Assembly: GCA_963693115.1 (NCBI GenBank) | Contig: OY843750.1 | Location: 1,660,680 to 1,724,679 of the forward strand | DNA from: Spirochaetia bacterium | Lineage (GTDB): Bacteria > Spirochaetota > Spirochaetia > WTKD01 > G963693115 | DNA: 64,000 bases | Direction of reading: 5' to 3' | Part shown: piece by piece, positions 1 to 64,000 of the stretch | Position numbering within the stretch: the stretch's first letter is position 1 | Layout: every line of letters begins with the position of its first letter | Made by a program: the position numbers and the translations under genes | The notes under the pieces: generated by a model | The model's database searches: none | The model's input: the letters and a program-made list of their open reading frames with translations, nothing else | What the model was told of the DNA's origin: nothing

Positions 1-630
1 CTTGTGCATATAACGTGGAAACTCAAAGTCGACTACTCTAAAACTATCTAATACGATTTCGCCACGCCAGTCATTTTCTCGTGGATCGATAAACGCGAGA
101 TCCTCCCTGAGATTAGCATTTACATAAATAGTTCCATCTTCTTCTATTCTAAAATTGTTTTCTTGTAATTGTATAACTCCCTTTTGTCCTAATACGGGAT
201 ATCCTTCCTTTGTCATCAGGATATTTCCATTTCCAATGGTAAAATTACCATTACGGGTGTATCGCTCTCCGTAAGGGGTATCAACTACAAAAAAACCCTC
301 ACCCATGAGTGCCACGTCGGTGGGATTTTCAGTAAGTTTGAGCGCTCCTTGCTCAAGCACCGTAAAAATTTCGTTTTGCTCTACTCCTGTACCAAGCACC
401 CCTACCGTAGTTGCCTTGTCGATAGAGCCCGTTGAATGACGTATTCGATACGGAAACTGTATTGTATCTACTTTCATTTTGCGTATCAACAACTCAGGAA
501 AGGCCTTGTCTATGGAGTTATCACGCTTGTATGCAGTGGTCGTTATATTTGCAAGATTATTGCTTATTACACCTAATCTGTGTTGTTGGGCAAGCATTCC
601 GCTCGCTGACGTATGTATTCCTCGTAACAT
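1..630 (-). CDS. flagellar basal-body rod protein, FlgF/FlgG/FlhO family (N-terminal 210 codons; C-terminus runs off the window)
   Basis: My own minus-strand translation from the ATG at 630-628 gives MLRGIHTSASGMLAQQHRLGVISNNLANITTTAYKRD. This is the conserved rod/hook N-terminal motif. The frame is open to position 1. It is absent from the ORF track because no stop lies in the window. Confidence 0.8.
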   Translation of the reverse strand, partial: MLRGIHTSASGMLAQQHRLGVISNNLANITTTAYKRDNSIDKAFPELLIRKMKVDTIQFPYRIRHSTGSIDKATTVGVLGTGVEQNEIFTVLEQGALKLTENPTDVALMGEGFFVVDTPYGERYTRNGNFTIGNGNILMTKEGYPVLGQKGVIQLQENNFRIEEDGTIYVNANLREDLAFIDPRENDWRGEIVLDSFRVVDFEFPRYMHK

Positions 631-742
631 GGTTCTACTTGTATATTCGTCAGCATGACTATCTGCTTAATGATTTGTTTTATGTTACATAAAAAATTTA
701 TGTTATATAAAGAATGGAATACTAAACGTATAGAGCGCGGTA

Positions 743-1381
743 CTACTCGTTCGAATCCATGTGCCCGTAAAGTTCAAGTTGGCGAAGCAAGCCAGAAAGA
801 TCGTTGATATAAATCGTATGCTCGTAAAGACTTATAAAATTATTCTTTGTCAGATTCTTGAGTACCGATTTACATTCATTGACATCAAAATTAACCCATT
901 TTGATATTTCTTCGGGATCAAATTCAACATAGGTCACAGACTCACCGCGTGAATTTTGACTCGTACGCCTGAGATTGAGAAGGCAGGCAATGATGCGGGC
1001 TGATGGGCTTTTGTAGGCAAAAATTCTGAGGCGTTGTCGTTGAGACCATATCCTATCAACAAAGGTCTTAATAAGTTTTAATACTAATTGTGGATTTTGC
1101 AAAAGAACGCCTTCAAAGTTTTCTCGAGAAAACCTAAGCAAGCGGACATCTCCCAATGCAATTGCTGTTGCTGAACGAGGCTCTGACTCTATTACTGCCA
1201 TTTCACCAAAAAAAACTCCCGGTGACAGAACATCGATTATGTTTTCTGATCCCTCGTTTATTTTTATTAGTTTTACCTGACCAGATTGAATAAAGAAAAA
1301 TTCATTACCCGGCTCAAATTCACAAAATATTATCTGCTTATCTCTGTAGTTCTGTTGAAAACGGTTTAAATCATTACTCAT
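743..1381 (-). CDS. Crp/Fnr-family transcriptional regulator (cNMP-binding domain plus C-terminal HTH)
   Basis: The cNMP-binding beta-barrel motifs are FFFIQSGQVKLIKI and FGEMAVIESEPRSATAIA. The C-terminal third looks like a Crp-type winged HTH. Confidence 0.75.
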   Translation of the reverse strand: MSNDLNRFQQNYRDKQIIFCEFEPGNEFFFIQSGQVKLIKINEGSENIIDVLSPGVFFGEMAVIESEPRSATAIALGDVRLLRFSRENFEGVLLQNPQLVLKLIKTFVDRIWSQRQRLRIFAYKSPSARIIACLLNLRRTSQNSRGESVTYVEFDPEEISKWVNFDVNECKSVLKNLTKNNFISLYEHTIYINDLSGLLRQLELYGHMDSNE

Positions 1382-1903
1382 TTATTTAATGGACTCCAGC
1401 ATTCGTTTTACATCTGCCACCCTTTCGTCTAAGGGATAATACTTTAAAAAGGTGTTGAGCACATAGGTGGCTTTATCGTATTCTTTCTTTTCAAAATAAG
1501 CTTTGCCATACGTATAGAGCCCCTGAAGGGGAGATACACTGACATTAACATCGAGAAGTTTTTGGGTTTTTTTATGTACTTGACGTAGTTCTTGTGACAA
1601 CTTTTGCAAGAGTTTGAGAGACATACTTGAATTATTTATAACGAGCGATTCAAACTCTTTTACATCAAATATAGTCAACATGAGATCGGACTGCGAAATA
1701 GCATTTTCCTGTCGTGGGTAGTTTCCTATAGCTGAAAAAAGACCGAAGAATTCACCTTTACCGAGTAGCTTCTTTTTTTCTGAAACTTGTGTCCCCACCT
1801 CTTGAATGGCTACTGTACCTGCTTCTATATAATAGATTGAGTCAGAAAGTTCACCGGCAAAATAAATCACAGAATTTTTATTGTATTTGGTTTGCTCGCG
1901 CAT
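1382..1903 (-). CDS. cyclic-nucleotide-binding domain protein with a short TPR-like C-terminal tail
   Basis: The cNMP-binding motifs are IYYIEAGTVAIQEV and GEFFGLFSAIGNYPRQENAIS. I placed the start at the first ATG (1903). The track start at 1921 is a TTG. The stop abuts the start of the 743..1381 gene. Confidence 0.6.
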   Translation of the reverse strand: MREQTKYNKNSVIYFAGELSDSIYYIEAGTVAIQEVGTQVSEKKKLLGKGEFFGLFSAIGNYPRQENAISQSDLMLTIFDVKEFESLVINNSSMSLKLLQKLSQELRQVHKKTQKLLDVNVSVSPLQGLYTYGKAYFEKKEYDKATYVLNTFLKYYPLDERVADVKRMLESIK

Positions 1904-2134
1904 ATATCTCAATAGTAACAAAAACTTAAAATTATATCAAGTCTATACTAGAATATTGTACTATATAGCGCACTCTAGCTCACGTACATATCCCATTATT
2001 TTATCCAATATAACAACACTATATATGATTAGATTCCACTTAATTAGACAGCGTCAAATATATAAAATACACAAATTAGTCAAACGCTATCAAACCTGAT
2101 CAAAGACACAAATAGTTATGCACACATAGGTTTC

Positions 2135-3280
2135 CTATACTATTAGTTCGTAACTCGGGTTTTTTTGTGTAAACATCTCTATAAAACCGTCTAAGGATGC
2201 AGTAGCAAGCACACAGAGTACCGAACCACCAAATCCACCCCCCATTATTCTACACGACTGCGCTCCCGCATCACGAACAGCTTGCACCAGCATTTCTATT
2301 TCTTGTGTTGATACTTGATAGTCCTCTGACAAAGAGGTATGACTTTGATTTATGAGATCAAATACTTTTTGCGTATTATGCTCCTTGAGTGCTATGACAC
2401 AATCGCGAACACGTTGGTTTTCTGTGACAATGTGACGCAGACGTCTACAAAGGACATCATCATCCAAAAGACTGTAGTTTTTTTCGAGTTCAGATATTGT
2501 TATTTCATAAAAACGATTGTGCCCTATGCAACGTGCAATACGACTGCACTCTTGTACCCGCTGTGTATACCCGCTCTCTCCCGCTATTGTATGCGTAATA
2601 CCAGAGGGTATGACTACAAATTTTAATGCATCGCTTACGGGTACTCGTTCACGCACCACTGGTCGCGAGGTAGAAAAATCTATATATAATGCCGCATGAA
2701 CATCATTGTATGCAATAACAGTTTGATCCATAAGTCCGCAGGGAGAAGAAAGATACTCGTTTTCACATTTTTGTGCAAGTATGGCAAGATCATCAGGAGT
2801 AATATCCATCTCATATAGCCGATGAAGTACCCCCAACACTGCGACAAGTACAGCCGCAGAACTCGATATTCCTGCACCTGCATGAATAGTACTGGTAATG
2901 TGCAAGTCTATACCGTTAATCTGTATATTATAATGATGTTCAAAACAGCGAATAGCCGCAAAAGGATATCGTACGCGAGAATCAATAGCAAGGCTATCCA
3001 GCTGGGTAGCCCGGGTAAAAACATAGGGTTGGTTGTCCTCGTCAAAAAAACGATATTCTGACATACGCTCACGCAAAATCGCCCGAGCTTTTAAGTGCGG
3101 GGCAAGCAAAAATGGCAAAACCAGACCACCTGTATAATCCGTATGTTCGCCAATAATATTTGCCCGCGCATGCGTCACATAGCTACACGTACTATCATCA
3201 TGCTTAGACCCCATACTGCCAGCATGCTTATACGAGTTAAAATACACATGATTTCTAAGGCTAGTAGTAAAAAGACGCAT
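2135..3280 (-). CDS. galK: galactokinase
   Basis: Contains the galactokinase signature NIIGEHTDYTGG and the GHMP-kinase motif GAGISSSAA. Confidence 0.9.
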   Translation of the reverse strand: MRLFTTSLRNHVYFNSYKHAGSMGSKHDDSTCSYVTHARANIIGEHTDYTGGLVLPFLLAPHLKARAILRERMSEYRFFDEDNQPYVFTRATQLDSLAIDSRVRYPFAAIRCFEHHYNIQINGIDLHITSTIHAGAGISSSAAVLVAVLGVLHRLYEMDITPDDLAILAQKCENEYLSSPCGLMDQTVIAYNDVHAALYIDFSTSRPVVRERVPVSDALKFVVIPSGITHTIAGESGYTQRVQECSRIARCIGHNRFYEITISELEKNYSLLDDDVLCRRLRHIVTENQRVRDCVIALKEHNTQKVFDLINQSHTSLSEDYQVSTQEIEMLVQAVRDAGAQSCRIMGGGFGGSVLCVLATASLDGFIEMFTQKNPSYELIV

Positions 3281-3317
3281 TGATTACCCTAAAAGTGACT
3301 ATAATATATTATAATAA

Positions 3318-5408
3318 ATGGATTTTGGAGAAATTGGTACTCTAATTGGCGAAGCTCTTGGAATCGTACAGGTAGCAGTACTGATTTTTGTGGCGTGGCT
3401 CAGTCATATATTAGTAAAAAAAATCGCACTCCCAGACGTTCTTGGATATATCCTTGCAGGAATACTCATAGGACCCTATGCACTCGGCTCTCTCTCTCTG
3501 GGATCAATACTTCCCTTAGGACTCTTTCCCTCTACCCCACAAGAAATCATCTCACCCCAGCTCCAGTTTTTATCTGCCATAGCGATAATAGTAATGTTAT
3601 TCTACGCTGGACTAGAGACCGAAATTGATTTACTCTTGCGTTACGCCTTTCGCGGGAGCATGATAGGACTTGGTGGCCTCGTTTTTTCTTTTGGTGCTGG
3701 TTATCTCACTAGCGTCCTCTTTCATCCGCAACTACCCGGATTTCATCCCTATCATCTTCTGTTCGGCACGATTTTTGGAGCTACCTCGGTGGGGATCAGC
3801 GCCAGCATTCTCTCTCAAAAACGCGCCATGGGCACTCCCGAAGGGGTTACCATCATCAGCGCGGCTGTATTTGACGACGTGCTTGGCATAATCATACTTT
3901 CAATCACTACGAGCATAGCCATGCTCTTTCTTAACCCCACTACCGAAGGTACAAACGCAACTGCCACATCGATACCAGTTTTACAGCTAGTTATTACCAG
4001 TCTACGGGCGCTCGTGCTTTGGATAAGTTTTACTACCTTTGGCATACTGCTTTCAAACAAATTCAGTAATTCAATGAAAAAAATTGTAAAAGGAAGGACA
4101 CAAATTGCGGTAATGTCTCTGTGCTTTGCCCTTCTCCTTGGAGGCGTTTTTGAAGCACTCGGTATCTCAATGGTCATTGGTGCTTATATTATTGGTCTTT
4201 CTCTCTCTCGTACAGATATTGCGTACTTGATTCAAGACAAACTAAGAGCAGTCAATATTTTTCTTGTACCTATATTCTTTATCACGAGTGGTATGCGTAT
4301 TGACGTTATATCTTTGCTTTCTTGGAGAATTATGGGAATAGGGCTATTAGCAAGTATACTCGCCTTTGCCTCTAAATTTTTTGGAGCGGGAATACCTGCT
4401 CTTGGCTTTGGCTTTACCATAAGAGGGGCCACCCGCATAGGTCTTGGCATGACTCCAAGGGGCGAAGTCGCTCTAGTCGTAGCAGGAATCGGGCTGAGTC
4501 TCGGGATACTGAGCGCCGAGTTTTATAACGTTGCACTGATGGTGGTGCTGTTTACCTCTATTGTGACCCCCCCTCTTTTGTCGCTAAGCCTCAATAGTAA
4601 AAAACAGGGTACAAAAAAAGCCAAGCCTACAGGACAGGTACTAACGACAATCGCCTTAGAAGATAACCAAATATTCAAGACGATATTAGCCAAATTTTTT
4701 TCTATAATGGAAGAAGAGGGATTTTACATAAGCAAAATTAGGCAGTCTGGAAAAGAGATCTTCTACCTCCGTAAAGATCTTATTTTTCTTACACTTGAGC
4801 CCAAGGATACCGAACTGCAATTTCATTCTACCAAAGACAATATTCCTATTTTCAAAGCAGCATTACTAGAAAGCATCACTGATATTGCAGAAAGTGCCCA
4901 TGCTATCAAAACTACTATATCACGTAAGACCTTCATCAATACTAGTAGCGAAATCAAAGACAAAACAAAAACGCTTCTTCACACGTTCTATGACGAGTCT
5001 CTCGTATGTCTTTCGCTCAAAGGCACAAACAAAAAAGAAGTTATGCACGAACTCATTGACCTTATCGATGCACATAGCCCCTTTACAGACAAAGATACCT
5101 TTACTCGTGACTTGATAGAACGGGAAAATACTATGTCTACTGGTTTGGAACACGGCATTGCAATACCACACGCAAAGTCAAAAGGATGCACTATCCCACG
5201 AATCGCAGTAGGTATTAAAAAAGAAGGGCTAGACTTTGACTCACTCGACGAGAAACCGAGTACTATAATTGTGCTCATTGCCTCGCCTATCGATGGAATG
5301 CACCTTGAAATCATCTCAAAGGTGAGTTCTATACTCAACAATGCAGAAAAGAGAAAAAAAATTCTCGATGCAACTACTACACAAGAAGTGTATAGGATAC
5401 TCTTATAA
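3318..5408 (+). CDS. cation:proton antiporter (Na+/H+ exchanger, Kef/CPA2-like) fused to a C-terminal PTS EIIA-2 domain
   Basis: About 430 aa of polytopic membrane domain is followed by a soluble linker and a C-terminal EIIA (fructose/mannitol/Ntr type). The EIIA carries the phosphohistidine motif GLEHGIAIPHAKSKG. Confidence 0.75.
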   Translation: MDFGEIGTLIGEALGIVQVAVLIFVAWLSHILVKKIALPDVLGYILAGILIGPYALGSLSLGSILPLGLFPSTPQEIISPQLQFLSAIAIIVMLFYAGLETEIDLLLRYAFRGSMIGLGGLVFSFGAGYLTSVLFHPQLPGFHPYHLLFGTIFGATSVGISASILSQKRAMGTPEGVTIISAAVFDDVLGIIILSITTSIAMLFLNPTTEGTNATATSIPVLQLVITSLRALVLWISFTTFGILLSNKFSNSMKKIVKGRTQIAVMSLCFALLLGGVFEALGISMVIGAYIIGLSLSRTDIAYLIQDKLRAVNIFLVPIFFITSGMRIDVISLLSWRIMGIGLLASILAFASKFFGAGIPALGFGFTIRGATRIGLGMTPRGEVALVVAGIGLSLGILSAEFYNVALMVVLFTSIVTPPLLSLSLNSKKQGTKKAKPTGQVLTTIALEDNQIFKTILAKFFSIMEEEGFYISKIRQSGKEIFYLRKDLIFLTLEPKDTELQFHSTKDNIPIFKAALLESITDIAESAHAIKTTISRKTFINTSSEIKDKTKTLLHTFYDESLVCLSLKGTNKKEVMHELIDLIDAHSPFTDKDTFTRDLIERENTMSTGLEHGIAIPHAKSKGCTIPRIAVGIKKEGLDFDSLDEKPSTIIVLIASPIDGMHLEIISKVSSILNNAEKRKKILDATTTQEVYRILL

Positions 5409-5409
5409 T

Positions 5410-6474
5410 ATGCGTATATTTATATGTACTTATGCAATACTAATCGGGCTGTGTTCAACCATAGCAGGTGCATATCCCGAACTTATTAACCTAGATCAGG
5501 ATACTCTGCGGGTGTATTTTCATGGTGATGGAACAGATGAGACACAGAGAGACTTTTTTGAATACATCATCAGAGTGGACGAAGATATTGTAAGCCTTGC
5601 AGAAAAAGTACAAACTTCGCTCGCAAGTATTGCAACACTAAATAACTATCCTCGTAGCTATCAATACCCTCCTCGGAGTTCGGTACTTATCCCACGTCGC
5701 TCAGGCATCTATATTCGTGAAAATCCCACAACAGATCTTCACTATGTACTGTGGAAACGGCTTGAACGCCGTATAGGCGAATCATCTATCATCTCAGTAA
5801 AACCTTCTTATGAACTCAAAGTTGAACGGTTTTATTTTTTTGATGGCGAAAGACTTACCGAACAAGAAAGAGCTCTTTTCTTATCAGATAATGAGTTTGA
5901 TTCTCCTTTAATAGACTTTGTCATTAGTTCTCCCTATGGTGACAGAATCAATCCTATTTCAGGTAACCCTCAGTTCCACTACGGTATTGACCTTGTTGCA
6001 TCTGCAGGAAGCCCTGTATTTTCTAGCGCAGATGGAATTGTGCAAGAGACGGGGTTTAGTTCTGCCTTTGGATTCTTCTTGTTTATCATGCATGAAAATG
6101 GCTATAGAACGCTCTATGCACATGTCTTGGATACCCTCTATAGCAAAGGTCAAAGGGTGCACAAAGGAGCACAGATTTCATATCTCGGCAATACTGGATA
6201 TTCTACTGGAGACCATCTCCATTTTGAACTACACAGCGAAGGAAAACCCATAAACCCAATTGACTATATATCTTTACCTATATCTATAACGGCAGAGACT
6301 GAAACCACGCCATCAGACATATCTCAAAGCACATCTCTCAGTGAGTCCTCAAATGAAAACTCAGATGAAACTCCAAACGAAATTCCCGACGAAGTCTCAG
6401 ATGAGACCCCAAACGAGATCTTAGATGAAAATTCAGATGAATCTTTTGATAATCTTTTAGATGAAAGCCTGTAG
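5410..6474 (+). CDS. secreted M23-family (LytM-type) metallopeptidase with an acidic repetitive C-terminal tail
   Basis: The M23 motifs are HYGIDLVA (HxxxD) and GDHLHFELH (HxH). The signal-like N-terminus is MRIFICTYAILIGLCSTIAGA, starting at the ATG at 5410. The tail is SDETPNEIPDEVSDETPNEILDENSDES. Confidence 0.85.
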   Translation: MRIFICTYAILIGLCSTIAGAYPELINLDQDTLRVYFHGDGTDETQRDFFEYIIRVDEDIVSLAEKVQTSLASIATLNNYPRSYQYPPRSSVLIPRRSGIYIRENPTTDLHYVLWKRLERRIGESSIISVKPSYELKVERFYFFDGERLTEQERALFLSDNEFDSPLIDFVISSPYGDRINPISGNPQFHYGIDLVASAGSPVFSSADGIVQETGFSSAFGFFLFIMHENGYRTLYAHVLDTLYSKGQRVHKGAQISYLGNTGYSTGDHLHFELHSEGKPINPIDYISLPISITAETETTPSDISQSTSLSESSNENSDETPNEIPDEVSDETPNEILDENSDESFDNLLDESL

Positions 6475-6518
6475 ACTAATCATTTCACCCATGAACAAAG
6501 GCTGAGACAGGCGCTAAC

Positions 6519-7412
6519 ATGGTCAAGCTATATGGAGCGGTAGAAACAGGAGGGACAAAGTGCATATGCGCTGTTGGTTCAAACCCCGATGACCTTGCCG
6601 ATATTGTACGCTTTCCTACTAGCACTCCCCAAAACACCATTGCTACCATTGTTGATTATTTTTCGTCACATCCTCGTAGACATTTGTTGCAGAGTATTGG
6701 TATTGCAAGTTTCGGTCCTCTTAATCTCGATAAAAATTCCCCCCACTATGGCTCAATTACTACCACACCAAAACCAAACTGGGCACATACACCGCTTACC
6801 CAAAGTATCTCAGAGCAGTTACAACTGCCAGTATATATTGATACGGATGTGAATAGCGCCGCGCTCTCAGAAGGAACTTGGGGAGCAGGAAAGGGGCTAG
6901 ACACGTATACCTACATTACTATAGGAACAGGAATAGGCGTTGGTACCGTCGTACACGGAGCACCTATACATGGATTAATTCATCCGGAGGGCGGGCACAT
7001 GCTACTGCCAAGTCATCCTCACGATCCTACCCCAAACGGCTTCTGCCCCTATCACAAGCATTGTTTTGAAGGCTTAGCAGCCGGCCCGACTATTACAAAA
7101 CGATGGCGCAGATCCCCGTATCGCCTACCCGAAACGCATAAGGCTTGGGACATAGAAGCATTCTACATTGCACATGCCTTAGTCAACATTACGATGCTCC
7201 TCTCTCCACAAAAAATAATTATAGGAGGAGGACTCATGCACCGAACGTTTCTCTATCAAAAAATCAATACTATGTTTCAAACATTAGTAAATGGCTATAT
7301 TGACGCACCAGCTATAAAAGAAACTCCGAACACCTATATTGTTGGGCCAAAACTCACCCATTACGGACTACTCGGTGCCATATTAATAGCCAAAGCAAAC
7401 ACCCATATATAA
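6519..7412 (+). CDS. ROK-family sugar kinase, probably a fructokinase/mannokinase
   Basis: The N-terminus ETGGTKCICAV is an ATP-binding motif. A ROK zinc motif CPYHKHCFEGLAAGP is present. Confidence 0.75.
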   Translation: MVKLYGAVETGGTKCICAVGSNPDDLADIVRFPTSTPQNTIATIVDYFSSHPRRHLLQSIGIASFGPLNLDKNSPHYGSITTTPKPNWAHTPLTQSISEQLQLPVYIDTDVNSAALSEGTWGAGKGLDTYTYITIGTGIGVGTVVHGAPIHGLIHPEGGHMLLPSHPHDPTPNGFCPYHKHCFEGLAAGPTITKRWRRSPYRLPETHKAWDIEAFYIAHALVNITMLLSPQKIIIGGGLMHRTFLYQKINTMFQTLVNGYIDAPAIKETPNTYIVGPKLTHYGLLGAILIAKANTHI

Positions 7413-7556
7413 AAATTTTCTCTCTCCCCTTTCTCCCATACACACCGTAGCAATATAAGACGTATTTGTAACTTTTTTTCTTTGTTTTTTGAATCAAAGA
7501 TACCGAAATTTTAGTAAAGACAAATGTATTAAGGGGGTAACGCATTCGAAAACTCA

Positions 7557-8486
7557 ATGACGACACTAACAATAAAATTACTTGACTACAAGAACGATCT
7601 ATGTTCGTTTGATGAAGTACTAAGCCTTACTCGTCAATTTGTATACGATTTTCCAAAAAAAATCAGCAAGCGCTACCATGAATATTCTGGATCATTTCTT
7701 ATTTTTATGGATACAAGAATCCCATCACTCATTAATAGGTTTGAATATAGAAATCTTCCCTTTGAAGCCTATCTAAATACAACACTTCGGCTTCAGTTTT
7801 TAACTTTTTTGAAACAAGTAAACAAGACTTACGCCCAGCAGGCAATGATATCACAGAGAGAATATGCAACCGCTATTAATGTTGCTGAAGTACACGAACA
7901 TGACCCTACTAGACTCATAACAAACGAGTCGACTATTCAACTAGTAAACTATCTCATATCGGGAAAAAACAAAAAAAGTAAATCATCAACCCACAAACAT
8001 CGATTGTGGTGGTTTTTGCTAAAATACCGACCAGAGTATCCCGATCTTGATTACCTATATATAGGCAAGATGTTAAATCTTACAAAATTTGATGTCATAC
8101 ATGACTTGCGTACAACTGAAAAAGAAACCCTGCGCCTCAGCAAGAAAAAAGCGCTATACCAAGAACGAGCAAATGTTTGTTTTCATAAGGCAAAAACCTT
8201 TGAATTTACCATCAAGTACAAAATTTTATGCGAACAAGAACGCATACAAGCCATTCACTTAATGAAAGTCTACAAGTCACGCTACACAAGACTCGTAAAA
8301 AAAGCACGTGAATCATATCATATCTCAAATAAAACGCTCTCAACCCTCATAGGCGTTCCAAAGGGAACCCTTGATTCAGGTATCTTTTATCTTAAAAAGG
8401 ATTTTGCTAGTTTGAAACGCAGGGCATATTTGCCCTACCATAGCTTTCTACAAAACGGTCGTCAAGCATACTACAGAATACAATAA
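7557..8486 (+). CDS. hypothetical protein with weak sigma-70-like features (C-terminal region-4-like HTH)
   Basis: The C-terminal ISNKTLSTLIGVPKGTLDSGIFYLKKDF resembles a sigma region 4.2 HTH. The N-terminal EAYLNTTLRLQFLTFLKQ resembles region 2. This is pattern-level only. Confidence 0.3.
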   Translation: MTTLTIKLLDYKNDLCSFDEVLSLTRQFVYDFPKKISKRYHEYSGSFLIFMDTRIPSLINRFEYRNLPFEAYLNTTLRLQFLTFLKQVNKTYAQQAMISQREYATAINVAEVHEHDPTRLITNESTIQLVNYLISGKNKKSKSSTHKHRLWWFLLKYRPEYPDLDYLYIGKMLNLTKFDVIHDLRTTEKETLRLSKKKALYQERANVCFHKAKTFEFTIKYKILCEQERIQAIHLMKVYKSRYTRLVKKARESYHISNKTLSTLIGVPKGTLDSGIFYLKKDFASLKRRAYLPYHSFLQNGRQAYYRIQ

Positions 8487-8523
8487 AATTTAATACCCTT
8501 TACGATGCAATACAATTATAAGC

Positions 8524-9024
8524 ATGAATAGCGTACGATGCCAAATCAAATTTCAATACAAAAAACTTTGCGTATATACCGTGTGTATCATATTACTTTT
8601 TTGTTACGTAGGTACCATCGCACAAGCCCAAACTCGTAGTCAGGTTAATGTTCAAGGCACATACGCCATCGGTGGCTATGATCCTGTTGCCTATTTTACA
8701 AAGGGTGAGCCCATACAAGGGATAGAATCTCTATACTATGAATATAAAGGAGCACGGTGGCTCTTTGCTTCTGAAGAACATCAAAGCCTGTTTATAACCA
8801 ATCCTGAGCAATATGCTCCACAATACGGCGGGTACTGTGCATATGCAATTGCACGTGGTTATTTTGCGACCATAGACCCCTCCGCTTGGACAGTAGACAA
8901 GGATAAACTTTACCTCAACTTTAGCAGATCTATAAAACGACGTTGGGAACGTGAAATTAGCGAAAATATAGAAAAAGGAAATGCATACTGGACAATGTTA
9001 TTTACAAAAAAAGATCACCAGTAA
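8524..9024 (+). CDS. secreted YHS-domain protein
   Basis: A signal peptide is followed by GGYDPVAYF...G, YKGARWLFASEEHQSLF and PQYGGYCAYA. This pattern is characteristic of YHS-domain proteins. Confidence 0.7.
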   Translation: MNSVRCQIKFQYKKLCVYTVCIILLFCYVGTIAQAQTRSQVNVQGTYAIGGYDPVAYFTKGEPIQGIESLYYEYKGARWLFASEEHQSLFITNPEQYAPQYGGYCAYAIARGYFATIDPSAWTVDKDKLYLNFSRSIKRRWEREISENIEKGNAYWTMLFTKKDHQ

Positions 9025-9137
9025 ACGATATTGAAACGCAAAACATATAGTTTATCATAAAATTCAATACAATATGTAAAAATACTTACGCATAGCCTTT
9101 AATTTCCTACTTTGAACCTCTCCTCGCCCTCCTTATA

Positions 9138-9168
9138 TGATATAATAAACAAATAAACTGATAGGAGG
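9138..9168 (+). promoter_or_regulatory. candidate extended -10 promoter element and Shine-Dalgarno for mtlA
   Basis: TGATATAAT lies at 9138-9146 (TGnTATAAT form). AGGAGG lies at 9163-9168, four nt before the ATG at 9173. Confidence 0.4.
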
Positions 9169-9172
9169 TTTT

Positions 9173-10543
9173 ATGAAACAACAAGTTCAAAAGTTTGGTC
9201 GTTTTCTATCGTCCATGATCATGCCCAATATTGGGGCTTTTATTGCCTGGGGGCTTATCACAGCCTTTTTTATTCCTACAGGCTGGACACCAAACGAAAA
9301 ATTGTCTTCTCTCGTTGGCCCAATGATTACATGGCTCTTGCCATTACTGATTGCTTATTCAGGTGGTTTTCTTGTAGCAAAGACGAGAGGTGCCGTTATA
9401 GGAACCATAGCAACTGCGGGTCTCATCGTAGGGGCTTCTGTACCTATGTTCCTCGGCGCTATGATAATGGGTCCGCTTGCCGCATGGCTGATTTCGGTCC
9501 TTGACAAGTCCTTACATGGAAAAATACGCGCAGGCTTTGAAATGCTTGTTGCAAATTTTTCGCTTGGTATCCTAGGATTTGCGCTTGCACTCATTAACGT
9601 GGCAGTCGTTGGAGGAATCATTGAAGGTTTCTCAAGTGCTTTAAGCGCAGGTGTAGGAGCAATAGTAAACGCAGGTCTTCTCCCTCTTGTATCAATCCTA
9701 GTAGAACCTGGAAAAATTCTTTTTCTTAACAATGCTATTAATCATGGAGTATTCACTCCGCTTGGTGCAGAACAGGTTGAGGCAGCAGGAAAATCAATAC
9801 TCTTTTTGATAGAAACTAACCCAGGTCCTGGTATGGGTATTATCCTAGCGTATATGGTTGCTACAAAGGGAAGAATTCAACGTTCAACCTACGGTGCGAG
9901 TGTCATTCATTTTCTCGGAGGTATACATGAGATCTACTTTCCCTATGTGCTCATGCGCCCGATACTTGTTGTTGCAGTAATCCTTGGGGGTATGGGAGGC
10001 GTTATTACAAACACCATATTTGGTAACGGTCTTGTAGGTCCACCATCACCCGGTAGTATTTTTGCACTTTCTCTACTTTCTACGAAAGGAGTTGGTCTGT
10101 TGATTACATGGCTAAGTATTGCAGTTGCTGGTGTTATATCATTCTTAGTAGCTGTTCCGTTGTTAAGACGTAATAAGGCTGACCTTGACATAGGTGAATT
10201 TGAATCAGCGCAAAGCGAAATTAGTGGAATGAAGGCAGCATCAAAGGGTAAGAAAACCTTTGCTCAAGTAAAAAGCATTATTTTTGCTTGTGATGCAGGC
10301 ATGGGTTCTTCGGCAGCAGGCGCAACGCTCCTCCAAAACTCGCTTAAAGAAGCAGGACTGTCGATTTCCGTAAGTCATGCGCAAGTATCGCAGATTCCAC
10401 AAGATGCTGATCTTGTAGTGACACAGAATGCCTTTGCAAAGCAAGCGGAAGAAGCTGCTCCTAGCGCAATCATCGTAACCATAAATAACTTTATGGACAA
10501 AACTGAATTTGAGCCTCTGATAAAAAACCTAAAAAACAGTTAA
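9173..10543 (+). CDS. mtlA: PTS mannitol-specific EIICB component
   Basis: The N-terminus KFGRFLSSMIMPNIGAFIAWGLITAFFIPTGW is nearly identical to the MtlA N-terminus as I remember it. The EIIB cysteine motif is IIFACDAGMGSSA. Confidence 0.9.
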   Translation: MKQQVQKFGRFLSSMIMPNIGAFIAWGLITAFFIPTGWTPNEKLSSLVGPMITWLLPLLIAYSGGFLVAKTRGAVIGTIATAGLIVGASVPMFLGAMIMGPLAAWLISVLDKSLHGKIRAGFEMLVANFSLGILGFALALINVAVVGGIIEGFSSALSAGVGAIVNAGLLPLVSILVEPGKILFLNNAINHGVFTPLGAEQVEAAGKSILFLIETNPGPGMGIILAYMVATKGRIQRSTYGASVIHFLGGIHEIYFPYVLMRPILVVAVILGGMGGVITNTIFGNGLVGPPSPGSIFALSLLSTKGVGLLITWLSIAVAGVISFLVAVPLLRRNKADLDIGEFESAQSEISGMKAASKGKKTFAQVKSIIFACDAGMGSSAAGATLLQNSLKEAGLSISVSHAQVSQIPQDADLVVTQNAFAKQAEEAAPSAIIVTINNFMDKTEFEPLIKNLKNS

Positions 10544-10564
10544 GGCTTAACTATTTGGGGGTCA

Positions 10565-11902
10565 ATGCATGCATTGACCCCTCATTGTATGAAAACAGCA
10601 TTACACTTTGGCGCAGGAAACATTGGAAGAGGATTTATTGGCGTTCTGCTCAATACATCGGGCTTTCGTGTTTATTTTGTAGATGTAGCACAAACGCTCA
10701 TTGACTCGCTTTCTTTTCATAAGAGCTATGCGGTGCGCGTTGTGGGTACAGAAGAATCGTCTATACTAGTGAATGATGTGGACGCCTTATTGCCAAACGA
10801 CGCAGCACTGCCAAAGTTGTTTGTCCAGGCGGATATCGTTACCTGCGCAGTTGGTCCCTCTATACTAAAACACATCGCTCCTACCATCAAAACTGGAATT
10901 GAAGCCCGAAAAAAATCCGGCATTACTCAGATACTCCCCATCATTGCATGCGAAAACATGGTACGTGCTACGCACGCATTACGTCAATTGATAGAAGAAG
11001 ATTCAGATAAAGAGTATAGAGCATATATGGAATCTTATGTCTCTTTTTTGGACTGTGCCGTAGATAGAATAGTGCCTACCCCCCCAGTAACATCGGTAAC
11101 TTCAGTAACGACGGAGCAAACGGCTAATACTTCTACACGTCCAAAACCAGAGATGCTACCACCAGTAACCGTTGAATCGTTTTACGAGTGGATTATCGAG
11201 ATACCGCATACTCCTGGTACGATCGTTCATCACGATAATACTACTAGCCCCGACACAATACACAAAACCCCTCATGCACGTCAAAACACGTCTCCCATGC
11301 TCAAATATGCGTCGGTACAGTCAATACAGGGCGTCACAATCGTTAATAATCTCATGCCTTATATTATGAGAAAACTGTTAACGGTTAACACTGCTCATAC
11401 CTTTGTTGCGTGGTTAGGACAATACTACAAAAAACATACAATAGCAGACTGTATGAACGAACCACATATCTATAATAAAATACGCGCTATCTGTGAAGAA
11501 ACCTCTGAGGTACTAGTAAAAGAATATGGCCTTGATGCACATGAACATTCACAGTATGTCTCAAAAATACTAGCTCGTTTTGCAAATCCTCATCTGCACG
11601 ACAGCGTAGAACGTGTTGGCAGATCACCAAAACGAAAACTCTCGTACGATGAACGCTATGTATTACCCCTACGTCTTGCAATAAAATATAACACTACTCA
11701 CGACATGCTCTTACTTGCCTGCGCACTTGGCTTACTCTTTAAGAACGCAGACGATCCCGAAGCACAATATATTGCAGATATAAAAAAAACCACGCCCATA
11801 CAGACAATATTCATGGAACTGAGCGGAATAAAGGACAGATCGATCGCTAGTTCGGTTGAGGCTCTGTATCATTCGCTCTCTCATCAATCGGATCACCCTT
11901 AG
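10565..11902 (+). CDS. mtlD: mannitol-1-phosphate 5-dehydrogenase with two low-complexity insertions
   Basis: Contains the Rossmann motif HFGAGNIGRGFIG, then DRIVP and RKLLTVNTAHT. It is about 60 aa longer than typical MtlD. Confidence 0.85.
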   Translation: MHALTPHCMKTALHFGAGNIGRGFIGVLLNTSGFRVYFVDVAQTLIDSLSFHKSYAVRVVGTEESSILVNDVDALLPNDAALPKLFVQADIVTCAVGPSILKHIAPTIKTGIEARKKSGITQILPIIACENMVRATHALRQLIEEDSDKEYRAYMESYVSFLDCAVDRIVPTPPVTSVTSVTTEQTANTSTRPKPEMLPPVTVESFYEWIIEIPHTPGTIVHHDNTTSPDTIHKTPHARQNTSPMLKYASVQSIQGVTIVNNLMPYIMRKLLTVNTAHTFVAWLGQYYKKHTIADCMNEPHIYNKIRAICEETSEVLVKEYGLDAHEHSQYVSKILARFANPHLHDSVERVGRSPKRKLSYDERYVLPLRLAIKYNTTHDMLLLACALGLLFKNADDPEAQYIADIKKTTPIQTIFMELSGIKDRSIASSVEALYHSLSHQSDHP

Positions 11903-11930
11903 ACCATAACAAGTACGTAAAGGACAACCT

Positions 11931-14570
11931 ATGAATTTTTTTAGGAAAAAGAAAAAAGTCACTCATACCCCCAACACCACCACAAGTAATTCTGAAAAAG
12001 AGCACGCAAAACACGAACAACATAGCTCTTTTGTACTCACAGAACAAGACATAGCCTTAAATCTCAAGGCGAAAGACAAGGCAGATGCAATACAACAATT
12101 AGGCGACTTTCTGATAGCCCGGGGCAAAGTCAGTCACGTATATAAGCAGGCTATGCTACAACGCGAACAAGAAGTCTCCACCTACCTCATTAACGGGGTT
12201 GCTATTCCTCATGGAGTGCGTGAGGCACTCGCTGACATAAAGAAAAACTCTATATTCGTAGGACAGTTTCCAGAAGGAGTCAAGTGGAACGATACCGATA
12301 CCGTGTATCTTGCCTGTGCCCTTGCATCAAAATCGGATGAGCATCTCCACATCATTCAGAGACTTACCATGCTTATACAAGACAAAGCACAAATAGAACC
12401 ATTGTTTACCACTACAAATAAACACACCATCCTTGACGCCTTACAAAAAGACACAAAAGATATAGAAGCAAAGTATAGTGCAGAAGAATTGCGTGGCATA
12501 TACAAAACCATTATGTTTACTGGCGAAAACGGAATGCATGAACGCCCAGCAACGCTACTAGCAAAAATGGCACAGTCATATCCCAGTACTGTGCTTAAAC
12601 TACACGCAAACAATAAAACAGCTGATATAAAAAGCATGCCATCACTACTCATACTTGGCATTTCTCCCAATACAGAACTCACCATAAGTGCAGAAGGACC
12701 TAAGCAAGATGAAGCACTTGAACACATTTTGCACTATATAGAAAACGAACTCAACCATGAAAAAGCAGTCACGACACCGACTGACCAAGAAGGACACTCG
12801 CCTCTTTTATCCGAACCCCTCGTCTTAACATCGAACAACAAGACCATCAAAGGAATCAATGTCTCCATAGGCATTGCCTGCAACCCCGTCCATATACTAG
12901 AATCAGAAACCTTTGTCATTACCAATGAAGCCGGAGACCGAGCATACGAACAAAAAGAATTTCAGCATGCTGTTGAATTGGTAACCGAAGAATTGCAAGA
13001 GATGAAAGATTCCTTTCTTGCACAGGGATTAAAGGATGAGTCTGCGATTGCAGATGCTCACCTCATGAAACTTACTGATTCGATAATACACAATGATATT
13101 AACTCTCTATTACTAGAGGGAAAAAGTGCCGTCTACGCAACGCACACAGTGTACCAAGTCCAGATAGAAGCCTTAGAGAAAGTTAATGATTCATTAATAC
13201 AAGAACGCATTGCCGACACAAAAGATGTACGCGCACGCCTCCTACGCCACCTTGACAAGCATTATACCCCCCCAGCTCCACTGCCTAAAGACAAAGAGTA
13301 TATACTCGTAGCCGAAGAACTAACTCCATCGCAAATGTCAACACTACACCATTACCCTGTTACTGCAATCTGTACTGTTCATGGTGGGCTCACCTCGCAT
13401 ATGTCTATACTTGCACGCGCATTGGGACTTCCCGCAATCGTAGGATTAGGAAGTGATCTGCTCACCCTAGAATCGGGACAAACAATCATTGCAGATGCAC
13501 GTTCGGGTATTGTGATTTGCAATCCTAGCAAGGATCAGACAGAAAAAGCTCTTTCTATCCGCGAACAGGTACTGCATCTAAAAGAGCGAGAAGAGCAGAA
13601 TATGCATAAAGAAGCAACCACCAAGGATGGCGTAAAGATAGAAGTCGTATGTAATATTGCCAACATCGATGATGCTAAGAACGTACAACCACGGGGAGGC
13701 GAAGGCGTAGGGCTTTTTAGAACAGAATTCATGTTTGAGTCTAGCCCCACCCCTCCTAGCGTTGACGAACAGTACGACTATCTATGCAAAGCTATCACTG
13801 CTTTGGGCAATGTACCACTCACAATACGTATGATGGATATTGGGGGGGATAAACCAGTTTCGTGGATACATATGGACAAAGAGGATAATCCTTTTTTGGG
13901 AATACGTGGTATACGATTGTTACTCAAACATAAAAAAATATTTACTACCCAGCTTGAGGCAATATATCGCGCTGCATTATGGCAACAAAACCAAGGATCT
14001 CCCGTTACGATAGAGATCATGTTTCCTATGATTACTCGTACTATTGAATTTGATGAAGCTCGTAGTATAGCAAAACAAGTACAAAAACAGATTGGTGCGC
14101 CAGATGTAAAATTAGGTGTCATGATAGAAACTCCCGCAGCGGTACTTATTGCTAATCATCTCGCACACGATGCGGACTTTTTCTCTATTGGAACTAACGA
14201 CCTCATTCAGTATACCTTTGCCATGGACAGAACCCACCCAGAGCTGAGCAAAGAAGTCGATGGGCTTCATCCCAGCCTACTCAAACTCATAGATCTCAGC
14301 GTGCAAGGCGCAAAAGCACATAATATTCACCTTGCGGTATGCGGTGCAATGCCATCAAACCCCCTTATGCTTATATCACTCATTGCAATGGGAGTAAAAA
14401 CGGTATCAGTCAGCCCAGCAAGCGTCCCAAGCGTAAAATACCTTATTAGATATATGGACACAAGAGATCTAGAAACGCTTCGCCCACTCCTTTTATCATG
14501 TACAAACGCAGCAGAGGCACACGCACTGTGTGACACATATTTTAGAGAAAAGCTATCACCAAATTTGTAA
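11931..14570 (+). CDS. multiphosphoryl transfer protein: PTS EIIA (mannitol/fructose type), HPr and Enzyme I fused in one chain
   Basis: The EIIA motif is INGVAIPHG. The HPr active site is GMHERPATLLAK. The EI motifs are GGLTSHMSILARALGLPAIVG and GLFRTEFMF. Confidence 0.88.
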   Translation: MNFFRKKKKVTHTPNTTTSNSEKEHAKHEQHSSFVLTEQDIALNLKAKDKADAIQQLGDFLIARGKVSHVYKQAMLQREQEVSTYLINGVAIPHGVREALADIKKNSIFVGQFPEGVKWNDTDTVYLACALASKSDEHLHIIQRLTMLIQDKAQIEPLFTTTNKHTILDALQKDTKDIEAKYSAEELRGIYKTIMFTGENGMHERPATLLAKMAQSYPSTVLKLHANNKTADIKSMPSLLILGISPNTELTISAEGPKQDEALEHILHYIENELNHEKAVTTPTDQEGHSPLLSEPLVLTSNNKTIKGINVSIGIACNPVHILESETFVITNEAGDRAYEQKEFQHAVELVTEELQEMKDSFLAQGLKDESAIADAHLMKLTDSIIHNDINSLLLEGKSAVYATHTVYQVQIEALEKVNDSLIQERIADTKDVRARLLRHLDKHYTPPAPLPKDKEYILVAEELTPSQMSTLHHYPVTAICTVHGGLTSHMSILARALGLPAIVGLGSDLLTLESGQTIIADARSGIVICNPSKDQTEKALSIREQVLHLKEREEQNMHKEATTKDGVKIEVVCNIANIDDAKNVQPRGGEGVGLFRTEFMFESSPTPPSVDEQYDYLCKAITALGNVPLTIRMMDIGGDKPVSWIHMDKEDNPFLGIRGIRLLLKHKKIFTTQLEAIYRAALWQQNQGSPVTIEIMFPMITRTIEFDEARSIAKQVQKQIGAPDVKLGVMIETPAAVLIANHLAHDADFFSIGTNDLIQYTFAMDRTHPELSKEVDGLHPSLLKLIDLSVQGAKAHNIHLAVCGAMPSNPLMLISLIAMGVKTVSVSPASVPSVKYLIRYMDTRDLETLRPLLLSCTNAAEAHALCDTYFREKLSPNL

Positions 14571-14789
14571 AAGATACGCATATAAGAAGATTCATCCGTA
14601 ATAATTACACCTGTGAAAACCTAAATACAAAAAGCTAAGACTAAAAACCAAAACATAAAAACTGTCAGAACGAACGTTTGTATTGAGTAGTCTCTAGCAC
14701 ATACTCCTCTTGTAGGGCAAATTTTAGTACTGTAATCACAATAGTTTAATATGATAAACAGTTGCTTGATATAATTGATACTATACGTT

Positions 14790-14863
14790 CGGGCTGTAGC
14801 GCAGTTGGTTAGCGCACAAGTCTGGGGGACTTGGGGTCGCTGGTTCAAATCCAGTCAGCCCGA
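14790..14863 (+). tRNA. tRNA-Pro (anticodon GGG)
   Basis: I folded the cloverleaf by hand. Acceptor CGGGCTG/CAGCCCG, D-stem GCGC/GCGC, anticodon stem CAAGT/ACTTG with loop CTGGGGG, T-arm GCTGG-TTCAAAT-CCAGT, discriminator A. It is 74 nt and no CCA is encoded. Confidence 0.9.
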
Positions 14864-14917
14864 TATCGATATATAGCGAACGTATACATATCTGAGTGAC
14901 ATGGATACAATTGTATT

Positions 14918-17104
14918 ATGAATACAGCAAAAACACCCAACAAGGACATAGCAGACAAGAGCATAGCAGACGCAAAGACACCTCTCTACGTCTGCTCAAT
15001 GCATCCAGAAGTACGCGAGCACAAGCCGGGTGTATGTCCACATTGTGGAATGACACTCCAGCAACTAATCACTACAGAAGAATCAGATCAAGAAGACCCA
15101 CACGCAAAATCTATGAAACATCGTTTATGGATCGCTCTTAGTTTTTCTATTCCTCTTTTTATTATATCTATGGGCGACATGTTACCCCAAAGACCCATAT
15201 CAAGCCTTTTATCAGAAAGACTACGCCTTCTGCTAGAACTCGCTCTCGCAATCCCTGTGTGTACGTGGTGCGCATTTCCATTTTTTGAACGTGCAATTTT
15301 ATCTGTAAAAAATAAATCCTTAAACATGTTTAGTCTTATAAGTCTAGGCGTTCTGTCAGCCTTTGGATACGGTATTTTTATCGTAATAGCAGACCTTTTC
15401 TTTCCTCGGATCTTTGCAAGCCTTTCTGCATTTACTGGCGTATACTTTGAGGCAGCGGCAGTAACCGTTACTCTTATGCTCTTAGGACAAACAATAGAGT
15501 TGGGAGCTCAAAAGAAGACCAATGCAGCAGTGAGACAGCTCATAAAACTCAAGCCTCGATACGCACGAAAAGTCATAAGCGCGGGAGTTGAAAAAGATCT
15601 CCCCATAGAAAAAATACAGGTCGGAGACATTCTCAGGGTACGCCCTGGCGAAGCAATTCCCCTCGATGGAAAGGTAAGCGCTGGCACATCCTTTATCGAT
15701 GAGTCCATGATTAGTGGCGAAGCTATGCCAGTGGAAAAGACTACTGGTGACTCTGTCATTGGAGCGACACTCAACGGACAAGGAGCCTTGCTCATTCAAG
15801 TTGAAAAAATAGAATCAGAAACACTCCTTTCTCGAATTATAAGCATGGTTAGCAGAGCTCACCTCAGTCAGATTCCAATACAAAGGCTTGCTGACAAAGT
15901 TGCAGAGATATTTGTACCGATAGTCATCGCCATCGCAGTAATAACGTTTATAGTGTGGAACATTATTGGTCCCTCCCCCCGAATAGCGCATGCGTTTATT
16001 ACTACCATGTCTGTACTAATCATTGCTTGTCCCTGTGCTTTTGGTCTCGCAACTCCTATGTCAATTATGGTCTCTATAGGAAGATCGGCAACAATAGGGA
16101 TACTATTTAAAAACGCATTGGCACTCGAAACACTGCAAAAAACAGATGTACTAGTTGTTGATAAAACTGGAACGCTCACAAAAGGAAAGCCAGAGCTCGT
16201 ACATGTCGAATGTTCAGAAAAATTTTTGAACGAGTTTATCCGTATTGCTGCAAGTCTTGAGAATGCAAGCGAACATCCCTTAGCAAGGGCTGTCGTGCAA
16301 TATGCCACAGAAAAAAACATAGACTTAACACAAGTTACTAATTTCAAAAACATAGCCGGAAAAGGTATCGAAGGATTGGTAGGCAAACAATCCGTATTGC
16401 TCGGTAACCTCGCCTTGCTTAAAGAACGCGGTATAGCACTACCACATTCTTCAGATGACGTTCGTGTAGAAAACCCCCAAAACACTCCGACACACCATAC
16501 GACTATGTACATGGCAGTGGAAGGGCGTTATATTGGGCATATGAGTTTTACTGATACCATAAAAGAAACTACACCAAAGGCACTTGCTACCCTAAAACAA
16601 TATGGAATGCATATCACCATGCTTACTGGTGACTCCTATGGTCCTGCCCAGCACATAGCTAGCCAACTTCCTATTGATACTATCATTGCGGGAGTACGCC
16701 CCGATCGCAAGGCAGAAGTAGTGCAGGATCTTAAAACAAAAGGACACTGTGTCGCAATGGCAGGCGACGGCATTAACGATGCTCCTGCACTGGCATACGC
16801 TGATGTAGCCATTGCTATGGGAACAGGAAGTGATATAGCCATAGAGAGCGCAGATCTGACTCTCATTAAGGGCGATTTGGACGGCATTGTAAAAGCAATG
16901 CGACTTAGCCATATTACAATAGCAAACATTAAACAAAATCTCTTTTTTGCTTTTGTGTACAATTGCATTGGCGTTGCAATTGCCACAGGTATACTCTATC
17001 CCTTAGGAATACTCATGAATCCCATGCTTGCAGCCGTGGCCATGAGTATTAGCTCTATTTCAGTAATAAGTAATGCTCTCAGAATCAATACAAAAAAACT
17101 ATGA
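14918..17104 (+). CDS. copA: copper-translocating P1B-type ATPase
   Basis: Contains the CPC motif [13 protein letters not shown], the phosphorylation site DKTGTLT and the hinge [10 protein letters not shown]. The N-terminal metal-binding module is [20 protein letters not shown]. Confidence 0.9.
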
Positions 17105-17370
17105 TTATTACAAACATGAAGAGATAGTGTAGCATAGTAGGATATACTAAGCCAAAAAAACGGGCCAAAAAAACGGTCTAGAGAAAAAAGCCAGAAAAAA
17201 ACAGACAAAAACAGAAAAATGGGAATTCTTGACTACAACAAGATTATACAATGCTACCTGCTATAGTATTTTTTTAAGTGCAATGCACAAGGATCACGCT
17301 CGGCAAAACGAGATTGCTACACAATGGTTTCTACCACAATAGGCTTACAGGCATCCCGTGCCTATGTCGA

Positions 17371-18360
17371 CTAGCGTTTTAGAATATTCTCTATTTCTTG
17401 CATCTGGTTGCTTTCGAGTGGACCGCTATCGACTGCATCAATGAGTTCATTAACCTGTGACGCTGTTCTAAAACCTGGGATAGGCAAAAAATTATCACTT
17501 CGTGCCCAAAGCCATGCAAGAGCCCCTTGTACGAGAGTACGATTTTTTGAAGTAAGTATTTCGCGTATTGACTCTAACTTTTGCAAAAACTCAGGTCGGG
17601 CCTTTCCATCTTTAAAGTATTCCATCCATTCGGGGGCATTTTTTCCTCTAACATCGGAGTCTGAGGTAATAGAATGTGTTGAATATTTTCCTGAAAGAAG
17701 CCCCATAGCAAGTGGTCCCCGCAATATTCCGATGAGATGCTCTTGTTCTATGAGTGTAGTCATTGTTTTTTTATCGTCAAGCACATTTTGTTGAAATTGC
17801 ACTGCCGAACAATGCATTCCTTGAGCAAACACTGTAGCCCTTTCTGGACTGTCTGTACTCCATGCGTAACTACGAATTTTTTGTTCGTGCACAAGTTCCT
17901 CGAGAGTGTCTCGCACTGGGACTGCTTGTTCAGGAGGATAGTCGCCAATATGAAATTGTAATATATCTATATAGTCCGTTTTAAGGCGACGAAGAGAATG
18001 TTCACAAGCATGTCTTATATATGCAGGGTCTGCATTCTGTCCCGTCACTTGCTTGCTTGTTTCATCAAAAACATTACCAAATTTGCTTGCAAGTATCAGT
18101 GATTCTCTATTAGTTGCAAGAACCTGGGACACGATTTTTTCGCTATGACCTGCACCGTACACATCGGCAGTATCAATAAAGTTTATTCCACGCTCAATTC
18201 CCGTTTGTAAAGCACTTAGTGATTCAGCGTCATCAACGTCACCCCAGCCAAGTGGAATGTTTCCGTCCCAAAATGGCCCTCCTATTGCCCAGCATCCAAG
18301 CCCAATACAACTTGGTCTCACAGGAAGAATAGCACGTAGTGTGTCATTTAGATAATTCAT
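17371..18360 (-). CDS. aldo/keto reductase family oxidoreductase
   Basis: The AKR pattern is present: GLGCWAIGG, FIDTADVYG and DILQFH. Confidence 0.8.
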   Translation of the reverse strand: MNYLNDTLRAILPVRPSCIGLGCWAIGGPFWDGNIPLGWGDVDDAESLSALQTGIERGINFIDTADVYGAGHSEKIVSQVLATNRESLILASKFGNVFDETSKQVTGQNADPAYIRHACEHSLRRLKTDYIDILQFHIGDYPPEQAVPVRDTLEELVHEQKIRSYAWSTDSPERATVFAQGMHCSAVQFQQNVLDDKKTMTTLIEQEHLIGILRGPLAMGLLSGKYSTHSITSDSDVRGKNAPEWMEYFKDGKARPEFLQKLESIREILTSKNRTLVQGALAWLWARSDNFLPIPGFRTASQVNELIDAVDSGPLESNQMQEIENILKR

Positions 18361-18444
18361 ATCTTTTAAGTATATCAGCCTTGATGTATTATTGAACGCG
18401 CGTCAAACATTAAAAAAAAATTTATAGTATAATTGAATATACTT

Positions 18445-19926
18445 ATGGGAAGCAACGCACTCAATCTCACGCAAGGCAATATACTCAAACATATACGAGC
18501 AATAGCTGTCCCTGCAATTATAGGCAGTATTTTTCAAACTCTGTACAACCTCACCGACACCTTTTGGGCCGGCCAACTTTCATCTAGTTCTCTTGCAGCA
18601 ACAGGGCTCGTGTTTCCCTTGTTCTTAATCGCCATGTCAATATCCCAAGCTATTGCAGGCGGAACCATGGTACTCGTAAGCAACGCAATTGGAGCAAAAC
18701 AAGAAAAAAAGGCTGCTCACTATCAGGAACAAGCTTTTAGCTTAGGAGTGGTATTTGGCACCATACTTGCGGTATTCACCTGGTATATAGTACAAACCTT
18801 CTTTTCTGCACAGAATGTTTCGGGTCAAGTTTTAGGAGACGCCATCGCATATGCTCGTGCAATTGGGGTCGGATTTCCTTTTATGGTAGTGCAAGCTGCG
18901 CTCGGTGTAGCGCTGATGAGTCGTGGCGATACAAAGTTTATGCGCAACGTCATGATACTGAATGCATTCATCAATGTTGGACTTGATCCACTGCTCATGT
19001 ATGGCTGGAACATTGCTGGAATTGTTATTATCCCACGCATGGGTGTTGCGGGTATTGGACTTGCGACAAGTTTTGTGCAAGTATTAGGAACCATACTCCT
19101 GCTTAGAAAGGTGTATAAAGAACGGTATTTTGTTCCTAAAACGCTAAAAAGTCTCATACCCATATACAAAACTAGTCACGAAATATTTAAGTACGGGCTC
19201 CCTTCTTTTGTACAACTTGCATTAGTTGGTCTTGGCTTAGGAGTAGTAAACTACTTTCTTTACAATCTCAATGGTCCAAATGCAACTGCAGCCTATACTG
19301 TAGGACTACGAATAGAACAATTTGCACTTGTACCCACAATGGGGCTTAATATTGCACTTTCGGCCTTGGTAGGACAAAACAATGGCGCCCGTAGAATTGA
19401 TAGGATACGCGAGTCATTTAGGCTCTGCTTGCTTTTGGCTCTTGCATTGCTTGGGCTCATGATACTGGTACGTATCTTTGCTCACTTTATTCTTATTCCC
19501 TTTACTCGTGACGCTGAGGTTATTATGATTGCTAAGCAGTACCTCACTTTCGCTGTCTTTATTTTCTATGCGTATCAACTCATGTTTCAAGCATCTGGTT
19601 TATTACAGGGGCTAAAACGTCCGCTTATCCCGATTATTATGGTCTCAGTGAGGCAGTTAGTATTCCCGTTTATCTTTATCCCCATTTTTGCCTATGCACT
19701 TGATTGGGGCTACTTGGGCGTATTTACCTCTGTTGCATGTTCCGCTTGGATTACTGCAATTGTATTATTTGTATTTGCACGCAAAAAGCTCCTTGCTCGA
19801 GAAATAGAATGTAAACAAGAGCCTCCCACAGAACCTGATATTCCCCCCACTCCACAGAAAATAAATAGTAGCATTATTTCAAAACCTGCCCTTTCTCCTG
19901 CCACCAGTACAAAAAAGAAGGTATAA
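18445..19926 (+). CDS. MATE-family efflux transporter
   Basis: A 12-TM-like protein with the MATE N-terminal pattern IAVPAIIGSIFQTLYNLTDTFWAG. The start is set at the first ATG (18445). The track start at 18433 is a TTG. Confidence 0.8.
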   Translation: MGSNALNLTQGNILKHIRAIAVPAIIGSIFQTLYNLTDTFWAGQLSSSSLAATGLVFPLFLIAMSISQAIAGGTMVLVSNAIGAKQEKKAAHYQEQAFSLGVVFGTILAVFTWYIVQTFFSAQNVSGQVLGDAIAYARAIGVGFPFMVVQAALGVALMSRGDTKFMRNVMILNAFINVGLDPLLMYGWNIAGIVIIPRMGVAGIGLATSFVQVLGTILLLRKVYKERYFVPKTLKSLIPIYKTSHEIFKYGLPSFVQLALVGLGLGVVNYFLYNLNGPNATAAYTVGLRIEQFALVPTMGLNIALSALVGQNNGARRIDRIRESFRLCLLLALALLGLMILVRIFAHFILIPFTRDAEVIMIAKQYLTFAVFIFYAYQLMFQASGLLQGLKRPLIPIIMVSVRQLVFPFIFIPIFAYALDWGYLGVFTSVACSAWITAIVLFVFARKKLLAREIECKQEPPTEPDIPPTPQKINSSIISKPALSPATSTKKKV

Positions 19927-20128
19927 AGAAAGAAACTTTTCATCTCTCTTATAACTTGACCCTGTTCAAGCCCTAAGACTCTGCTATCAACCCCAAAAAA
20001 TCTGGGAAAGGAGTAGAAAAAAAACAGAGAGAAACCCTAGAAAAGCAGAGAAGAAAAAAAGCCAAAAAAAAACAGGAAAAAATAGGAAAAATAATAGTGT
20101 CGCAGATACAGCAGCACCAAAACAAACG

Positions 20129-21622
20129 CTATTCGATCATTTGTATACGCTTCCACACTCCCATCTTATAACGTATAAAAAATGCTATTCCCATAATCAC
20201 ATCAAACACAATAAACAAAACCCAGGCCTGAAGTGCTTCTCCTGAACCTACAACTACAAGCCAATAGAGTACGCCACCAAACACCACATACAAAATAATA
20301 GACATGATCATGGGAACACGCGTATCTCCTGCTCCACTTAGGGTAGCAGAAAATGTGAGTGTTGCAGCATCAGCAATAAGATATACACTTACTAAGCGAA
20401 CAAATATCAATGCCGTTTCTATAACTTCACTACTATTCTTCATAGTCGGGGTAAACAACTGTATTAGCTGTGGCGTATATACTAACAAAAGAACGCTCAT
20501 GATAACCGCATAGGAGCCCATCAGTGCAAATGACACTCGAACAACTTTTTTACTTTTTTCAATATCCTTTGCTCCTATAAACCGCCCAACGAGCGCCATT
20601 GTTGCATCAAAGGCACCAATCATCGGAAGTATAAATGTACCATCCCAATTCATGGCTATGGACACCGCTGCCCCAACAGTCGGACCATAGGAATACATAA
20701 AGAAAATAAACATAGTAAATACAATAGACCCAATTAGTTCGTGTATGGCATTTGGCACTCCGTATCGGATGAGTTTTTTTGAAATCTCCCAATTCCATCG
20801 TATATTTCGAGTCTCATATTTTTTATGTAGACTATGTCCCAAATACACAGAGAGTAACAGAATCGTAGCAATAAAGGTACTAAGCACGGTTGCGAAAGCA
20901 GCACCTCGCAGGCCTAATTCAGGAAAGGGTCCAAATCCAAAAATCAGGGAATAATTAAGCGGTATATTGATAAGCATTGCAATGAGACTTGCACTCATCA
21001 CCAACTTTGTCCGTCCGAGTGCAGTAAAAAAAGCCGAAAGACCAGCCCGAAGCACAAAAGGAATGCCTCCGTATAAAAGGAGTATACGCGTATATTCGAT
21101 TTCTAGCTTAAGTTGTTGTGCATCATGCCCAAAGAATCTAAAGATATCATCTACACAAAAGCTGAGTAGGACTATCAAAGGATACGCGCATATAGTGAGC
21201 ACCACCAACTGCGAACCAACAGCCCCGCATTTTTTGTGTTCGCGAGCACCAAGATACTGAGAAGCAAGTGCATTGCCGTATTCTACCGTAACCATAAAGG
21301 CAGAGAATATCAAAAAACTCATAAGTCCACCAGAAAAGCTTGCATTAATGAGTAATTCACCCTGTCCCATTTGATAACGAGACAAGAATATCAAGTCAAA
21401 AAAAAGCAATACCTGCTCAGTAAACCGAGATATAATGATGGGCACAGAGAGGGTAAAAAATAAGAAAAAAATAGAGGGATCTTTCTGTGGATCCTTCTGG
21501 GTCTGTGGATGCGACGAGTCAGGAGAACGGGATATATCAGAATAAGGCGATACAGACTGACAGCCTAATGCTTTAGATGATACAAGAGAATCACCTTCCT
21601 GCTTCTCTTTATGAGCGCTCAT
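20129..21622 (-). CDS. MATE-family efflux transporter (downstream member of a tandem pair)
   Basis: Paralogous to 21619..23001. The start is set at MSAHKEK (ATG at 21622-21620). This overlaps the upstream stop as ATGA, which suggests translational coupling. Confidence 0.75.
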   Translation of the reverse strand: MSAHKEKQEGDSLVSSKALGCQSVSPYSDISRSPDSSHPQTQKDPQKDPSIFFLFFTLSVPIIISRFTEQVLLFFDLIFLSRYQMGQGELLINASFSGGLMSFLIFSAFMVTVEYGNALASQYLGAREHKKCGAVGSQLVVLTICAYPLIVLLSFCVDDIFRFFGHDAQQLKLEIEYTRILLLYGGIPFVLRAGLSAFFTALGRTKLVMSASLIAMLINIPLNYSLIFGFGPFPELGLRGAAFATVLSTFIATILLLSVYLGHSLHKKYETRNIRWNWEISKKLIRYGVPNAIHELIGSIVFTMFIFFMYSYGPTVGAAVSIAMNWDGTFILPMIGAFDATMALVGRFIGAKDIEKSKKVVRVSFALMGSYAVIMSVLLLVYTPQLIQLFTPTMKNSSEVIETALIFVRLVSVYLIADAATLTFSATLSGAGDTRVPMIMSIILYVVFGGVLYWLVVVGSGEALQAWVLFIVFDVIMGIAFFIRYKMGVWKRIQMIE

Positions 21623-23001
21623 TTTATCAATGTAATTTTTTTCCACTTGCCTGTAAGGTATCGTAAAAACAGACCTAATCCTAGCATGAAAGCAAAAAGA
21701 ATAAAAATCAACCATACCTGGAGAGGATCAATTTTTTTAATAAATGCAAAATAATAGATCGCTGTGCCAAAGATAAGATAAATAATAATTACAATACACA
21801 TTGCTGCCCGTGTATCCCCAGCGCCACGGAGAGCACCAGAAAATGTTAAATTAGCAGCATCAGCAAAAAGATACACACTGGCAAGACGTACAAAAAGCAC
21901 CGCGAGCGCAGTAACCTCTGGTGTATGGTTCATTTGACTGGTAAAAATACGCACCATACTGGGAGCAAACATAAGAAAACACATCCCTAATATTAAGGCA
22001 TAACTCGCCATCACCATGTATGATATTTTTGCAACACGCTGACTTTTTGCAAGATCTCCTTCGCCTATATACCGACCAAATAACGATGTCGTTGCTGCAC
22101 TTACCCCCACCATGGGCATAAAAAACGTCGAATCCCAGTTTATCGCTATCGTCACGGCAGCTCCTACCGTTGTTCCATAAGAATTCATTACCAATATAAA
22201 AAAATTAAATACCATAGTACCTAAGAACACATCAACTGCACTAGGAGTACCAAAGGTAATTAGTTTTTTTCCTATGTTCCAGTTCCATTTTATAACTCGA
22301 GTCATATAGTCTCTATTAAGAGTATTACTCAGATATACTGCCAGCAGAATAGCAACTCCAATAAAAGCACTTATGACCGAAGCATACGCTGCCCCAGGCA
22401 ACCCCAATTCTGGTAGTATTCCCACGCCAAATATGAGCGCGTAGTTGAGGGGAATATTTACTACCATAGCAATTAAGTTTGATATCATTACCACCTTAGT
22501 TTTTCCTAACCCAATAAATACGCCAGAAAGCCCCCCATTCAGTATAAAGGGGATACCCCCATATACCAATAGTATTCGTGCATACAGTGTTTCGAGAGCA
22601 CGCTGTTCTTGACTATGTCCAAAGAATGAGAAAAAATCCCCAACAAAATAACTCAGAATAAGAACAATAGGATAGAACAAAAGTGTAAGAAAGAAGACCT
22701 GAGATCCAACCATTCCACACATGTATTGTTTTTTTGCCCCCAAATACTGCGCACAGATTGCATTACTATAGCTAACCGTTATCACAAAAAACGAGAGGGT
22801 AACAAAACTCGTTAAGCCACCCGCTAAACTTGAATTTATGAGCAGTTCACCTTGCCCACTACGATACCAGGATAAAAACAACAAGTCAAAAAATAATATG
22901 ATTTTTTGAGTCGACTGCGAAATCATGACAGGCAGAGATAGTCTTAGAAAAAGAGTGAGTAAGGACGGTTCTTTACGCAAGATCAATGCTTCAGTGTTCA
23001 T
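21619..23001 (-). CDS. MATE-family efflux transporter (upstream member of a tandem pair)
   Basis: Polytopic membrane protein that can be aligned by eye with the neighbouring MATE, for example YGGIPF, LGLPGAAYA and SGALRGAGDTR. Confidence 0.8.
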   Translation of the reverse strand: MNTEALILRKEPSLLTLFLRLSLPVMISQSTQKIILFFDLLFLSWYRSGQGELLINSSLAGGLTSFVTLSFFVITVSYSNAICAQYLGAKKQYMCGMVGSQVFFLTLLFYPIVLILSYFVGDFFSFFGHSQEQRALETLYARILLVYGGIPFILNGGLSGVFIGLGKTKVVMISNLIAMVVNIPLNYALIFGVGILPELGLPGAAYASVISAFIGVAILLAVYLSNTLNRDYMTRVIKWNWNIGKKLITFGTPSAVDVFLGTMVFNFFILVMNSYGTTVGAAVTIAINWDSTFFMPMVGVSAATTSLFGRYIGEGDLAKSQRVAKISYMVMASYALILGMCFLMFAPSMVRIFTSQMNHTPEVTALAVLFVRLASVYLFADAANLTFSGALRGAGDTRAAMCIVIIIYLIFGTAIYYFAFIKKIDPLQVWLIFILFAFMLGLGLFLRYLTGKWKKITLIK

Positions 23002-23401
23002 AAAAATATCTTACCTTTTTAGTAGTTATTACTAACAAAGGGTTCTCTATCAGAAATAGTTTAAATCTATATTCGCAGTACAAGACTTCTATATTTGCAG
23101 TACAAAACTATAGTATAAAAATCCCAATATAAAACAAATATAAAACAATAACGTACTACTCTTAGCATGTATGCTACAGATAATATTAGCAAAAAAGATG
23201 GATTCTATCAGGCTAGTCTGCCAATGCAGTACACATGTTGCCTATACGCCATATATATTCACGCTATTCCATATAATACACATCATATCCAGCAAGCCCC
23301 CCCCGCCGCACGTGGGCGCGATACAAGCAAAATGTAATGTGTGAGACAATTTTTCGCTACCCTACATACTCAGGTTAATGTAGCTATGCAACACCATGAT
23401 G

Positions 23402-26400
23402 TCACCTAAAAAAAGCCCCTGTTCCTTTTAGCACTGTCCCTCCAAAGGTATAACCACCACCAAAAACGAGTACCATAATGTTTTTGTCATTGGGAAAGTA
23501 ACCGTTTTCAATGAGTTCGGTTGTACAAATAGGCACAGTACTTGAAGAGCTGTTACCATGCCTCTCTATACTAGAGTAGAACAGTGAAGGAGCGAGTTTG
23601 AGGCGTTTCTGTACTGCATTAATAATTTTTTGGTTGGCTTGGTGAGCTATTACCATATCTATATCATCAGCACTCAGTCCATGCATATCAAGCAAACGAT
23701 AGTACATGTTCATGAGTTCTGCGATAGCAGTTTTATACACATGAACACCATCCATAGAAATATATCCTTTATCTGGCACCACGAGCTTTTCTGAAGGCTC
23801 ACCGCGGGTAAGCAATATTGGCTCAGTAACATTCGCAAATCCCTTAGATGCAAGTGGATGCTTTGCACCACATACGAGAGTGGCAGTCGCGGCATCAGAA
23901 AAGACTGCCGATGTCTGCCTATCGGTAACGTCTACAAAGGGCGAGAGTACCTCCGATGTCACCACTAATACTAACTCATTAGGGTGGAGTACAAGATGCT
24001 GATATACCTCTTTAAGAGCAAATACATAGCCCGAGCATGCAGCAGATACATCGTAGGCAAAATTATCCTCCTGATGAGTATCAAATTCTGTATTGAGCAA
24101 GTATTGCACATGTGCTGCGAGCGAAGGTGTTTTAGTCGTATGTGTACCCGTTGCACAGACAATACCAGACACCTCTCGAAAGGAAATATCAAGAGAATGT
24201 AAAACTTTGCGCGAAGCATCAAATGCCATTGTTATAGTGTTTTGCGCCTCACTTACCCAATGTCGATGCTTAATACCGGTGCTCTGAACAATCTGCTCCT
24301 CACTCCAGTCCGATATTATGTTGATAAGGTCGGCATTGGTGAGAATCTTTTCTCCTAATGAGATATCACTTCTTACAAGTTTAGGACAACGAGACATGTG
24401 TTCTATTGATCCAAACTCTGCTAACGAAGTCTCGTGATCATTATGCGTATCTGAAGGACTTCCCAATATTCCTGCGGAATCACTACTATCGTGCTTCTTT
24501 TTGAGGGGTGTAATAGTAACGAGGCCTAGTTCTTCACGTGTTAGGGTTTTAAAACTCGCCTCATCACTCGTAAGATGGGCAATGCTCGTTCCTACAGGTA
24601 CAGTATCACCTTCTTCATACAATAATTTTTTTACTGTTCCTTTGACGGTAGTACTGAGTTCTATGGATGCTTTGTCAGCTTCAAGTTCTGCAATCACTTG
24701 CCCAACTTCGACCTCATCGTCTTCTTTTATCTTCCACTCAATAATTGTGACCGACTCGTCAGAAGGGCTTGATCCTATAGCAGATATAACATTGGTATTT
24801 TCTTCTGATTCTGAGATATCCTCAAACTGGACACTTGCTTCGCACATAGCTGCAATCGTCTCTATGGTGCCTTTAAGAGAAGGGAGAATCTCTAATTGAT
24901 TTTCAAAATTAAAGGGAACAAAGGTGTCGCTCCGTGCATAGCGCCTCACCTGCACCCCTTCCGTATGTTCTGCAATACGCGCTACAATCTCTGCCCCAAC
25001 ACCAAGCGAGATATTGCCCTCGTGAATTACGAGTGCCTTTTTGGTCTTATTGACACTATTGTATATTGATTCATAGTCTACGGGACTTATGCTTCTAAGA
25101 TCCAGTACTTCTAGTGAGATGCCTACTTTAGAAAAATAATCAGCAGCTGCTAACCCAAAATATACTGTATTTCCGTAGGCAATCACCGTAAGGTCCTTAC
25201 CAGATGTTAGTACACGAAGGCTCGCTGGAGCTACATAGTGGGTCGCTATATCTCTTTTAGAAATAAGATACTGTTTGGTATTGAGCTGGTTCTTAGGATA
25301 AAAAAATATGCAGGGGCGCTCTGACTCAAATGCGGTGTTGAGAAGCCCCGCAGCGTCTTGTGCATTGGATGGTATATACACATCTAAGCCAGGTATATGC
25401 GATGAAAATCCCTCCATGGAAGCAGCATGAAAAGGCCCAAGACCTGGTCTATACCCACCATAGGTTGCCATGATAATGAGCGGGCAATTCCATTCACCGG
25501 CGGTACGCCAGTGAATACTTGCAAGCTCGCTGTATATCTGATTAAATGCTATAGGAAAAAAATCAGCAAACTGCAAAAAAGCAACAGGACGCTTGCCTAC
25601 AAGCGCTTTTCCTATTGAACTCCCAAGAATGAGAGCTTCACTCAGGGGGCTGTTTTTAACTTTTCCAGGAAACTGGCTTGAAAGCCCTTTGGTAACCCCA
25701 AACACGTCACCCTTTGGATCTTCAAGGTCTTCTCCATAAAGCTCAACGTTCTTGTTTTTCTTGAGCCAGCTACGAAGTACTTCTCTTATAGCTTTTAGCA
25801 TGGTGAGCGCATCGTCATCGTCCTTTGGCTCTTGCAATGTGGGTACACGTGCGAGCGTATCACTAAAACTGGGAGACAAGTCTCTACGAGCATGGAATGC
25901 CGGTTGTGGAGTACCCACACGCTGACTCTGGTGTGCAATGGGACGTAATTCTTTAATTTTTGCGGTAATTTTTTCAAAAAATAGCGTATCAACATCGGTA
26001 TCGGGATAGAAAGACTGTATTGCAAAGCGTATGGGATCACTACCACTTTTTAAGTTTTCTATTTCTTCTTTGGAACGATATACAAGATGGTCATCAGCAT
26101 TCGTATGACTTTCCAATCGCTGCGTATGATAGACAACTATCTCTGGTTCTCTTGTCGTGCGTATTGCGTCGACAGTCTGTGAAAACTGATTGTGAAGTCC
26201 TTCTATATCAGATCCCTTGACATGTCGTATTGTTTTGCCAAGCAATTCTTTTATCAAGCCATCTTGCGTATTATAAAATGTTTTTTTGACAGTAGAAGTA
26301 GAGATTGCAAATTCGTTGTCTTGTATAAGGAACAAGACTGGTAATTTTTCAAGTAGTGCATGGATAATAGCATTATGAAACTCAGCTTGTTGTGTTGCGC

Positions 26401-26833
26401 CTTCGCCCAAAGAACATAATACCAATGGGGCTTCTTTTTTCTGCTTTATCGCTTCTGCTATTCCAACAGCCTGAAGCGCATTATTACCAACGGGCGCCAC
26501 CATACTCAGTATCCGAGCAGGTGCATAACTGACATGCGGATTCATCTGCCTTCCCTTTGATACTGAAGCGCTATTACTAAAAAGCGCATCAAAAAAGTGC
26601 TTGGGCGTCATTCCTCTTGCGAGTAGCAAAGCCTTGTCCCTGTAATGACAATGCAGGTAATCCTGCTTTATAAGGTAAGGCGCGAGAAACACATTGCTCT
26701 CATGACCCGCAGATGATACGTGAAAAAATGCTTCGCCACGTTGCGTATACTCCTTCTCCAAGAAGTCAATCGCACGGGTTGTTACCATATGGTCAAGCAA
26801 AGCAAGGTTTGTATTAGAAGAAATCTCTGACAT
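23402..26833 (-). CDS. fusion protein: 2-oxoacid dehydrogenase E1 alpha, E1 beta, lipoyl domain and 3-oxoacyl-ACP synthase III (FabH-like)
   Basis: The E1alpha TPP motif is GEGATQQAEFHNAI..LPVLFLIQDNEFAIST. The E1beta motif is FLQFADFFPIAFNQI. The lipoyl-lysine motif is ELEADKASIEL. The KAS III triad contexts are SAACSGYVFAL (Cys), VIAHQANQKII (His) and HGNSSSSTVPI (Asn). It is one uninterrupted 1143-codon ORF. Confidence 0.8.
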   Translation of the reverse strand: MSEISSNTNLALLDHMVTTRAIDFLEKEYTQRGEAFFHVSSAGHESNVFLAPYLIKQDYLHCHYRDKALLLARGMTPKHFFDALFSNSASVSKGRQMNPHVSYAPARILSMVAPVGNNALQAVGIAEAIKQKKEAPLVLCSLGEGATQQAEFHNAIIHALLEKLPVLFLIQDNEFAISTSTVKKTFYNTQDGLIKELLGKTIRHVKGSDIEGLHNQFSQTVDAIRTTREPEIVVYHTQRLESHTNADDHLVYRSKEEIENLKSGSDPIRFAIQSFYPDTDVDTLFFEKITAKIKELRPIAHQSQRVGTPQPAFHARRDLSPSFSDTLARVPTLQEPKDDDDALTMLKAIREVLRSWLKKNKNVELYGEDLEDPKGDVFGVTKGLSSQFPGKVKNSPLSEALILGSSIGKALVGKRPVAFLQFADFFPIAFNQIYSELASIHWRTAGEWNCPLIIMATYGGYRPGLGPFHAASMEGFSSHIPGLDVYIPSNAQDAAGLLNTAFESERPCIFFYPKNQLNTKQYLISKRDIATHYVAPASLRVLTSGKDLTVIAYGNTVYFGLAAADYFSKVGISLEVLDLRSISPVDYESIYNSVNKTKKALVIHEGNISLGVGAEIVARIAEHTEGVQVRRYARSDTFVPFNFENQLEILPSLKGTIETIAAMCEASVQFEDISESEENTNVISAIGSSPSDESVTIIEWKIKEDDEVEVGQVIAELEADKASIELSTTVKGTVKKLLYEEGDTVPVGTSIAHLTSDEASFKTLTREELGLVTITPLKKKHDSSDSAGILGSPSDTHNDHETSLAEFGSIEHMSRCPKLVRSDISLGEKILTNADLINIISDWSEEQIVQSTGIKHRHWVSEAQNTITMAFDASRKVLHSLDISFREVSGIVCATGTHTTKTPSLAAHVQYLLNTEFDTHQEDNFAYDVSAACSGYVFALKEVYQHLVLHPNELVLVVTSEVLSPFVDVTDRQTSAVFSDAATATLVCGAKHPLASKGFANVTEPILLTRGEPSEKLVVPDKGYISMDGVHVYKTAIAELMNMYYRLLDMHGLSADDIDMVIAHQANQKIINAVQKRLKLAPSLFYSSIERHGNSSSSTVPICTTELIENGYFPNDKNIMVLVFGGGYTFGGTVLKGTGAFFR

Positions 26834-26951
26834 AGTCTCTACAGTAATTATATCCTTTCTTCATATTACCTTGTACGGATAACACACAAAACCACCAAGC
26901 AGGATCGGTATTATTTTCTTATGTTCGGTTGGCGTGGGAGTACGATGGGTA

Positions 26952-27590
26952 CTACTCTACCTTTTCAAAAATATAGCCCGATGGTGACTTAGTGTAAGCT
27001 ATACCTCGCATTCTTTTTGTAATACTCGCTTTAGTAGGCGCAATTCCGCTCTTAGGAATGAGGTAGGTGTCTAAATTTGTGCTGGTAATGCTGAATATTG
27101 TATCTGTTCGCCTTGTATACACTGCAATTAGCCTATACGCGGTATCTAAGGATGCCATTGATGCATCTCCATGAGAATTGTTACATACGAGTAAGCCTCC
27201 TTTTTTTAAGGAATGCTTGACTGCCTGTCCAACAAATCCTGCATACTGCGAAATAACAAGGTCAAATGCTGAGATCAGGTCTGTAAGAGGTTCATAATAA
27301 TCCTGCAAGTAAAATCGTATCGTGGGAGGAACCGTATATTCTTTATAAGCGCAAATAAACTGGTATACTTGTGGGTCATCAAAAAATTTTTTTGCTGTTT
27401 TATGCGAATCAAGATACATGACCTCTGGAAATACTATCGAAGGAGTAATGTGTACGTAAGATCCAGGATATAAGACCTTGATGTTCTCACCCCAGGTAGT
27501 ACAAAGTAGTCGAAATAAGCCTATGGAGCTATAGTTTTTGTCAAGGTGATGGTATTGGTACAGTGAAGGAATCTTTATGCTATTGCACAT
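26952..27590 (-). CDS. probable class I SAM-dependent methyltransferase-like protein
   Basis: Rossmann-like motifs VLYPGSYVHITPS, FDLVISQYAG and LKKGGLLV. The assignment is pattern-level only. Confidence 0.4.
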   Translation of the reverse strand: MCNSIKIPSLYQYHHLDKNYSSIGLFRLLCTTWGENIKVLYPGSYVHITPSIVFPEVMYLDSHKTAKKFFDDPQVYQFICAYKEYTVPPTIRFYLQDYYEPLTDLISAFDLVISQYAGFVGQAVKHSLKKGGLLVCNNSHGDASMASLDTAYRLIAVYTRRTDTIFSITSTNLDTYLIPKSGIAPTKASITKRMRGIAYTKSPSGYIFEKVE

Positions 27591-27641
27591 AGTACATATG
27601 CTATTGCATATAGTATATGACTGTAGTCTTACATTGTAGTT

Positions 27642-27857
27642 TTATACTATGATTTCTATTTTTACATGTCCATCAAGCCCTTTTTCAACAATGTCGATTA
27701 GGGTTTTGATTTTTATATTATTTTCGGGATTTTTCTCAATGACAGAAATATAACTTTGTTTTTTTCCTATTTTCTCTGCAAGTTCGTGTTGTGTAAGATG
27801 TCGTTTTTTGCGAGCTTCTCTGAGCGATTTTCCTAAGTTAATATCTGATTTCCGCAT
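27642..27857 (-). CDS. XRE-family helix-turn-helix transcriptional regulator
   Basis: LREARKKRHLTQHELAEKIGKKQSYISVIEKN is a typical HTH_3/XRE motif. The start is set at the first ATG (27857). Confidence 0.8.
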   Translation of the reverse strand: MRKSDINLGKSLREARKKRHLTQHELAEKIGKKQSYISVIEKNPENNIKIKTLIDIVEKGLDGHVKIEIIV

Positions 27858-28412
27858 ATGCAACTTCGCTTTGCCAAGAGTCAAAATATATAGTTAATAA
27901 CCAAAAATTGACAAAAACCTTACAAAAAGTAGTGAATTTTCTTTATTTATTATAATACATGTGTTGTCGAAAAGACCTATTTATGCAAATAAAGTAGTAA
28001 GTTTGAATTTTATTTATGCAAATTTAAAAGATTTTAATGCTATTTTTATATAACTACTTGCTTTTATAGTTGAGATTCCATCTCTACCATATATTCAATA
28101 CAATTTAGCTCCATATAATCAAAACTTACAACAAAATTCCTATGTATTACCTCCTTGTACATATCAAGACTGGTGAATGTACTGACATGCACTCATAGTA
28201 CATACAATATTACTACTCATAATGCATATTCGCTTCATTTATTTTTTACTAAATTCTTATCCGTGAATTGTAGCATTGCTACCCACGATCTTTCACCATG
28301 CTGATTGCTTGTACTCGTGATTCTTTTTCTGTAGCTTAGCTCGTTTTAATCTCTATATCTTCTTTGCTATAGCCAATATTCCATGTGTTGATTATTCTTC
28401 TTTAACCTTGCT

Positions 28413-30599
28413 CTATTGTTCTGCCCATACTGGTATTTCTGTAATACCTGACTCTTGAAACATCTCCTTCATATCTGTCACATTACTCACATCCCATTCC
28501 CCTATGTCTTGGTTAAACTTGCTTGCTTTATAGAACATATAACTCATATCTGCTACATTGCCCACATCCCATCCCCCTATATCTTGATCAAATTTACTCG
28601 CTCCACCAAACATTATTTTCATATCTGTCACATTACTCACATCCCATCCTCCTATGTCTTGATTAAACTCACTCGCTTCAAAAAACATAGCACTCATGTT
28701 TGTTACATTACTCACATCCCATCCCCCTATATCTTGGTTAAACTCACTCGCTTCAAAAAACATACCTCTCATATCTGCCACTTTGCTCACATTCCATCTC
28801 CTTATATCTTGGTTAAATTCACTCGCTCCACCAAACATATAACTCATCTTTGTCACTTTGCTCACATCCCATCCCCCTATATCTTGGTTAAACTCACTCG
28901 CTTCAAAAAACATACCTCTCATATCTGCCACTTTGCTCACATTCCATCTCCTTATATCTTGGTTAAATTCACTCGCTCCACCAAACATATAACTCATCTT
29001 TGTCACTTTGCTCACATCCCATCCTCCTATGTCTTGATTAAAGTCATCCGCTTCTTCAAACATCCTACTCATATCTGTCACGTTGTTTACATCCCATCTC
29101 CCTATGTCTTGGTTAAAGTCAAGCGCTTCGTCAAACATACTATTCATATTTGTAACCTTGCTCACATCCCATTCCCCTATATCTTGATTAAATTTACTTG
29201 CGACAAGAAACAACTTCTGCATATCTACTACGCTACTCACATCCCATCCTCCTATATCTTGATTAAACTCACTTGCTCCACCAAACATATAACTCATATC
29301 TGTCACGTTACTCACATCCCACCCCCCTATGTCTTGATCAAATGCACTTGCTTCTAAGAACATATAACTCATATCTATCACCTTGCTCACATCCCAGCTC
29401 CCTATGTATTGATTGAAGTCAAGCGCTTCATAGAACATATCAGCCATATCTATCACATTGCTCACATCCCATCCCCCTATGTCTTGATTAAATTTACTCG
29501 CTTTGCTGAACATCACACTCATATCTGTCACATTGCTCACATCCCAACCTCCTATGTCTTGATTAAACTCACTTGATCCACCAAACATTCCTCTCATATC
29601 TGTCACACTACTCACAGCCCATCTTCCTATGTCTTGGTTAAATGCACTCGCTTCAAAAAACATTATTCCCATATCTGTCACATTGCTCACATCCCAACCT
29701 CCTATGTCTTGATTAAACTCACTTGATTTAGCAAACATTCCTCTCATATCTTTTACATTACTCACATTCCATCCTCCTATGTCTTGATTAAAGTCATCCG
29801 CTTCTTCAAACATCCTACTCATATCTGTCACGTTGTTTACATCCCATCTCCCTATGTCTTGGTTAAAGTCAAGCGCTTCGTCAAACATTCTATTCATATT
29901 TGTAACCTTGCTCACATCCCATTCCCCTATATCTTGATTAAATTTACTTGCGACAATAAACAACTCCCGCATATCTACTACGCTACTCACATCCCATCCT
30001 CCTATGTCTTGATTAAACTCACTTGCTCCACCAAACATATAACTCATATCTGTCACGTTACTCACATCCCACCCCCCTATGTCTTGATTGAACACGATCG
30101 CTTCAATGAACATACTACGCATATTTACCACGTTACTCACATCCCACCCCCCTATGTCTTGATTGAACTCACTTGCTCCAGCAAACATATAACTCATATT
30201 TGTCACTTTGCTTACATCCCACCCCCCTATGTCTTGATTGAATCCTATCGCATCTTCAAACATACTGCTCATATTTTTCACACCACTCACATCCCAACAT
30301 GAGATATCTCCGTTGAAATTCTCCTTACCTATAAACAATTCACTCATATCGGTAATTCTACTGGTGTCTATGCTATTTAAGTCTGCTGTCGAATCTTGTT
30401 TTATTAGCTCTTCTATGGCTACTTTTAATGATTCTTTATTATCTACTGTGGTTGTGGGAACAGGGCATGATCTTGCATCTGCTTTCTCACCTGTGAGTGC
30501 TTTGCTCTCCTGTGCTCTTGCTTCATTTGTACTCACTATCATTACTATTCCTAAAAACAATAGTGCTATGCTACTTTCTTTTTTGTATTGTATTTTCAT
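28413..30599 (-). CDS. secreted DUF285/BspA-type leucine-rich-repeat surface protein (728 aa)
   Basis: The signal peptide ends ..NEARA/QE. A conserved N-terminal domain is followed by tandem 25-aa units [25 protein letters not shown]. The C-terminal motif is [12 protein letters not shown]. Confidence 0.85.
28711..29010. repeat. perfect 150-nt tandem duplication (two copies) inside the 28413..30599 gene
   Basis: By direct reading, 28711-28860 and 28861-29010 are identical. Each copy spans two 75-nt repeat units. Confidence 0.9.
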
Positions 30600-30791
30600 G
30601 TATTAGTTTTCCTCCTTTTGTCTATGGTTCCTATACCCAATAATTAATATGAGAGAATTGCAATCTTACCATCCTGCATTTTTAGCCACTTACCTTATCT
30701 GTCCTGGTCTCCTCATCTCTTGCTTATCTTTATACATACACCATACCTTGATTAGTTTCATAGCTATGCTATTTTTTACTCTATCTCTGCT

Positions 30792-33659
30792 TTACTGTTC
30801 TACCCATGCAGGTATTTCTGTAATACCTGATCCTAGAAACATCTCCTCCACATCTGTCACCTTACTCACATCCCATTCCCCTATGTCTTGGTTAAATGCT
30901 AAGGCATAACGAAACATAGCCGTCATATCTATCACCTTACTCACATTCCATCCCCCTATGTCTTGATTAAAGTCAAGCGCTTCAATGAACATACCAGCCA
31001 TATCTATCACCTTGCTCACGTCCCATCTCCCTATATCTTGGTTAAAATCACTCGTTCTATTAAACATATAACTCATATCTCTCACATTGCTCACATCCCA
31101 TCCCCCTATATCTTGATTAAAGACTATCGCTTCCCTGAACATATAACTCATATTTGTCACCTTATTCACGTTCCATCTCCCTATGTCTTGATTAAAGTCT
31201 CTCGCTTGGTTGAGCATACTTTTCATATTTTTCACATTACTCACATCCCATCCCCCTATGTCTTGATCAAATTCACTTGCTTTTATGAACATATAACTCA
31301 TATCTATCACATTGCTCACATCCCATCCCCCTATGTCTTGATTAAAGACTATCGCTTCCCTGAACATATAACTCATATTTGTCACCTTATTCACGTTCCA
31401 TCTCCCTATGTCTTGATTAAAGTCTCTCGCTTCGTTTAGCATACTTTTCATATTTTTCACATTACTCACATCCCATCCCCCTATGTCTTGATTAAAGACT
31501 ATCGCTTCCCTGAACATATAACTCATATTTGTCACCTTATTCACGTTCCATCTCCCTATGTCTTGATTAAAGTCTCTCGCTTCGTTTAGCATACTTTTCA
31601 TATTTTTCACATTACTCACATCCCATCCCCCTATGTCTTGATCAAATTCACTTGCTTTTAAGAACATATAACTCATATCTATCACATTGCTCACATCCCA
31701 TCCCCCTATGTCTTGATTAAAGACTATCGCTTCCCTGAACATATAACTCATATTTGTCACCTTATTCACGTTCCATCTCCCTATGTCTTGATTAAAGACT
31801 ATCGCTTCATAGAACATACCCCTCATGTTTGTTACATTATTCACGTCCCATCCCCCTATATCTTGGTTAAATTTACTCGCTCCGCTGAACATATAACTCA
31901 TATCTGCCACCTTGCTTACATCCCATCCCCCTATGTCTTGATTAAAGTCAAGCGCTTCAATGAACATACCCCTCATGTTTGTTACATTATTCACGTCCCA
32001 TCCCCCTATATCTTGGTTAAATGCTCTCGCTCCGCTGAACATATAACTCATACCTGCCACCTTGCTCACGTTCCATCTCCCTATGTCTTGATTAAAGTCA
32101 AGCGCTTCAATGAACATTCCGCTCATATCTGTCACATTGCTCACATCCCATCTCCCTATGTCTTGATTAAAGACTATCGCTTCGTTGAGCATACTTTTCA
32201 TATTTTTCACATTGCTCACATCCCATCCTCCTATATCTTGATTAAACATACTCGCTCCACTAAACATACTACTCATATCTGTCACCTTACTCACATCCCA
32301 TCCCCCTATGTCCTGATTGAATTTACTTGCGAAGTAAAACATTTCATTCATATATCTTACATTGCTCACACCCCATCCTCCTATATCTTGATTAAATTCA
32401 AGCGCTTTATAGAACATACCACTCATTTTTCTCACGTTACTCACATCCCATCCCCCTATATCTTGGTTAAACTCACTCGCTCCTCTAAACATCTCCCGCA
32501 TATCTCTCACATTACTCACATCCCATCCTCCTATGTCCTGATTAAAATCTCTCGCTCCTCTAAACATCTCCCGCATATCTCTCACATTACTCACATCCCA
32601 TCCTCCTATGCCTTGATTAAATGCATTCGTTTCGCTGAACATCTTCCTCAAATTTTTCACACTACCCACATCCCACCCCCCTATATCTTGATTAAATACA
32701 CTCGTCCCTCTAAACATCTCCCTCATATCTGTCACATTACTCACATCCCATCTCCCTATATCTTGGTTAAATTTTTCCGCTCCATTGAACATATAACTCA
32801 TAGCTGTTACATTACTTACGTCCCATTCTTCTATATTTTGATTAAACGTACTCGCTCCTCTAAACATCTCCCTCATATCTGCCACCTTATTCACATTCCA
32901 TCCCCCTATGTCTTGGTTAAACGCACCCGCTTCTCTAAACATACCACTCATATTTGTCACCTTGCTCACATCCCACTTTCCTATGTTTTGGTTAAATGCA
33001 TTCGTTTCTCGGAACACACCCCACATATTTGTCACGTTACTTACATCCCATTCCCCTATATCTTGGTTAAATGCATTCGTTTCTTGGAATATCCCCCCCA
33101 TATCCACCACGTTGCTCACATCCCATCCCCCTATGTCTTGGTTAAACTCACTTGCTCCTCTAAACATATAACTCATATCTACTACACTACTCACATTCCA
33201 TTCTCCTATGTCTTGATTGAATTTACTTGCTTCACTGAACATATCACTCATATCTGTCACATTGCTCACATCCCATCCTCCTATATCTTGGCTAAACTCA
33301 CTCGCATTTTCAAACATACCGCTCATATTTGTCACATTGCTCACATTCCAGCATGAGATGTCTCCGTTGAAGTATTCAATATCCATAAACAACTCACTCA
33401 TATCGGTAATTCTACTGGTGTCTATGCTGTTTAAGTCTGCTCTCGTGTCTTGTTTTATTAGCTCTTCTATGGCTACTCTTAATGATTCTTTATTATCTAC
33501 TGTGACTGTGGGTGTGGGTGTGGGACATGATCTTGTATCTGCTTTCTCACCTGTGAGCGCTTTACTCTCCTGTGCTCTTGCTTCATTTGCACTCACTATC
33601 ATTACTATTCCTAAAAATAATAGTGCTATGATACTTTCTTTTTTGTATTGTCCTTTCAT
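30792..33659 (-). CDS. secreted DUF285/BspA-type repeat surface protein (955 aa)
   Basis: Same architecture as 28413..30599. The C-terminal motif is [12 protein letters not shown]. Confidence 0.85.
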   Translation of the reverse strand: MKGQYKKESIIALLFLGIVMIVSANEARAQESKALTGEKADTRSCPTPTPTVTVDNKESLRVAIEELIKQDTRADLNSIDTSRITDMSELFMDIEYFNGDISCWNVSNVTNMSGMFENASEFSQDIGGWDVSNVTDMSDMFSEASKFNQDIGEWNVSSVVDMSYMFRGASEFNQDIGGWDVSNVVDMGGIFQETNAFNQDIGEWDVSNVTNMWGVFRETNAFNQNIGKWDVSKVTNMSGMFREAGAFNQDIGGWNVNKVADMREMFRGASTFNQNIEEWDVSNVTAMSYMFNGAEKFNQDIGRWDVSNVTDMREMFRGTSVFNQDIGGWDVGSVKNLRKMFSETNAFNQGIGGWDVSNVRDMREMFRGARDFNQDIGGWDVSNVRDMREMFRGASEFNQDIGGWDVSNVRKMSGMFYKALEFNQDIGGWGVSNVRYMNEMFYFASKFNQDIGGWDVSKVTDMSSMFSGASMFNQDIGGWDVSNVKNMKSMLNEAIVFNQDIGRWDVSNVTDMSGMFIEALDFNQDIGRWNVSKVAGMSYMFSGARAFNQDIGGWDVNNVTNMRGMFIEALDFNQDIGGWDVSKVADMSYMFSGASKFNQDIGGWDVNNVTNMRGMFYEAIVFNQDIGRWNVNKVTNMSYMFREAIVFNQDIGGWDVSNVIDMSYMFLKASEFDQDIGGWDVSNVKNMKSMLNEARDFNQDIGRWNVNKVTNMSYMFREAIVFNQDIGGWDVSNVKNMKSMLNEARDFNQDIGRWNVNKVTNMSYMFREAIVFNQDIGGWDVSNVIDMSYMFIKASEFDQDIGGWDVSNVKNMKSMLNQARDFNQDIGRWNVNKVTNMSYMFREAIVFNQDIGGWDVSNVRDMSYMFNRTSDFNQDIGRWDVSKVIDMAGMFIEALDFNQDIGGWNVSKVIDMTAMFRYALAFNQDIGEWDVSKVTDVEEMFLGSGITEIPAWVEQ
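31321..31620. repeat. perfect 150-nt tandem duplication (two copies) inside the 30792..33659 gene
   Basis: By direct reading, 31321-31470 and 31471-31620 are identical. Related but imperfect higher-order copies flank them between about 31080 and 31800. Confidence 0.9.
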
Positions 33660-33860
33660 GTATTAATTATCCTCTTTTTATCCATGGTCTCTATAACCCA
33701 GAAATTTATGTGAGAGAATTGTAGCCTTGCCATCCTGCAACTATTAACTACATTCATCGACAACTACCCCTATTGAATTTTCTACCTCTTGCTTATCTTT
33801 GTACACACACGATACCTTGATTAGTTTCATAACTACACTATTTTTTAGCCTAACACTGTT

Positions 33861-34940
33861 CTACTGTTCTGCCCATGCAGGTATCTCTGTAATACCTGAC
33901 CAAAGAAATATATAGCTCATATCTGTCACATTACTCACATCCCATCCCCCTATGCTTTGATTAAATTCATTCACGTCTGACCTCAATACTCTATTAGCAC
34001 TACTAATAGTACTACCAAAAGTTACTCCAGAGAACATCCAGCCCATACTTATGACATTACTCACATTCCATCCTCCTATGTCTTGGTTAAACTCTCTTGC
34101 CACACTAAACATTCCATTCATATCTGTCACATTACTCACATCCCATCCCCCTATATCTTGATTAAATTCTTTCGCTTCACTGAACATTTCTGCCATATCT
34201 GTCACATTACTCACATCCCATCCCCCTATGTTTTGATTAAATTCTATCGCTCCGCTAAACATGCTACTCATATTTATTACCTCACTCACATCCCATCCCC
34301 CTATGTCTTGATTAAACGCACTCGCTCCTCTAAACATTCCGCTCATGTCTGTAACATTGCTCACATTCCACCCTCCTATGTCTTGATTAAATTCACTTAC
34401 GCCTATCGTCCATTCTCTATATTTACTATGAAAGCTTACTCCAGAGAACATCCACTCCATACTTGTCACATTACTCACATTCCATCTCCCTATATCTTGA
34501 TTAAATTCTCTCGCTCCGCTAAACATTCCACCCATATTTGTTACATTGCTCACATTCCACCCTCCTATGTCTTGATTAAATTCTCTCGCCCCACTGAACA
34601 TGCTACTCATATTTGTTACCTCACTCACATCCCAACATGAAATATCTCCGTTAAAGTGCTCCATACCCATAAACAACTCACTCATATCGGTAATTCTACT
34701 GGTATCTATGCTGTTTAAATCTGCTATCAAGTAGTCTTGTTTTATTAGCTCTTCTATGTTTGCTTTTAATAATTCTTTGTTATCTACTGTGATTGTAGGA
34801 ACAGGACATGATGTTATATCTGCTTTCTCATTTGTGAGTGCTTTACTCTCCTGTGCCATTGCTTCATTTGCACTCACTACCATTACCATTCCAAAAAACA
34901 ATAGTGGTATGATGCCTTCTTTTTTGTATTGTCTTTTCAT
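33861..34940 (-). CDS. secreted DUF285/BspA-type repeat surface protein (359 aa)
   Basis: Has the same signal peptide, N-terminal domain and repeats. Two repeats carry loop insertions. The C-terminal motif is [12 protein letters not shown]. Confidence 0.85.
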
Positions 34941-35021
34941 GTATTAGTTCTCCTCCTCTTATCTACGGTCTCTATACTCGGAGATTTCCGCTTTTAATCT
35001 CGTATAGTATAAGCATAGTTA

Positions 35022-37245
35022 TTACTTCTTTGTTTTAGATTCTAAATAGTCTATTGTAGGTTTCCATAGGTTAAGAAGTTCACCTATTGTTGGATCTCGG
35101 TAATGTTTATTTGTCTCTGTTGCTCCAATTCGTTTCAAATTATATTTAGTATCATTCACGATTATATCTTCTACTTTTTTTGCAGTAATTGCAGCACGTA
35201 CATGATTGCCGACTATTGTTCCTATAAATTCTCCCGCAACAACTGAATCTCCTTCTGTCAGTTCATCTTTAGGATTAATATATATGATAGACACTTGGGT
35301 ACCATCATTTCCTGTAATATGTACTTTGTCGGTCTCTACAAATTTTACATATCCATTAATCATAGCACCTATTTTCTTTCCATGACTAGCGTTTATTTTT
35401 TCTTCTTCATCGGTTTTCATTCCTACACCATAAAAATAAATTGCTGTATCCGTTCCAAGATGACGGTGACGATTTTCTCTTGGCTCATGTGTGTGGTTAT
35501 TTCCTACATAACTAGTAATTACAATGTTCCAGTTGTGAACCAAGCTAATGCTAGCAAGGTCTCTTGATTCTTTTTCATTGCTCACATCCCATTCCTCTAT
35601 GTCTTGATTAAATTCTCTCGCTCCGCTAAACATTTTACTCATATCTCTCACATTACTCACATCCCACTTCCCTATTTTTTGATTGAATTCAATCGCTTCA
35701 CTGAACATACCCTCCATATTTCTCACCTTACTCACATCCCATCTCACTATATCTTGGTTAAACACATTCGCTCCGCTAAACATTTTACTCATATCTCTCA
35801 CATTACTCACATCCCACTTCCCTATGCTTTGATTAAATTCAATCGCTTCACTGAACATACCCTCCATATTTCTCACCTTACTCACATTCCATCCTCCTAT
35901 GTCTTGATTAAATTCTATCGCTCCGCTAAACATATAGCTCATATCTATCACATTACTCACACCCCACTCTCCTATCCCTTGATTGAATTCAATCGCTTCT
36001 TCAAACATCCTACTCATATATCTCACGCTACTCACGCCCCATCTCCTTATGTCTTGATTAAATTCTTTCGCTCCGCCAAACATTTTACTCATATCTCTCA
36101 CACTACTCACATCCCATCCCCCTATGTCTTGATTAAACTCATTCGATCCGCTAAACATTTTACTCATATCTCTCACATTTCTCACATCCCATCCTCCTAT
36201 GTCTTGATTAAACTCATTCGATCCGCTAAACATTCCACTCATGTCTGTTATATTACTCACATCCCATCCCCCTATGTCTTGATTAAATGCATTCGCTTCT
36301 CTAAACATTCCACCCATGTCTCTTACATTGCTCACATCCCATCCTCCTATGTCTTGATTGAATTCACTCGTTCCACCTAACATCCAACTCATATTTGTCA
36401 CGTTACTCACATCCCATCCCCCTATATCTTGATTAAACTCACTCGCTTCTCTAAACATTCCACTCATGTCTGTTACATTGCTCACGTCCCATCCCCCTAT
36501 GTCTTGATTGAATTTACTCGTTCCACCTAACATCCAACTCATATTTGTCACGTTACTCACATCCCATCCCCCTATATCTTGGTTAAACTCACTCACTCCT
36601 CTAAACATCTCTCTCATATCTCTCACATTGCTCACATCCCATCCTCCTATGTCTTGATTAAATTTCCACGCACTACTAAACATACTGCTCATATCTGTCA
36701 CATTGCTCACATCCCATCCCCCTATGTCTTGGTTAAAAGCGAAGGCGTAATGAAACATCTTTTCCATGTCTCGTACATTGCTCACATCCCATCCTCCTAT
36801 GTCTTGATTAAAACGCATTCGCTTCTTCAAACATTCTACTCATATCTGTCACATGGCTCACATCCCATCCCCCTATCTCGTGATTAAATTCTTTCGCTCC
36901 GCTGAACATACTACTCATATCTGTCACATTGCTCACATCCCAACATGAGATATCTCCATTGAAGTTCTCCATATCCACAAATAACTCACTCATATCGGTA
37001 ATTCTGCTGGTATCTATGCTGTTTAAATCTGCCGTTGAGCCTTGTTTTATTAGCTCTTCTATGGCTACTTTTAATGATTCTTTGTTATCTACTGTGGTTG
37101 TGGGGGTGGGGCATGATTTTGTATCTGCTTTTTCACCTGTGAGCGCTTTGCTCTCCTGTGCTCTTGTTTCATTTGCATTCACTATCATTACTATTCCTAA
37201 AAAAAATAGTGCTATGATGCCTTTGTTTTTGTATCGTATCTTCAT
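35022..37245 (-). pseudogene. DUF285 repeat protein with a C-terminal M23/LytM-like module, split by a +1 frameshift at 36810-36813
   Basis: ORF 36808..37245 encodes the signal peptide, N-terminal domain and first repeats. ORF 35022..36830 encodes repeats plus a 184-aa non-repeat C-terminus. The two overlap in different frames. The plus strand reads ttaaaacgcattcgcttcttc here, whereas intact paralogous repeats (for example near 38790) read ttaaacgcattcgcttcttc. Confidence 0.75.
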
Positions 37246-37446
37246 GTATTAGTTTTCCTCCTTTTTGTCTATGGTCTCTATAACCAAATAATTAGAGTGA
37301 GAGCATTGTAGCCTTGCCATCCCGCAATTATTAACTACACTCATCGGCAACTACTCCTATTGAGTTTTCTACCTCCTTTTTGTTTTGTAGTTACACCATA
37401 CCTTGATTAGTTTCATAGCTATGCTATTTTTTACTCTATCTCTGCT

Positions 37447-39453
37447 TTACTGTTCTGCCCACGAAGGTATTTCTGTAATACCTGACCCAAGAAACATCTT
37501 TTCCATGTCTCGTACATTGCTCACATCCCATCCCCCTATGTCTTGGTTAAAAGCGAAGGCGTAATGAAACATCTTTTCCATGTCTCGTACATTGCTCACA
37601 TCCCATCCCCCTATGTCTTGGTTGAACGCAATCGCTTTGCTGAACATACCACCCATATATTTCACATTACTCACATCCCATCCTCCTATATCTTGGTTAA
37701 AATCACTCGCTCCGCTGAACATGCCCCCCATACCTCCCACATCACTCACGTTCCATCCTCCTATGTCTTGGTTGAACGCAATCGCTTTGCTGAACATAGC
37801 ACCCATATCTATCACGTTGCTTACATCCCATCCTCCTATGTCTTGGTTAAATGTAATCGCTGCATAAAACATATAACTCATATCTGCTACGTTACTCACA
37901 TCCCATCCCCCTATGTCTTGGTTAAATGCACTCGCTTCAATGAACATAGCACCCATATATTTCACATTACTCATATCCCATCCCCCTATGTCTTGGTTAA
38001 ATTCTCTCGCATTTTTGAACATTCCTCTCGCATATATCACATTGCTCACATCCCATCTCCCTATGTCTTGATTAAAGTCAACCGCTCCGCTGAATATCCC
38101 ACTTATAGCTGTCACGTTACTCACATCCCATCCCCCTATGTCTTGATTAAATGCACTCGCTTCGCTGAACATATCACTCATATTTGTCACATTACTCACA
38201 TCCCATTCCCCTATATCTTGGTTAAATGTAATCGCATAAAGAAACATGTAACTCATATCTGTCACGTTACCCACATCCCACCCCCCTATGTCTTTATTAA
38301 ACACGTATGCACCCCAGAACATACTACTCATATTTGTCACATTACTCACATCCCATCCCTCTATGTCTTGATTAAACTCTCTCGCTCCGCTGAACATTCC
38401 TTTCATACCTACCACATTGCTTACATCCCATCTCCCTATGTCTTGATTGAATCTTCTCGCTTCGTCGAACATACTACTCATATTTGTCACATTACTCACA
38501 TCCCATCCCCCTATATCTTGATTAAATGTACTCGCTCCGCTGAACATGCCCTCCATAGATTCTACATTGCTCACATCCCATTCCCCTATGTCTTGATTAA
38601 ATGCACTCGATACTGAAGTATAATATTCTCTCTCTTGAGCAAGATACCCCCTTCCAGAGAACAACCATCCCATATTTGTCACATTACTCACATCCCATCC
38701 CCCTATGTCTTGATTAAATGTACTCGCTTCAATGAACATACCGTTCATTGTTCTCACGTTACTCACATCCCAACCCCCTATGTCTTGGTTAAACGCATTC
38801 GCTTCTTCAAACATCCTACTCATATTTGTCACATTGCTCACGTCCCATCCCTCTACGTCTTGGTTAAATTCTCTCGCTTCATCAAACATCCCACTCATAT
38901 CTGTCACACTACTCACGTCCCATACTCCTATATCTTGGTTAAATTCTCTCGCCCCGCTAAATATACCGCTCATATTTGTCACCTTACTCACATCCCACTC
39001 TCCTATGTCTTGGTTAAACGCATTCGCTTCTTCAAACATTCTACTCATATCTGTCACCTTACTCACATCCCATCCCCCTATGTCTCGATTAAATCTTCTC
39101 GCTTCACTGAACATACCTCTCATGTTTGTCACACTGCTTACATCCCAACATGAGACATTTCCGTTAAAGTATTCCTTACCCATAAACAACTCACTCATAT
39201 CGGTAATTCTACTGGTATCTATGCTGTTTAAATCTGCTGTCAAGTAGTCTTGTTTTATTAGCTCTTCTATGGCTACTTTTAATGATTCTTTGTTATCTAC
39301 TGTGGTTGTGGGAACAGGGCATGATCTTGTATCTGCTTTCTCACCTGCGAGCGCTTTGCTCTCCTGTGCTCTTGCTACATTTGCACTCACTATCATTATT
39401 ATTCCTAAAAACAATAGTGCTATGATGCCTTTGTTTTTGTATCGAATCTTCAT
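37447..39453 (-). CDS. secreted DUF285/BspA-type repeat surface protein (668 aa)
   Basis: Same architecture as the other array genes. The C-terminal motif is SGITEIPSWAEQ. Confidence 0.85.
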   Translation of the reverse strand: MKIRYKNKGIIALLFLGIIMIVSANVARAQESKALAGEKADTRSCPVPTTTVDNKESLKVAIEELIKQDYLTADLNSIDTSRITDMSELFMGKEYFNGNVSCWDVSSVTNMRGMFSEARRFNRDIGGWDVSKVTDMSRMFEEANAFNQDIGEWDVSKVTNMSGIFSGAREFNQDIGVWDVSSVTDMSGMFDEAREFNQDVEGWDVSNVTNMSRMFEEANAFNQDIGGWDVSNVRTMNGMFIEASTFNQDIGGWDVSNVTNMGWLFSGRGYLAQEREYYTSVSSAFNQDIGEWDVSNVESMEGMFSGASTFNQDIGGWDVSNVTNMSSMFDEARRFNQDIGRWDVSNVVGMKGMFSGAREFNQDIEGWDVSNVTNMSSMFWGAYVFNKDIGGWDVGNVTDMSYMFLYAITFNQDIGEWDVSNVTNMSDMFSEASAFNQDIGGWDVSNVTAISGIFSGAVDFNQDIGRWDVSNVIYARGMFKNAREFNQDIGGWDMSNVKYMGAMFIEASAFNQDIGGWDVSNVADMSYMFYAAITFNQDIGGWDVSNVIDMGAMFSKAIAFNQDIGGWNVSDVGGMGGMFSGASDFNQDIGGWDVSNVKYMGGMFSKAIAFNQDIGGWDVSNVRDMEKMFHYAFAFNQDIGGWDVSNVRDMEKMFLGSGITEIPSWAEQ

Positions 39454-39532
39454 GTATTAGTTATCCTCCTTTTGTCTATGGGCTCTATAACCCAGAAATT
39501 TTTGCGTTCAATCTCGTATAGTGTAAACATAG

Positions 39533-39943
39533 TTACGGCTCCTTTGCTTTAGATCTCCATGAGTCTGTTGTGGGCTTCCATAAGTTAGAAAGCTCCTCTT
39601 TTGTTGGATCTCGGTACCATTTACGTGTCCAATCTTTTCCTGTTGGCTTCATATTATGTTTAGTATCTTTCACGATTACACCTCCTTCTGTTTTTGCAGT
39701 AATTTGTGTAGTATCTTCTTCTCTTTTTACAGCAATTGCAGCGTGTACGTGATCGCCGACTATTGTTCCTATAAATTCTCCCGGAACAACCCTAATTACT
39801 TCTACCGGTTTTTCTTGTAGTTTTTTTTCCCTTATTTCATACCATTTTTCTTTCATTCCCTCTTTAGGATTAATATGTATAGTAGGCACGTGGGTACACG
39901 ATACCTTATACATAGCAATATCAACTCCACTACAAGACGCCAT
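39533..39943 (-). pseudogene. orphan, N-terminally truncated copy of the M23/LytM-like C-terminal module
   Basis: The 136-aa ORF can be aligned with the C-terminus of 35022..36830. Shared segments are INPK, GEFIGTIVG[ND]HV[RH]AAI and YRDPT..EL.NLWKPT.D. It has no signal peptide or repeats and no obvious SD. It lies 39 nt downstream of the gcvP stop. Confidence 0.55.
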
Positions 39944-39982
39944 AACACGCCGTCCACGCTTTGTCGCATGAGGTTTTCACCC

Positions 39983-42922
39983 CTACGTATACGAGGTCAG
40001 TGGCGGACACGAACATACGAGATTGCGATCTCCCTGCACATCGTCTATACGCTCAACTGGAGGCCAATATTTAGCATAATTCTGTGTTTGTGCACTCGCA
40101 ATACTGCGCGAGTATGGAAGTGAATACGTATCTGACATCACTGTTTCGATTGTATGAGGAGCATTTTTTAGTGGGTTGTTTGACTTGTCCCATTGTCCCT
40201 GCTCTATTAGGTCAATCTCTTTTCTAATATCGCGCAAGGCTGCTATAAAGCGATCAAGTTCTTGCCGTGGCTCTGATTCGGTCGGTTCAAGCATGAGGGT
40301 TCCTACAACGGGCCACGACATCGTAGGTGCATGAAACCCGTAATCGATGAGTCGTTTTGCAATGTCTTGTACCGTTACCCCGCTGGTTTCGCGAACGACT
40401 CGAGTATCGAGTACACATTCGTGTGCCACAAGTCCAGCGTTTCCTTTATACAAAACGGGAAAATATTCGTTAAGCAAACAAGAAAGATAGTTGGCATTCA
40501 ATATAGCGTATTGCGTCGCTTCAGTAAGACCGTCACCACCGAGCAAACGAATATACATCCATGATATAGGGAGTATAGATGCAGAACCGTAGGGAGCCGA
40601 AGCAATACGCAGTTCCTTGGTTTCGTTTATCGATGAATCGTGTACGTTCTTTTCTCTTCTTGTATTTCCTATTTCTTCTCCTGTAGAAGGAAGAAATTCA
40701 GCCAGATGCGTCGCTACCCCTATTGGTCCGACGCCAGGACCACCACCCCCATGCGGTATACAAAATGTTTTATGAAGATTCATATGGCATACATCCGCTC
40801 CAATATCTGCTGGACGGGCGAGACCAACCATGGAATTGAGATTTGCCCCATCAAGGTATACCTGACCACCACAATCGTGTATAAGTTTACATATATCGAC
40901 TATATCACTTTCAAATACTCCATGGGTAGAAGGATAGGTAATCATAAGCGCTGCAAGACGCTCCTTATGTTCTGTCGCTTTATTTCTGAGATCATCCAGT
41001 GATACATTGCCATGAGTATCGCATTTTACCACCATGATATCCATGCCTGCCATTTGTGCAGACGCAGGATTTGTTCCGTGTGCCGATTCGGGAATAAGGC
41101 AGAGCTTCCTATTTGTCTCCCCTTTTTGTGCAAAATAGGTCTTGATGGCAAGCAGACCTGCATATTCGCCCTGACTGCCAGAGTTGGGTTGAAAACTTAC
41201 CTTACTAAACCCAGTAATTTCGCAAAGCCACTCTTCTAGCTGGCTAAGCATACGCATATAGCCCTTGCGGTACTTGCTCGGAGCAAAGGGATGTACGTTT
41301 GCTATCTGTGGCCAACTCACAGGAATCATCTCTACGGCTGCATTGAGTTTCATGGTACACGATCCCAAGGGAATCATACTACGGTCAAGGGCAAGGTCCT
41401 TGTTTACGAGCTCCCGCAAAAAACGCATAAAACTCGTTTCTGACTTATTGAGGTGAAAAGGTGCTTGAGATAAAAAATCCTCCCCACGCGCCCCATAGTT
41501 CAACATCGATCCGCCAGTACTATCAGTTATCTCATCACGAGCATAGTTTGCTACATCCTCGCTACCACGTATAGTTTCTTTAGTGGTTTCTTTGGTAGCC
41601 TCATTAGCTAGCTCCTGAGTAGGTGCTTGGGCAAGTGGTATCGAAAACACGTCGGCGAGCATCCTGAGTGTGTCTTGTGTGCATGTTTCATCAAAGCTAA
41701 GGGCTATGTTTTTCGGATCAATTACCCGTAGCAACAAACCAGTTTTTTCTGCTTTTTCTGCAATTGCATATGCATCAGCAACACGTACCGTGAGCGTATC
41801 AAAATAGTGTTGCGTAGCAATCTTATAAGCACCAGCCTCAAGGCTTCTCGCAAAACGTTTCGTTAGCGTGTGTATACGCTGTGCAATAGCAATGAGCCCC
41901 TTGGGTCCATGCCATATCGCGTAGGCTACTGCCATATTTGCGAGGAGTGCCTGAGCAGTACATATATTGGACGTTGCTTTTTCACGTCTGATATGCTGTT
42001 CTCGCGTCTGGAGTGTGAGTCTGTACGCAGGTCTACCATTGGCATCCCTTGACTGCCCAACCAAACGACCTGGCAATAAGCGTGCAAGCTCTTTATCAAC
42101 AGCCATATACGCCGCATGTGGTCCACCATTTCCCATGGGTACGCCATATCGTTGCATACTTCCCACTACAATATCGGCACCCATGCGAGCAGGTGCGTCC
42201 ATCAGGAGTAGTGACATAGGATCGGCAACGATAATAACGAGACAGCCCAAGCGTCGAGCGTTCTGTATGACATCGTCAAAGTTTTCTATCGCACCATAGG
42301 TATCGGGGCGTTGTATGACAATGGCTATTACCTCTTCGCTCAAGAGGGAGGGGTCATCGCTGAGTTCTAAACCTATCTGAGTACAACGAGTATTGAGTAC
42401 CTGCACGTTTTGTGGATGCAAGGCGTTGACCGTCACTATCTTTGTACGACGCTCCCTATGTTTTCTAAATGCAAGCGTAACTGCCTCGGCTATTGCCGTT
42501 CCTTCGTCTAAAAGGGATGCATTTGCAATATCCAAGCCCGTGAGCTCACATACAAGCGTTTGATAGTAGAAAAGCAACTCCAGTCTTCCTTGGCTTATCT
42601 CAGACTGGTATGGAGTATACGATGTGTACCAACCGGGGTTTTCAAAGAGGTTTCTAAGAATAGCTGAAGGTACATACGTATTGTGATACCCTTGCCCTAT
42701 GAGTGACTGCGCCTGCGGAACATCGCTAAACATGGATGAAAGTTCTTTTAGTGCTTGGTGCTCGTTTGTTCCTTCGGGAATCGTAAGGCTCTGCTTATAT
42801 CGAATGACGTCGGGAACAGCATCATTTATAAGCGAATCCAACGATTCGTAACCTAAAAGCTTGAGCATTTCTTGTGCATCTTTGACACTAGGTCCTATAT
42901 GCCTATGCGTAAATTTCTGCAT
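39983..42922 (-). CDS. gcvP: glycine dehydrogenase (decarboxylating), single-chain P-protein
   Basis: A 979-aa protein with HRHIGPS at the N-terminus, MIPLGSCTMKLNA, and NLHKTFCIPHGGGGPG as the PLP-lysine region. Confidence 0.92.
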   Translation of the reverse strand: MQKFTHRHIGPSVKDAQEMLKLLGYESLDSLINDAVPDVIRYKQSLTIPEGTNEHQALKELSSMFSDVPQAQSLIGQGYHNTYVPSAILRNLFENPGWYTSYTPYQSEISQGRLELLFYYQTLVCELTGLDIANASLLDEGTAIAEAVTLAFRKHRERRTKIVTVNALHPQNVQVLNTRCTQIGLELSDDPSLLSEEVIAIVIQRPDTYGAIENFDDVIQNARRLGCLVIIVADPMSLLLMDAPARMGADIVVGSMQRYGVPMGNGGPHAAYMAVDKELARLLPGRLVGQSRDANGRPAYRLTLQTREQHIRREKATSNICTAQALLANMAVAYAIWHGPKGLIAIAQRIHTLTKRFARSLEAGAYKIATQHYFDTLTVRVADAYAIAEKAEKTGLLLRVIDPKNIALSFDETCTQDTLRMLADVFSIPLAQAPTQELANEATKETTKETIRGSEDVANYARDEITDSTGGSMLNYGARGEDFLSQAPFHLNKSETSFMRFLRELVNKDLALDRSMIPLGSCTMKLNAAVEMIPVSWPQIANVHPFAPSKYRKGYMRMLSQLEEWLCEITGFSKVSFQPNSGSQGEYAGLLAIKTYFAQKGETNRKLCLIPESAHGTNPASAQMAGMDIMVVKCDTHGNVSLDDLRNKATEHKERLAALMITYPSTHGVFESDIVDICKLIHDCGGQVYLDGANLNSMVGLARPADIGADVCHMNLHKTFCIPHGGGGPGVGPIGVATHLAEFLPSTGEEIGNTRREKNVHDSSINETKELRIASAPYGSASILPISWMYIRLLGGDGLTEATQYAILNANYLSCLLNEYFPVLYKGNAGLVAHECVLDTRVVRETSGVTVQDIAKRLIDYGFHAPTMSWPVVGTLMLEPTESEPRQELDRFIAALRDIRKEIDLIEQGQWDKSNNPLKNAPHTIETVMSDTYSLPYSRSIASAQTQNYAKYWPPVERIDDVQGDRNLVCSCPPLTSYT

Positions 42923-42990
42923 TATTACTCCTCACTGTTTGTATGCCTGTTACGCAGAGTGCGTAAGTACATACACGTACACACATTTTT

Positions 42991-43356
42991 TCAGTCCAAA
43001 GTCTTCTTGTACTCTTCTTCGCTTAATAGCGAATCACACTCACTGGGATCTGACATATCGATTATTATAAACCACGAATCGCCTGACTCCCTATCATTGA
43101 TTATAGAGGGGTCTTCGATAGCTTTGGTATTCAATTCTACCACTTTTCCAGAGACAGGTGCGTATACGTCGGATGCAGCCTTAACCGATTCTACTACGAT
43201 AATGGCATCTCCTTTTTTGACTTCCTGATCTAATTTTGGAAGCTCTACATACACTACATCACCGAGCTCTTGTAAGGCGTGATCGGTAATGGTGAGCTTT
43301 GCTTTGTTGTTGTCAACCGCAATGCATTCATGGGTTTTTGCAAAATATTTATACAT
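42991..43356 (-). CDS. gcvH: glycine cleavage system H protein
   Basis: Contains the lipoyl-lysine motif VESVKAASDVYAPVSG. It is 121 aa. Confidence 0.92.
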   Translation of the reverse strand: MYKYFAKTHECIAVDNNKAKLTITDHALQELGDVVYVELPKLDQEVKKGDAIIVVESVKAASDVYAPVSGKVVELNTKAIEDPSIINDRESGDSWFIIIDMSDPSECDSLLSEEEYKKTLD

Positions 43357-43492
43357 ATATTCCTCCTGTATACGATGTTAATGTGATTTTATAATTTTCT
43401 TGTTTCTCATGGTGTGCTTCGTTCTTGGCTAAAGTATCTGATTTTTTTACATACTGGCTTATCATTATTCTGTTATATCTTTACCTATGTAT

Positions 43493-44644
43493 TCATCTGG
43501 CATACCGTGGTGGAATAAAAGGTAACTTTACCACTTTTGCGGGAATTCTATTTGCTCTAACTGCCACCACAAGGTTCGTCTCAGTTTTTGCAAGTTCTTG
43601 AGGTACGTACGCCATTGCTATAGGATGTCCAAGACTAGGAGAAAACAAACCCGAACTCACAAATCCCACTGCTTCTTCACCCAAAAAAACCTCACTTCCT
43701 CGCCTTGCAGGAAGCCTTCCCTCTAAACTGAGCCCAACCCGTTTCTTGGGTACACGTTTTTCATTAATCTGAGCAAGTATAGCTTCTGCTCCCAAAAAAG
43801 CCCCACTTTGTCTTTGGTTTTTTCCAACAGCAAAACTGAGTCCCGCTTCTACAGGTGTTGTGTGCTCATCTATATCGTTACCATAGAGTGGCATCCCCGC
43901 TTCAAGTCTGAGCGAATCGCGCGCTCCCAATCCGACAGGGCGAACTCTTGTATCAGAAAGCAAATGTTCTGCAAGTGTAGTTGCATAGGATACAGGCACT
44001 GATATTTCAAAACCGTCTTCACCCGTATAACCCGAGCGACTTACAAAGCAAGGCTGCCCCTCTAGTTCAAATTGAGCGACCTGCATGAACACCATGTCTT
44101 TAACCTCAGGACATCTTTGCTCCATTACAGATACTGCTAAAGGCCCTTGAAACGCTAACAGAGCCCTATCATCACGAGGTACAAGTACCACAGTGTCACC
44201 GCAATATTTCCGCATATGCGCAAGGTCTACCGACTTGCGAGATGCATTTACCACTATGTGCAACTGTAGTGCACCCGCCTCATTTGCGTGAGCATGTGCC
44301 ACCTCTTCTGAAAGTCGGGCAACCATACAGTCATCAACTATTCCTCCCTCTTCGTTTAGTAGAAGAGAGTATTTTTGGCTTCCTGCATCGAGATTCTGAA
44401 TGTCAGAAGAAACTACACGCTCTAATGCCTTTGCTGCAATATCAAAAGAAGTAGCATGGACAGAGATTTGCCCCATATGTGACACGTCAAAAAGCCCTGC
44501 CGATGTACGAGTGTGGATATGTTCTTCTATAATGCCACTATACTGCAAGGGCATACTGTACCCTGCAAACTCTACCATCTTGGCTCCGAGTTTTACATGC
44601 AAATTATATAATGGAGTTTTTATTATGGGTTGATCCTTAGACAT
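43493..44644 (-). CDS. gcvT: glycine cleavage system aminomethyltransferase T
   Basis: TPLY..H...GAKMVEFAGYSMPLQY and GLFDVSHMGQ are typical GcvT motifs. Confidence 0.92.
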   Translation of the reverse strand: MSKDQPIIKTPLYNLHVKLGAKMVEFAGYSMPLQYSGIIEEHIHTRTSAGLFDVSHMGQISVHATSFDIAAKALERVVSSDIQNLDAGSQKYSLLLNEEGGIVDDCMVARLSEEVAHAHANEAGALQLHIVVNASRKSVDLAHMRKYCGDTVVLVPRDDRALLAFQGPLAVSVMEQRCPEVKDMVFMQVAQFELEGQPCFVSRSGYTGEDGFEISVPVSYATTLAEHLLSDTRVRPVGLGARDSLRLEAGMPLYGNDIDEHTTPVEAGLSFAVGKNQRQSGAFLGAEAILAQINEKRVPKKRVGLSLEGRLPARRGSEVFLGEEAVGFVSSGLFSPSLGHPIAMAYVPQELAKTETNLVVAVRANRIPAKVVKLPFIPPRYAR

Positions 44645-44671
44645 AGTACCTCATAAATCAAGTTTACTATC

Positions 44672-44891
44672 CCCCTCTGTCTTGTGACCTGAAAGTTTTA
44701 CAGCATATTATTGCTGCTTGCCTCTTCGGTGCTCATGGCTCTCCAGAGTTTACTAAAAACAGCAGTCCTTTTGCCTGAGAGTTTCCGGGGAACGTTTCAC
44801 CTTCGGCGATGCATAGTTAAGCCGAGAACCAAAAAAGCTATAAAGCAAAAATAATGATTCGGGACATACTAATACATGCTCTCCTGCTGTT
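44672..44891 (-). promoter_or_regulatory. tandem glycine riboswitch (two aptamers) in the gcvT leader
   Basis: Minus-strand aptamer 1 reads ACAGCAGGAGAG...CGCCGAAGGTGAAAC...CTCTCAGGCAAAAGGACTGCTGT, with P1 ACAGCAG/CTGCTGT. Aptamer 2 reads CTCTGGAGAGCCATGAGCACCGAAGAGGCAAGC...TTTCAGGTCACAAGACAGAG. Both match the conserved GGAGAG / CCGAAGG / CAGG..A..GAC cores. Confidence 0.85.
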
Positions 44892-45213
44892 TTTTGTAGC
44901 GAATTACTGCCATGTACAGTATAACACAATCGCCACGTGTAGTTATTGCTTATAATTACCAGCATGTGAGTATAGCGCACTTTCTCACCCATATATTGAT
45001 ACGATATTGACGATACGAGTACGGCTGAGAGCTATGCTAAAAAACCCATAAAAAACAAGCAAAGTTCTTGCTACACATAATTGGTGAATTAGGATAATAT
45101 GCGATACTACAATGAGGTGAACGAAATGTGGTAACCAAACATCTTTTGTGCCACTTCTCCATCTGCATTAACTTAGCCATTTATCCTTTACTGGCTATGC
45201 TTGTTTGTTAATC

Positions 45214-46554
45214 TTATTGACTATGCCAGCTCGGTGGAATGAATGTTGTATCACAATTTGCACCAGTATCTCTAAACATATAAGTTTTCTTCACTCCTGT
45301 CCTTAGCTTTGATTCCCAGTTAGCTAGATCTTGGCAAAAGGAAGTAGCATTATAAAACATCCAAGACATATCGGTAACCTTTGAGACGCCCCAATTTTTA
45401 ATGTCACTGTTAAATGCACTTGCATCACCAAACATATCGCTCATATCGGTAACCGCTGATACATTCCAGTCTTTTAGGTTGCTATTAAATACCGTTGCTT
45501 CTCTAAACATACTATTCATATTTGTGACCTTTTCTACGTTCCATTTACTAATGTCTTGGTTAAAAGCAAATGCTTTATAAAACATACGATCCATCTTAGT
45601 AACCGATGACACATCCCAGTCGCCTATGTTCTGGTTAAAAACACTTGCTCCAAAAAACATCCAATCAGTACTTTTAACCTTTCCTACCTTCCACTCGCTA
45701 ATGTCTTGGTTAAAGTCTGTGGCATTATAAAACATACTGCTCATATCAGTGACTTCTGACACATCCCAGCCTTTAATGTCGCCATTAAAGGCTGTTGCAT
45801 TATAAAACATATTAGACATATCGGTGACCGCTGATACATTCCAACTCCCTATGTTTTGGTCAAAGGCATTTGTATAACTAAACATAAAAGCTACATCTGT
45901 GACCTTTCCTACCTTCCATTTACTAATATCCTGGTTAAATACATGTGCAGTAGAAAACATACTGCTCATATCAGTGACCGCTGATACATTCCAGTTTCCT
46001 ATGTCTTGGTTAAAGTCTGTTGCATTATAAAACATGCTAGTCATACCAGTGACCGCTGAAACATCCCAGCCTTTAATGTCGCCATTAAAGGCTGTTGCAT
46101 TATAAAACATATTAGACATATCGGTGACCGCTGATACATCCCAGTCTTTAAGGTTGCTGTTAAATGCACGTGCTCCACTAAACATACTAACCATACTGGT
46201 GACCGCTGATACATTCCAACATGCTATACTGCCTTTGAATTCTGCTTTATCCTTAAACAATTCATCCATATTATCTATATTCGATGTATCTATGTAGTTG
46301 AGATCAGCCTTATCGTTGTTTAAAATAGTTCTATTGATCTCCGTAATAAGATCTTCTTTTATCTCAGGTGCTCTTGTAGTCCTTATAGTATCGCAGTCAA
46401 TATTGCCAGTATTATTGCTGGTCTTATTATTGTCACTACTAAGACTACCGATGTCATCGGTACACGATACTATTGCCCCCATAAGCACAAAGCATACTCC
46501 CACAAGGGTATACCCATTATAAAGACGATTTGATATGGTACTATGGCTATTCAT
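45214..46554 (-). CDS. DUF285/BspA-type repeat lipoprotein (divergent paralogue, 446 aa)
   Basis: The signal peptide has a lipobox-like GAIVSC. The repeats are FNxDIxxWDVSAVTDMSxMFxxAxA. They are more divergent at nucleotide level than the array copies. Confidence 0.8.
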   Translation of the reverse strand: MNSHSTISNRLYNGYTLVGVCFVLMGAIVSCTDDIGSLSSDNNKTSNNTGNIDCDTIRTTRAPEIKEDLITEINRTILNNDKADLNYIDTSNIDNMDELFKDKAEFKGSIACWNVSAVTSMVSMFSGARAFNSNLKDWDVSAVTDMSNMFYNATAFNGDIKGWDVSAVTGMTSMFYNATDFNQDIGNWNVSAVTDMSSMFSTAHVFNQDISKWKVGKVTDVAFMFSYTNAFDQNIGSWNVSAVTDMSNMFYNATAFNGDIKGWDVSEVTDMSSMFYNATDFNQDISEWKVGKVKSTDWMFFGASVFNQNIGDWDVSSVTKMDRMFYKAFAFNQDISKWNVEKVTNMNSMFREATVFNSNLKDWNVSAVTDMSDMFGDASAFNSDIKNWGVSKVTDMSWMFYNATSFCQDLANWESKLRTGVKKTYMFRDTGANCDTTFIPPSWHSQ

Positions 46555-46875
46555 ATGACACTCACACGTATTACTTATTTTTATTTTTGTTTTGAATTTC
46601 TGTAGTTACTATACCTTGCATTTACACTAGTAACAGATATATATATTATATAAAATCACTTAGTTACTTTACATAGTATACTATAATGCATCTGTGCTAA
46701 TCTCAATGTCCAAAGTATAAAGCACATGCCCACCTTCTAAAATAGTAAACCTTATCGTATATAGTACTCTTTTTCATATGTTGATAATACACCCGCTAAT
46801 AAAAATACTGACCTTTAAAATACAGACAGTCAAAATTATTTACCATACACCCTTTATACATCTGCTATCATAATC

Positions 46876-47028
46876 ATGGAAGGAAAAAACGTGAAAGACC
46901 AACAAAAAGAACCCCAACAAGAAAAAAACAGAACAGATAAAAACAAGAGGCGCATATTAGTTGTAATAATGGTAGCCGCTATGTCGGCAACCATTATATA
47001 TATGCTATGGGCATATAAGGCTTTTTAA
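46876..47028 (+). CDS. possible 50-aa small membrane protein (basic N-terminus plus one hydrophobic helix)
   Basis: My translation is MEGKNVKDQQKEPQQEKNRTDKNKRRILVVIMVAAMSATIIYMLWAYKAF. It is below the length cutoff of the ORF track, and I saw no homology. Confidence 0.25.
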   Translation: MEGKNVKDQQKEPQQEKNRTDKNKRRILVVIMVAAMSATIIYMLWAYKAF

Positions 47029-47253
47029 AGCATCAAAAAACTAAAGACATTCACGACAGTTTTACTCATGCCTGCTCACGACATGCCTTGTGTGCATCAA
47101 GATATTCAATAATCTCTAGGGCTTTACAAAGGAAGACCCAGAAGAAAACACCAGAAGAAAACACCAGAATTTCCCCCTGAAACATCCACCGAAATCATAG
47201 TAATCAGATATCGCTACATACAACAAAGGCACACGATATACCAGCGCCTTGTG

Positions 47254-48684
47254 TCAAGTAAAATAAGGAATCATATCTCCATGAGCGAGCAATAGCTCGT
47301 CCACCATAGATACTATCGCATCAAGACTCAAACTAGCCGCAGTATGTGGATCAAGAAACGCTGCATGATAAACATGTTCTTTTTTGTTTGTCTTGATAGC
47401 CTCAACAGTCAGTTCTTGCACTAGCACATTAGTCGTCATGAGGGCTACAAGATGAGGCGGAATATTACCATAATGTACAGGACGGATTCCCTTAGCATCA
47501 ACCACACATTCGGCCTCAACCAGCGCATTTTGCGAAAGATTTGATATTATTCCCTCATTAGGAACGTTTGCATACACCACCGTAGGCACATTATCCACAA
47601 CTGCCTTGACAATTTGCACACCATATTCGACGCTTTTCTCAAAGCGAAAGGTATCTGAACTCAGGTCGTTATCTTGTAATAACTTCTTTTCAAAGGCTTT
47701 CCACTCCTCAATTTGCAATTCACATCGTCTCGGGTACTCATTGAGTGGAATATCAAACTGTTCTAAGAGACGTACATTATGGTTCTGAATAAACCACGGC
47801 ACGTATTCACTAAAATGTTCGCTTGACTCAGTCACAAAATAGCCAAAATGCTTAAACACATTATACCGTACCCTATCAGCAAGATCTTTACCTAAGAGGG
47901 GACGACGTGGATCAAAAGAAGCATCGGAGAGTAACGCGCGCAAATCGGGATACATATCTCGACCTTGATACGTGAGGCTGAGAAAAAAAGCGAGATGATT
48001 GATGCCTGCCACCTTGTATTCGAGACTGTTGCGTGCAAGCCCTAAATCTTCCTCAAGCTGATGTGCAGTATGGGGTATGCTATGACAAAGACCGTAACTC
48101 TTTATTGAAGTGAGACTAGACATGGCAAGCTGGTTCATGGCCATAGGGTTGACATAGTTCAAAAACAGAGTCTGTGGGCAATGTTTTTCCATAAGTGCAC
48201 AATACTCCAAGAGCACCGGAATCGTACGGAGCGCCCTCATGATTCCCCCAATACCAAGCGTATCGCCGATGGTTTGGCGCAGACCATATTTTTGTGGAAT
48301 CTCAAAATCTATTACCGTCGACGGAGTATATCCCCCCACTTGAAACATAGAAAACACAAAATCTGCTCCTTCTAAGGCCCTTGTAATATCTCTATATGCA
48401 GAAATTTTCATGGGTAATTTTTTCTGTGTTCCCATTGACTGTGTTCCCATTGACTGTCTTTCCATTGACTGAGACCCAGATGAATGAGACCCAGAGCTAT
48501 GCTGTGTAGCGTACAGTGACACAAGTTTTTCAGCTACCTGTGTCGAAGTCTTTAGTCGATGTTCATCAATATCATAGAGAGCTAGGTCTATGGATTCCCC
48601 TAGTTGCCACGCAAGCATATCGATAATAAGATTGCGAGCAAAAATTGTACTACCCGCACCTAAAAAAGTAATTTTTATACTCAT
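47254..48684 (-). CDS. melA: GH4-family alpha-galactosidase (NAD+/Mn2+-dependent)
   Basis: The N-terminus KITFLGAGSTIFARNLIIDML is the GH4 Rossmann motif. GLCHS and the overall GH4 pattern are present. It contains a pentapeptide-repeat insertion. Confidence 0.8.
   Translation of the reverse strand: MSIKITFLGAGSTIFARNLIIDMLAWQLGESIDLALYDIDEHRLKTSTQVAEKLVSLYATQHSSGSHSSGSQSMERQSMGTQSMGTQKKLPMKISAYRDITRALEGADFVFSMFQVGGYTPSTVIDFEIPQKYGLRQTIGDTLGIGGIMRALRTIPVLLEYCALMEKHCPQTLFLNYVNPMAMNQLAMSSLTSIKSYGLCHSIPHTAHQLEEDLGLARNSLEYKVAGINHLAFFLSLTYQGRDMYPDLRALLSDASFDPRRPLLGKDLADRVRYNVFKHFGYFVTESSEHFSEYVPWFIQNHNVRLLEQFDIPLNEYPRRCELQIEEWKAFEKKLLQDNDLSSDTFRFEKSVEYGVQIVKAVVDNVPTVVYANVPNEGIISNLSQNALVEAECVVDAKGIRPVHYGNIPPHLVALMTTNVLVQELTVEAIKTNKKEHVYHAAFLDPHTAASLSLDAIVSMVDELLLAHGDMIPYFT
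48426..48500. repeat. five tandem 15-nt units inside melA, encoding the pentapeptide repeats HSSGS HSSGS QSMER QSMGT QSMGT
   Basis: The units are gtgttcccattgact x2, gtctttccattgact, gagacccagatgaat and gagacccagagctat, read directly. Confidence 0.85.
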
Positions 48685-48738
48685 AATTCTTGAATACAGT
48701 TGTAATGACTGCCCTTACTTATTGATTATACCCCACAA

Positions 48739-53417
<4,679 letters not shown>

Positions 53418-53422
53418 ATAGC

Positions 53423-54322
53423 TTAACGCTCCTGTTTAAAAATTCTATAAAGAAAGAATGCAATGTAAATATCCATGACCACAAATAGAACCGTCGCTAT
53501 TGCTGCCGCATAGCCCATCTTAAAGTTAAACAAGGCTTCTTGGTACATATGTAAGGCAAGCACATAACTAGTACCCCAGGGCCCCCCATTGGTCATAATT
53601 GCGATCAAATCAAAGCTACGCAAGGCACCGATGATCGTAATAACAACGGCAATAAATGTCGCTGGACGCAACTGAGGCAAAACAATATACCGTAGCATTC
53701 CAACTCCCTTAGCGCCATCTATGCGCGCTGCTTCGACTACCTCAGAATCAACATTAGCAAGACCGGTGAGATAAAGTATAAGACAATATGCAGTTTGAGG
53801 CCAAAGAGCTGCTCCTATAATTGCAAACGTAGCAAGTTTAGGATCTGCTAAAAAAGGAATGGGTTTCCAACCCAGAAGCTTGAACAATTCGCCAAGCAAA
53901 CCAAACTCTGGATTGTAGAACCATGAAAACACAAGACCAACAACCACAAGATTAATAACAAAGGGAAAGAAAAACAATGACTTTATAACACGCATTGAGC
54001 GTATTTGTTGATTGAGAAATAATGCAAGAGCCAAGCCAAACACTGGTGCAAGGAGCATGACCACGAGCCATATTACATTATTTTTCACACTCGTATTAAA
54101 ACGAGTGTCTTTTACGAGCGAAAGAAAATTATCAAAGCCAATAAATACTTTTTCGCCAAAGCCATCCCAACTATGAAAACTCAACCAAAGGCTCTGAGCT
54201 ATAGGCCAAAGTACATACAGCGAAAACATACATAGAGCTGGTAAAAGAAAACTCAGTATAATCCAAGGTGAATCAACTGCGAGCACATGCTTGCTTTTAC
54301 GTTTTATCTGCGTTGTTGCCAA
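53423..54322 (-). CDS. carbohydrate ABC transporter permease (MalF-like)
   Basis: The EAA-loop region is EAARIDGAKGVGMLRYIVLPQL. Confidence 0.85.
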   Translation of the reverse strand: MATTQIKRKSKHVLAVDSPWIILSFLLPALCMFSLYVLWPIAQSLWLSFHSWDGFGEKVFIGFDNFLSLVKDTRFNTSVKNNVIWLVVMLLAPVFGLALALFLNQQIRSMRVIKSLFFFPFVINLVVVGLVFSWFYNPEFGLLGELFKLLGWKPIPFLADPKLATFAIIGAALWPQTAYCLILYLTGLANVDSEVVEAARIDGAKGVGMLRYIVLPQLRPATFIAVVITIIGALRSFDLIAIMTNGGPWGTSYVLALHMYQEALFNFKMGYAAAIATVLFVVMDIYIAFFLYRIFKQER

Positions 54323-54375
54323 AATATATTCCTAAATATCGCCTATATATGCCCTAATTATTGATAGAAGACTTG

Positions 54376-54414
54376 CAAAAATAAAGAGAGCCGAACTTTA
54401 TGCTCGGCTCTTTA
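54376..54414 (-). terminator. intra-operon stem-loop/attenuating terminator after the binding-protein gene
   Basis: The minus strand has stem AGAGCCGA/TCGGCTCT with loop GCATAAAGT, followed by CTTTATTTTTG. Confidence 0.5.
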
Positions 54415-54429
54415 TAAGAAAGAATAACG

Positions 54430-55701
54430 TTATTTACCAAATATCCTTTTTCTTTCAGCATCCATAATTTGACGTGCTTCTTGTTCGATAGAAGTGTCAA
54501 CCATGAATCTTTGGAATTGCTCCATACCCTTTGAGGCCATCTCTGGAGTAGTATCCCTGTCATAAAACTGTGCTACTCCTGCAGCATCAGCGAGCATTGC
54601 AGAACCTGCCTGTAAGAAACGATCGCTAGGAGCAGGTGAATCTTTGCTTGGAGAGAGGTTTCCTATGGCCTCAGCTATAGTGCCAATATTACTTGGATCT
54701 GCAAAAAATTTGAGAAAGAGTCTCGCGTTTGCTTTATTCTTTGCACCCGATGGAATATGCGCAGTATCGGTGGGGGCATCCTCATAAAAAGGAAGATCGG
54801 GATTGATTTTTGGAAATTGGAAGAATCCAATATTATCTACAACTCCTGCCGAATCGAGATCAGGAACGATAAAATTACCTATAAGATACATAGCAGCAGA
54901 ACCATTGATGAGCGGTGCCTGCGCCTCTTGCCATGAATACGTAGCGTGGTTTTCTAAATAGTACCCATTATCTACCAACTTTGCCCATTCGTCAAAAACT
55001 TGGTCCAGTTCGGAGTCCAAATAACTCGCATCACCATCGGTAAGACTTAAATGATAGTCCAGTCCATTTATTCTTAGATTGAGATAGTCAAACCATCCCG
55101 CTGCCGTCCATAAAAATTTAGTGCCGATGGAAATTGGAGTTATCCCATTACTTTTGAGCGTTGCACATACTGCCAAAAACTCATCCCATGTTGTGGGAAC
55201 ACTGAGACCGTACTGATCAAATATGTCCTTACGATAATAAACACCCCATTGGTAGTAACCATAGGGAACTCCATATTGCTTGCCATCTATTGTCATAACA
55301 GAAAGCGTAGAAGCCATAGACTCCTTGAGTCCTGCTTCTTCCCATACGTCACTAACGTCTTCTAACAGTCCTTGGTCAACAAAAAATTTCATTCTATTGC
55401 CTGCAAACCAAAGTGCAATATCTGGGGGACTGGAAACAAGAAAATTTCTGATATTGGTCTTGTAAGCCTCATGATCAAAGGTATTAAACTGGACGTCAAT
55501 ATCGGGGTATGCCGCTTGAAAAGCATTTACTACCTGTTCCCACGCTGCCTTTGGTGCGGGATCAGAAGCGTTTGAGTTGATTATGAGTTCGCCGGAACCT
55601 GCTTCCTCAGAAGAACTTTCGACCTCAGCTGAAGAAATTAGCAGCACACCTGTTAATATGAGTGTGATGCTAAACACTAGAGAAAAAAATATTTTTTTCA
55701 T
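54430..55701 (-). CDS. extracellular solute-binding protein of a sugar ABC transporter
   Basis: Has a signal peptide and the family-1 SBP pattern. It is the first gene of the permease-lacZ-melA operon. Confidence 0.8.
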   Translation of the reverse strand: MKKIFFSLVFSITLILTGVLLISSAEVESSSEEAGSGELIINSNASDPAPKAAWEQVVNAFQAAYPDIDVQFNTFDHEAYKTNIRNFLVSSPPDIALWFAGNRMKFFVDQGLLEDVSDVWEEAGLKESMASTLSVMTIDGKQYGVPYGYYQWGVYYRKDIFDQYGLSVPTTWDEFLAVCATLKSNGITPISIGTKFLWTAAGWFDYLNLRINGLDYHLSLTDGDASYLDSELDQVFDEWAKLVDNGYYLENHATYSWQEAQAPLINGSAAMYLIGNFIVPDLDSAGVVDNIGFFQFPKINPDLPFYEDAPTDTAHIPSGAKNKANARLFLKFFADPSNIGTIAEAIGNLSPSKDSPAPSDRFLQAGSAMLADAAGVAQFYDRDTTPEMASKGMEQFQRFMVDTSIEQEARQIMDAERKRIFGK

Positions 55702-55727
55702 TTATACCTCCTAAGTTGTATATAACT

Positions 55728-55736
55728 ATTATACCA
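55728..55736 (-). promoter_or_regulatory. candidate extended -10 element (TGGTATAAT) for the galactoside operon
   Basis: The minus strand reads TTTTTGGTATAATAG. This lies about 27 nt upstream of AGGAGG and the ATG at 55701. Confidence 0.45.
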
Positions 55737-55746
55737 AAAATAACAA

Positions 55747-55777
55747 TCTATACCAACTCTATACCAATCTATACCAA
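55747..55777. repeat. three direct copies of tctataccaa (minus strand TTGGTATAGA) spaced 11 and 10 nt
   Basis: The copies are at 55747-55756, 55758-55767 and 55768-55777, read directly. Confidence 0.85.
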
Positions 55778-55950
55778 AAATGATTATTGCATATAGCAAT
55801 ACGCCTTGGCAACGGAGCTAGCAATTAGCCCATGCATGTATTGGGAATTGCGTACATGATTATTTTTATTTTGCAATATTCTCTTGTAGATTTCTCTTTT
55901 AGATTTTTGTACAAAGCGCTGTTACGTTCATGATCTGCACCTCTTTTTGC

Positions 55951-56020
55951 TATTAGGCAGTTGCTATCAGACAGTTACTATTAGGCAGTTGCCATTAGGC
56001 AGTTGCCATTAGGCAGTTGC
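55951..56020. repeat. 14-nt tandem repeat, five copies (consensus yATTAGGCAGTTGC, one degenerate)
   Basis: The units are tattaggcagttgc, tatcagacagttac, tattaggcagttgc, cattaggcagttgc and cattaggcagttgc, followed by a partial tatcgg. Confidence 0.85.
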
Positions 56021-56248
56021 TATCGGAGTCTATTTTCTACTTTTTTATGATTTATGGGAATTAATTAGTAGATGCGGAGTTTTTTAGATTCAAAAATTAC
56101 AAAATTGTATGCAAGTTTTTAATTATATTATAAAAATATATACTATACTATGTAATATAAAGTTCAAAAGTATAAAATTTAAGGAGGAAGCTACACAGTT
56201 CTCTTGAATTATTATGTCAAAAGGATAACTAGTGTATGGTTTTATTGT

Positions 56249-56845
56249 ATGGATAATAAACACAAACGCATATATAAGATAATAAAGTTGTACGATGCAT
56301 TTCTTTACATAACATTTGAAATAAACCATGGACTAATAGGCCTTGATTTTTTCTCATTCTCTACACAAACCATAAGTAAAAAAGAAATTAGCACGTATTC
56401 AACACAGAGTGCCACATTAATAGACAAAGTTGTGACCTTAGTAGAGCGCTACGCAAATAGTAATGGAGACGAACTAAAAAGCCTTCAACCAGAATTAGTG
56501 AGTACTGGAAAAACACTTGTTAAACAGTACGAGAAAATTACTGCTGACTTTATTGTGCGTAGTTGGAAAAGGCTCCTTGAGCTACCCATAGGTAAGGTAA
56601 CAAGCTATTTGGACATTGCCCAAAAACTAAAGCAACCCAAGGCCGTTCGCTCTGTAGGGCGTGTACTTGCACATAACCCTTTGTGTATAGTCGTACCATG
56701 TCACAGGATTGTACCCAAAATTTCTACCGATAGACTCAATAAAAAGCCAAACATTCCCCTGAGTCTTGAGGAAGTAGGTCACTATGGTGGTGGCAGGCAT
56801 ATAAAGTACAAACTCATCATGCATGAGGGACATGGAAGCACATAA
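56249..56845 (+). CDS. ogt: methylated-DNA--protein-cysteine methyltransferase
   Basis: Contains the active-site motif VPCHRIV and the upstream HTH-like GKVTSYLDIAQKLKQPKAVRSVGRVLAHNP. The start is set at the ATG at 56249. Confidence 0.85.
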   Translation: MDNKHKRIYKIIKLYDAFLYITFEINHGLIGLDFFSFSTQTISKKEISTYSTQSATLIDKVVTLVERYANSNGDELKSLQPELVSTGKTLVKQYEKITADFIVRSWKRLLELPIGKVTSYLDIAQKLKQPKAVRSVGRVLAHNPLCIVVPCHRIVPKISTDRLNKKPNIPLSLEEVGHYGGGRHIKYKLIMHEGHGST

Positions 56846-56896
56846 AAACAAAGGCAAATAACTCAAACAAAGAAATAATAAGCTAATTAAAATAAG

Positions 56897-57418
56897 TTAG
56901 CGGGTAGGATCTTGCGCAATATTCTTCTTTTTTAAAGGTTCGTTTGCCTGTAACTCCATATCCCAAGGAAAGAGTAGCCATGTATGTTGCGATACTTCTG
57001 TAACGTAGGTATCAACTATTGCCTTGCCATCGGGTTTTGCGTATACCACAGCAAAATGTGCTTTAGGTACCCGTGATCGTACCACACGTGCCGTGGTGCT
57101 TGTATCAACAATATCATCGATGATGAGCCATGACTCACCATCACCCACAATAGATGTTTCTAGTTCCTTGAGTATCCTCACTTCTCCTATTTCTTCTTCT
57201 TCGTAAGCTGCAACAGAGATACACTCTATCGTACGAAGCTCTAGTTCGCGCGCAACAATCGAAGCGGGAATAAGCCCCCCGCGCGCTATGGCAATTATCC
57301 CTTTAAAGTTATACTTCATAAGTTTGTGCGAGAGTATACGTGCATCTCTATGAAAAACCTCCCATGCAATAGGGAGATATCGAGAGAATGGTGTTATATC
57401 ATCAGAAGAATTAGTCAT
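56897..57418 (-). CDS. gpt: xanthine-guanine phosphoribosyltransferase
   Basis: GIIAIARGGLIPASIVARELELR, the PRPP motif WLIIDDIVDTSTTA, and HFAVVYAKPDG can be aligned with E. coli Gpt as I remember it. Confidence 0.85.
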   Translation of the reverse strand: MTNSSDDITPFSRYLPIAWEVFHRDARILSHKLMKYNFKGIIAIARGGLIPASIVARELELRTIECISVAAYEEEEIGEVRILKELETSIVGDGESWLIIDDIVDTSTTARVVRSRVPKAHFAVVYAKPDGKAIVDTYVTEVSQHTWLLFPWDMELQANEPLKKKNIAQDPTR

Positions 57419-57773
57419 GTTTATACCTCAATAGTAAAATAGCATTTACAATAGTAACCCAAAAAGGATCCTAAAAGGACTCAAAAAGAACCCAGTCAAA
57501 CAATACTGCCACCCACAATACGGTAAAACCAAGTAGTCCTTTACAAAAAGCAAATATAAATAATTTTATCATTAATAGTAGTCTAAGTGTCCCATAATGT
57601 AATTCTACGACGCAACACAGACGTCTCCATATACCACTGGTATGGATTCTTACTTATATGTATCGAATACATAGACTATCTATACGATAACCTTAGCATT
57701 CCTTTACTGGTACAGCGCTACTGTTTCCATTTTTTCCAACTATCCGCGCGTATCTGTATAATACAATGAAACA

Positions 57774-58769
57774 CTATACCTTTACACTTGCTCCTTGGCG
57801 AGCACTGCTCTCTTTTATTGCATCTAGTATACGCATATTTGTGAGACTGTCACTGAGAGAAAGTGGTGTAGGCTTAGCATGCAAAACTGCGTCAGCAAAA
57901 GCCTCAACTTGATATTGGTATTGATCTGCGGGCTCTATTTCGATAGTCGACGCTTCTAAGTTTTTAAAGAGATGTATTTTTGTCGATGTAAAGTCAGGGG
58001 GATTAAATGGAAGATCGAGCTCTATTCGCCCTTCTCGACCAATAATTTGCACTTTTTGAAAAGGTTCAAGTGTTGTTGCACACATACACGAACTCGCCAC
58101 TCCATTCCTATAATTGAGTTGAAACGATGCAAATGTATCAACACTAAATGACTCATCAATATTCAAACAGCCTGATACATATTCAATTTCGTCACCGAGA
58201 ATAAAACGTGTAGACGATACCCCGTAGCATCCTATATCTAATAGCCCGCCTCCTCCTTCAACGTATTTGTTTCTTATGTTCTCAGGATCATAATTTTTAT
58301 ATGAAAAAAACACCTGCATTGCTCGCGGTTCTCCTATGATTCCTTCTTGTACCATCTCACGCACCCTTACCCATCGAGGATGGAACCGATACATAAAAGC
58401 CTCCATCACATGCACGCCAGGATGTGCATCACAGACGTCATGCAATTGCTGAAGTTGCCGTGCATCTACAGTAAGAGGTTTTTCGCATAATACGTGCACG
58501 CCTCGTTCTAGCGCCTTGACAGAATACTCGTAATGAAGGTGGTTAGGGAGTGGATTATAGATAGCGTCAACTCTACCAGACTCAATGAGTGCCTCATATG
58601 AGTCATACACATACGGTATATTGTGTGCAAGAGCAAACTGCTCAGCTTTTTCGTGAGAACGAGAGGCAAAGGCAACCAATTCTACGTTTCTTGATTTTTG
58701 TATAGCAGGAACAAGCCTCTCTATCGCAATTTTTGCGTGACCAATTATCCCACATCGTAATTTTGCCAT
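57774..58769 (-). CDS. Gfo/Idh/MocA-family NAD(P)-dependent oxidoreductase
   Basis: The N-terminal Rossmann motif is LRCGIIGHAKIA. EKPL and the typical family layout are present. Confidence 0.8.
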   Translation of the reverse strand: MAKLRCGIIGHAKIAIERLVPAIQKSRNVELVAFASRSHEKAEQFALAHNIPYVYDSYEALIESGRVDAIYNPLPNHLHYEYSVKALERGVHVLCEKPLTVDARQLQQLHDVCDAHPGVHVMEAFMYRFHPRWVRVREMVQEGIIGEPRAMQVFFSYKNYDPENIRNKYVEGGGGLLDIGCYGVSSTRFILGDEIEYVSGCLNIDESFSVDTFASFQLNYRNGVASSCMCATTLEPFQKVQIIGREGRIELDLPFNPPDFTSTKIHLFKNLEASTIEIEPADQYQYQVEAFADAVLHAKPTPLSLSDSLTNMRILDAIKESSARQGASVKV

Positions 58770-58802
58770 ATGTCTATTATAATACGAGCATATATACGTA
58801 TA

Positions 58803-60041
58803 CTACAGAGCTTTGTTTCGAGTACGAAGATCATACCATACCGCAAAAATAAGCACCAAGGCTTTAACAACAAACTGCCAGTGCGAAGCCAAGTTCATAA
58901 GAGACATTCCATTATTGATACCGCCCATGACAAGCCCCCCTGTAATAGCGCCAATGACCGTACCAATTCCGCCCGAAGCTGAAGCACCGCCAATAAACGA
59001 AGCAGCAATGGCCTCTAACTCAAAAAGCGTCCCTGCTTGAGGCAGGGCAGAATTGAGATATCCAGCAAAAACCATACCCGAAAGACCGGCAAGCCCTCCC
59101 ATGATCACAAACACAAAAAACACAACACGCTCAGAATTTATTCCCGACAACTTAGCAGCTCGTGCATTTCCACCAACAGCGTATACCTCGCGTCCAAAAA
59201 CAGTTCGATTAGTAATAAACACAAAAAGCGTAACAACTGCCGCAAGCAAGACAAACACCACCGGTATACCGCGATAAAAGGCAAATATAATACTCACCCC
59301 AATAATTGCCAAGAGAATAATAAGCATCTTTATCACCTGTAAGAACACAGGCAAGACCTCAAACAGATGTTTTATTTTTGTACGTCTAGAATACAACTCA
59401 AATACAATGTAGAAGATGCCAAAACTTACACCAAGAAGTACTGGTAAGTAGTCAAAGGCCCCCACTTTTTCAGTAGTATTAAAAAATCCCGAAGCGAGAC
59501 GTTTAAATCCTACGTCGCGTAGCGAAATAGGAGTGACATTAGTAATAAGATACGTCAATCCCCTATAAAGCAACATTCCTGCGAGCGTAACAATAAATGA
59601 GGGTATTTTTAGAAACGCAATGAGGCTTCCTTGTACGCTCCCTATTACAAAACCAACAAGTATACTTACTACCAACGTAACCCATATGCCCACGCCCAAG
59701 TTATACACCATTGCTGATATTGCCCCAACAAAGGCAGCGATAGAACCTACAGAAAGATCAATATTGCCCGTTATAATAACCAGCACCATGCCCGTCGCAA
59801 GTATGAGTATGTAACTGTTCTGAATAAAAATATTTGAAAGATTTCGTGGAGTCATATTGATAAAACCAGTGAAAAATCCAAATACCAAAAATATCACTCC
59901 AAGAATGATGAACATGGAATAATTGCGAACATTGTTTTTTAATACATCGAGTACACGTTTTGCGTGCGGGTTATGGCTGGAAGTATCTGCTACCGATGCA
60001 TCCTGAACAGAGTTACTATGCTGTTTTGAATATGTATTCAT
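58803..60041 (-). CDS. gguB: monosaccharide ABC transporter permease (GguB/XylH-like)
   Basis: Polytopic permease of the ribose/xylose family. It follows the gguA-like ATPase. Confidence 0.75.
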   Translation of the reverse strand: MNTYSKQHSNSVQDASVADTSSHNPHAKRVLDVLKNNVRNYSMFIILGVIFLVFGFFTGFINMTPRNLSNIFIQNSYILILATGMVLVIITGNIDLSVGSIAAFVGAISAMVYNLGVGIWVTLVVSILVGFVIGSVQGSLIAFLKIPSFIVTLAGMLLYRGLTYLITNVTPISLRDVGFKRLASGFFNTTEKVGAFDYLPVLLGVSFGIFYIVFELYSRRTKIKHLFEVLPVFLQVIKMLIILLAIIGVSIIFAFYRGIPVVFVLLAAVVTLFVFITNRTVFGREVYAVGGNARAAKLSGINSERVVFFVFVIMGGLAGLSGMVFAGYLNSALPQAGTLFELEAIAASFIGGASASGGIGTVIGAITGGLVMGGINNGMSLMNLASHWQFVVKALVLIFAVWYDLRTRNKAL

Positions 60042-60142
60042 ATTGCTTTCCTTTTGAGTTTATACAAACCCTTTTATTCTTCTGATTGGAATCAAATGGC
60101 AGGTGTATACCATGTACTGTTTCTTTGGTGATGTTATTGACA

Positions 60143-61666
60143 TCACCGTATAGCTACCTCCATAATAGACTCTTCTGTGGCATCTCTAGCATTCATTTCT
60201 CCTTTGATGAGCCCCGAATTCATAATGTATATCCTGTCAGACATACCAAGCACCTCTATCAACTCTGATGAAATCATTATTATGCTTTTGCCTTGTGACA
60301 CAAGCTCTCCTAATATCTGATAGATTTCGTACTTAGCCCCAACGTCTATGCCCCTCGTAGGCTCGTCAACAATTAATATGTCGGGAGAAGCATACAAGCA
60401 TCGACTCAATACGACCTTTTGTTGATTACCACCGCTGAGATTATTCACGACAGTATGTACAGTAGGGGTACGAATTCTGAGTTTTTCTCGGTAGTTCAGT
60501 GCTGCTTTTTCTACCTTTGCACTCTTAAGCACACCAAAATCTGCACATGCATTAAAATTTGAATTTGTAATATTGGTTTTTACATCTTGAATTAACACCA
60601 ATCCGAGATCTTTTCTATCCTCGGATACATAGGCGAGCCCTGCCTTAAAGGCATTTTTAGGCGTAGTAAGCGTCATACGTTTTCCGTGTATAAATAGCTC
60701 TCCCTCTTGGTGAGAACCGTAGGATCTCCCAAAAATACTCATCATGAGTTCTGTTCTTCCTGATCCCATCAATCCGCAAAGCCCCACTATTTCTCCACGC
60801 CTCACTTTTAACGATGCATCTTCGACTACCTTTTTATCTGAATACAGGGGGTGGTACACTGACCAATTTTTAACCTCTAGCACTACTTCGTCTTGTACGG
60901 TCGCAACGCGGTGTGGAAACCGATTTTCCATTTCTCTCCCCACCATATTTTTAATGATGAGTGCTTCGTCCACTGTGTCAACACTCGTATCAAAAAAGGC
61001 CACGGTCTTACCATCACGCAATACCGTAATACTATCCGCGATTTTGAGCACTTCTGCCAGCTTATGCGATATCATGATACACGTTATCCCCTGCTCTTTA
61101 AGTGACAATATGAGGTTTAGAAGATTATCACTTTCTTGATCATTGAGCGAAGCAGTAGGCTCATCAAAAATGATTATCTTTGATTCTTTTGATAGCGCTT
61201 TTGCTATCTCAACGAGTTGTTGTTTTCCAACTCCTACAGTATTTACAATGGTATTTGGATCTTCTTCAAGCCCAACTTTGAGCAAAAACCTCTTAGATTC
61301 ATCATGTTGTTTAAACACGTTAATGGTTCCATAACGGCTATGTTGATGACCTAAGAAAATATTTTCAGCTATCGAAAGATAAGGGCTCAGCGCAAGTTCT
61401 TGGTGAATAATTGCAATGCCTTCATTCTCGCTATCTTTTACCGAAGTAAATTTGTTCTCTCTAGATTTGTACTGGACAGAACCAGTATACGTCCCATGTG
61501 GATACACGCCACTAATGATCTTCATCAGTGTGGATTTTCCTGCTCCGTTTTCACCTACAAGGCAATGAATCTCCCCTTCTTTTACAGAAAAATGCACATC
61601 ATCAAGCGCCCTTACTCCTGGAAAATCCATAATGAGGTGATTGATTGATAATAGTTCCGATGACAT
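60143..61666 (-). CDS. gguA: monosaccharide ABC transporter ATP-binding protein with duplicated ABC domains (GguA/XylG-like)
   Basis: Contains Walker A GENGAGKST, signature LSGGNQQKV and two ABC domains in 507 aa. Confidence 0.85.
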   Translation of the reverse strand: MSSELLSINHLIMDFPGVRALDDVHFSVKEGEIHCLVGENGAGKSTLMKIISGVYPHGTYTGSVQYKSRENKFTSVKDSENEGIAIIHQELALSPYLSIAENIFLGHQHSRYGTINVFKQHDESKRFLLKVGLEEDPNTIVNTVGVGKQQLVEIAKALSKESKIIIFDEPTASLNDQESDNLLNLILSLKEQGITCIMISHKLAEVLKIADSITVLRDGKTVAFFDTSVDTVDEALIIKNMVGREMENRFPHRVATVQDEVVLEVKNWSVYHPLYSDKKVVEDASLKVRRGEIVGLCGLMGSGRTELMMSIFGRSYGSHQEGELFIHGKRMTLTTPKNAFKAGLAYVSEDRKDLGLVLIQDVKTNITNSNFNACADFGVLKSAKVEKAALNYREKLRIRTPTVHTVVNNLSGGNQQKVVLSRCLYASPDILIVDEPTRGIDVGAKYEIYQILGELVSQGKSIIMISSELIEVLGMSDRIYIMNSGLIKGEMNARDATEESIMEVAIR

Positions 61667-61668
61667 CT

Positions 61669-61704
61669 ATAAAAAAAAGGCGAAAGCACTAAACTTTCGC
61701 CTTT
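61669..61704 (-). terminator. stem-loop plus T-run between the binding-protein and ATPase genes (attenuating terminator)
   Basis: The minus strand reads AAAGGCGAAAG-TTTAGTG-CTTTCGCCTTT followed by TTTTTT. Confidence 0.6.
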
Positions 61705-61712
61705 ATTGAAAA

Positions 61713-62789
61713 TCAGTCTAAATCTGACGCTTCGTAATATCCCGCATCTATGATGTCGGTATAATTATCTGAAGTAAGTACTTGTGGTTCTAGCAAGTAT
61801 GCGTTAACCACCTTGAGCCCTGTATCATAACTCTCAGTATCAAGCCTTGCACCGGGAACCGAAGGCGTTTTGTCGTTCAACAGCGCATCAGCGAGTTCTA
61901 TGGTTGCCTTTGCAAGATTACGAGTATCTTTAAACACCGTCATATTCTGTACGCCATCTCGTATTAACTTTATTGACGCTAGTTCACCATCTTGCCCTGT
62001 AACTACAGGAACATTGTTAGCATATTTTTCGTCAGTTAATAAGGCTTCTATGATTGCTCTTGCGAGCGTGTCATTGGGTGCAAGAACTGCATCAATAACT
62101 ACATCACGTGCATCGTTTACCAGAAGGTTTTCAGCACGTGCTTTCGCAATGTCTGCTTTCCATCCCTCAGTCGTTATCTGAGTAAAACTTGGATCCGATG
62201 ACGAAAGTGGTCCAGGTCCTACAACGCTAAGTACATCAGTCTGCACATAAGGCCTTAGCACATCAACTGCACCATCAAAAAAGAACTTGGCATTATTATC
62301 TGTAGGTGAACCTGCAAAAAACACTACGTTTTTTGCCTCACCATTATCGAGACTAAGCGCATCTACAATAGCACGTCCTTGAAACGATCCTACTTTATAG
62401 TTGTCAAAGGTAACATAGTAGTCGTAGTCATCAGAGTTGGTAATAAGCCTATCATAGGCTATTACAATGACGCCCTCTTCTGCGGCTTTTGCAACTGCTT
62501 CTGCGACACCATCATTGATGCCCCCTATAACCAATAAACGCGCCCCTTTGGTAACAAAGTCTTCGATTTGCTGGTTTTGCTTAGCCTGGTCAGCATCACC
62601 GTATGCAACTTCGGCTGTATATCCCTTGGCCTCTGCAAACTCCTTGAGACCAGCACCATCACGTTGCCATCGTTCAACATGTGTCTCAGGCATGGCGAGC
62701 CCTATGTCAAGAGATGACTTAGGCTGGCACGCAAAAAACAACAGCGATGCAACACATAATACAAACAAGATTAATATCTTTTTTGTCAT
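61713..62789 (-). CDS. chvE: multiple-monosaccharide-binding lipoprotein (ChvE-like)
   Basis: The lipobox is LLFFAC. IAYDRLI, YYVTFDNYKVG, FAGSPTDNNAKFFFDGA and TVFKDTRNLAK closely parallel Agrobacterium ChvE as I remember it. Confidence 0.8.
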   Translation of the reverse strand: MTKKILILFVLCVASLLFFACQPKSSLDIGLAMPETHVERWQRDGAGLKEFAEAKGYTAEVAYGDADQAKQNQQIEDFVTKGARLLVIGGINDGVAEAVAKAAEEGVIVIAYDRLITNSDDYDYYVTFDNYKVGSFQGRAIVDALSLDNGEAKNVVFFAGSPTDNNAKFFFDGAVDVLRPYVQTDVLSVVGPGPLSSSDPSFTQITTEGWKADIAKARAENLLVNDARDVVIDAVLAPNDTLARAIIEALLTDEKYANNVPVVTGQDGELASIKLIRDGVQNMTVFKDTRNLAKATIELADALLNDKTPSVPGARLDTESYDTGLKVVNAYLLEPQVLTSDNYTDIIDAGYYEASDLD

Positions 62790-62866
62790 AATATTAGAAT
62801 TCCTCCTATATATTACAATTATACAATAATTTACGATCTATTTTCATACTTGTTTCGTTTTTTTTT

Positions 62867-62896
62867 CGATACCAAGCTAATCGATACCAAGCTAAT
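62867..62896. repeat. 15-nt direct repeat cgataccaagctaat, two copies, upstream of chvE
   Basis: The copies are at 62867-62881 and 62882-62896, read directly. Confidence 0.85.
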
Positions 62897-63138
62897 CGTG
62901 GTATGATGTCAAACAACACAAATCAGAGATAGATCTCTATCGTAAAAACGATCATTAGCATACTATTGTAGTAAAGGGTGTAGTAAAGGGCTAAAATCAT
63001 TTCGGTTTTTGTTATACATAATAAAACTACTACTATTATGTAGCTAATCTATATAATTATACGTATAGGAACCCATACAAGATATAAAATATCCATACAC
63101 AAACATGGGAAAATACAAAATGGAGAGCTATATAAGAT

Positions 63139-64000
63139 ATGCATGAAAACAATATAAAAAAGCCATCAAACACTTTTAGAAAAACCAAAATAGTTGCAAC
63201 CCTAGGTCCCGGATGCAATTCTGAAGCCATACTAAGCCAGATGATTCGCTCAGGCATGAACTGTGCACGCTTCAATTTTAGTCATGGAAGTCATAAAGAA
63301 CACCTTACTCGCCTCACTATGGTGCGTAGAATGGAGAAAAAACTCACCATACCCATTGCGGTATTACTTGATACCAAAGGGCCAGAGATAAGAACAGCAA
63401 TCAATGCCGAAGACATAGAGTACAATATCACGCGTGATACAGAGCTAATAATCTCTTGCGATGCGGAATACAGTACTAAGAATGTCATTGGAGTAAGTTA
63501 TAAGACCTTGTATAGAGATGTAAAACCCGGGCAAATCTTTAAAATCGCAGATGGTAGCATCATACTGGAAGCAATAAAAGTGGATGGCACTAATATTCAC
63601 TGTCATGTAAGAGATGGGGGGCGTCTTGGTTCACGCAAAAATTTTAATGTACCTGGAATAAAACTCAATATAGAATTTCTCAGTAATAAAGACAAGGAAG
63701 ACATACAGTTTGCTATTACCCATCAATTTGACTTTATAGCACTCTCATTCGTAAGAAATGCAGAAGACGTATACTCTGTACAGAGCATACTAGACGAACA
63801 TCAAAGTCCTATTAAGCTCATTGCAAAAATAGAAAATCAAGAAGGACTCGATAACATAGACAGCATATTGCAAATATGTTCGGGGGCAATGGTAGCACGT
63901 GGCGACCTTGCCGAACAAGTACAAGCAGAACACATCCCCATCATACAAAAACGGCTTATTGCCACGTGTAACAAAAATGCAAAAATTGCTATAACAGCGA
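63139..64000 (+). CDS. pyk: pyruvate kinase (N-terminal part; continues beyond the window)
   Basis: My translation from the ATG at 63139 is MHENNIKKPSNTFRKTKIVATLGPGCNS...MNCARFNFSHGSH...VLLDTKGPEIRT, the canonical pyruvate kinase N-terminus. It is not in the ORF track because no stop lies in the window. Confidence 0.9.
   Translation, partial: MHENNIKKPSNTFRKTKIVATLGPGCNSEAILSQMIRSGMNCARFNFSHGSHKEHLTRLTMVRRMEKKLTIPIAVLLDTKGPEIRTAINAEDIEYNITRDTELIISCDAEYSTKNVIGVSYKTLYRDVKPGQIFKIADGSIILEAIKVDGTNIHCHVRDGGRLGSRKNFNVPGIKLNIEFLSNKDKEDIQFAITHQFDFIALSFVRNAEDVYSVQSILDEHQSPIKLIAKIENQEGLDNIDSILQICSGAMVARGDLAEQVQAEHIPIIQKRLIATCNKNAKIAITA

Follow-up and report, generated by a model that had tools for sequence, protein, structure and literature searches.

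A widespread fusion of 2-oxoacid dehydrogenase E1, a lipoyl domain and KAS III that may prime fatty-acid synthesis without coenzyme A

The protein encoded on the minus strand at 23402–26833 of a 64,000-nucleotide stretch of a Spirochaetia bacterium genome (hereafter the window) is a single-chain fusion of E1alpha, E1beta, a lipoyl domain, a disordered linker of about 30 residues and a KAS III. Comparison with its relatives leads us to favour, with modest confidence, a reading in which the E1 module loads the protein's own lipoyl-lysine, the lipoyl arm acylates the KAS III cysteine, and condensation with malonyl-ACP then primes fatty-acid synthesis independently of coenzyme A (CoA).

Results

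The fused protein and its catalytic residues

The open reading frame runs from an ATG (26831–26833) to a stop codon (23402–23404) and encodes 1143 amino acids, filling the interval exactly and without interruption; the plus-strand frame of the same interval is not open and contains many stops. The single ORF claimed in a preliminary description of this DNA is thereby borne out, as are all the peptide strings quoted there, which occur in the translation, although the strand had not been given. A misassembly, a frameshift error or a pseudogene in decay could in principle present separate E1, lipoyl and fabH genes as one ORF, but we regard the chance of this as negligible. Collinear proteins of 1090–1190 residues make up more than 120 clusters, and at least 80 other genomes, several with chromosome-level assemblies, encode such a chain, which makes an assembly artefact unlikely; the catalytic residues are all intact, and AlphaFold2 yields a confident model over the full chain (mean pLDDT 89.8, pTM 0.72).

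The E1alpha module (26027–26791, residues 15–269; all features are on the minus strand) matches Pfam E1_dh (E = 3e-32) and carries the TPP/Mg motif G143-E-G145 ... D172-N173 (codons 26399–26407 and 26315–26317) and a catalytic His243 (26105–26107). When aligned with human BCKDH E1alpha, His243 falls on His291 and GEGA...DN on GEGA...NN. The E1beta module (24890–25810) is made up of Transket_pyr (residues 342–518, E = 2e-24) and Transketolase_C (residues 540–648, E = 7e-25), and its fold resembles 1w85_B with a Foldseek TM-score of 0.94. Its Glu399 (25637–25639) and His469 (25427–25429) align with the Glu of PLAES and the His of ELHSDS in Geobacillus stearothermophilus PDH E1beta (3duf_B, E = 5e-52), which we take to be Glu59 and His128 in 1W85 numbering. 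E1beta has its closest match in a PDH, E1alpha in BCKDHs, and all NCBIfam scores lie below their cut-offs; the branched-chain role proposed earlier for the E1 is thus a candidate only, and pyruvate is equally possible as a substrate.

A lipoyl domain follows (24569–24796, residues 680–755; Biotin_lipoyl at 694–754, E = 4e-16), modelled as a beta-barrel with pLDDT 80–96, in which the putative lipoyl-lysine is Lys721, within E-A-D-K-A (24671–24673). The C-terminal domain (23426–24358, residues 826–1136) is a FabH-like KAS III, matched by ACP_syn_III (residues 927–989, E = 4e-14) and ACP_syn_III_C (residues 1048–1136, E = 8e-23), with Cys933 (24035–24037), His1064 (23642–23644) and Asn1094 (23552–23554) as its triad. 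Neither the E2 catalytic core (2-oxoacid_dh) nor a peripheral-subunit-binding domain gives a Pfam match anywhere in the 1143-residue chain. The domain assignments made previously thus proved right wherever Pfam, PDB sequence matches or Foldseek could test them, and the catalytic contexts reported as intact are so by alignment and by conservation: all of the 80 genome homologues retain G143, G145, N173, H243, E399, H469, K721, C933, H1064, N1067 and N1094.

Distribution and inheritance of the family

A search for the same domain order found it to be widespread. More than 120 full-length homologues are 43–48% identical to the window protein, and at least 578 matching stretches were confirmed across species-representative genomes, both small (1.1–2.4 Mb) and large, with carriers chiefly in Spirochaetota, Planctomycetota (Pirellulaceae) and Kiritimatiellae (Pontiella). 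For the four domains, matrices of pairwise sequence identity correlate with one another (r = 0.69–0.89), which, together with the number of homologues and genome matches, marks the fusion as old and inherited as one unit. Literature searches returned no published study or characterisation of an E1–lipoyl–KAS III family, in line with the preliminary description, which knew of no characterised example of the four-module architecture. The architecture is not rare.

Linkers and a conserved post-lipoyl motif

Only 17–19 residues separate E1beta from the lipoyl domain, a short tether. Between the lipoyl domain and KAS III, where a Ser/Asp-rich linker of roughly 60 residues had been described, only about 29 residues (780–808; 24410–24496) form a flexible, Ser/Asp-rich stretch, the only place where AlphaFold2 pLDDT falls below 50; the remainder holds a conserved motif, KTLTREELGLVTITP (residues 762–776; 24506–24550), that is modelled as a beta-strand with pLDDT of about 76–80. 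This motif is near-invariant among spirochaete homologues, and over the wider set its Thr is kept in 63/80 and its Glu in 71/80. The linker itself has a mean pairwise identity of 0.10, and 24 to 53 residues lie between the motif and the start of KAS III, depending on the homologue. In the model, a disordered 29-residue tether ahead of KAS III fits a mechanism based on tethered domains.

Gene neighbourhood and ACP-linked variants

In the 80 homologue loci surveyed the fused gene stands alone, with no E2, E3, ACP or fab gene as a conserved neighbour and, for the main family, no biosynthetic-cluster context. The reported absence of an E2 core and an E3 from the window was confirmed by a scan of its 38 other long ORFs, which contain no E2 core, E3 or fab gene, and of the chain itself. 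The window does contain gcvT-gcvH-gcvP (39983–44644), whose GcvH has a VESVKA lipoylation site; the source genome therefore uses lipoyl proteins, and this glycine-cleavage operon implies that it has a dihydrolipoamide dehydrogenase.

In rare variants of the fusion, an ACP is fused beyond KAS III or encoded directly downstream. One protein (P0297) has the order E1alpha–E1beta–lipoyl–KAS III–KR–ACP, a second (P0281, E1beta–lipoyl–KAS III) is followed by an overlapping 83-codon ACP gene, and a third (P0300) has an 81-codon ACP gene downstream. The minor branch with KR and ACP looks PKS-like.

The KAS III domain is close to FabH but lacks its CoA-adenine clamp

The KAS III domain scores 244 bits against the NCBIfam FabH model NF006829, for which the cut-off is 249. 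Among PDB sequences it matches FabH from Haemophilus influenzae (E = 2e-43) and Escherichia coli (E = 1e-40) best, far more closely than PqsD (E = 1e-21), and its Foldseek TM-scores against FabH structures are 0.92–0.95. In E. coli FabH the CoA adenine is hydrogen-bonded to Thr28 and sandwiched by Trp32 and Arg151, while Arg36 and Asn247 contact the pantetheine arm (PMC4606726).

Thr28, Trp32 and Arg151 are kept in 8/8 diverse stand-alone FabH proteins, whereas in the 80 fused proteins the position of Trp32 is never Trp (Asp in 49, Ala in 14, Glu in 7, and others), that of Arg151 is Pro, Phe, Gln or Tyr in 61, and Thr28 is not kept. The same difference appears among KAS III domains drawn from 1.84 billion representative proteins: where more than 120 residues precede the domain, Trp32 is present in 2/65, whereas Trp32 and Arg151 are each present in 61/75 stand-alone proteins. 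A neighbour-joining tree places 78 of 79 clamp-less sequences in one clade with zero clamp-bearing members. The Cys-His-Asn triad is kept in 80/80 fused homologues, and the ACP-docking position (Arg249 of E. coli FabH) is R in 75/80 and K in 4/80, that is, R or K in 79/80. As judged from these alignments, the fused clade has lost the CoA-adenine clamp and kept the triad and the ACP-docking site, a loss that would make the use of acyl-CoA less likely. The pantetheine contacts are largely retained (Arg36 as R in 64/80, Asn247 in 80/80), as a lipoyl arm or an ACP would equally require.

The equivalents of Thr28, Trp32 and Arg151 in the window protein are the Asp843-equivalent position, Gln847 and Arg972, and its ACP-docking residue is Lys1069. 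It departs from the clade pattern in still having Arg at the Arg151 position, Ser for Arg36 and Lys for Arg249.

Discussion

A proposed route for CoA-independent priming

We propose that the protein, probably a homodimer, acts as a self-contained 'primer synthase' that serves type II fatty-acid synthesis. Given the intact residues, E1alpha–E1beta would decarboxylate a 2-oxoacid, most likely pyruvate and/or 2-oxoisovalerate, through TPP and reductively acylate Lys721 on the lipoyl domain at the C-terminus of the E1 module. In what would be the novel step, the KAS III, tethered by its linker of about 30 residues, would admit the acyl-dihydrolipoyl arm to its substrate tunnel, and Cys933 would take the acyl group directly from that arm, with no E2 core to relay it to CoA. 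The conserved His and Asn and the ACP-docking Arg/Lys suggest that the acyl-enzyme would then condense with malonyl-ACP to give a 3-oxoacyl-ACP that enters the elongation cycle, and a free dihydrolipoamide dehydrogenase would re-oxidise the dihydrolipoyl arm. The predicted net reaction is 2-oxoacid + malonyl-ACP + NAD+ to 3-oxoacyl-ACP + 2 CO2 + NADH, with no acyl-CoA intermediate. A CoA bypass of this kind, from lipoyl arm to KAS III cysteine, had already been raised in the preliminary description, and the loss of the clamp, the retained triad and Arg249, and the ACP-linked variants argue in its favour. The short tether in front of the lipoyl domain and the window protein's own residues at the Arg151, Arg36 and Arg249 positions weigh against it.

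The fatty acids of Pontiella and Kiritimatiella, lineages that are among the carriers of the gene, include i-C12:0, i-C14:0, i-C18:0 and C18:0, with no odd-numbered ones. Priming by isobutyryl and acetyl groups alone would be expected to give such a profile. Pirellulaceae fatty acids are mainly straight-chain, and different clades may therefore use different substrates.

Alternative readings

The fusion could instead merely co-localise ordinary steps, for co-regulation or local channelling, while a separate E2 core and E3 make free acyl-CoA that the KAS III uses as FabH does. Every domain does resemble its canonical counterpart and the pantetheine contacts Arg36 and Asn247 are mostly kept, but we consider this unlikely, as the CoA-adenine-binding residues are lost clade-wide, no E2 gene is linked in 80 loci, and the lipoyl domain is detached from any E2 core, with no peripheral-subunit-binding domain by Pfam and no known route by which to present its acyl group. 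Another possibility is that KAS III replaces the E2 core as a transacylase only, passing the acyl group from lipoyl to Cys933 to CoA or holo-ACP, so that the chain is a minimal 2-oxoacid dehydrogenase and another ketosynthase carries out condensation. An acyl-CoA:ACP transacylase half-reaction is intrinsic to FabH enzymes, and this, like the missing E2 core and the retained ACP-docking residue, would suit such a role. It is nevertheless improbable in our judgement: His1064, Asn1094 and also Asn1067 are invariant in 80/80 homologues and in a 120-sequence alignment, and they serve malonyl decarboxylation and condensation, whereas thioester exchange does not require them; the lost clamp speaks against CoA as acceptor; and a KR–ACP fused behind KAS III implies that a 3-keto product has to be reduced.

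We also give a low probability to a role in specialised metabolism, whether DarB/OleA/PqsD-like, as had been suggested, or as a PKS starter, with a 3-oxo or 3-hydroxy acid, signal or lipid head-group as product. Such a role draws support from the minority branch with a dedicated ACP (P0297 with its KR–ACP, and P0281 and P0300, each with an ACP gene of its own), from the analogous E1/lipoyl loading modules of Streptomyces assembly lines and the Qnc system, and from the FabH scores slightly below NCBIfam cut-offs. It is disfavoured for the main family, which has neither conserved neighbours nor cluster context in 80 loci, includes carriers with genomes of 1.1–2.4 Mb besides large ones, and has a KAS III much nearer to genuine FabH than to PqsD; the minor KR/ACP branch, however, does look PKS-like.

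Comparison with known systems

The fused KAS III shares the thiolase fold of FabH (E. coli 1HN9, H. influenzae 3IL3, Staphylococcus aureus 1ZOW, Bacillus subtilis FabHA/HB 8VD9/8VDB; TM 0.92–0.95), the Cys-His-Asn triad, Asn247, the ACP-docking Arg249 position and the predicted product, 3-oxoacyl-ACP, at about 32% identity to E. coli FabH by tblastn and 27–31% in Foldseek alignments to the listed structures. FabH, however, is a free protein of about 320 residues that takes its acyl group from acyl-CoA, whereas the fused domain is the C-terminus of an E1–lipoyl chain, forms its own clade without the Thr28/Trp32/Arg151 clamp, and is proposed to use a lipoyl-lysine arm as donor.

With the E1 of PDH and BCKDH (1W85; Thermus thermophilus BCKDH 1UM9; human BCKDH 1DTW) the window protein has in common the TPP/Mg motif and the alpha catalytic His (human His291), with Glu399/His469 matching the corresponding Glu/His of G. 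stearothermophilus E1beta, and its lipoyl domain has the DKA lipoylation motif of their E2 lipoyl domains. Those E1 enzymes are alpha2beta2 heterotetramers and their complexes carry the lipoyl domain on E2; here alpha and beta are fused in one chain with the lipoyl domain on E1beta, and we found no E2 core, peripheral-subunit-binding domain or operon with E3.

A functional parallel to the proposed scheme is the Qnc system, the original work on which is reportedly that of Peng et al. (PNAS, 2012). In it, QncN/QncL/QncM (and SclQ1-4) depend on ThDP and a lipoyl group to supply glycolicacyl-S-ACP to non-ribosomal peptide synthesis (PMC6335953). There too the lipoyl arm receives its acyl group from an E1-like module, and the group then reaches a carrier-protein pathway without a CoA intermediate, and QncL is itself an E1beta–lipoyl fusion. 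Unlike the window protein, QncL keeps an E2-type acyltransferase domain that performs the transfer to ACP, and the system uses a ketose phosphate donor, has no ketosynthase in the chain and is encoded inside a biosynthetic cluster. A Streptomyces loading cassette (S. xanthii plasmid NZ_CP061282.1; L089) comprises a 670-residue fused E1alpha/beta, 32% identical to residues 2–754 of the window protein, followed by a megasynthase that opens with lipoyl–E2 catalytic domain–ACP–KS. It likewise fuses the lipoyl domain to an acyl-accepting synthase in which the acyl group reaches a ketosynthase, but its lipoyl domain and ketosynthase are still separated by an E2 core and an in-cis ACP, and the ketosynthase is of KS-I/II (PKS) type, not KAS III, in a secondary-metabolite context.

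Other departures from the textbook start with acetyl-CoA and FabH are FabY, malonyl-ACP decarboxylase with FabB/F, and Pseudomonas putida FabB (PMC10869286). These use acetyl-CoA or decarboxylated malonyl-ACP, and none couples 2-oxoacid oxidation to priming through a lipoyl arm. If the priming route proposed here is true, a widespread family for which our literature searches returned no published study would start fatty-acid synthesis without coenzyme A.

Architecture and distribution of the fused protein

The fused protein is encoded on the minus strand at 23402–26833 by a single ORF with an ATG start and 1143 residues; read on the plus strand, the same coordinates contain many stop codons. 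Pfam places six domains along the chain, namely E1_dh (residues 15–269), Transket_pyr (342–518), Transketolase_C (540–648), Biotin_lipoyl (694–754, E = 4e-16), ACP_syn_III (927–989, E = 4e-14), and ACP_syn_III_C (1048–1136, E = 8e-23), and no E2 catalytic domain (PF00198) was found by Pfam within it. This is the E1alpha-E1beta-lipoyl-KAS III order that the preliminary description had read in the sequence, and all of the peptide strings quoted there are found in the translated ORF.

The same domain order, for which a search of other genomes had been proposed, recurs widely. In a collection of 5.8 billion proteins, more than 120 clusters of 1090–1190 aa carry the same six domains at 43–48% identity to the window protein. 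Spirochaeta (Winmispira) thermophila WP_013314750.1 is among the full-length clusters, and some are annotated merely as "beta-ketoacyl-ACP synthase 3", "thiamine pyrophosphate-dependent enzyme", or "2-oxoisovalerate dehydrogenase E1 component". The window's own fused protein is absent from this collection, where its best match is 48% identical; the nearest relatives are MAGs of Spirochaetia. When one genome was scanned for each of 185,579 species, more than 599 pattern matches came up, at least 578 of them confirmed. The best 80 of these align from query residue ~1–19 to 1106–1142; their carriers include Spirochaetota (Alkalispirochaeta, Oceanispirochaeta, Marispirochaeta), Planctomycetota (Pirellulaceae, Rhodopirellula), and Kiritimatiellae (Pontiella, Kiritimatiellales), along with single MAGs labelled Sumerlaeota, Nitrospirales, Armatimonadia, Gammaproteobacteria, and Xenococcus. 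The preliminary description had allowed that the architecture might turn out to be a widespread and already characterised family. The first half of that caution is borne out by the genome matches; as to the second, no published description was found in the full-text literature open without subscription, accession-number queries included. One paper (PMC8204192) was irrelevant on checking.

Eleven catalytic or cofactor residues (G143, G145, N173, H243, E399, H469, K721, C933, H1064, N1067, and N1094) are each kept in all 80 best homologues. Mean pairwise identity within this set is 0.52 for E1alpha, 0.62 for E1beta, 0.48 for the lipoyl domain, and 0.49 for KAS III, falling to 0.10 for the linker. 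The pairwise-identity matrices of the domains correlate with one another (r = 0.69–0.89), and the fusion has therefore been inherited as a unit. A frameshift or an assembly error could in principle produce such an ORF, but this reading is effectively excluded: the fused chain recurs as a family, and an artefact in the window is very unlikely because the fusion is inherited as a unit across homologues.

The E1 and lipoyl modules

In an alignment with human BCKDH E1alpha, GEGA (143–146)...DN (172–173) matches the TPP/Mg motif GEGA...NN, and His243 is the counterpart of catalytic His291 (RLESHTNADD versus RIGHHSTSDD). In the E1beta half, Glu399 aligns with the Glu of PLAES and His469 with the His of ELHSDS in G. 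stearothermophilus PDH E1beta, which we take to be the TPP-activating Glu59 and the catalytic His128 of that protein. The chain thus has E1 domains of the alpha/beta type, whose TPP/Mg motif, TPP-activating Glu, and two catalytic His residues are present here and throughout the best 80. The substrate class is less sharply drawn: the PDH, BCKDH, and acetoin equivalog models of NCBIfam all score far below their cut-offs, the nearest PDB entries are the G. stearothermophilus PDH for E1beta and the T. thermophilus and human BCKDHs for E1alpha, and PDH and BCKDH types are not separated by these profile or PDB comparisons.

The lipoyl domain presents a putative attachment site, Lys721, in a DKA turn (EADK(721)A) that is invariant at this lysine in the best 80 homologues. 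Judged by their residues, the E1, lipoyl, and KAS III modules all look catalytically competent. Two further features lie beside the lipoyl domain. A motif that follows it, K-x-x-T-R-E-E-x-G-x-P-x-I-T (residues 762–776, window 24506–24550), is conserved, and a nearly invariant position ahead of the lipoyl domain is Trp in 79 of the best 80 homologues and Phe670 in the window protein. Both are predicted to form extra beta-strands flanking the lipoyl barrel, and docking to E1, E3, or KAS III are possibilities for their role.

The KAS III domain is FabH-like

The C-terminal module combines ACP_syn_III and ACP_syn_III_C domains with a thiolase fold, as expected of a FabH-type enzyme (Pfam, Foldseek). 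The E. coli FabH residues Cys112, His244, and Asn274 have Cys933, His1064, and Asn1094 as their counterparts, and all three are present in 80/80 best homologues, in agreement with the intact Cys, His, and Asn contexts noted in the preliminary description. Against the FabH models, residues 826–1136 score 244.4 bits with NF006829, just below its cut-off of 249, and the domain scores 211.2 bits with TIGR00747, below its cut-off of 292.1. Among the non-FAS enzymes PqsD, DarB, and OleA, PqsD alone was compared, and the domain is closer to FabH (E = 1.7e-43) than to PqsD (3h76, E = 1.6e-21); the gene has no conserved neighbourhood.

Loss of the CoA-adenine clamp

E. coli FabH holds the adenine of acyl-CoA by a hydrogen bond to Thr28 and by stacking it between Trp32 and Arg151 (PMC4606726). 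We aligned the KAS III domains of the best 80 fused proteins with eight diverse stand-alone FabH proteins from annotated records, mostly from plsX-fabH-fabD type contexts. All three residues of this clamp (the TSDEW motif and R151) are kept in 8/8 stand-alone proteins. Thr28 is not kept in the fused proteins, and at the Trp32 position none of the 80 has Trp (Asp in 49, Ala in 14, Glu in 7, and others in the remainder), while the Arg151 position is taken by Pro (22), Phe (19), Gln (13), Tyr (7), and others. The window protein itself has Asp at the Thr28 position, Gln847 at that of Trp32, and Arg972 at that of Arg151. Cys112, His244, Asn247, and Asn274, which the stand-alone proteins keep, are each found in 80/80 fused proteins. 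The position of Arg249, reportedly identified as the ACP docking residue of FabH by Zhang et al. in JBC in 2001, is Arg in 8/8 stand-alone proteins and Arg (75) or Lys (4) among the 80 fused ones, with Lys1069 in the window protein.

A wider comparison, using representatives of 1.84 billion proteins, gave the same picture. Trp32 is kept in 2 of 65 KAS III domains that are preceded by more than 120 residues, and Trp32 and Arg151 are kept in 61 of 75 stand-alone representatives; those that depart from this resemble pieces of fused genes. A neighbour-joining tree groups 78 of the 79 clamp-less sequences in a single clade without any clamp-bearing FabH. On the strength of this tree and the clamp census, the fused KAS III is, at the level of sequence, a distinct clade. 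It appears to keep the residues for Cys acylation, malonate decarboxylation, and ACP docking, and to have dropped recognition of the nucleotide end of CoA.

Two other residues were considered. A change at Phe87 to Thr was set aside as a sign of a widened primer pocket, as stand-alone FabH often has Thr, Ser, or Met there too. The family's own Trp843 was likewise considered as a substitute for Trp32, but we make no claim for it, given its position four residues upstream and its retention in only 53/80.

Variants linked to an acyl carrier protein

Three variant members of the family, all without the adenine clamp, associate the KAS III end with an ACP. P0297 (1942 aa; locus L090, 10001–15829; GCA_029777335.1, JAKOSN010000236.1) has the order E1alpha-E1beta-lipoyl-KAS III-KR-ACP, with ~250 further residues without assignment after the ACP. 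Over the first 1100 residues it shares 51% identity with a member from the Pirellulaceae, and its lipoyl site reads E-A-S-K-S rather than E-A-D-K-A. P0281 (803 aa; locus L092, 633–3288) consists of E1beta-lipoyl-KAS III, with an overlapping 83-codon phosphopantetheine-binding gene at its stop codon; the 630 nt upstream do not encode an E1alpha. P0300 (locus L091, 18–1621), situated at the end of a contig, is a fragment with lipoyl and KAS III parts, and only a few bases separate it from an 81-codon ACP gene downstream. From their gene and domain order, the three variants would tie the KAS III end to an ACP, and P0297 would tie it also to a 3-keto product that needs reduction.

Predicted structure

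An AlphaFold2 model of the fused protein, built on 120 homologues, has a mean pLDDT of 89.8 and a pTM of 0.72. Its sole predicted disordered stretch, residues 780–808, lies directly ahead of KAS III. Foldseek gives the KAS III part of the model TM-scores of 0.92–0.95 to FabH structures and the E1beta part one of 0.94 to 1W85_B; no PDB entry spans the whole chain, the best query-normalised TM-score being 0.39. By analogy with the known quaternary structures of both families, a homodimer would suit an alpha2beta2-like E1 as well as a dimeric FabH.

Genomic context

As the preliminary description had stated, the window is without an E2 core or E3; the 38 other long window ORFs scanned include no E2 core, E3, ACP, or fab gene. 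Directly upstream of the fused gene, across a 118-nt gap, is a 212-aa ORF (26952–27590, minus strand) that has no Pfam match, resembles a class I methyltransferase by eye, and does not recur beside the fused gene elsewhere. Just downstream are three MatE-family efflux genes (18433–23001), two of which are in tandem on the minus strand (20129–21715 and 21619–23001) with a 97-nt overlap.

The window also has a gcvT-gcvH-gcvP operon at 39983–44644 (minus strand), with a single-chain GcvP of 979 aa. Protein lipoylation must therefore take place in this organism, as must a demand for dihydrolipoamide dehydrogenase, and on this basis an E3 is probably encoded somewhere in the genome. Apart from one entry that is 100% identical, the relatives of this GcvP are ~60% identical at best, and those that are named come mostly from Alphaproteobacteria (Rhizobiales), unlike the Spirochaetia affinity of the fused gene; the operon may have been acquired horizontally.

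Elsewhere in the window, an array of six DUF285 repeat-protein genes (28413–39453 and 45214–46554, minus strand) encodes proteins of 359–955 aa with 4–12 repeats each, five of which cluster together as paralogues. Plus-strand GC skew is extreme across 28–40 kb, at -0.40 to -0.53, as against ~-0.02 to -0.17 elsewhere in the window. A mannitol/PTS sugar-utilisation cluster (~9173–14570) includes an 879-aa PTS protein of the order EIIA-HPr-Enzyme I (11931–14570, plus strand).

Clustering the flanking ORFs of the best 80 loci all-against-all revealed no conserved E2, E3, ACP, lipoate-ligase, or fab neighbour. The recurrent neighbours are lineage-specific, with an aconitase-like gene at 21/80 loci, a PtsP-like gene at ~12/80, and MsrB at 12/80, and none of them is functionally linked to the fused gene. 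No second KAS III or ACP gene occurs in these flanks, with the exception of locus L021, where AcpP lies ~4 kb away in a pta-ackA context, outside any fab cluster. Because the 80 loci have no conserved functional neighbours, the fused gene behaves like a stand-alone housekeeping gene rather than part of a biosynthetic cluster.

Comparison with known systems and alternative readings

In a classical E1-E2-E3 complex the lipoyl group is carried by an E2 that also has a PF00198 core and a peripheral-subunit-binding domain. The fused family departs from this arrangement, with no PF00198 core in the chain, in the window ORFs, or as a conserved neighbour in the best 80 loci. The nearest characterised logic is that of QncN/QncL/QncM and SclQ1-4, in which an ACP is loaded, with no CoA intermediate, by a ThDP module together with a fusion of E1beta, lipoyl, and acyltransferase parts (PMC6335953). 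Those systems use an E2-type acyltransferase and a dedicated ACP within a biosynthetic cluster, whereas the main fused family lacks PF00198 as well as any adjacent ACP gene. A further cassette was seen on the Streptomyces xanthii plasmid NZ_CP061282.1 (locus L089, 5971–14238), where a fused E1alpha/beta of 670 aa is followed by a megasynthase with the order lipoyl-E2 catalytic-ACP-KS. It resembles a loading module of the 2-oxoacid-dehydrogenase type that would serve a PKS/NRPS line, adjoins genes similar to those of p-aminophenylalanine biosynthesis, and has counterparts in similar E1alpha/beta and megasynthase pairs on other Streptomyces plasmids. Both the Qnc/Scl systems and the Streptomyces cassette keep an E2-type transferase and an in-cis ACP; the fused family has neither, and instead joins its lipoyl domain to KAS III.

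Three other readings of the protein can be weighed against direct transfer from the lipoyl arm. Were the KAS III an ordinary acyl-CoA user, with a separate E2 forming the thioester, one would look for the adenine clamp, an E2 linked to the fused gene, and a peripheral-subunit-binding domain; the clamp is lost, no linked E2 occurs at the best 80 loci, and Pfam detects no peripheral-subunit-binding domain, which weakens this account. That the KAS III is purely a transacylase standing in for the E2 core is weakened by the invariance of its His and Asn residues and by the existence of the KR-ACP variant. The preliminary description had also offered a DarB/OleA/PqsD-like enzyme of specialised metabolism. 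For the main family this suggestion is weakened, given the lack of cluster context and a KAS III that is close to FabH (E = 1e-43) as opposed to PqsD (1e-21), while for the ACP-linked minor branch it is plausible.

Proposed mechanism and implications

The reading we prefer, to which we give about even chances, is that the family represents an unrecognised, CoA-independent start of type II fatty-acid synthesis, in which one polypeptide oxidises a 2-oxoacid and its own lipoyl-lysine replaces acyl-CoA as the ketosynthase donor. The E1 module would decarboxylate the 2-oxoacid and reductively acylate the lipoate on Lys721; the acyl-dihydrolipoyl arm would then acylate Cys933 of the tethered KAS III, this acyl-enzyme would condense with malonyl-ACP, and the arm would be re-oxidised by free E3. 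The modules themselves are familiar, and what is predicted to be new is the hand-off from the lipoyl arm to the ketosynthase together with the remodelled FabH donor site. We know of no KAS for which a lipoyl arm has been described as acyl donor.

Published fatty acids of Pontiella and Kiritimatiella comprise i-C12:0, i-C14:0, i-C18:0, and C18:0; odd-numbered and anteiso chains are missing. At the level of the lineage, and as a correlation only, this profile is what isobutyryl and acetyl primers would give, with 2-oxoisovalerate and pyruvate as the corresponding substrates.

If the proposal is correct, the lipoyl swinging arm can replace CoA/pantetheine as acyl donor to a ketosynthase, and fatty-acid initiation would have a further route beside FabH, FabY, and malonyl-ACP decarboxylase or FabB. 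The loss of Thr28/Trp32/Arg151 offers a sequence signature by which genome annotation can tell two kinds of KAS III apart, and the enzyme would be a compact one-gene module for engineering branched-primer supply from 2-oxoacids. The proposal would also explain straight-chain and iso-even priming in some anaerobic saccharolytic lineages, some of which (Pirellulaceae, Pontiella/Kiritimatiellae, and free-living spirochaetes) are environmentally abundant. The fused enzyme may be the sole FabH-type enzyme in many Spirochaetota, Pirellulaceae, and Kiritimatiellae, and in that case membrane-lipid priming in these organisms would depend directly on how much pyruvate or branched-chain 2-oxoacid is available and on the NAD+/NADH balance, instead of being tied to acyl-CoA.

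Follow-up and report, generated by a model that had tools for sequence, protein, structure and literature searches.

The locus described here is best compared with two families of proteins. M23/LytM peptidases (lysostaphin, LytM, MepM; PF01551) are common secreted bacteriolytic effectors; the first histidine of their HxH motif is catalytic and the second is a zinc ligand, and in typical domains roughly 12-15 residues separate HxH from the distal DP motif. PARCEL/DUF285 proteins are, to our knowledge, widespread and without an assigned function. These proteins, also called "BspA-like", carry tandem repeats of 25-26 residues and are encoded by dyad-symmetric DNA whose opposite strand also contains long ORFs, and PARCEL ORFs without targeting signals as well as intragenomic shuffling have already been described (Roske et al. 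2010, PMC2996958). A third point of comparison is given by the dLytM factors (EnvC, NlpD, DipM, ActS and SpoIIQ), in which an M23-type domain carries a substituted HXXXD/HXH signature and is expected to be free of zinc and of catalysis; in solved dLytM structures such substitutions abolish zinc binding (PMC8416486). A literature search for DUF285/PARCEL and M23 in one polypeptide returned no example, and the one paper that contains both terms places them in separate phage ORFs.

The window, the whole 64,000-nucleotide stretch of DNA analysed here, contains a tandem family of five signal-peptide PARCEL genes, one of which includes a 602-aa ORF (35022..36830, minus strand) that is present as first described. 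The features of this gene are as follows.

35583..36830, minus strand: PARCEL/DUF285 tract of 25-residue repeats (PF03382, TIGR02167), in the same frame as the module
35022..35582, minus strand: C-terminal non-PARCEL module of 186 codons plus stop (from the sequence, PF01551, hhalign against two M23 profiles, and MAFFT)
36808..37245, minus strand: true 5′ part of the gene, in a different frame, with a Sec-type signal peptide, the conserved N-terminal family domain and the first PARCEL repeats
36810..36813, minus strand: TTTT run with one extra T relative to an identical 27-mer in the neighbouring paralogue, which has TTT

The repeat tract (about 418 aa of the ORF), which makes up the N-terminal three quarters of the gene, matches PF03382 at E=1.3e-187 and contains 14 TIGR02167 repeats, and the opposite strand carries ORFs of 258 aa (35604..36380), 357 aa and 547 aa with their own repeat pattern, so that the gene shares both the repeats and the dyad symmetry of the PARCEL family. 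It differs from the family at its C-terminus, where a foreign domain stands in place of the usual tag. The ending SGITEIPxW(A/V)EQ is common to the paralogues at 28413..30599, 30792..33659, 33861..34940 and 37447..39453; here the repeat breaks off after ...EEWDVSN (window 35583) and is followed by a non-repetitive tail of 186 aa that runs to the stop at 35022. The initial annotation had described a non-repeat ending replacing SGITEIPxWAEQ, and comparison of the paralogue ends confirms it; both motifs quoted there, RHRHLGTDTA and VHITGNDGTQVSIIYINPKDELTEGDSVVAGEFIGTIVGNHVRAAI, are found verbatim in the module. The chance of 186 stop-free codons in sequence of about 63% A+T is roughly 1e-6, as estimated from base composition. 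Both the length of this open frame and a similarity to M23 profiles far above that of composition-matched shuffles place the tail beyond chance. We also considered a possible old start codon and signal peptide in the -1 frame at the junction between repeat and module, where ATG AAA AAG AAT CAA GAG... reads MKKNQETLLALAWFTTGTL and then a stop.

The one-base insertion at 36810..36813 shifts the reading frame, splits the gene and cuts off its signal peptide. The 602-aa ORF is only the 3′ part of the gene, and the TTG at which it seems to "start" is produced by the way ORFs are listed. An assembly error could account for the frameshift, which involves one base in a short homopolymer; phase variation was considered and set aside, four consecutive T being too few to support it. 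The N-terminal domain of ORF 36808..37245 shows dN/dS values of 0.23-0.43 against its paralogues, the same as the intact copies, and no relaxed constraint.

Several methods, each giving weak evidence but agreeing with one another, suggest that the module is a divergent and degenerate M23/LytM-like domain followed by a tail of about 55 aa with predicted helices. The following segments of the module (residues numbered from its start) carry the similarity.

35202..35390, minus strand: module core, residues 65-127, GKKIGAMINGYVKFVE...VHITGNDGTQVSIIYINPKDELTEGDSVVAGEFIGTIVGNH, the part that matches M23 profiles (Pfam, hhalign)
35448..35462, minus strand: H41-L-G-T-D45, candidate HxxxD zinc motif (MAFFT and extended hhalign alignment to H.G.D of M23)
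35196..35204, minus strand: H127-V-R129, degenerate HxH (codon alignment; VGNHVRA aligned to tG.HLHF)

Pfam PF01551 matches the module at E=1.2e-3 over profile positions 7-73 of 96, its 19.4 bits falling short of the gathering score (28.7), and matches residues 65-186 alone at E=4.2e-3 (17.7 bits). Alignment of the module with a profile of 68 M23 sequences by hhalign scored 32.2 (P=6e-5), compared with 12.1 +/- 2.2 (maximum 20.8, n=400) for shuffles and 13.0 for the reversed module sequence. An independent profile of 64 M23 sequences scored 29.1 (shuffles 12.5 +/- 2.5, maximum 19.5, n=200), and its alignment extends to VGNHVRA, placed on tG.HLHF. Both scores lie 6-9 sd above the shuffles, in the same register as the Pfam match. 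The N-terminal 64 aa scored 14.8 against the N-terminal part of the M23 profile, a value equalled by 5 of 300 shuffles (empirical p about 0.02), with VITSYVGN...HLGTD aligned on iSS.fG.R...H.GID; ITSYVG before HLGTD thereby corresponds to the itS.FG.R motif of the family, at a spacing of 17 residues compared with 16. MAFFT alignment of the module with 13 M23 sequences recovered the same colinear motifs, and PHROG families gave weak matches (E=0.008 at best, E=0.016 for "endolysin"), which are taken as a hint only.

The module shares with lysostaphin, LytM and MepM the colinear motifs itS.fG, H.G.D (as a candidate) and G.pV.A..dG.V, the hairpin v..Gd.V..Gq.IG..G, the H-x-(H) position and the distal DP; counted as itS.fG, H.G.D, core, HxH (in the paralogue described below) and DP, five M23 motifs stand in family order at family-like spacing. 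HLGTD falls on HxxxD and HVR on HxH both in MAFFT and in the extended hhalign alignment, the latter with low confidence for HxxxD, and the HxxxD placement needs a 17-aa insertion after the motif. In addition to this insertion, the module differs from the family in lacking the sTG.stGP loop ahead of HxH, in having other residues at two of the five active-site positions, and in the distance of about 34 residues between HVR and DP, after which the predicted helical tail follows. Of the initial interpretation, the assignment to M23/LytM is supported: the module is most likely M23-derived, given the Pfam match, the two hhalign profiles and the colinear motifs, but it misses the Pfam gathering score.

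Relatives of the module were sought in 5.8 billion proteins, in 1.84 billion cluster representatives (full HMMER), and in GTDB genome contigs, IMG/VR viral contigs and JGI metagenome contigs, and each search returned only a paralogue in the window or nothing. Unlike the M23 family, the module has no detectable relative outside its own genome. No sister arrays came up when metagenomes were scanned with the N-terminal domain of the PARCEL genes. The nearest gcvP match is to Rhizobiaceae MAGs at 60% identity and for the M23 protein of this genome no relative exceeds 38% identity; neither these searches nor the GTDB and JGI metagenome contig scans yielded a related genome for testing conservation of the module. 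The paralogue and the DNA that accompanies it are listed here.

39533..39943, minus strand: orf136 (P0001), 136 aa, free-standing between gcvP and the first PARCEL gene; the sole detectable relative of the module
34941..35021, minus strand: intergenic stretch and ribosome-binding site ahead of the next PARCEL gene, homologous to 39454..39532 downstream of orf136

The two copies are homologous at the DNA level over the 3′ half of the module and on through the spacer, as far as the start codon of the following PARCEL gene. Because 34941..35021 is homologous to 39454..39532, the duplicated unit consists of the module, the spacer and the PARCEL start. Both indels between the module and orf136 are in frame. 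The paralogue keeps GVD, IHINP and HVH, is missing some 45 aa of the central sheet, and has C-SGV-D at the HxxxD position.

Three of the five M23 active-site residues are apparently retained in the module (H41, D45, H127). The alignments bear out the claim that HxH is degraded to HVR: the second His is Arg (CGT) in the module and His (CAC) in orf136, and since the paralogue still has HVH, the Arg represents a recent loss. The catalytic His of "Y.H" is also absent, the aligned residue being Y101 (MAFFT) or I102 (hhalign); in orf136 the residue at the MAFFT position is His. Exactly the two positions at which the module deviates from the M23 consensus are occupied by His in the paralogue. Conservation of HxxxD among homologues, which had been proposed as a check on the assignment, holds for the aspartate in this one homologue; the histidine is Cys there, and the whole central sheet is missing. 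From these residues the module is predicted to be catalytically dead and would be unable to bind zinc or to cut peptidoglycan.

Comparison of the module with orf136 gave a pairwise dN/dS of about 1.07 over 92 codons, with a bootstrap 95% interval of 0.58-2.2; only 0.02% of replicates fell below 0.35 and 7% below 0.68. PARCEL N-termini at the same dS (0.21-0.37) have dN/dS of 0.22-0.57. In the best-conserved block between the two copies, synonymous sites are more conserved than non-synonymous sites (pS 0.13 vs pN 0.20), which points to shared DNA history and not to selection at the protein level. No purifying selection is detectable between the module and orf136.

We consider it somewhat probable that the tail is the relic of an M23 (lysostaphin/LytM-type) peptidase gene, decaying and fused to a PARCEL gene. 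In such a history, an unusual M23-like gene would have stood directly upstream of a PARCEL surface-protein gene in this lineage, and the unit of M23-like gene, spacer of about 80 bp and PARCEL gene was then duplicated, a step shown at the DNA level. One copy, orf136, would have lost its central beta-sheet. The other is now continuous in frame with the preceding PARCEL gene, whose sequence breaks off within a repeat, after WDVSN; this join would have removed the usual SGITEIPxWAEQ end of that gene. The copies would then have lost different residues, the "Y.H" His (to Tyr/Ile) and the second HxH His (to Arg) in the module and the HxxxD His (to Cys) in orf136, and by parsimony their common ancestor would have had the full active-site set. 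They have diverged without detectable purifying selection, and the host gene, as sequenced, carries a one-base frameshift that removes its signal peptide. Most likely the fusion yields a product that is non-functional or in decay, and not a surface-displayed effector. The proposal of the initial annotation, an LRR stalk displaying an effector or anchor, is not supported, as the signal peptide is frameshifted off, dN/dS is close to 1, and the "Y.H" and HxH histidines are lost.

Some observations run against a relic. A frame that has stayed open for 186 codons and indels that are in frame argue against long-standing neutrality. If only orf136 were dead and the module constrained, dN/dS near 0.7 would be predicted, a range that the lower bootstrap replicates reach. 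Diversifying selection acting on a surface domain is another possible source of a dN/dS near 1. M23 membership lies below the Pfam gathering score, and the sole confident three-dimensional model was seeded with M23 sequences and is circular.

The best-surviving alternative, which we regard as possible but distinctly less likely than a decaying relic, is that the module is a functional non-catalytic LytM-like (dLytM) domain in which a secreted PARCEL beta-solenoid terminates. It might bind, for example, peptidoglycan peptides or a partner hydrolase, as EnvC, NlpD and DipM do, or form a fast-evolving surface-exposed tip, and the frameshift would be an assembly error or very recent. The resemblance to M23 is real, and dLytM domains show the same kind of active-site degeneration (PMC8416486); continued use would agree with the long open frame and the in-frame indels; the 5′ part of the gene is as constrained as in intact paralogues and the frameshift is a single T; and the bootstrap interval leaves some room for constraint on one copy. 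Against this stand the dN/dS of about 1.07 and the excess of pN over pS in the best-conserved block, the failure of the protein, cluster and contig searches to return a homologue from elsewhere, and a signal peptide that is out of frame as sequenced. Known dLytM factors are conserved housekeeping proteins under purifying selection, with coiled-coil or LysM domains and a working export signal, whereas the module is an orphan with dN/dS about 1, found in a frameshifted gene at the end of a PARCEL tract; the window shows no evident amidase partner.

We find it unlikely that the module is a lineage-specific orphan domain of other origin, in which HLGTD and HVR are chance matches. Its pattern G..V.A..G.V ... 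G..V..G..IG resembles the generic "hybrid motif" beta-hairpin of M23, biotinyl/lipoyl, EIIA-Glc and HlyD-type domains, and several results would fit such an origin. In addition to the low Pfam score, hhalign probabilities against the M23 profiles were only 41-64%. An HMM built here from full-length M23 proteins scored the module at 1.6 bits, a level also reached by shuffles, and was discarded as too narrow or LysM-diluted. BLASTP found no match to the bona fide M23 protein of the window (5341..6474), and PDB sequence searches with the module and with a two-sequence profile returned noise only and no M23 match. The AlphaFold2 model of the single module sequence had pLDDT 30 and was unusable; the model seeded with 13 M23 sequences had core pLDDT of 83-92 and matched LytM/lysostaphin (TM up to 0.54 on target), a circular result, with EIIA-Glc structures also among the fold-search matches. 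On the other side, M23 is the sole Pfam family matched in this stretch of the module, with no match to Biotin_lipoyl, EIIA or HlyD at E<1, and chance resemblance would have to account for the agreement in register of two independent M23 profiles far above shuffles, the order and spacing of the five motifs, and the two histidines of the paralogue. An active, unusual M23 peptidase serving as a muralytic effector on a PARCEL stalk is very improbable: H41, D45 and H127 are present and M23 enzymes commonly act as secreted bacteriolytic effectors, but the zinc-ligand His is Arg, the "Y.H" catalytic His is Tyr/Ile, signature substitutions of this kind abolish zinc binding in dLytM structures (PMC8416486), evolution is close to neutral and the gene is frameshifted.

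A PARCEL protein with a recognisable cell-wall-directed domain would give a rare functional handle on the family, and the evidence here points the other way. We think it improbable that the fusion is real and expressed as a secreted PARCEL beta-solenoid with a non-catalytic LytM-like tip, the frameshift being an assembly error or a reversible switch. If it were, it would be the first of the PARCEL proteins in which a functional head can be recognised, and would suggest that PARCEL stalks present cell-wall-binding or hydrolase-regulating modules and that the rapid non-synonymous change stems from diversifying selection on an exposed binding surface. As it stands, the locus seems to capture gene decay and domain shuffling in progress within a tandem array of surface-protein genes, in a bacterium that is phylogenetically isolated. 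The decayed module opens no new biological question by itself; it provides a worked example of the origin of chimeric ORFs at PARCEL arrays, and a caution for annotation that an "enzyme domain" recognised at the level of motifs may be a relic.

Five PARCEL genes (surface-protein genes built on the 25-residue DUF285 repeat, PF03382) stand in tandem beside gcvTHP:

44753..44896, minus strand, glycine riboswitch
39983..42922, minus strand, gcvT, gcvH and gcvP
39533..39943, minus strand, orf136 (136 aa)
37447..39453, minus strand, PARCEL/DUF285 gene 1 of five
35022..37245, minus strand, PARCEL/DUF285 gene 2, which carries the module studied here
33861..34940, minus strand, PARCEL/DUF285 gene 3
30792..33659, minus strand, PARCEL/DUF285 gene 4
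28413..30599, minus strand, PARCEL/DUF285 gene 5

Four of the five PARCEL genes follow a common plan, in which a Sec-type signal peptide precedes a conserved N-terminal domain (about 100 aa), 25-residue repeats come next, and the protein closes with SGITEIPxW(A/V)EQ. The inter-gene spacers of about 200 bp (33660..33860, 30600..30791, 37246..37446) are homologous to each other, and all five genes share one leader of about 45 nt ending in …TATAGAGACCATAGACAAAAGGAGGAAAACTAATAC-ATG. A scan of the array revealed no excess of sigma-70-like promoters and no intrinsic terminator; the genes may be transcribed by read-through from gcvTHP or from a promoter of unrecognised type. A sixth, divergent DUF285 protein just upstream of the riboswitch (45214..46554, minus strand), whose signal is of the lipoprotein type (…GAIVSC) and whose C-terminus differs, falls outside the tandem family. 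The opposite strand of the tract (28413..39453) carries very long ORFs with a repeat of their own, among them:

31713..33356, antisense ORF of 547 aa
37543..38616, antisense ORF of 357 aa
35604..36380, antisense ORF of 258 aa

Dyad symmetry that leaves opposite-strand ORFs is a hallmark of PARCEL genes (PMC2996958). GC skew is about −0.4 to −0.53 across 28–40 kb and about −0.1 elsewhere; the G+C content of the source contig is about 40%.

The initial annotation proposed that ORF 35022..36830 (602 aa, minus strand) ends in an M23/LytM-like effector or anchor on an LRR stalk. Its observation and coordinates are correct: the ORF ends in a non-repetitive tail of 186 aa (the module, 35022..35582) that contains both quoted strings. 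The preceding 418 aa or so are PARCEL repeats (PF03382, E = 1.3e-187; 14 TIGR02167 repeats), whose pattern stops after ...EEWDVSN, where the module begins. The ORF is an incomplete gene: a separate ORF (36808..37245, 145 aa) holds the signal peptide, the N-terminal domain and the initial repeats. The two are joined by GAAGAAGCGAATGCGTTTTAATCAAGAC (36801..36828), and the neighbouring paralogue contains two copies of the same 27-mer, each with TTT in place of TTTT; thus one extra T in the run 36810..36813 shifts the frame between the 5′ part and the PARCEL-plus-tail ORF, whose product as sequenced has no export signal. At the PARCEL/module junction, a stretch in the −1 frame relative to the module (35520..35585, minus strand) reads ATG AAA AAG AAT CAA GAG ACC TTG CTA GCA TTA GCT TGG TTC… (MKKNQETLLALAWFTTGTL*). 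It resembles the beginning of a short, signal-like peptide and may be either what is left of the M23-like gene's original start or a chance occurrence.

The module has a paralogue in the window. DNA of the module copy and of orf136 is 72% identical over about 340 nt, with a further 50-nt block at 82%, and the homology spans the 3′ half of the module, the stop codon and the entire spacer of about 80 bp. Because it reaches the start codon (ATG) of the PARCEL gene that follows, the duplicated unit comprises module, spacer and PARCEL gene. The N-terminal 94 or so residues of the module, HLGTD included, have no DNA counterpart within the window, and a short stretch of orf136, SGVDIAMY, may be the counterpart of LGTDTAIY in the module. 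Free-standing orf136 starts 40 nt past the gcvP stop and is called as a protein (P0001) in public collections. It retains GVD, IHINP and HVH, is missing some 45 residues from the central sheet, and appears to be a gutted M23 remnant, probably a pseudogene fragment at the left edge of the array.

Purifying selection is not detectable in this pair: over 92 alignable codons, dN/dS is 1.07 (dS = 0.26, dN = 0.28), whereas the internal control, the N-terminal domains across all five PARCEL paralogues, gives 0.22–0.57 at the same dS (0.21–0.37), the frameshifted copy included (0.23–0.43). The bootstrap 95% interval is 0.58–2.2, with 0.02% of replicates below 0.35 and 7% below 0.68. Synonymous sites are the more conserved in the best-conserved block, VV.GEFIGTIVG.HV.AAI (pS 0.13, pN 0.20), a pattern that suggests a common history of the DNA and not selection on the protein. 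A LytM-like head that functions without catalysis on a PARCEL stalk is possible but rather unlikely. The 186-codon open frame and two in-frame indels argue against complete, long-standing neutrality, and diversifying selection on an exposed domain is conceivable.

Evidence for M23 similarity is consistent throughout, each line being weak. Peptidase_M23 (PF01551) is the only Pfam family in the module; it matches over profile positions 7–73 of 96 at E = 1.2e-3, and its 19.4 bits fall short of the 28.7 set as gathering score. The match remains with residues 65–186 alone (E = 4.2e-3). Using hhalign, residues 65–127 scored 32.2 (P = 6e-5, probability 64%) against a profile of 68 proteins fetched with the lysostaphin catalytic domain; 400 module shuffles gave 12.1 ± 2.2 (maximum 20.8) and the reversed sequence 13.0. 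A second profile, of 64 different M23 domains related to the window's own M23 protein, gave 29.1 (shuffles 12.5 ± 2.5, maximum 19.5), the alignment passing through VGNHVRA ~ tG.HLHF with a 6-residue gap. Relaxed settings paired RHLGTD with H.GiD past a 17-residue insertion. Independently, MAFFT with 13 M23 sequences aligned the core, placing ITSYVGN on itS.fG.R, H41/G43/D45 on H.G.D, and H127 and R129 (module numbering) on the first and second histidines of HxH. The N-terminal 64 residues alone (VITSYVGN..HLGTD) scored 14.8 against the M23 N-terminal part, reached by 5 of 300 shuffles, and PHROGs returned a weak "endolysin" match (E = 0.016). AlphaFold2 on the single sequence was uninformative (pLDDT 30). 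A model seeded with the MAFFT alignment reached pLDDT 83–92 in residues 70–130 and matches LytM, lysostaphin and EnvC structures; since its alignment already held M23 sequences, it indicates only compatibility with the fold. PDB sequence searches and BLASTP against the window's own M23 protein gave no match, and a diluted full-length M23 HMM scored the module no better than shuffles. A domain unrelated to M23 would fit these nulls, yet is improbable given the profile scores; the module is very probably of M23 ancestry.

In LytM, a fifth histidine lies on the "Y.H" strand. The module retains H41, D45 and H127, but an active enzyme is scarcely credible: the second HxH position is Arg (CGT; CAC in orf136) and Tyr/Ile occupies the "Y.H" histidine position. 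Because these residues are replaced, the module is predicted to be catalytically dead. In orf136 both HxH histidines are intact, the residue that MAFFT aligns with the "Y.H" histidine is also His, and Cys replaces the HxxxD histidine. By parsimony, their common ancestor had all five active-site residues and the losses post-date duplication. Domains substituted at HXXXD/HXH signature positions lack zinc in crystal structures (PMC8416486).

The sole protein relative of the module among 5.8 billion proteins, and among 1.84 billion cluster representatives searched with full HMMER, is P0001, which tblastn located as orf136 itself. Scanning GTDB genomes, IMG/VR and JGI metagenomes by pattern plus tblastn yielded no relatives, and a metagenome scan for sister PARCEL arrays was empty. 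The window's bona fide M23 peptidase (5341..6474, plus strand) has PF01551 at E = 7.5e-28 and intact H.G.D and DHLHFE motifs. The lineage is isolated: among 5.8 billion proteins, none related to this peptidase exceeds 38% identity, and gcvP is at most 60% identical to any match (closest, Hyphomicrobiales at 55–60%). Neither the GTDB representatives nor the metagenome contigs searched include the species. The orphan status of the module therefore partly reflects absent relatives, not fast evolution alone.

Other unusual fusions occur in the window. A 1143-aa ORF (23402..26833, minus strand) joins an E1 dehydrogenase, transketolase-like pyrimidine-binding and C-terminal domains, a lipoyl domain and a KAS III (FabH-type) condensing enzyme, so that a 2-oxoacid dehydrogenase is, unusually, fused to an enzyme that initiates fatty-acid or polyketide synthesis. 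Two are PTS fusions: a Na+/H+ exchanger with an EIIA(2) domain (3318..5408, plus strand) and an EIIA(2)-HPr-Enzyme I multiphosphoryl transfer protein (11931..14570, plus strand).

The best-supported reading is a duplicated, decaying M23 gene with one copy fused to a PARCEL gene; either the fused or the separate architecture may have come first. An unusual M23 gene would have adjoined a PARCEL gene and been duplicated with it; one copy is joined in frame to the upstream PARCEL gene, with the breakpoint within a repeat and the normal C-terminal tag replaced, and both M23-like copies would now be in decay. Röske et al. have described PARCEL ORFs that lack targeting signals, shuffling within genomes and possible "reservoirs of sequence variants" (PMC2996958), and a copy that is chimeric and possibly silent, within a tandem array, would fit that description. 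We found no paper in which a single polypeptide combines DUF285 with M23 (the only one to mention both assigns them to different ORFs of a jumbo phage), and PF03382 occurs in 0 of the 132 M23 proteins retrieved for the two profiles; as a variant, therefore, the architecture is new. The weight of evidence marks the DUF285-M23 chimera as a relic specific to this lineage and not as an effector of a new kind.
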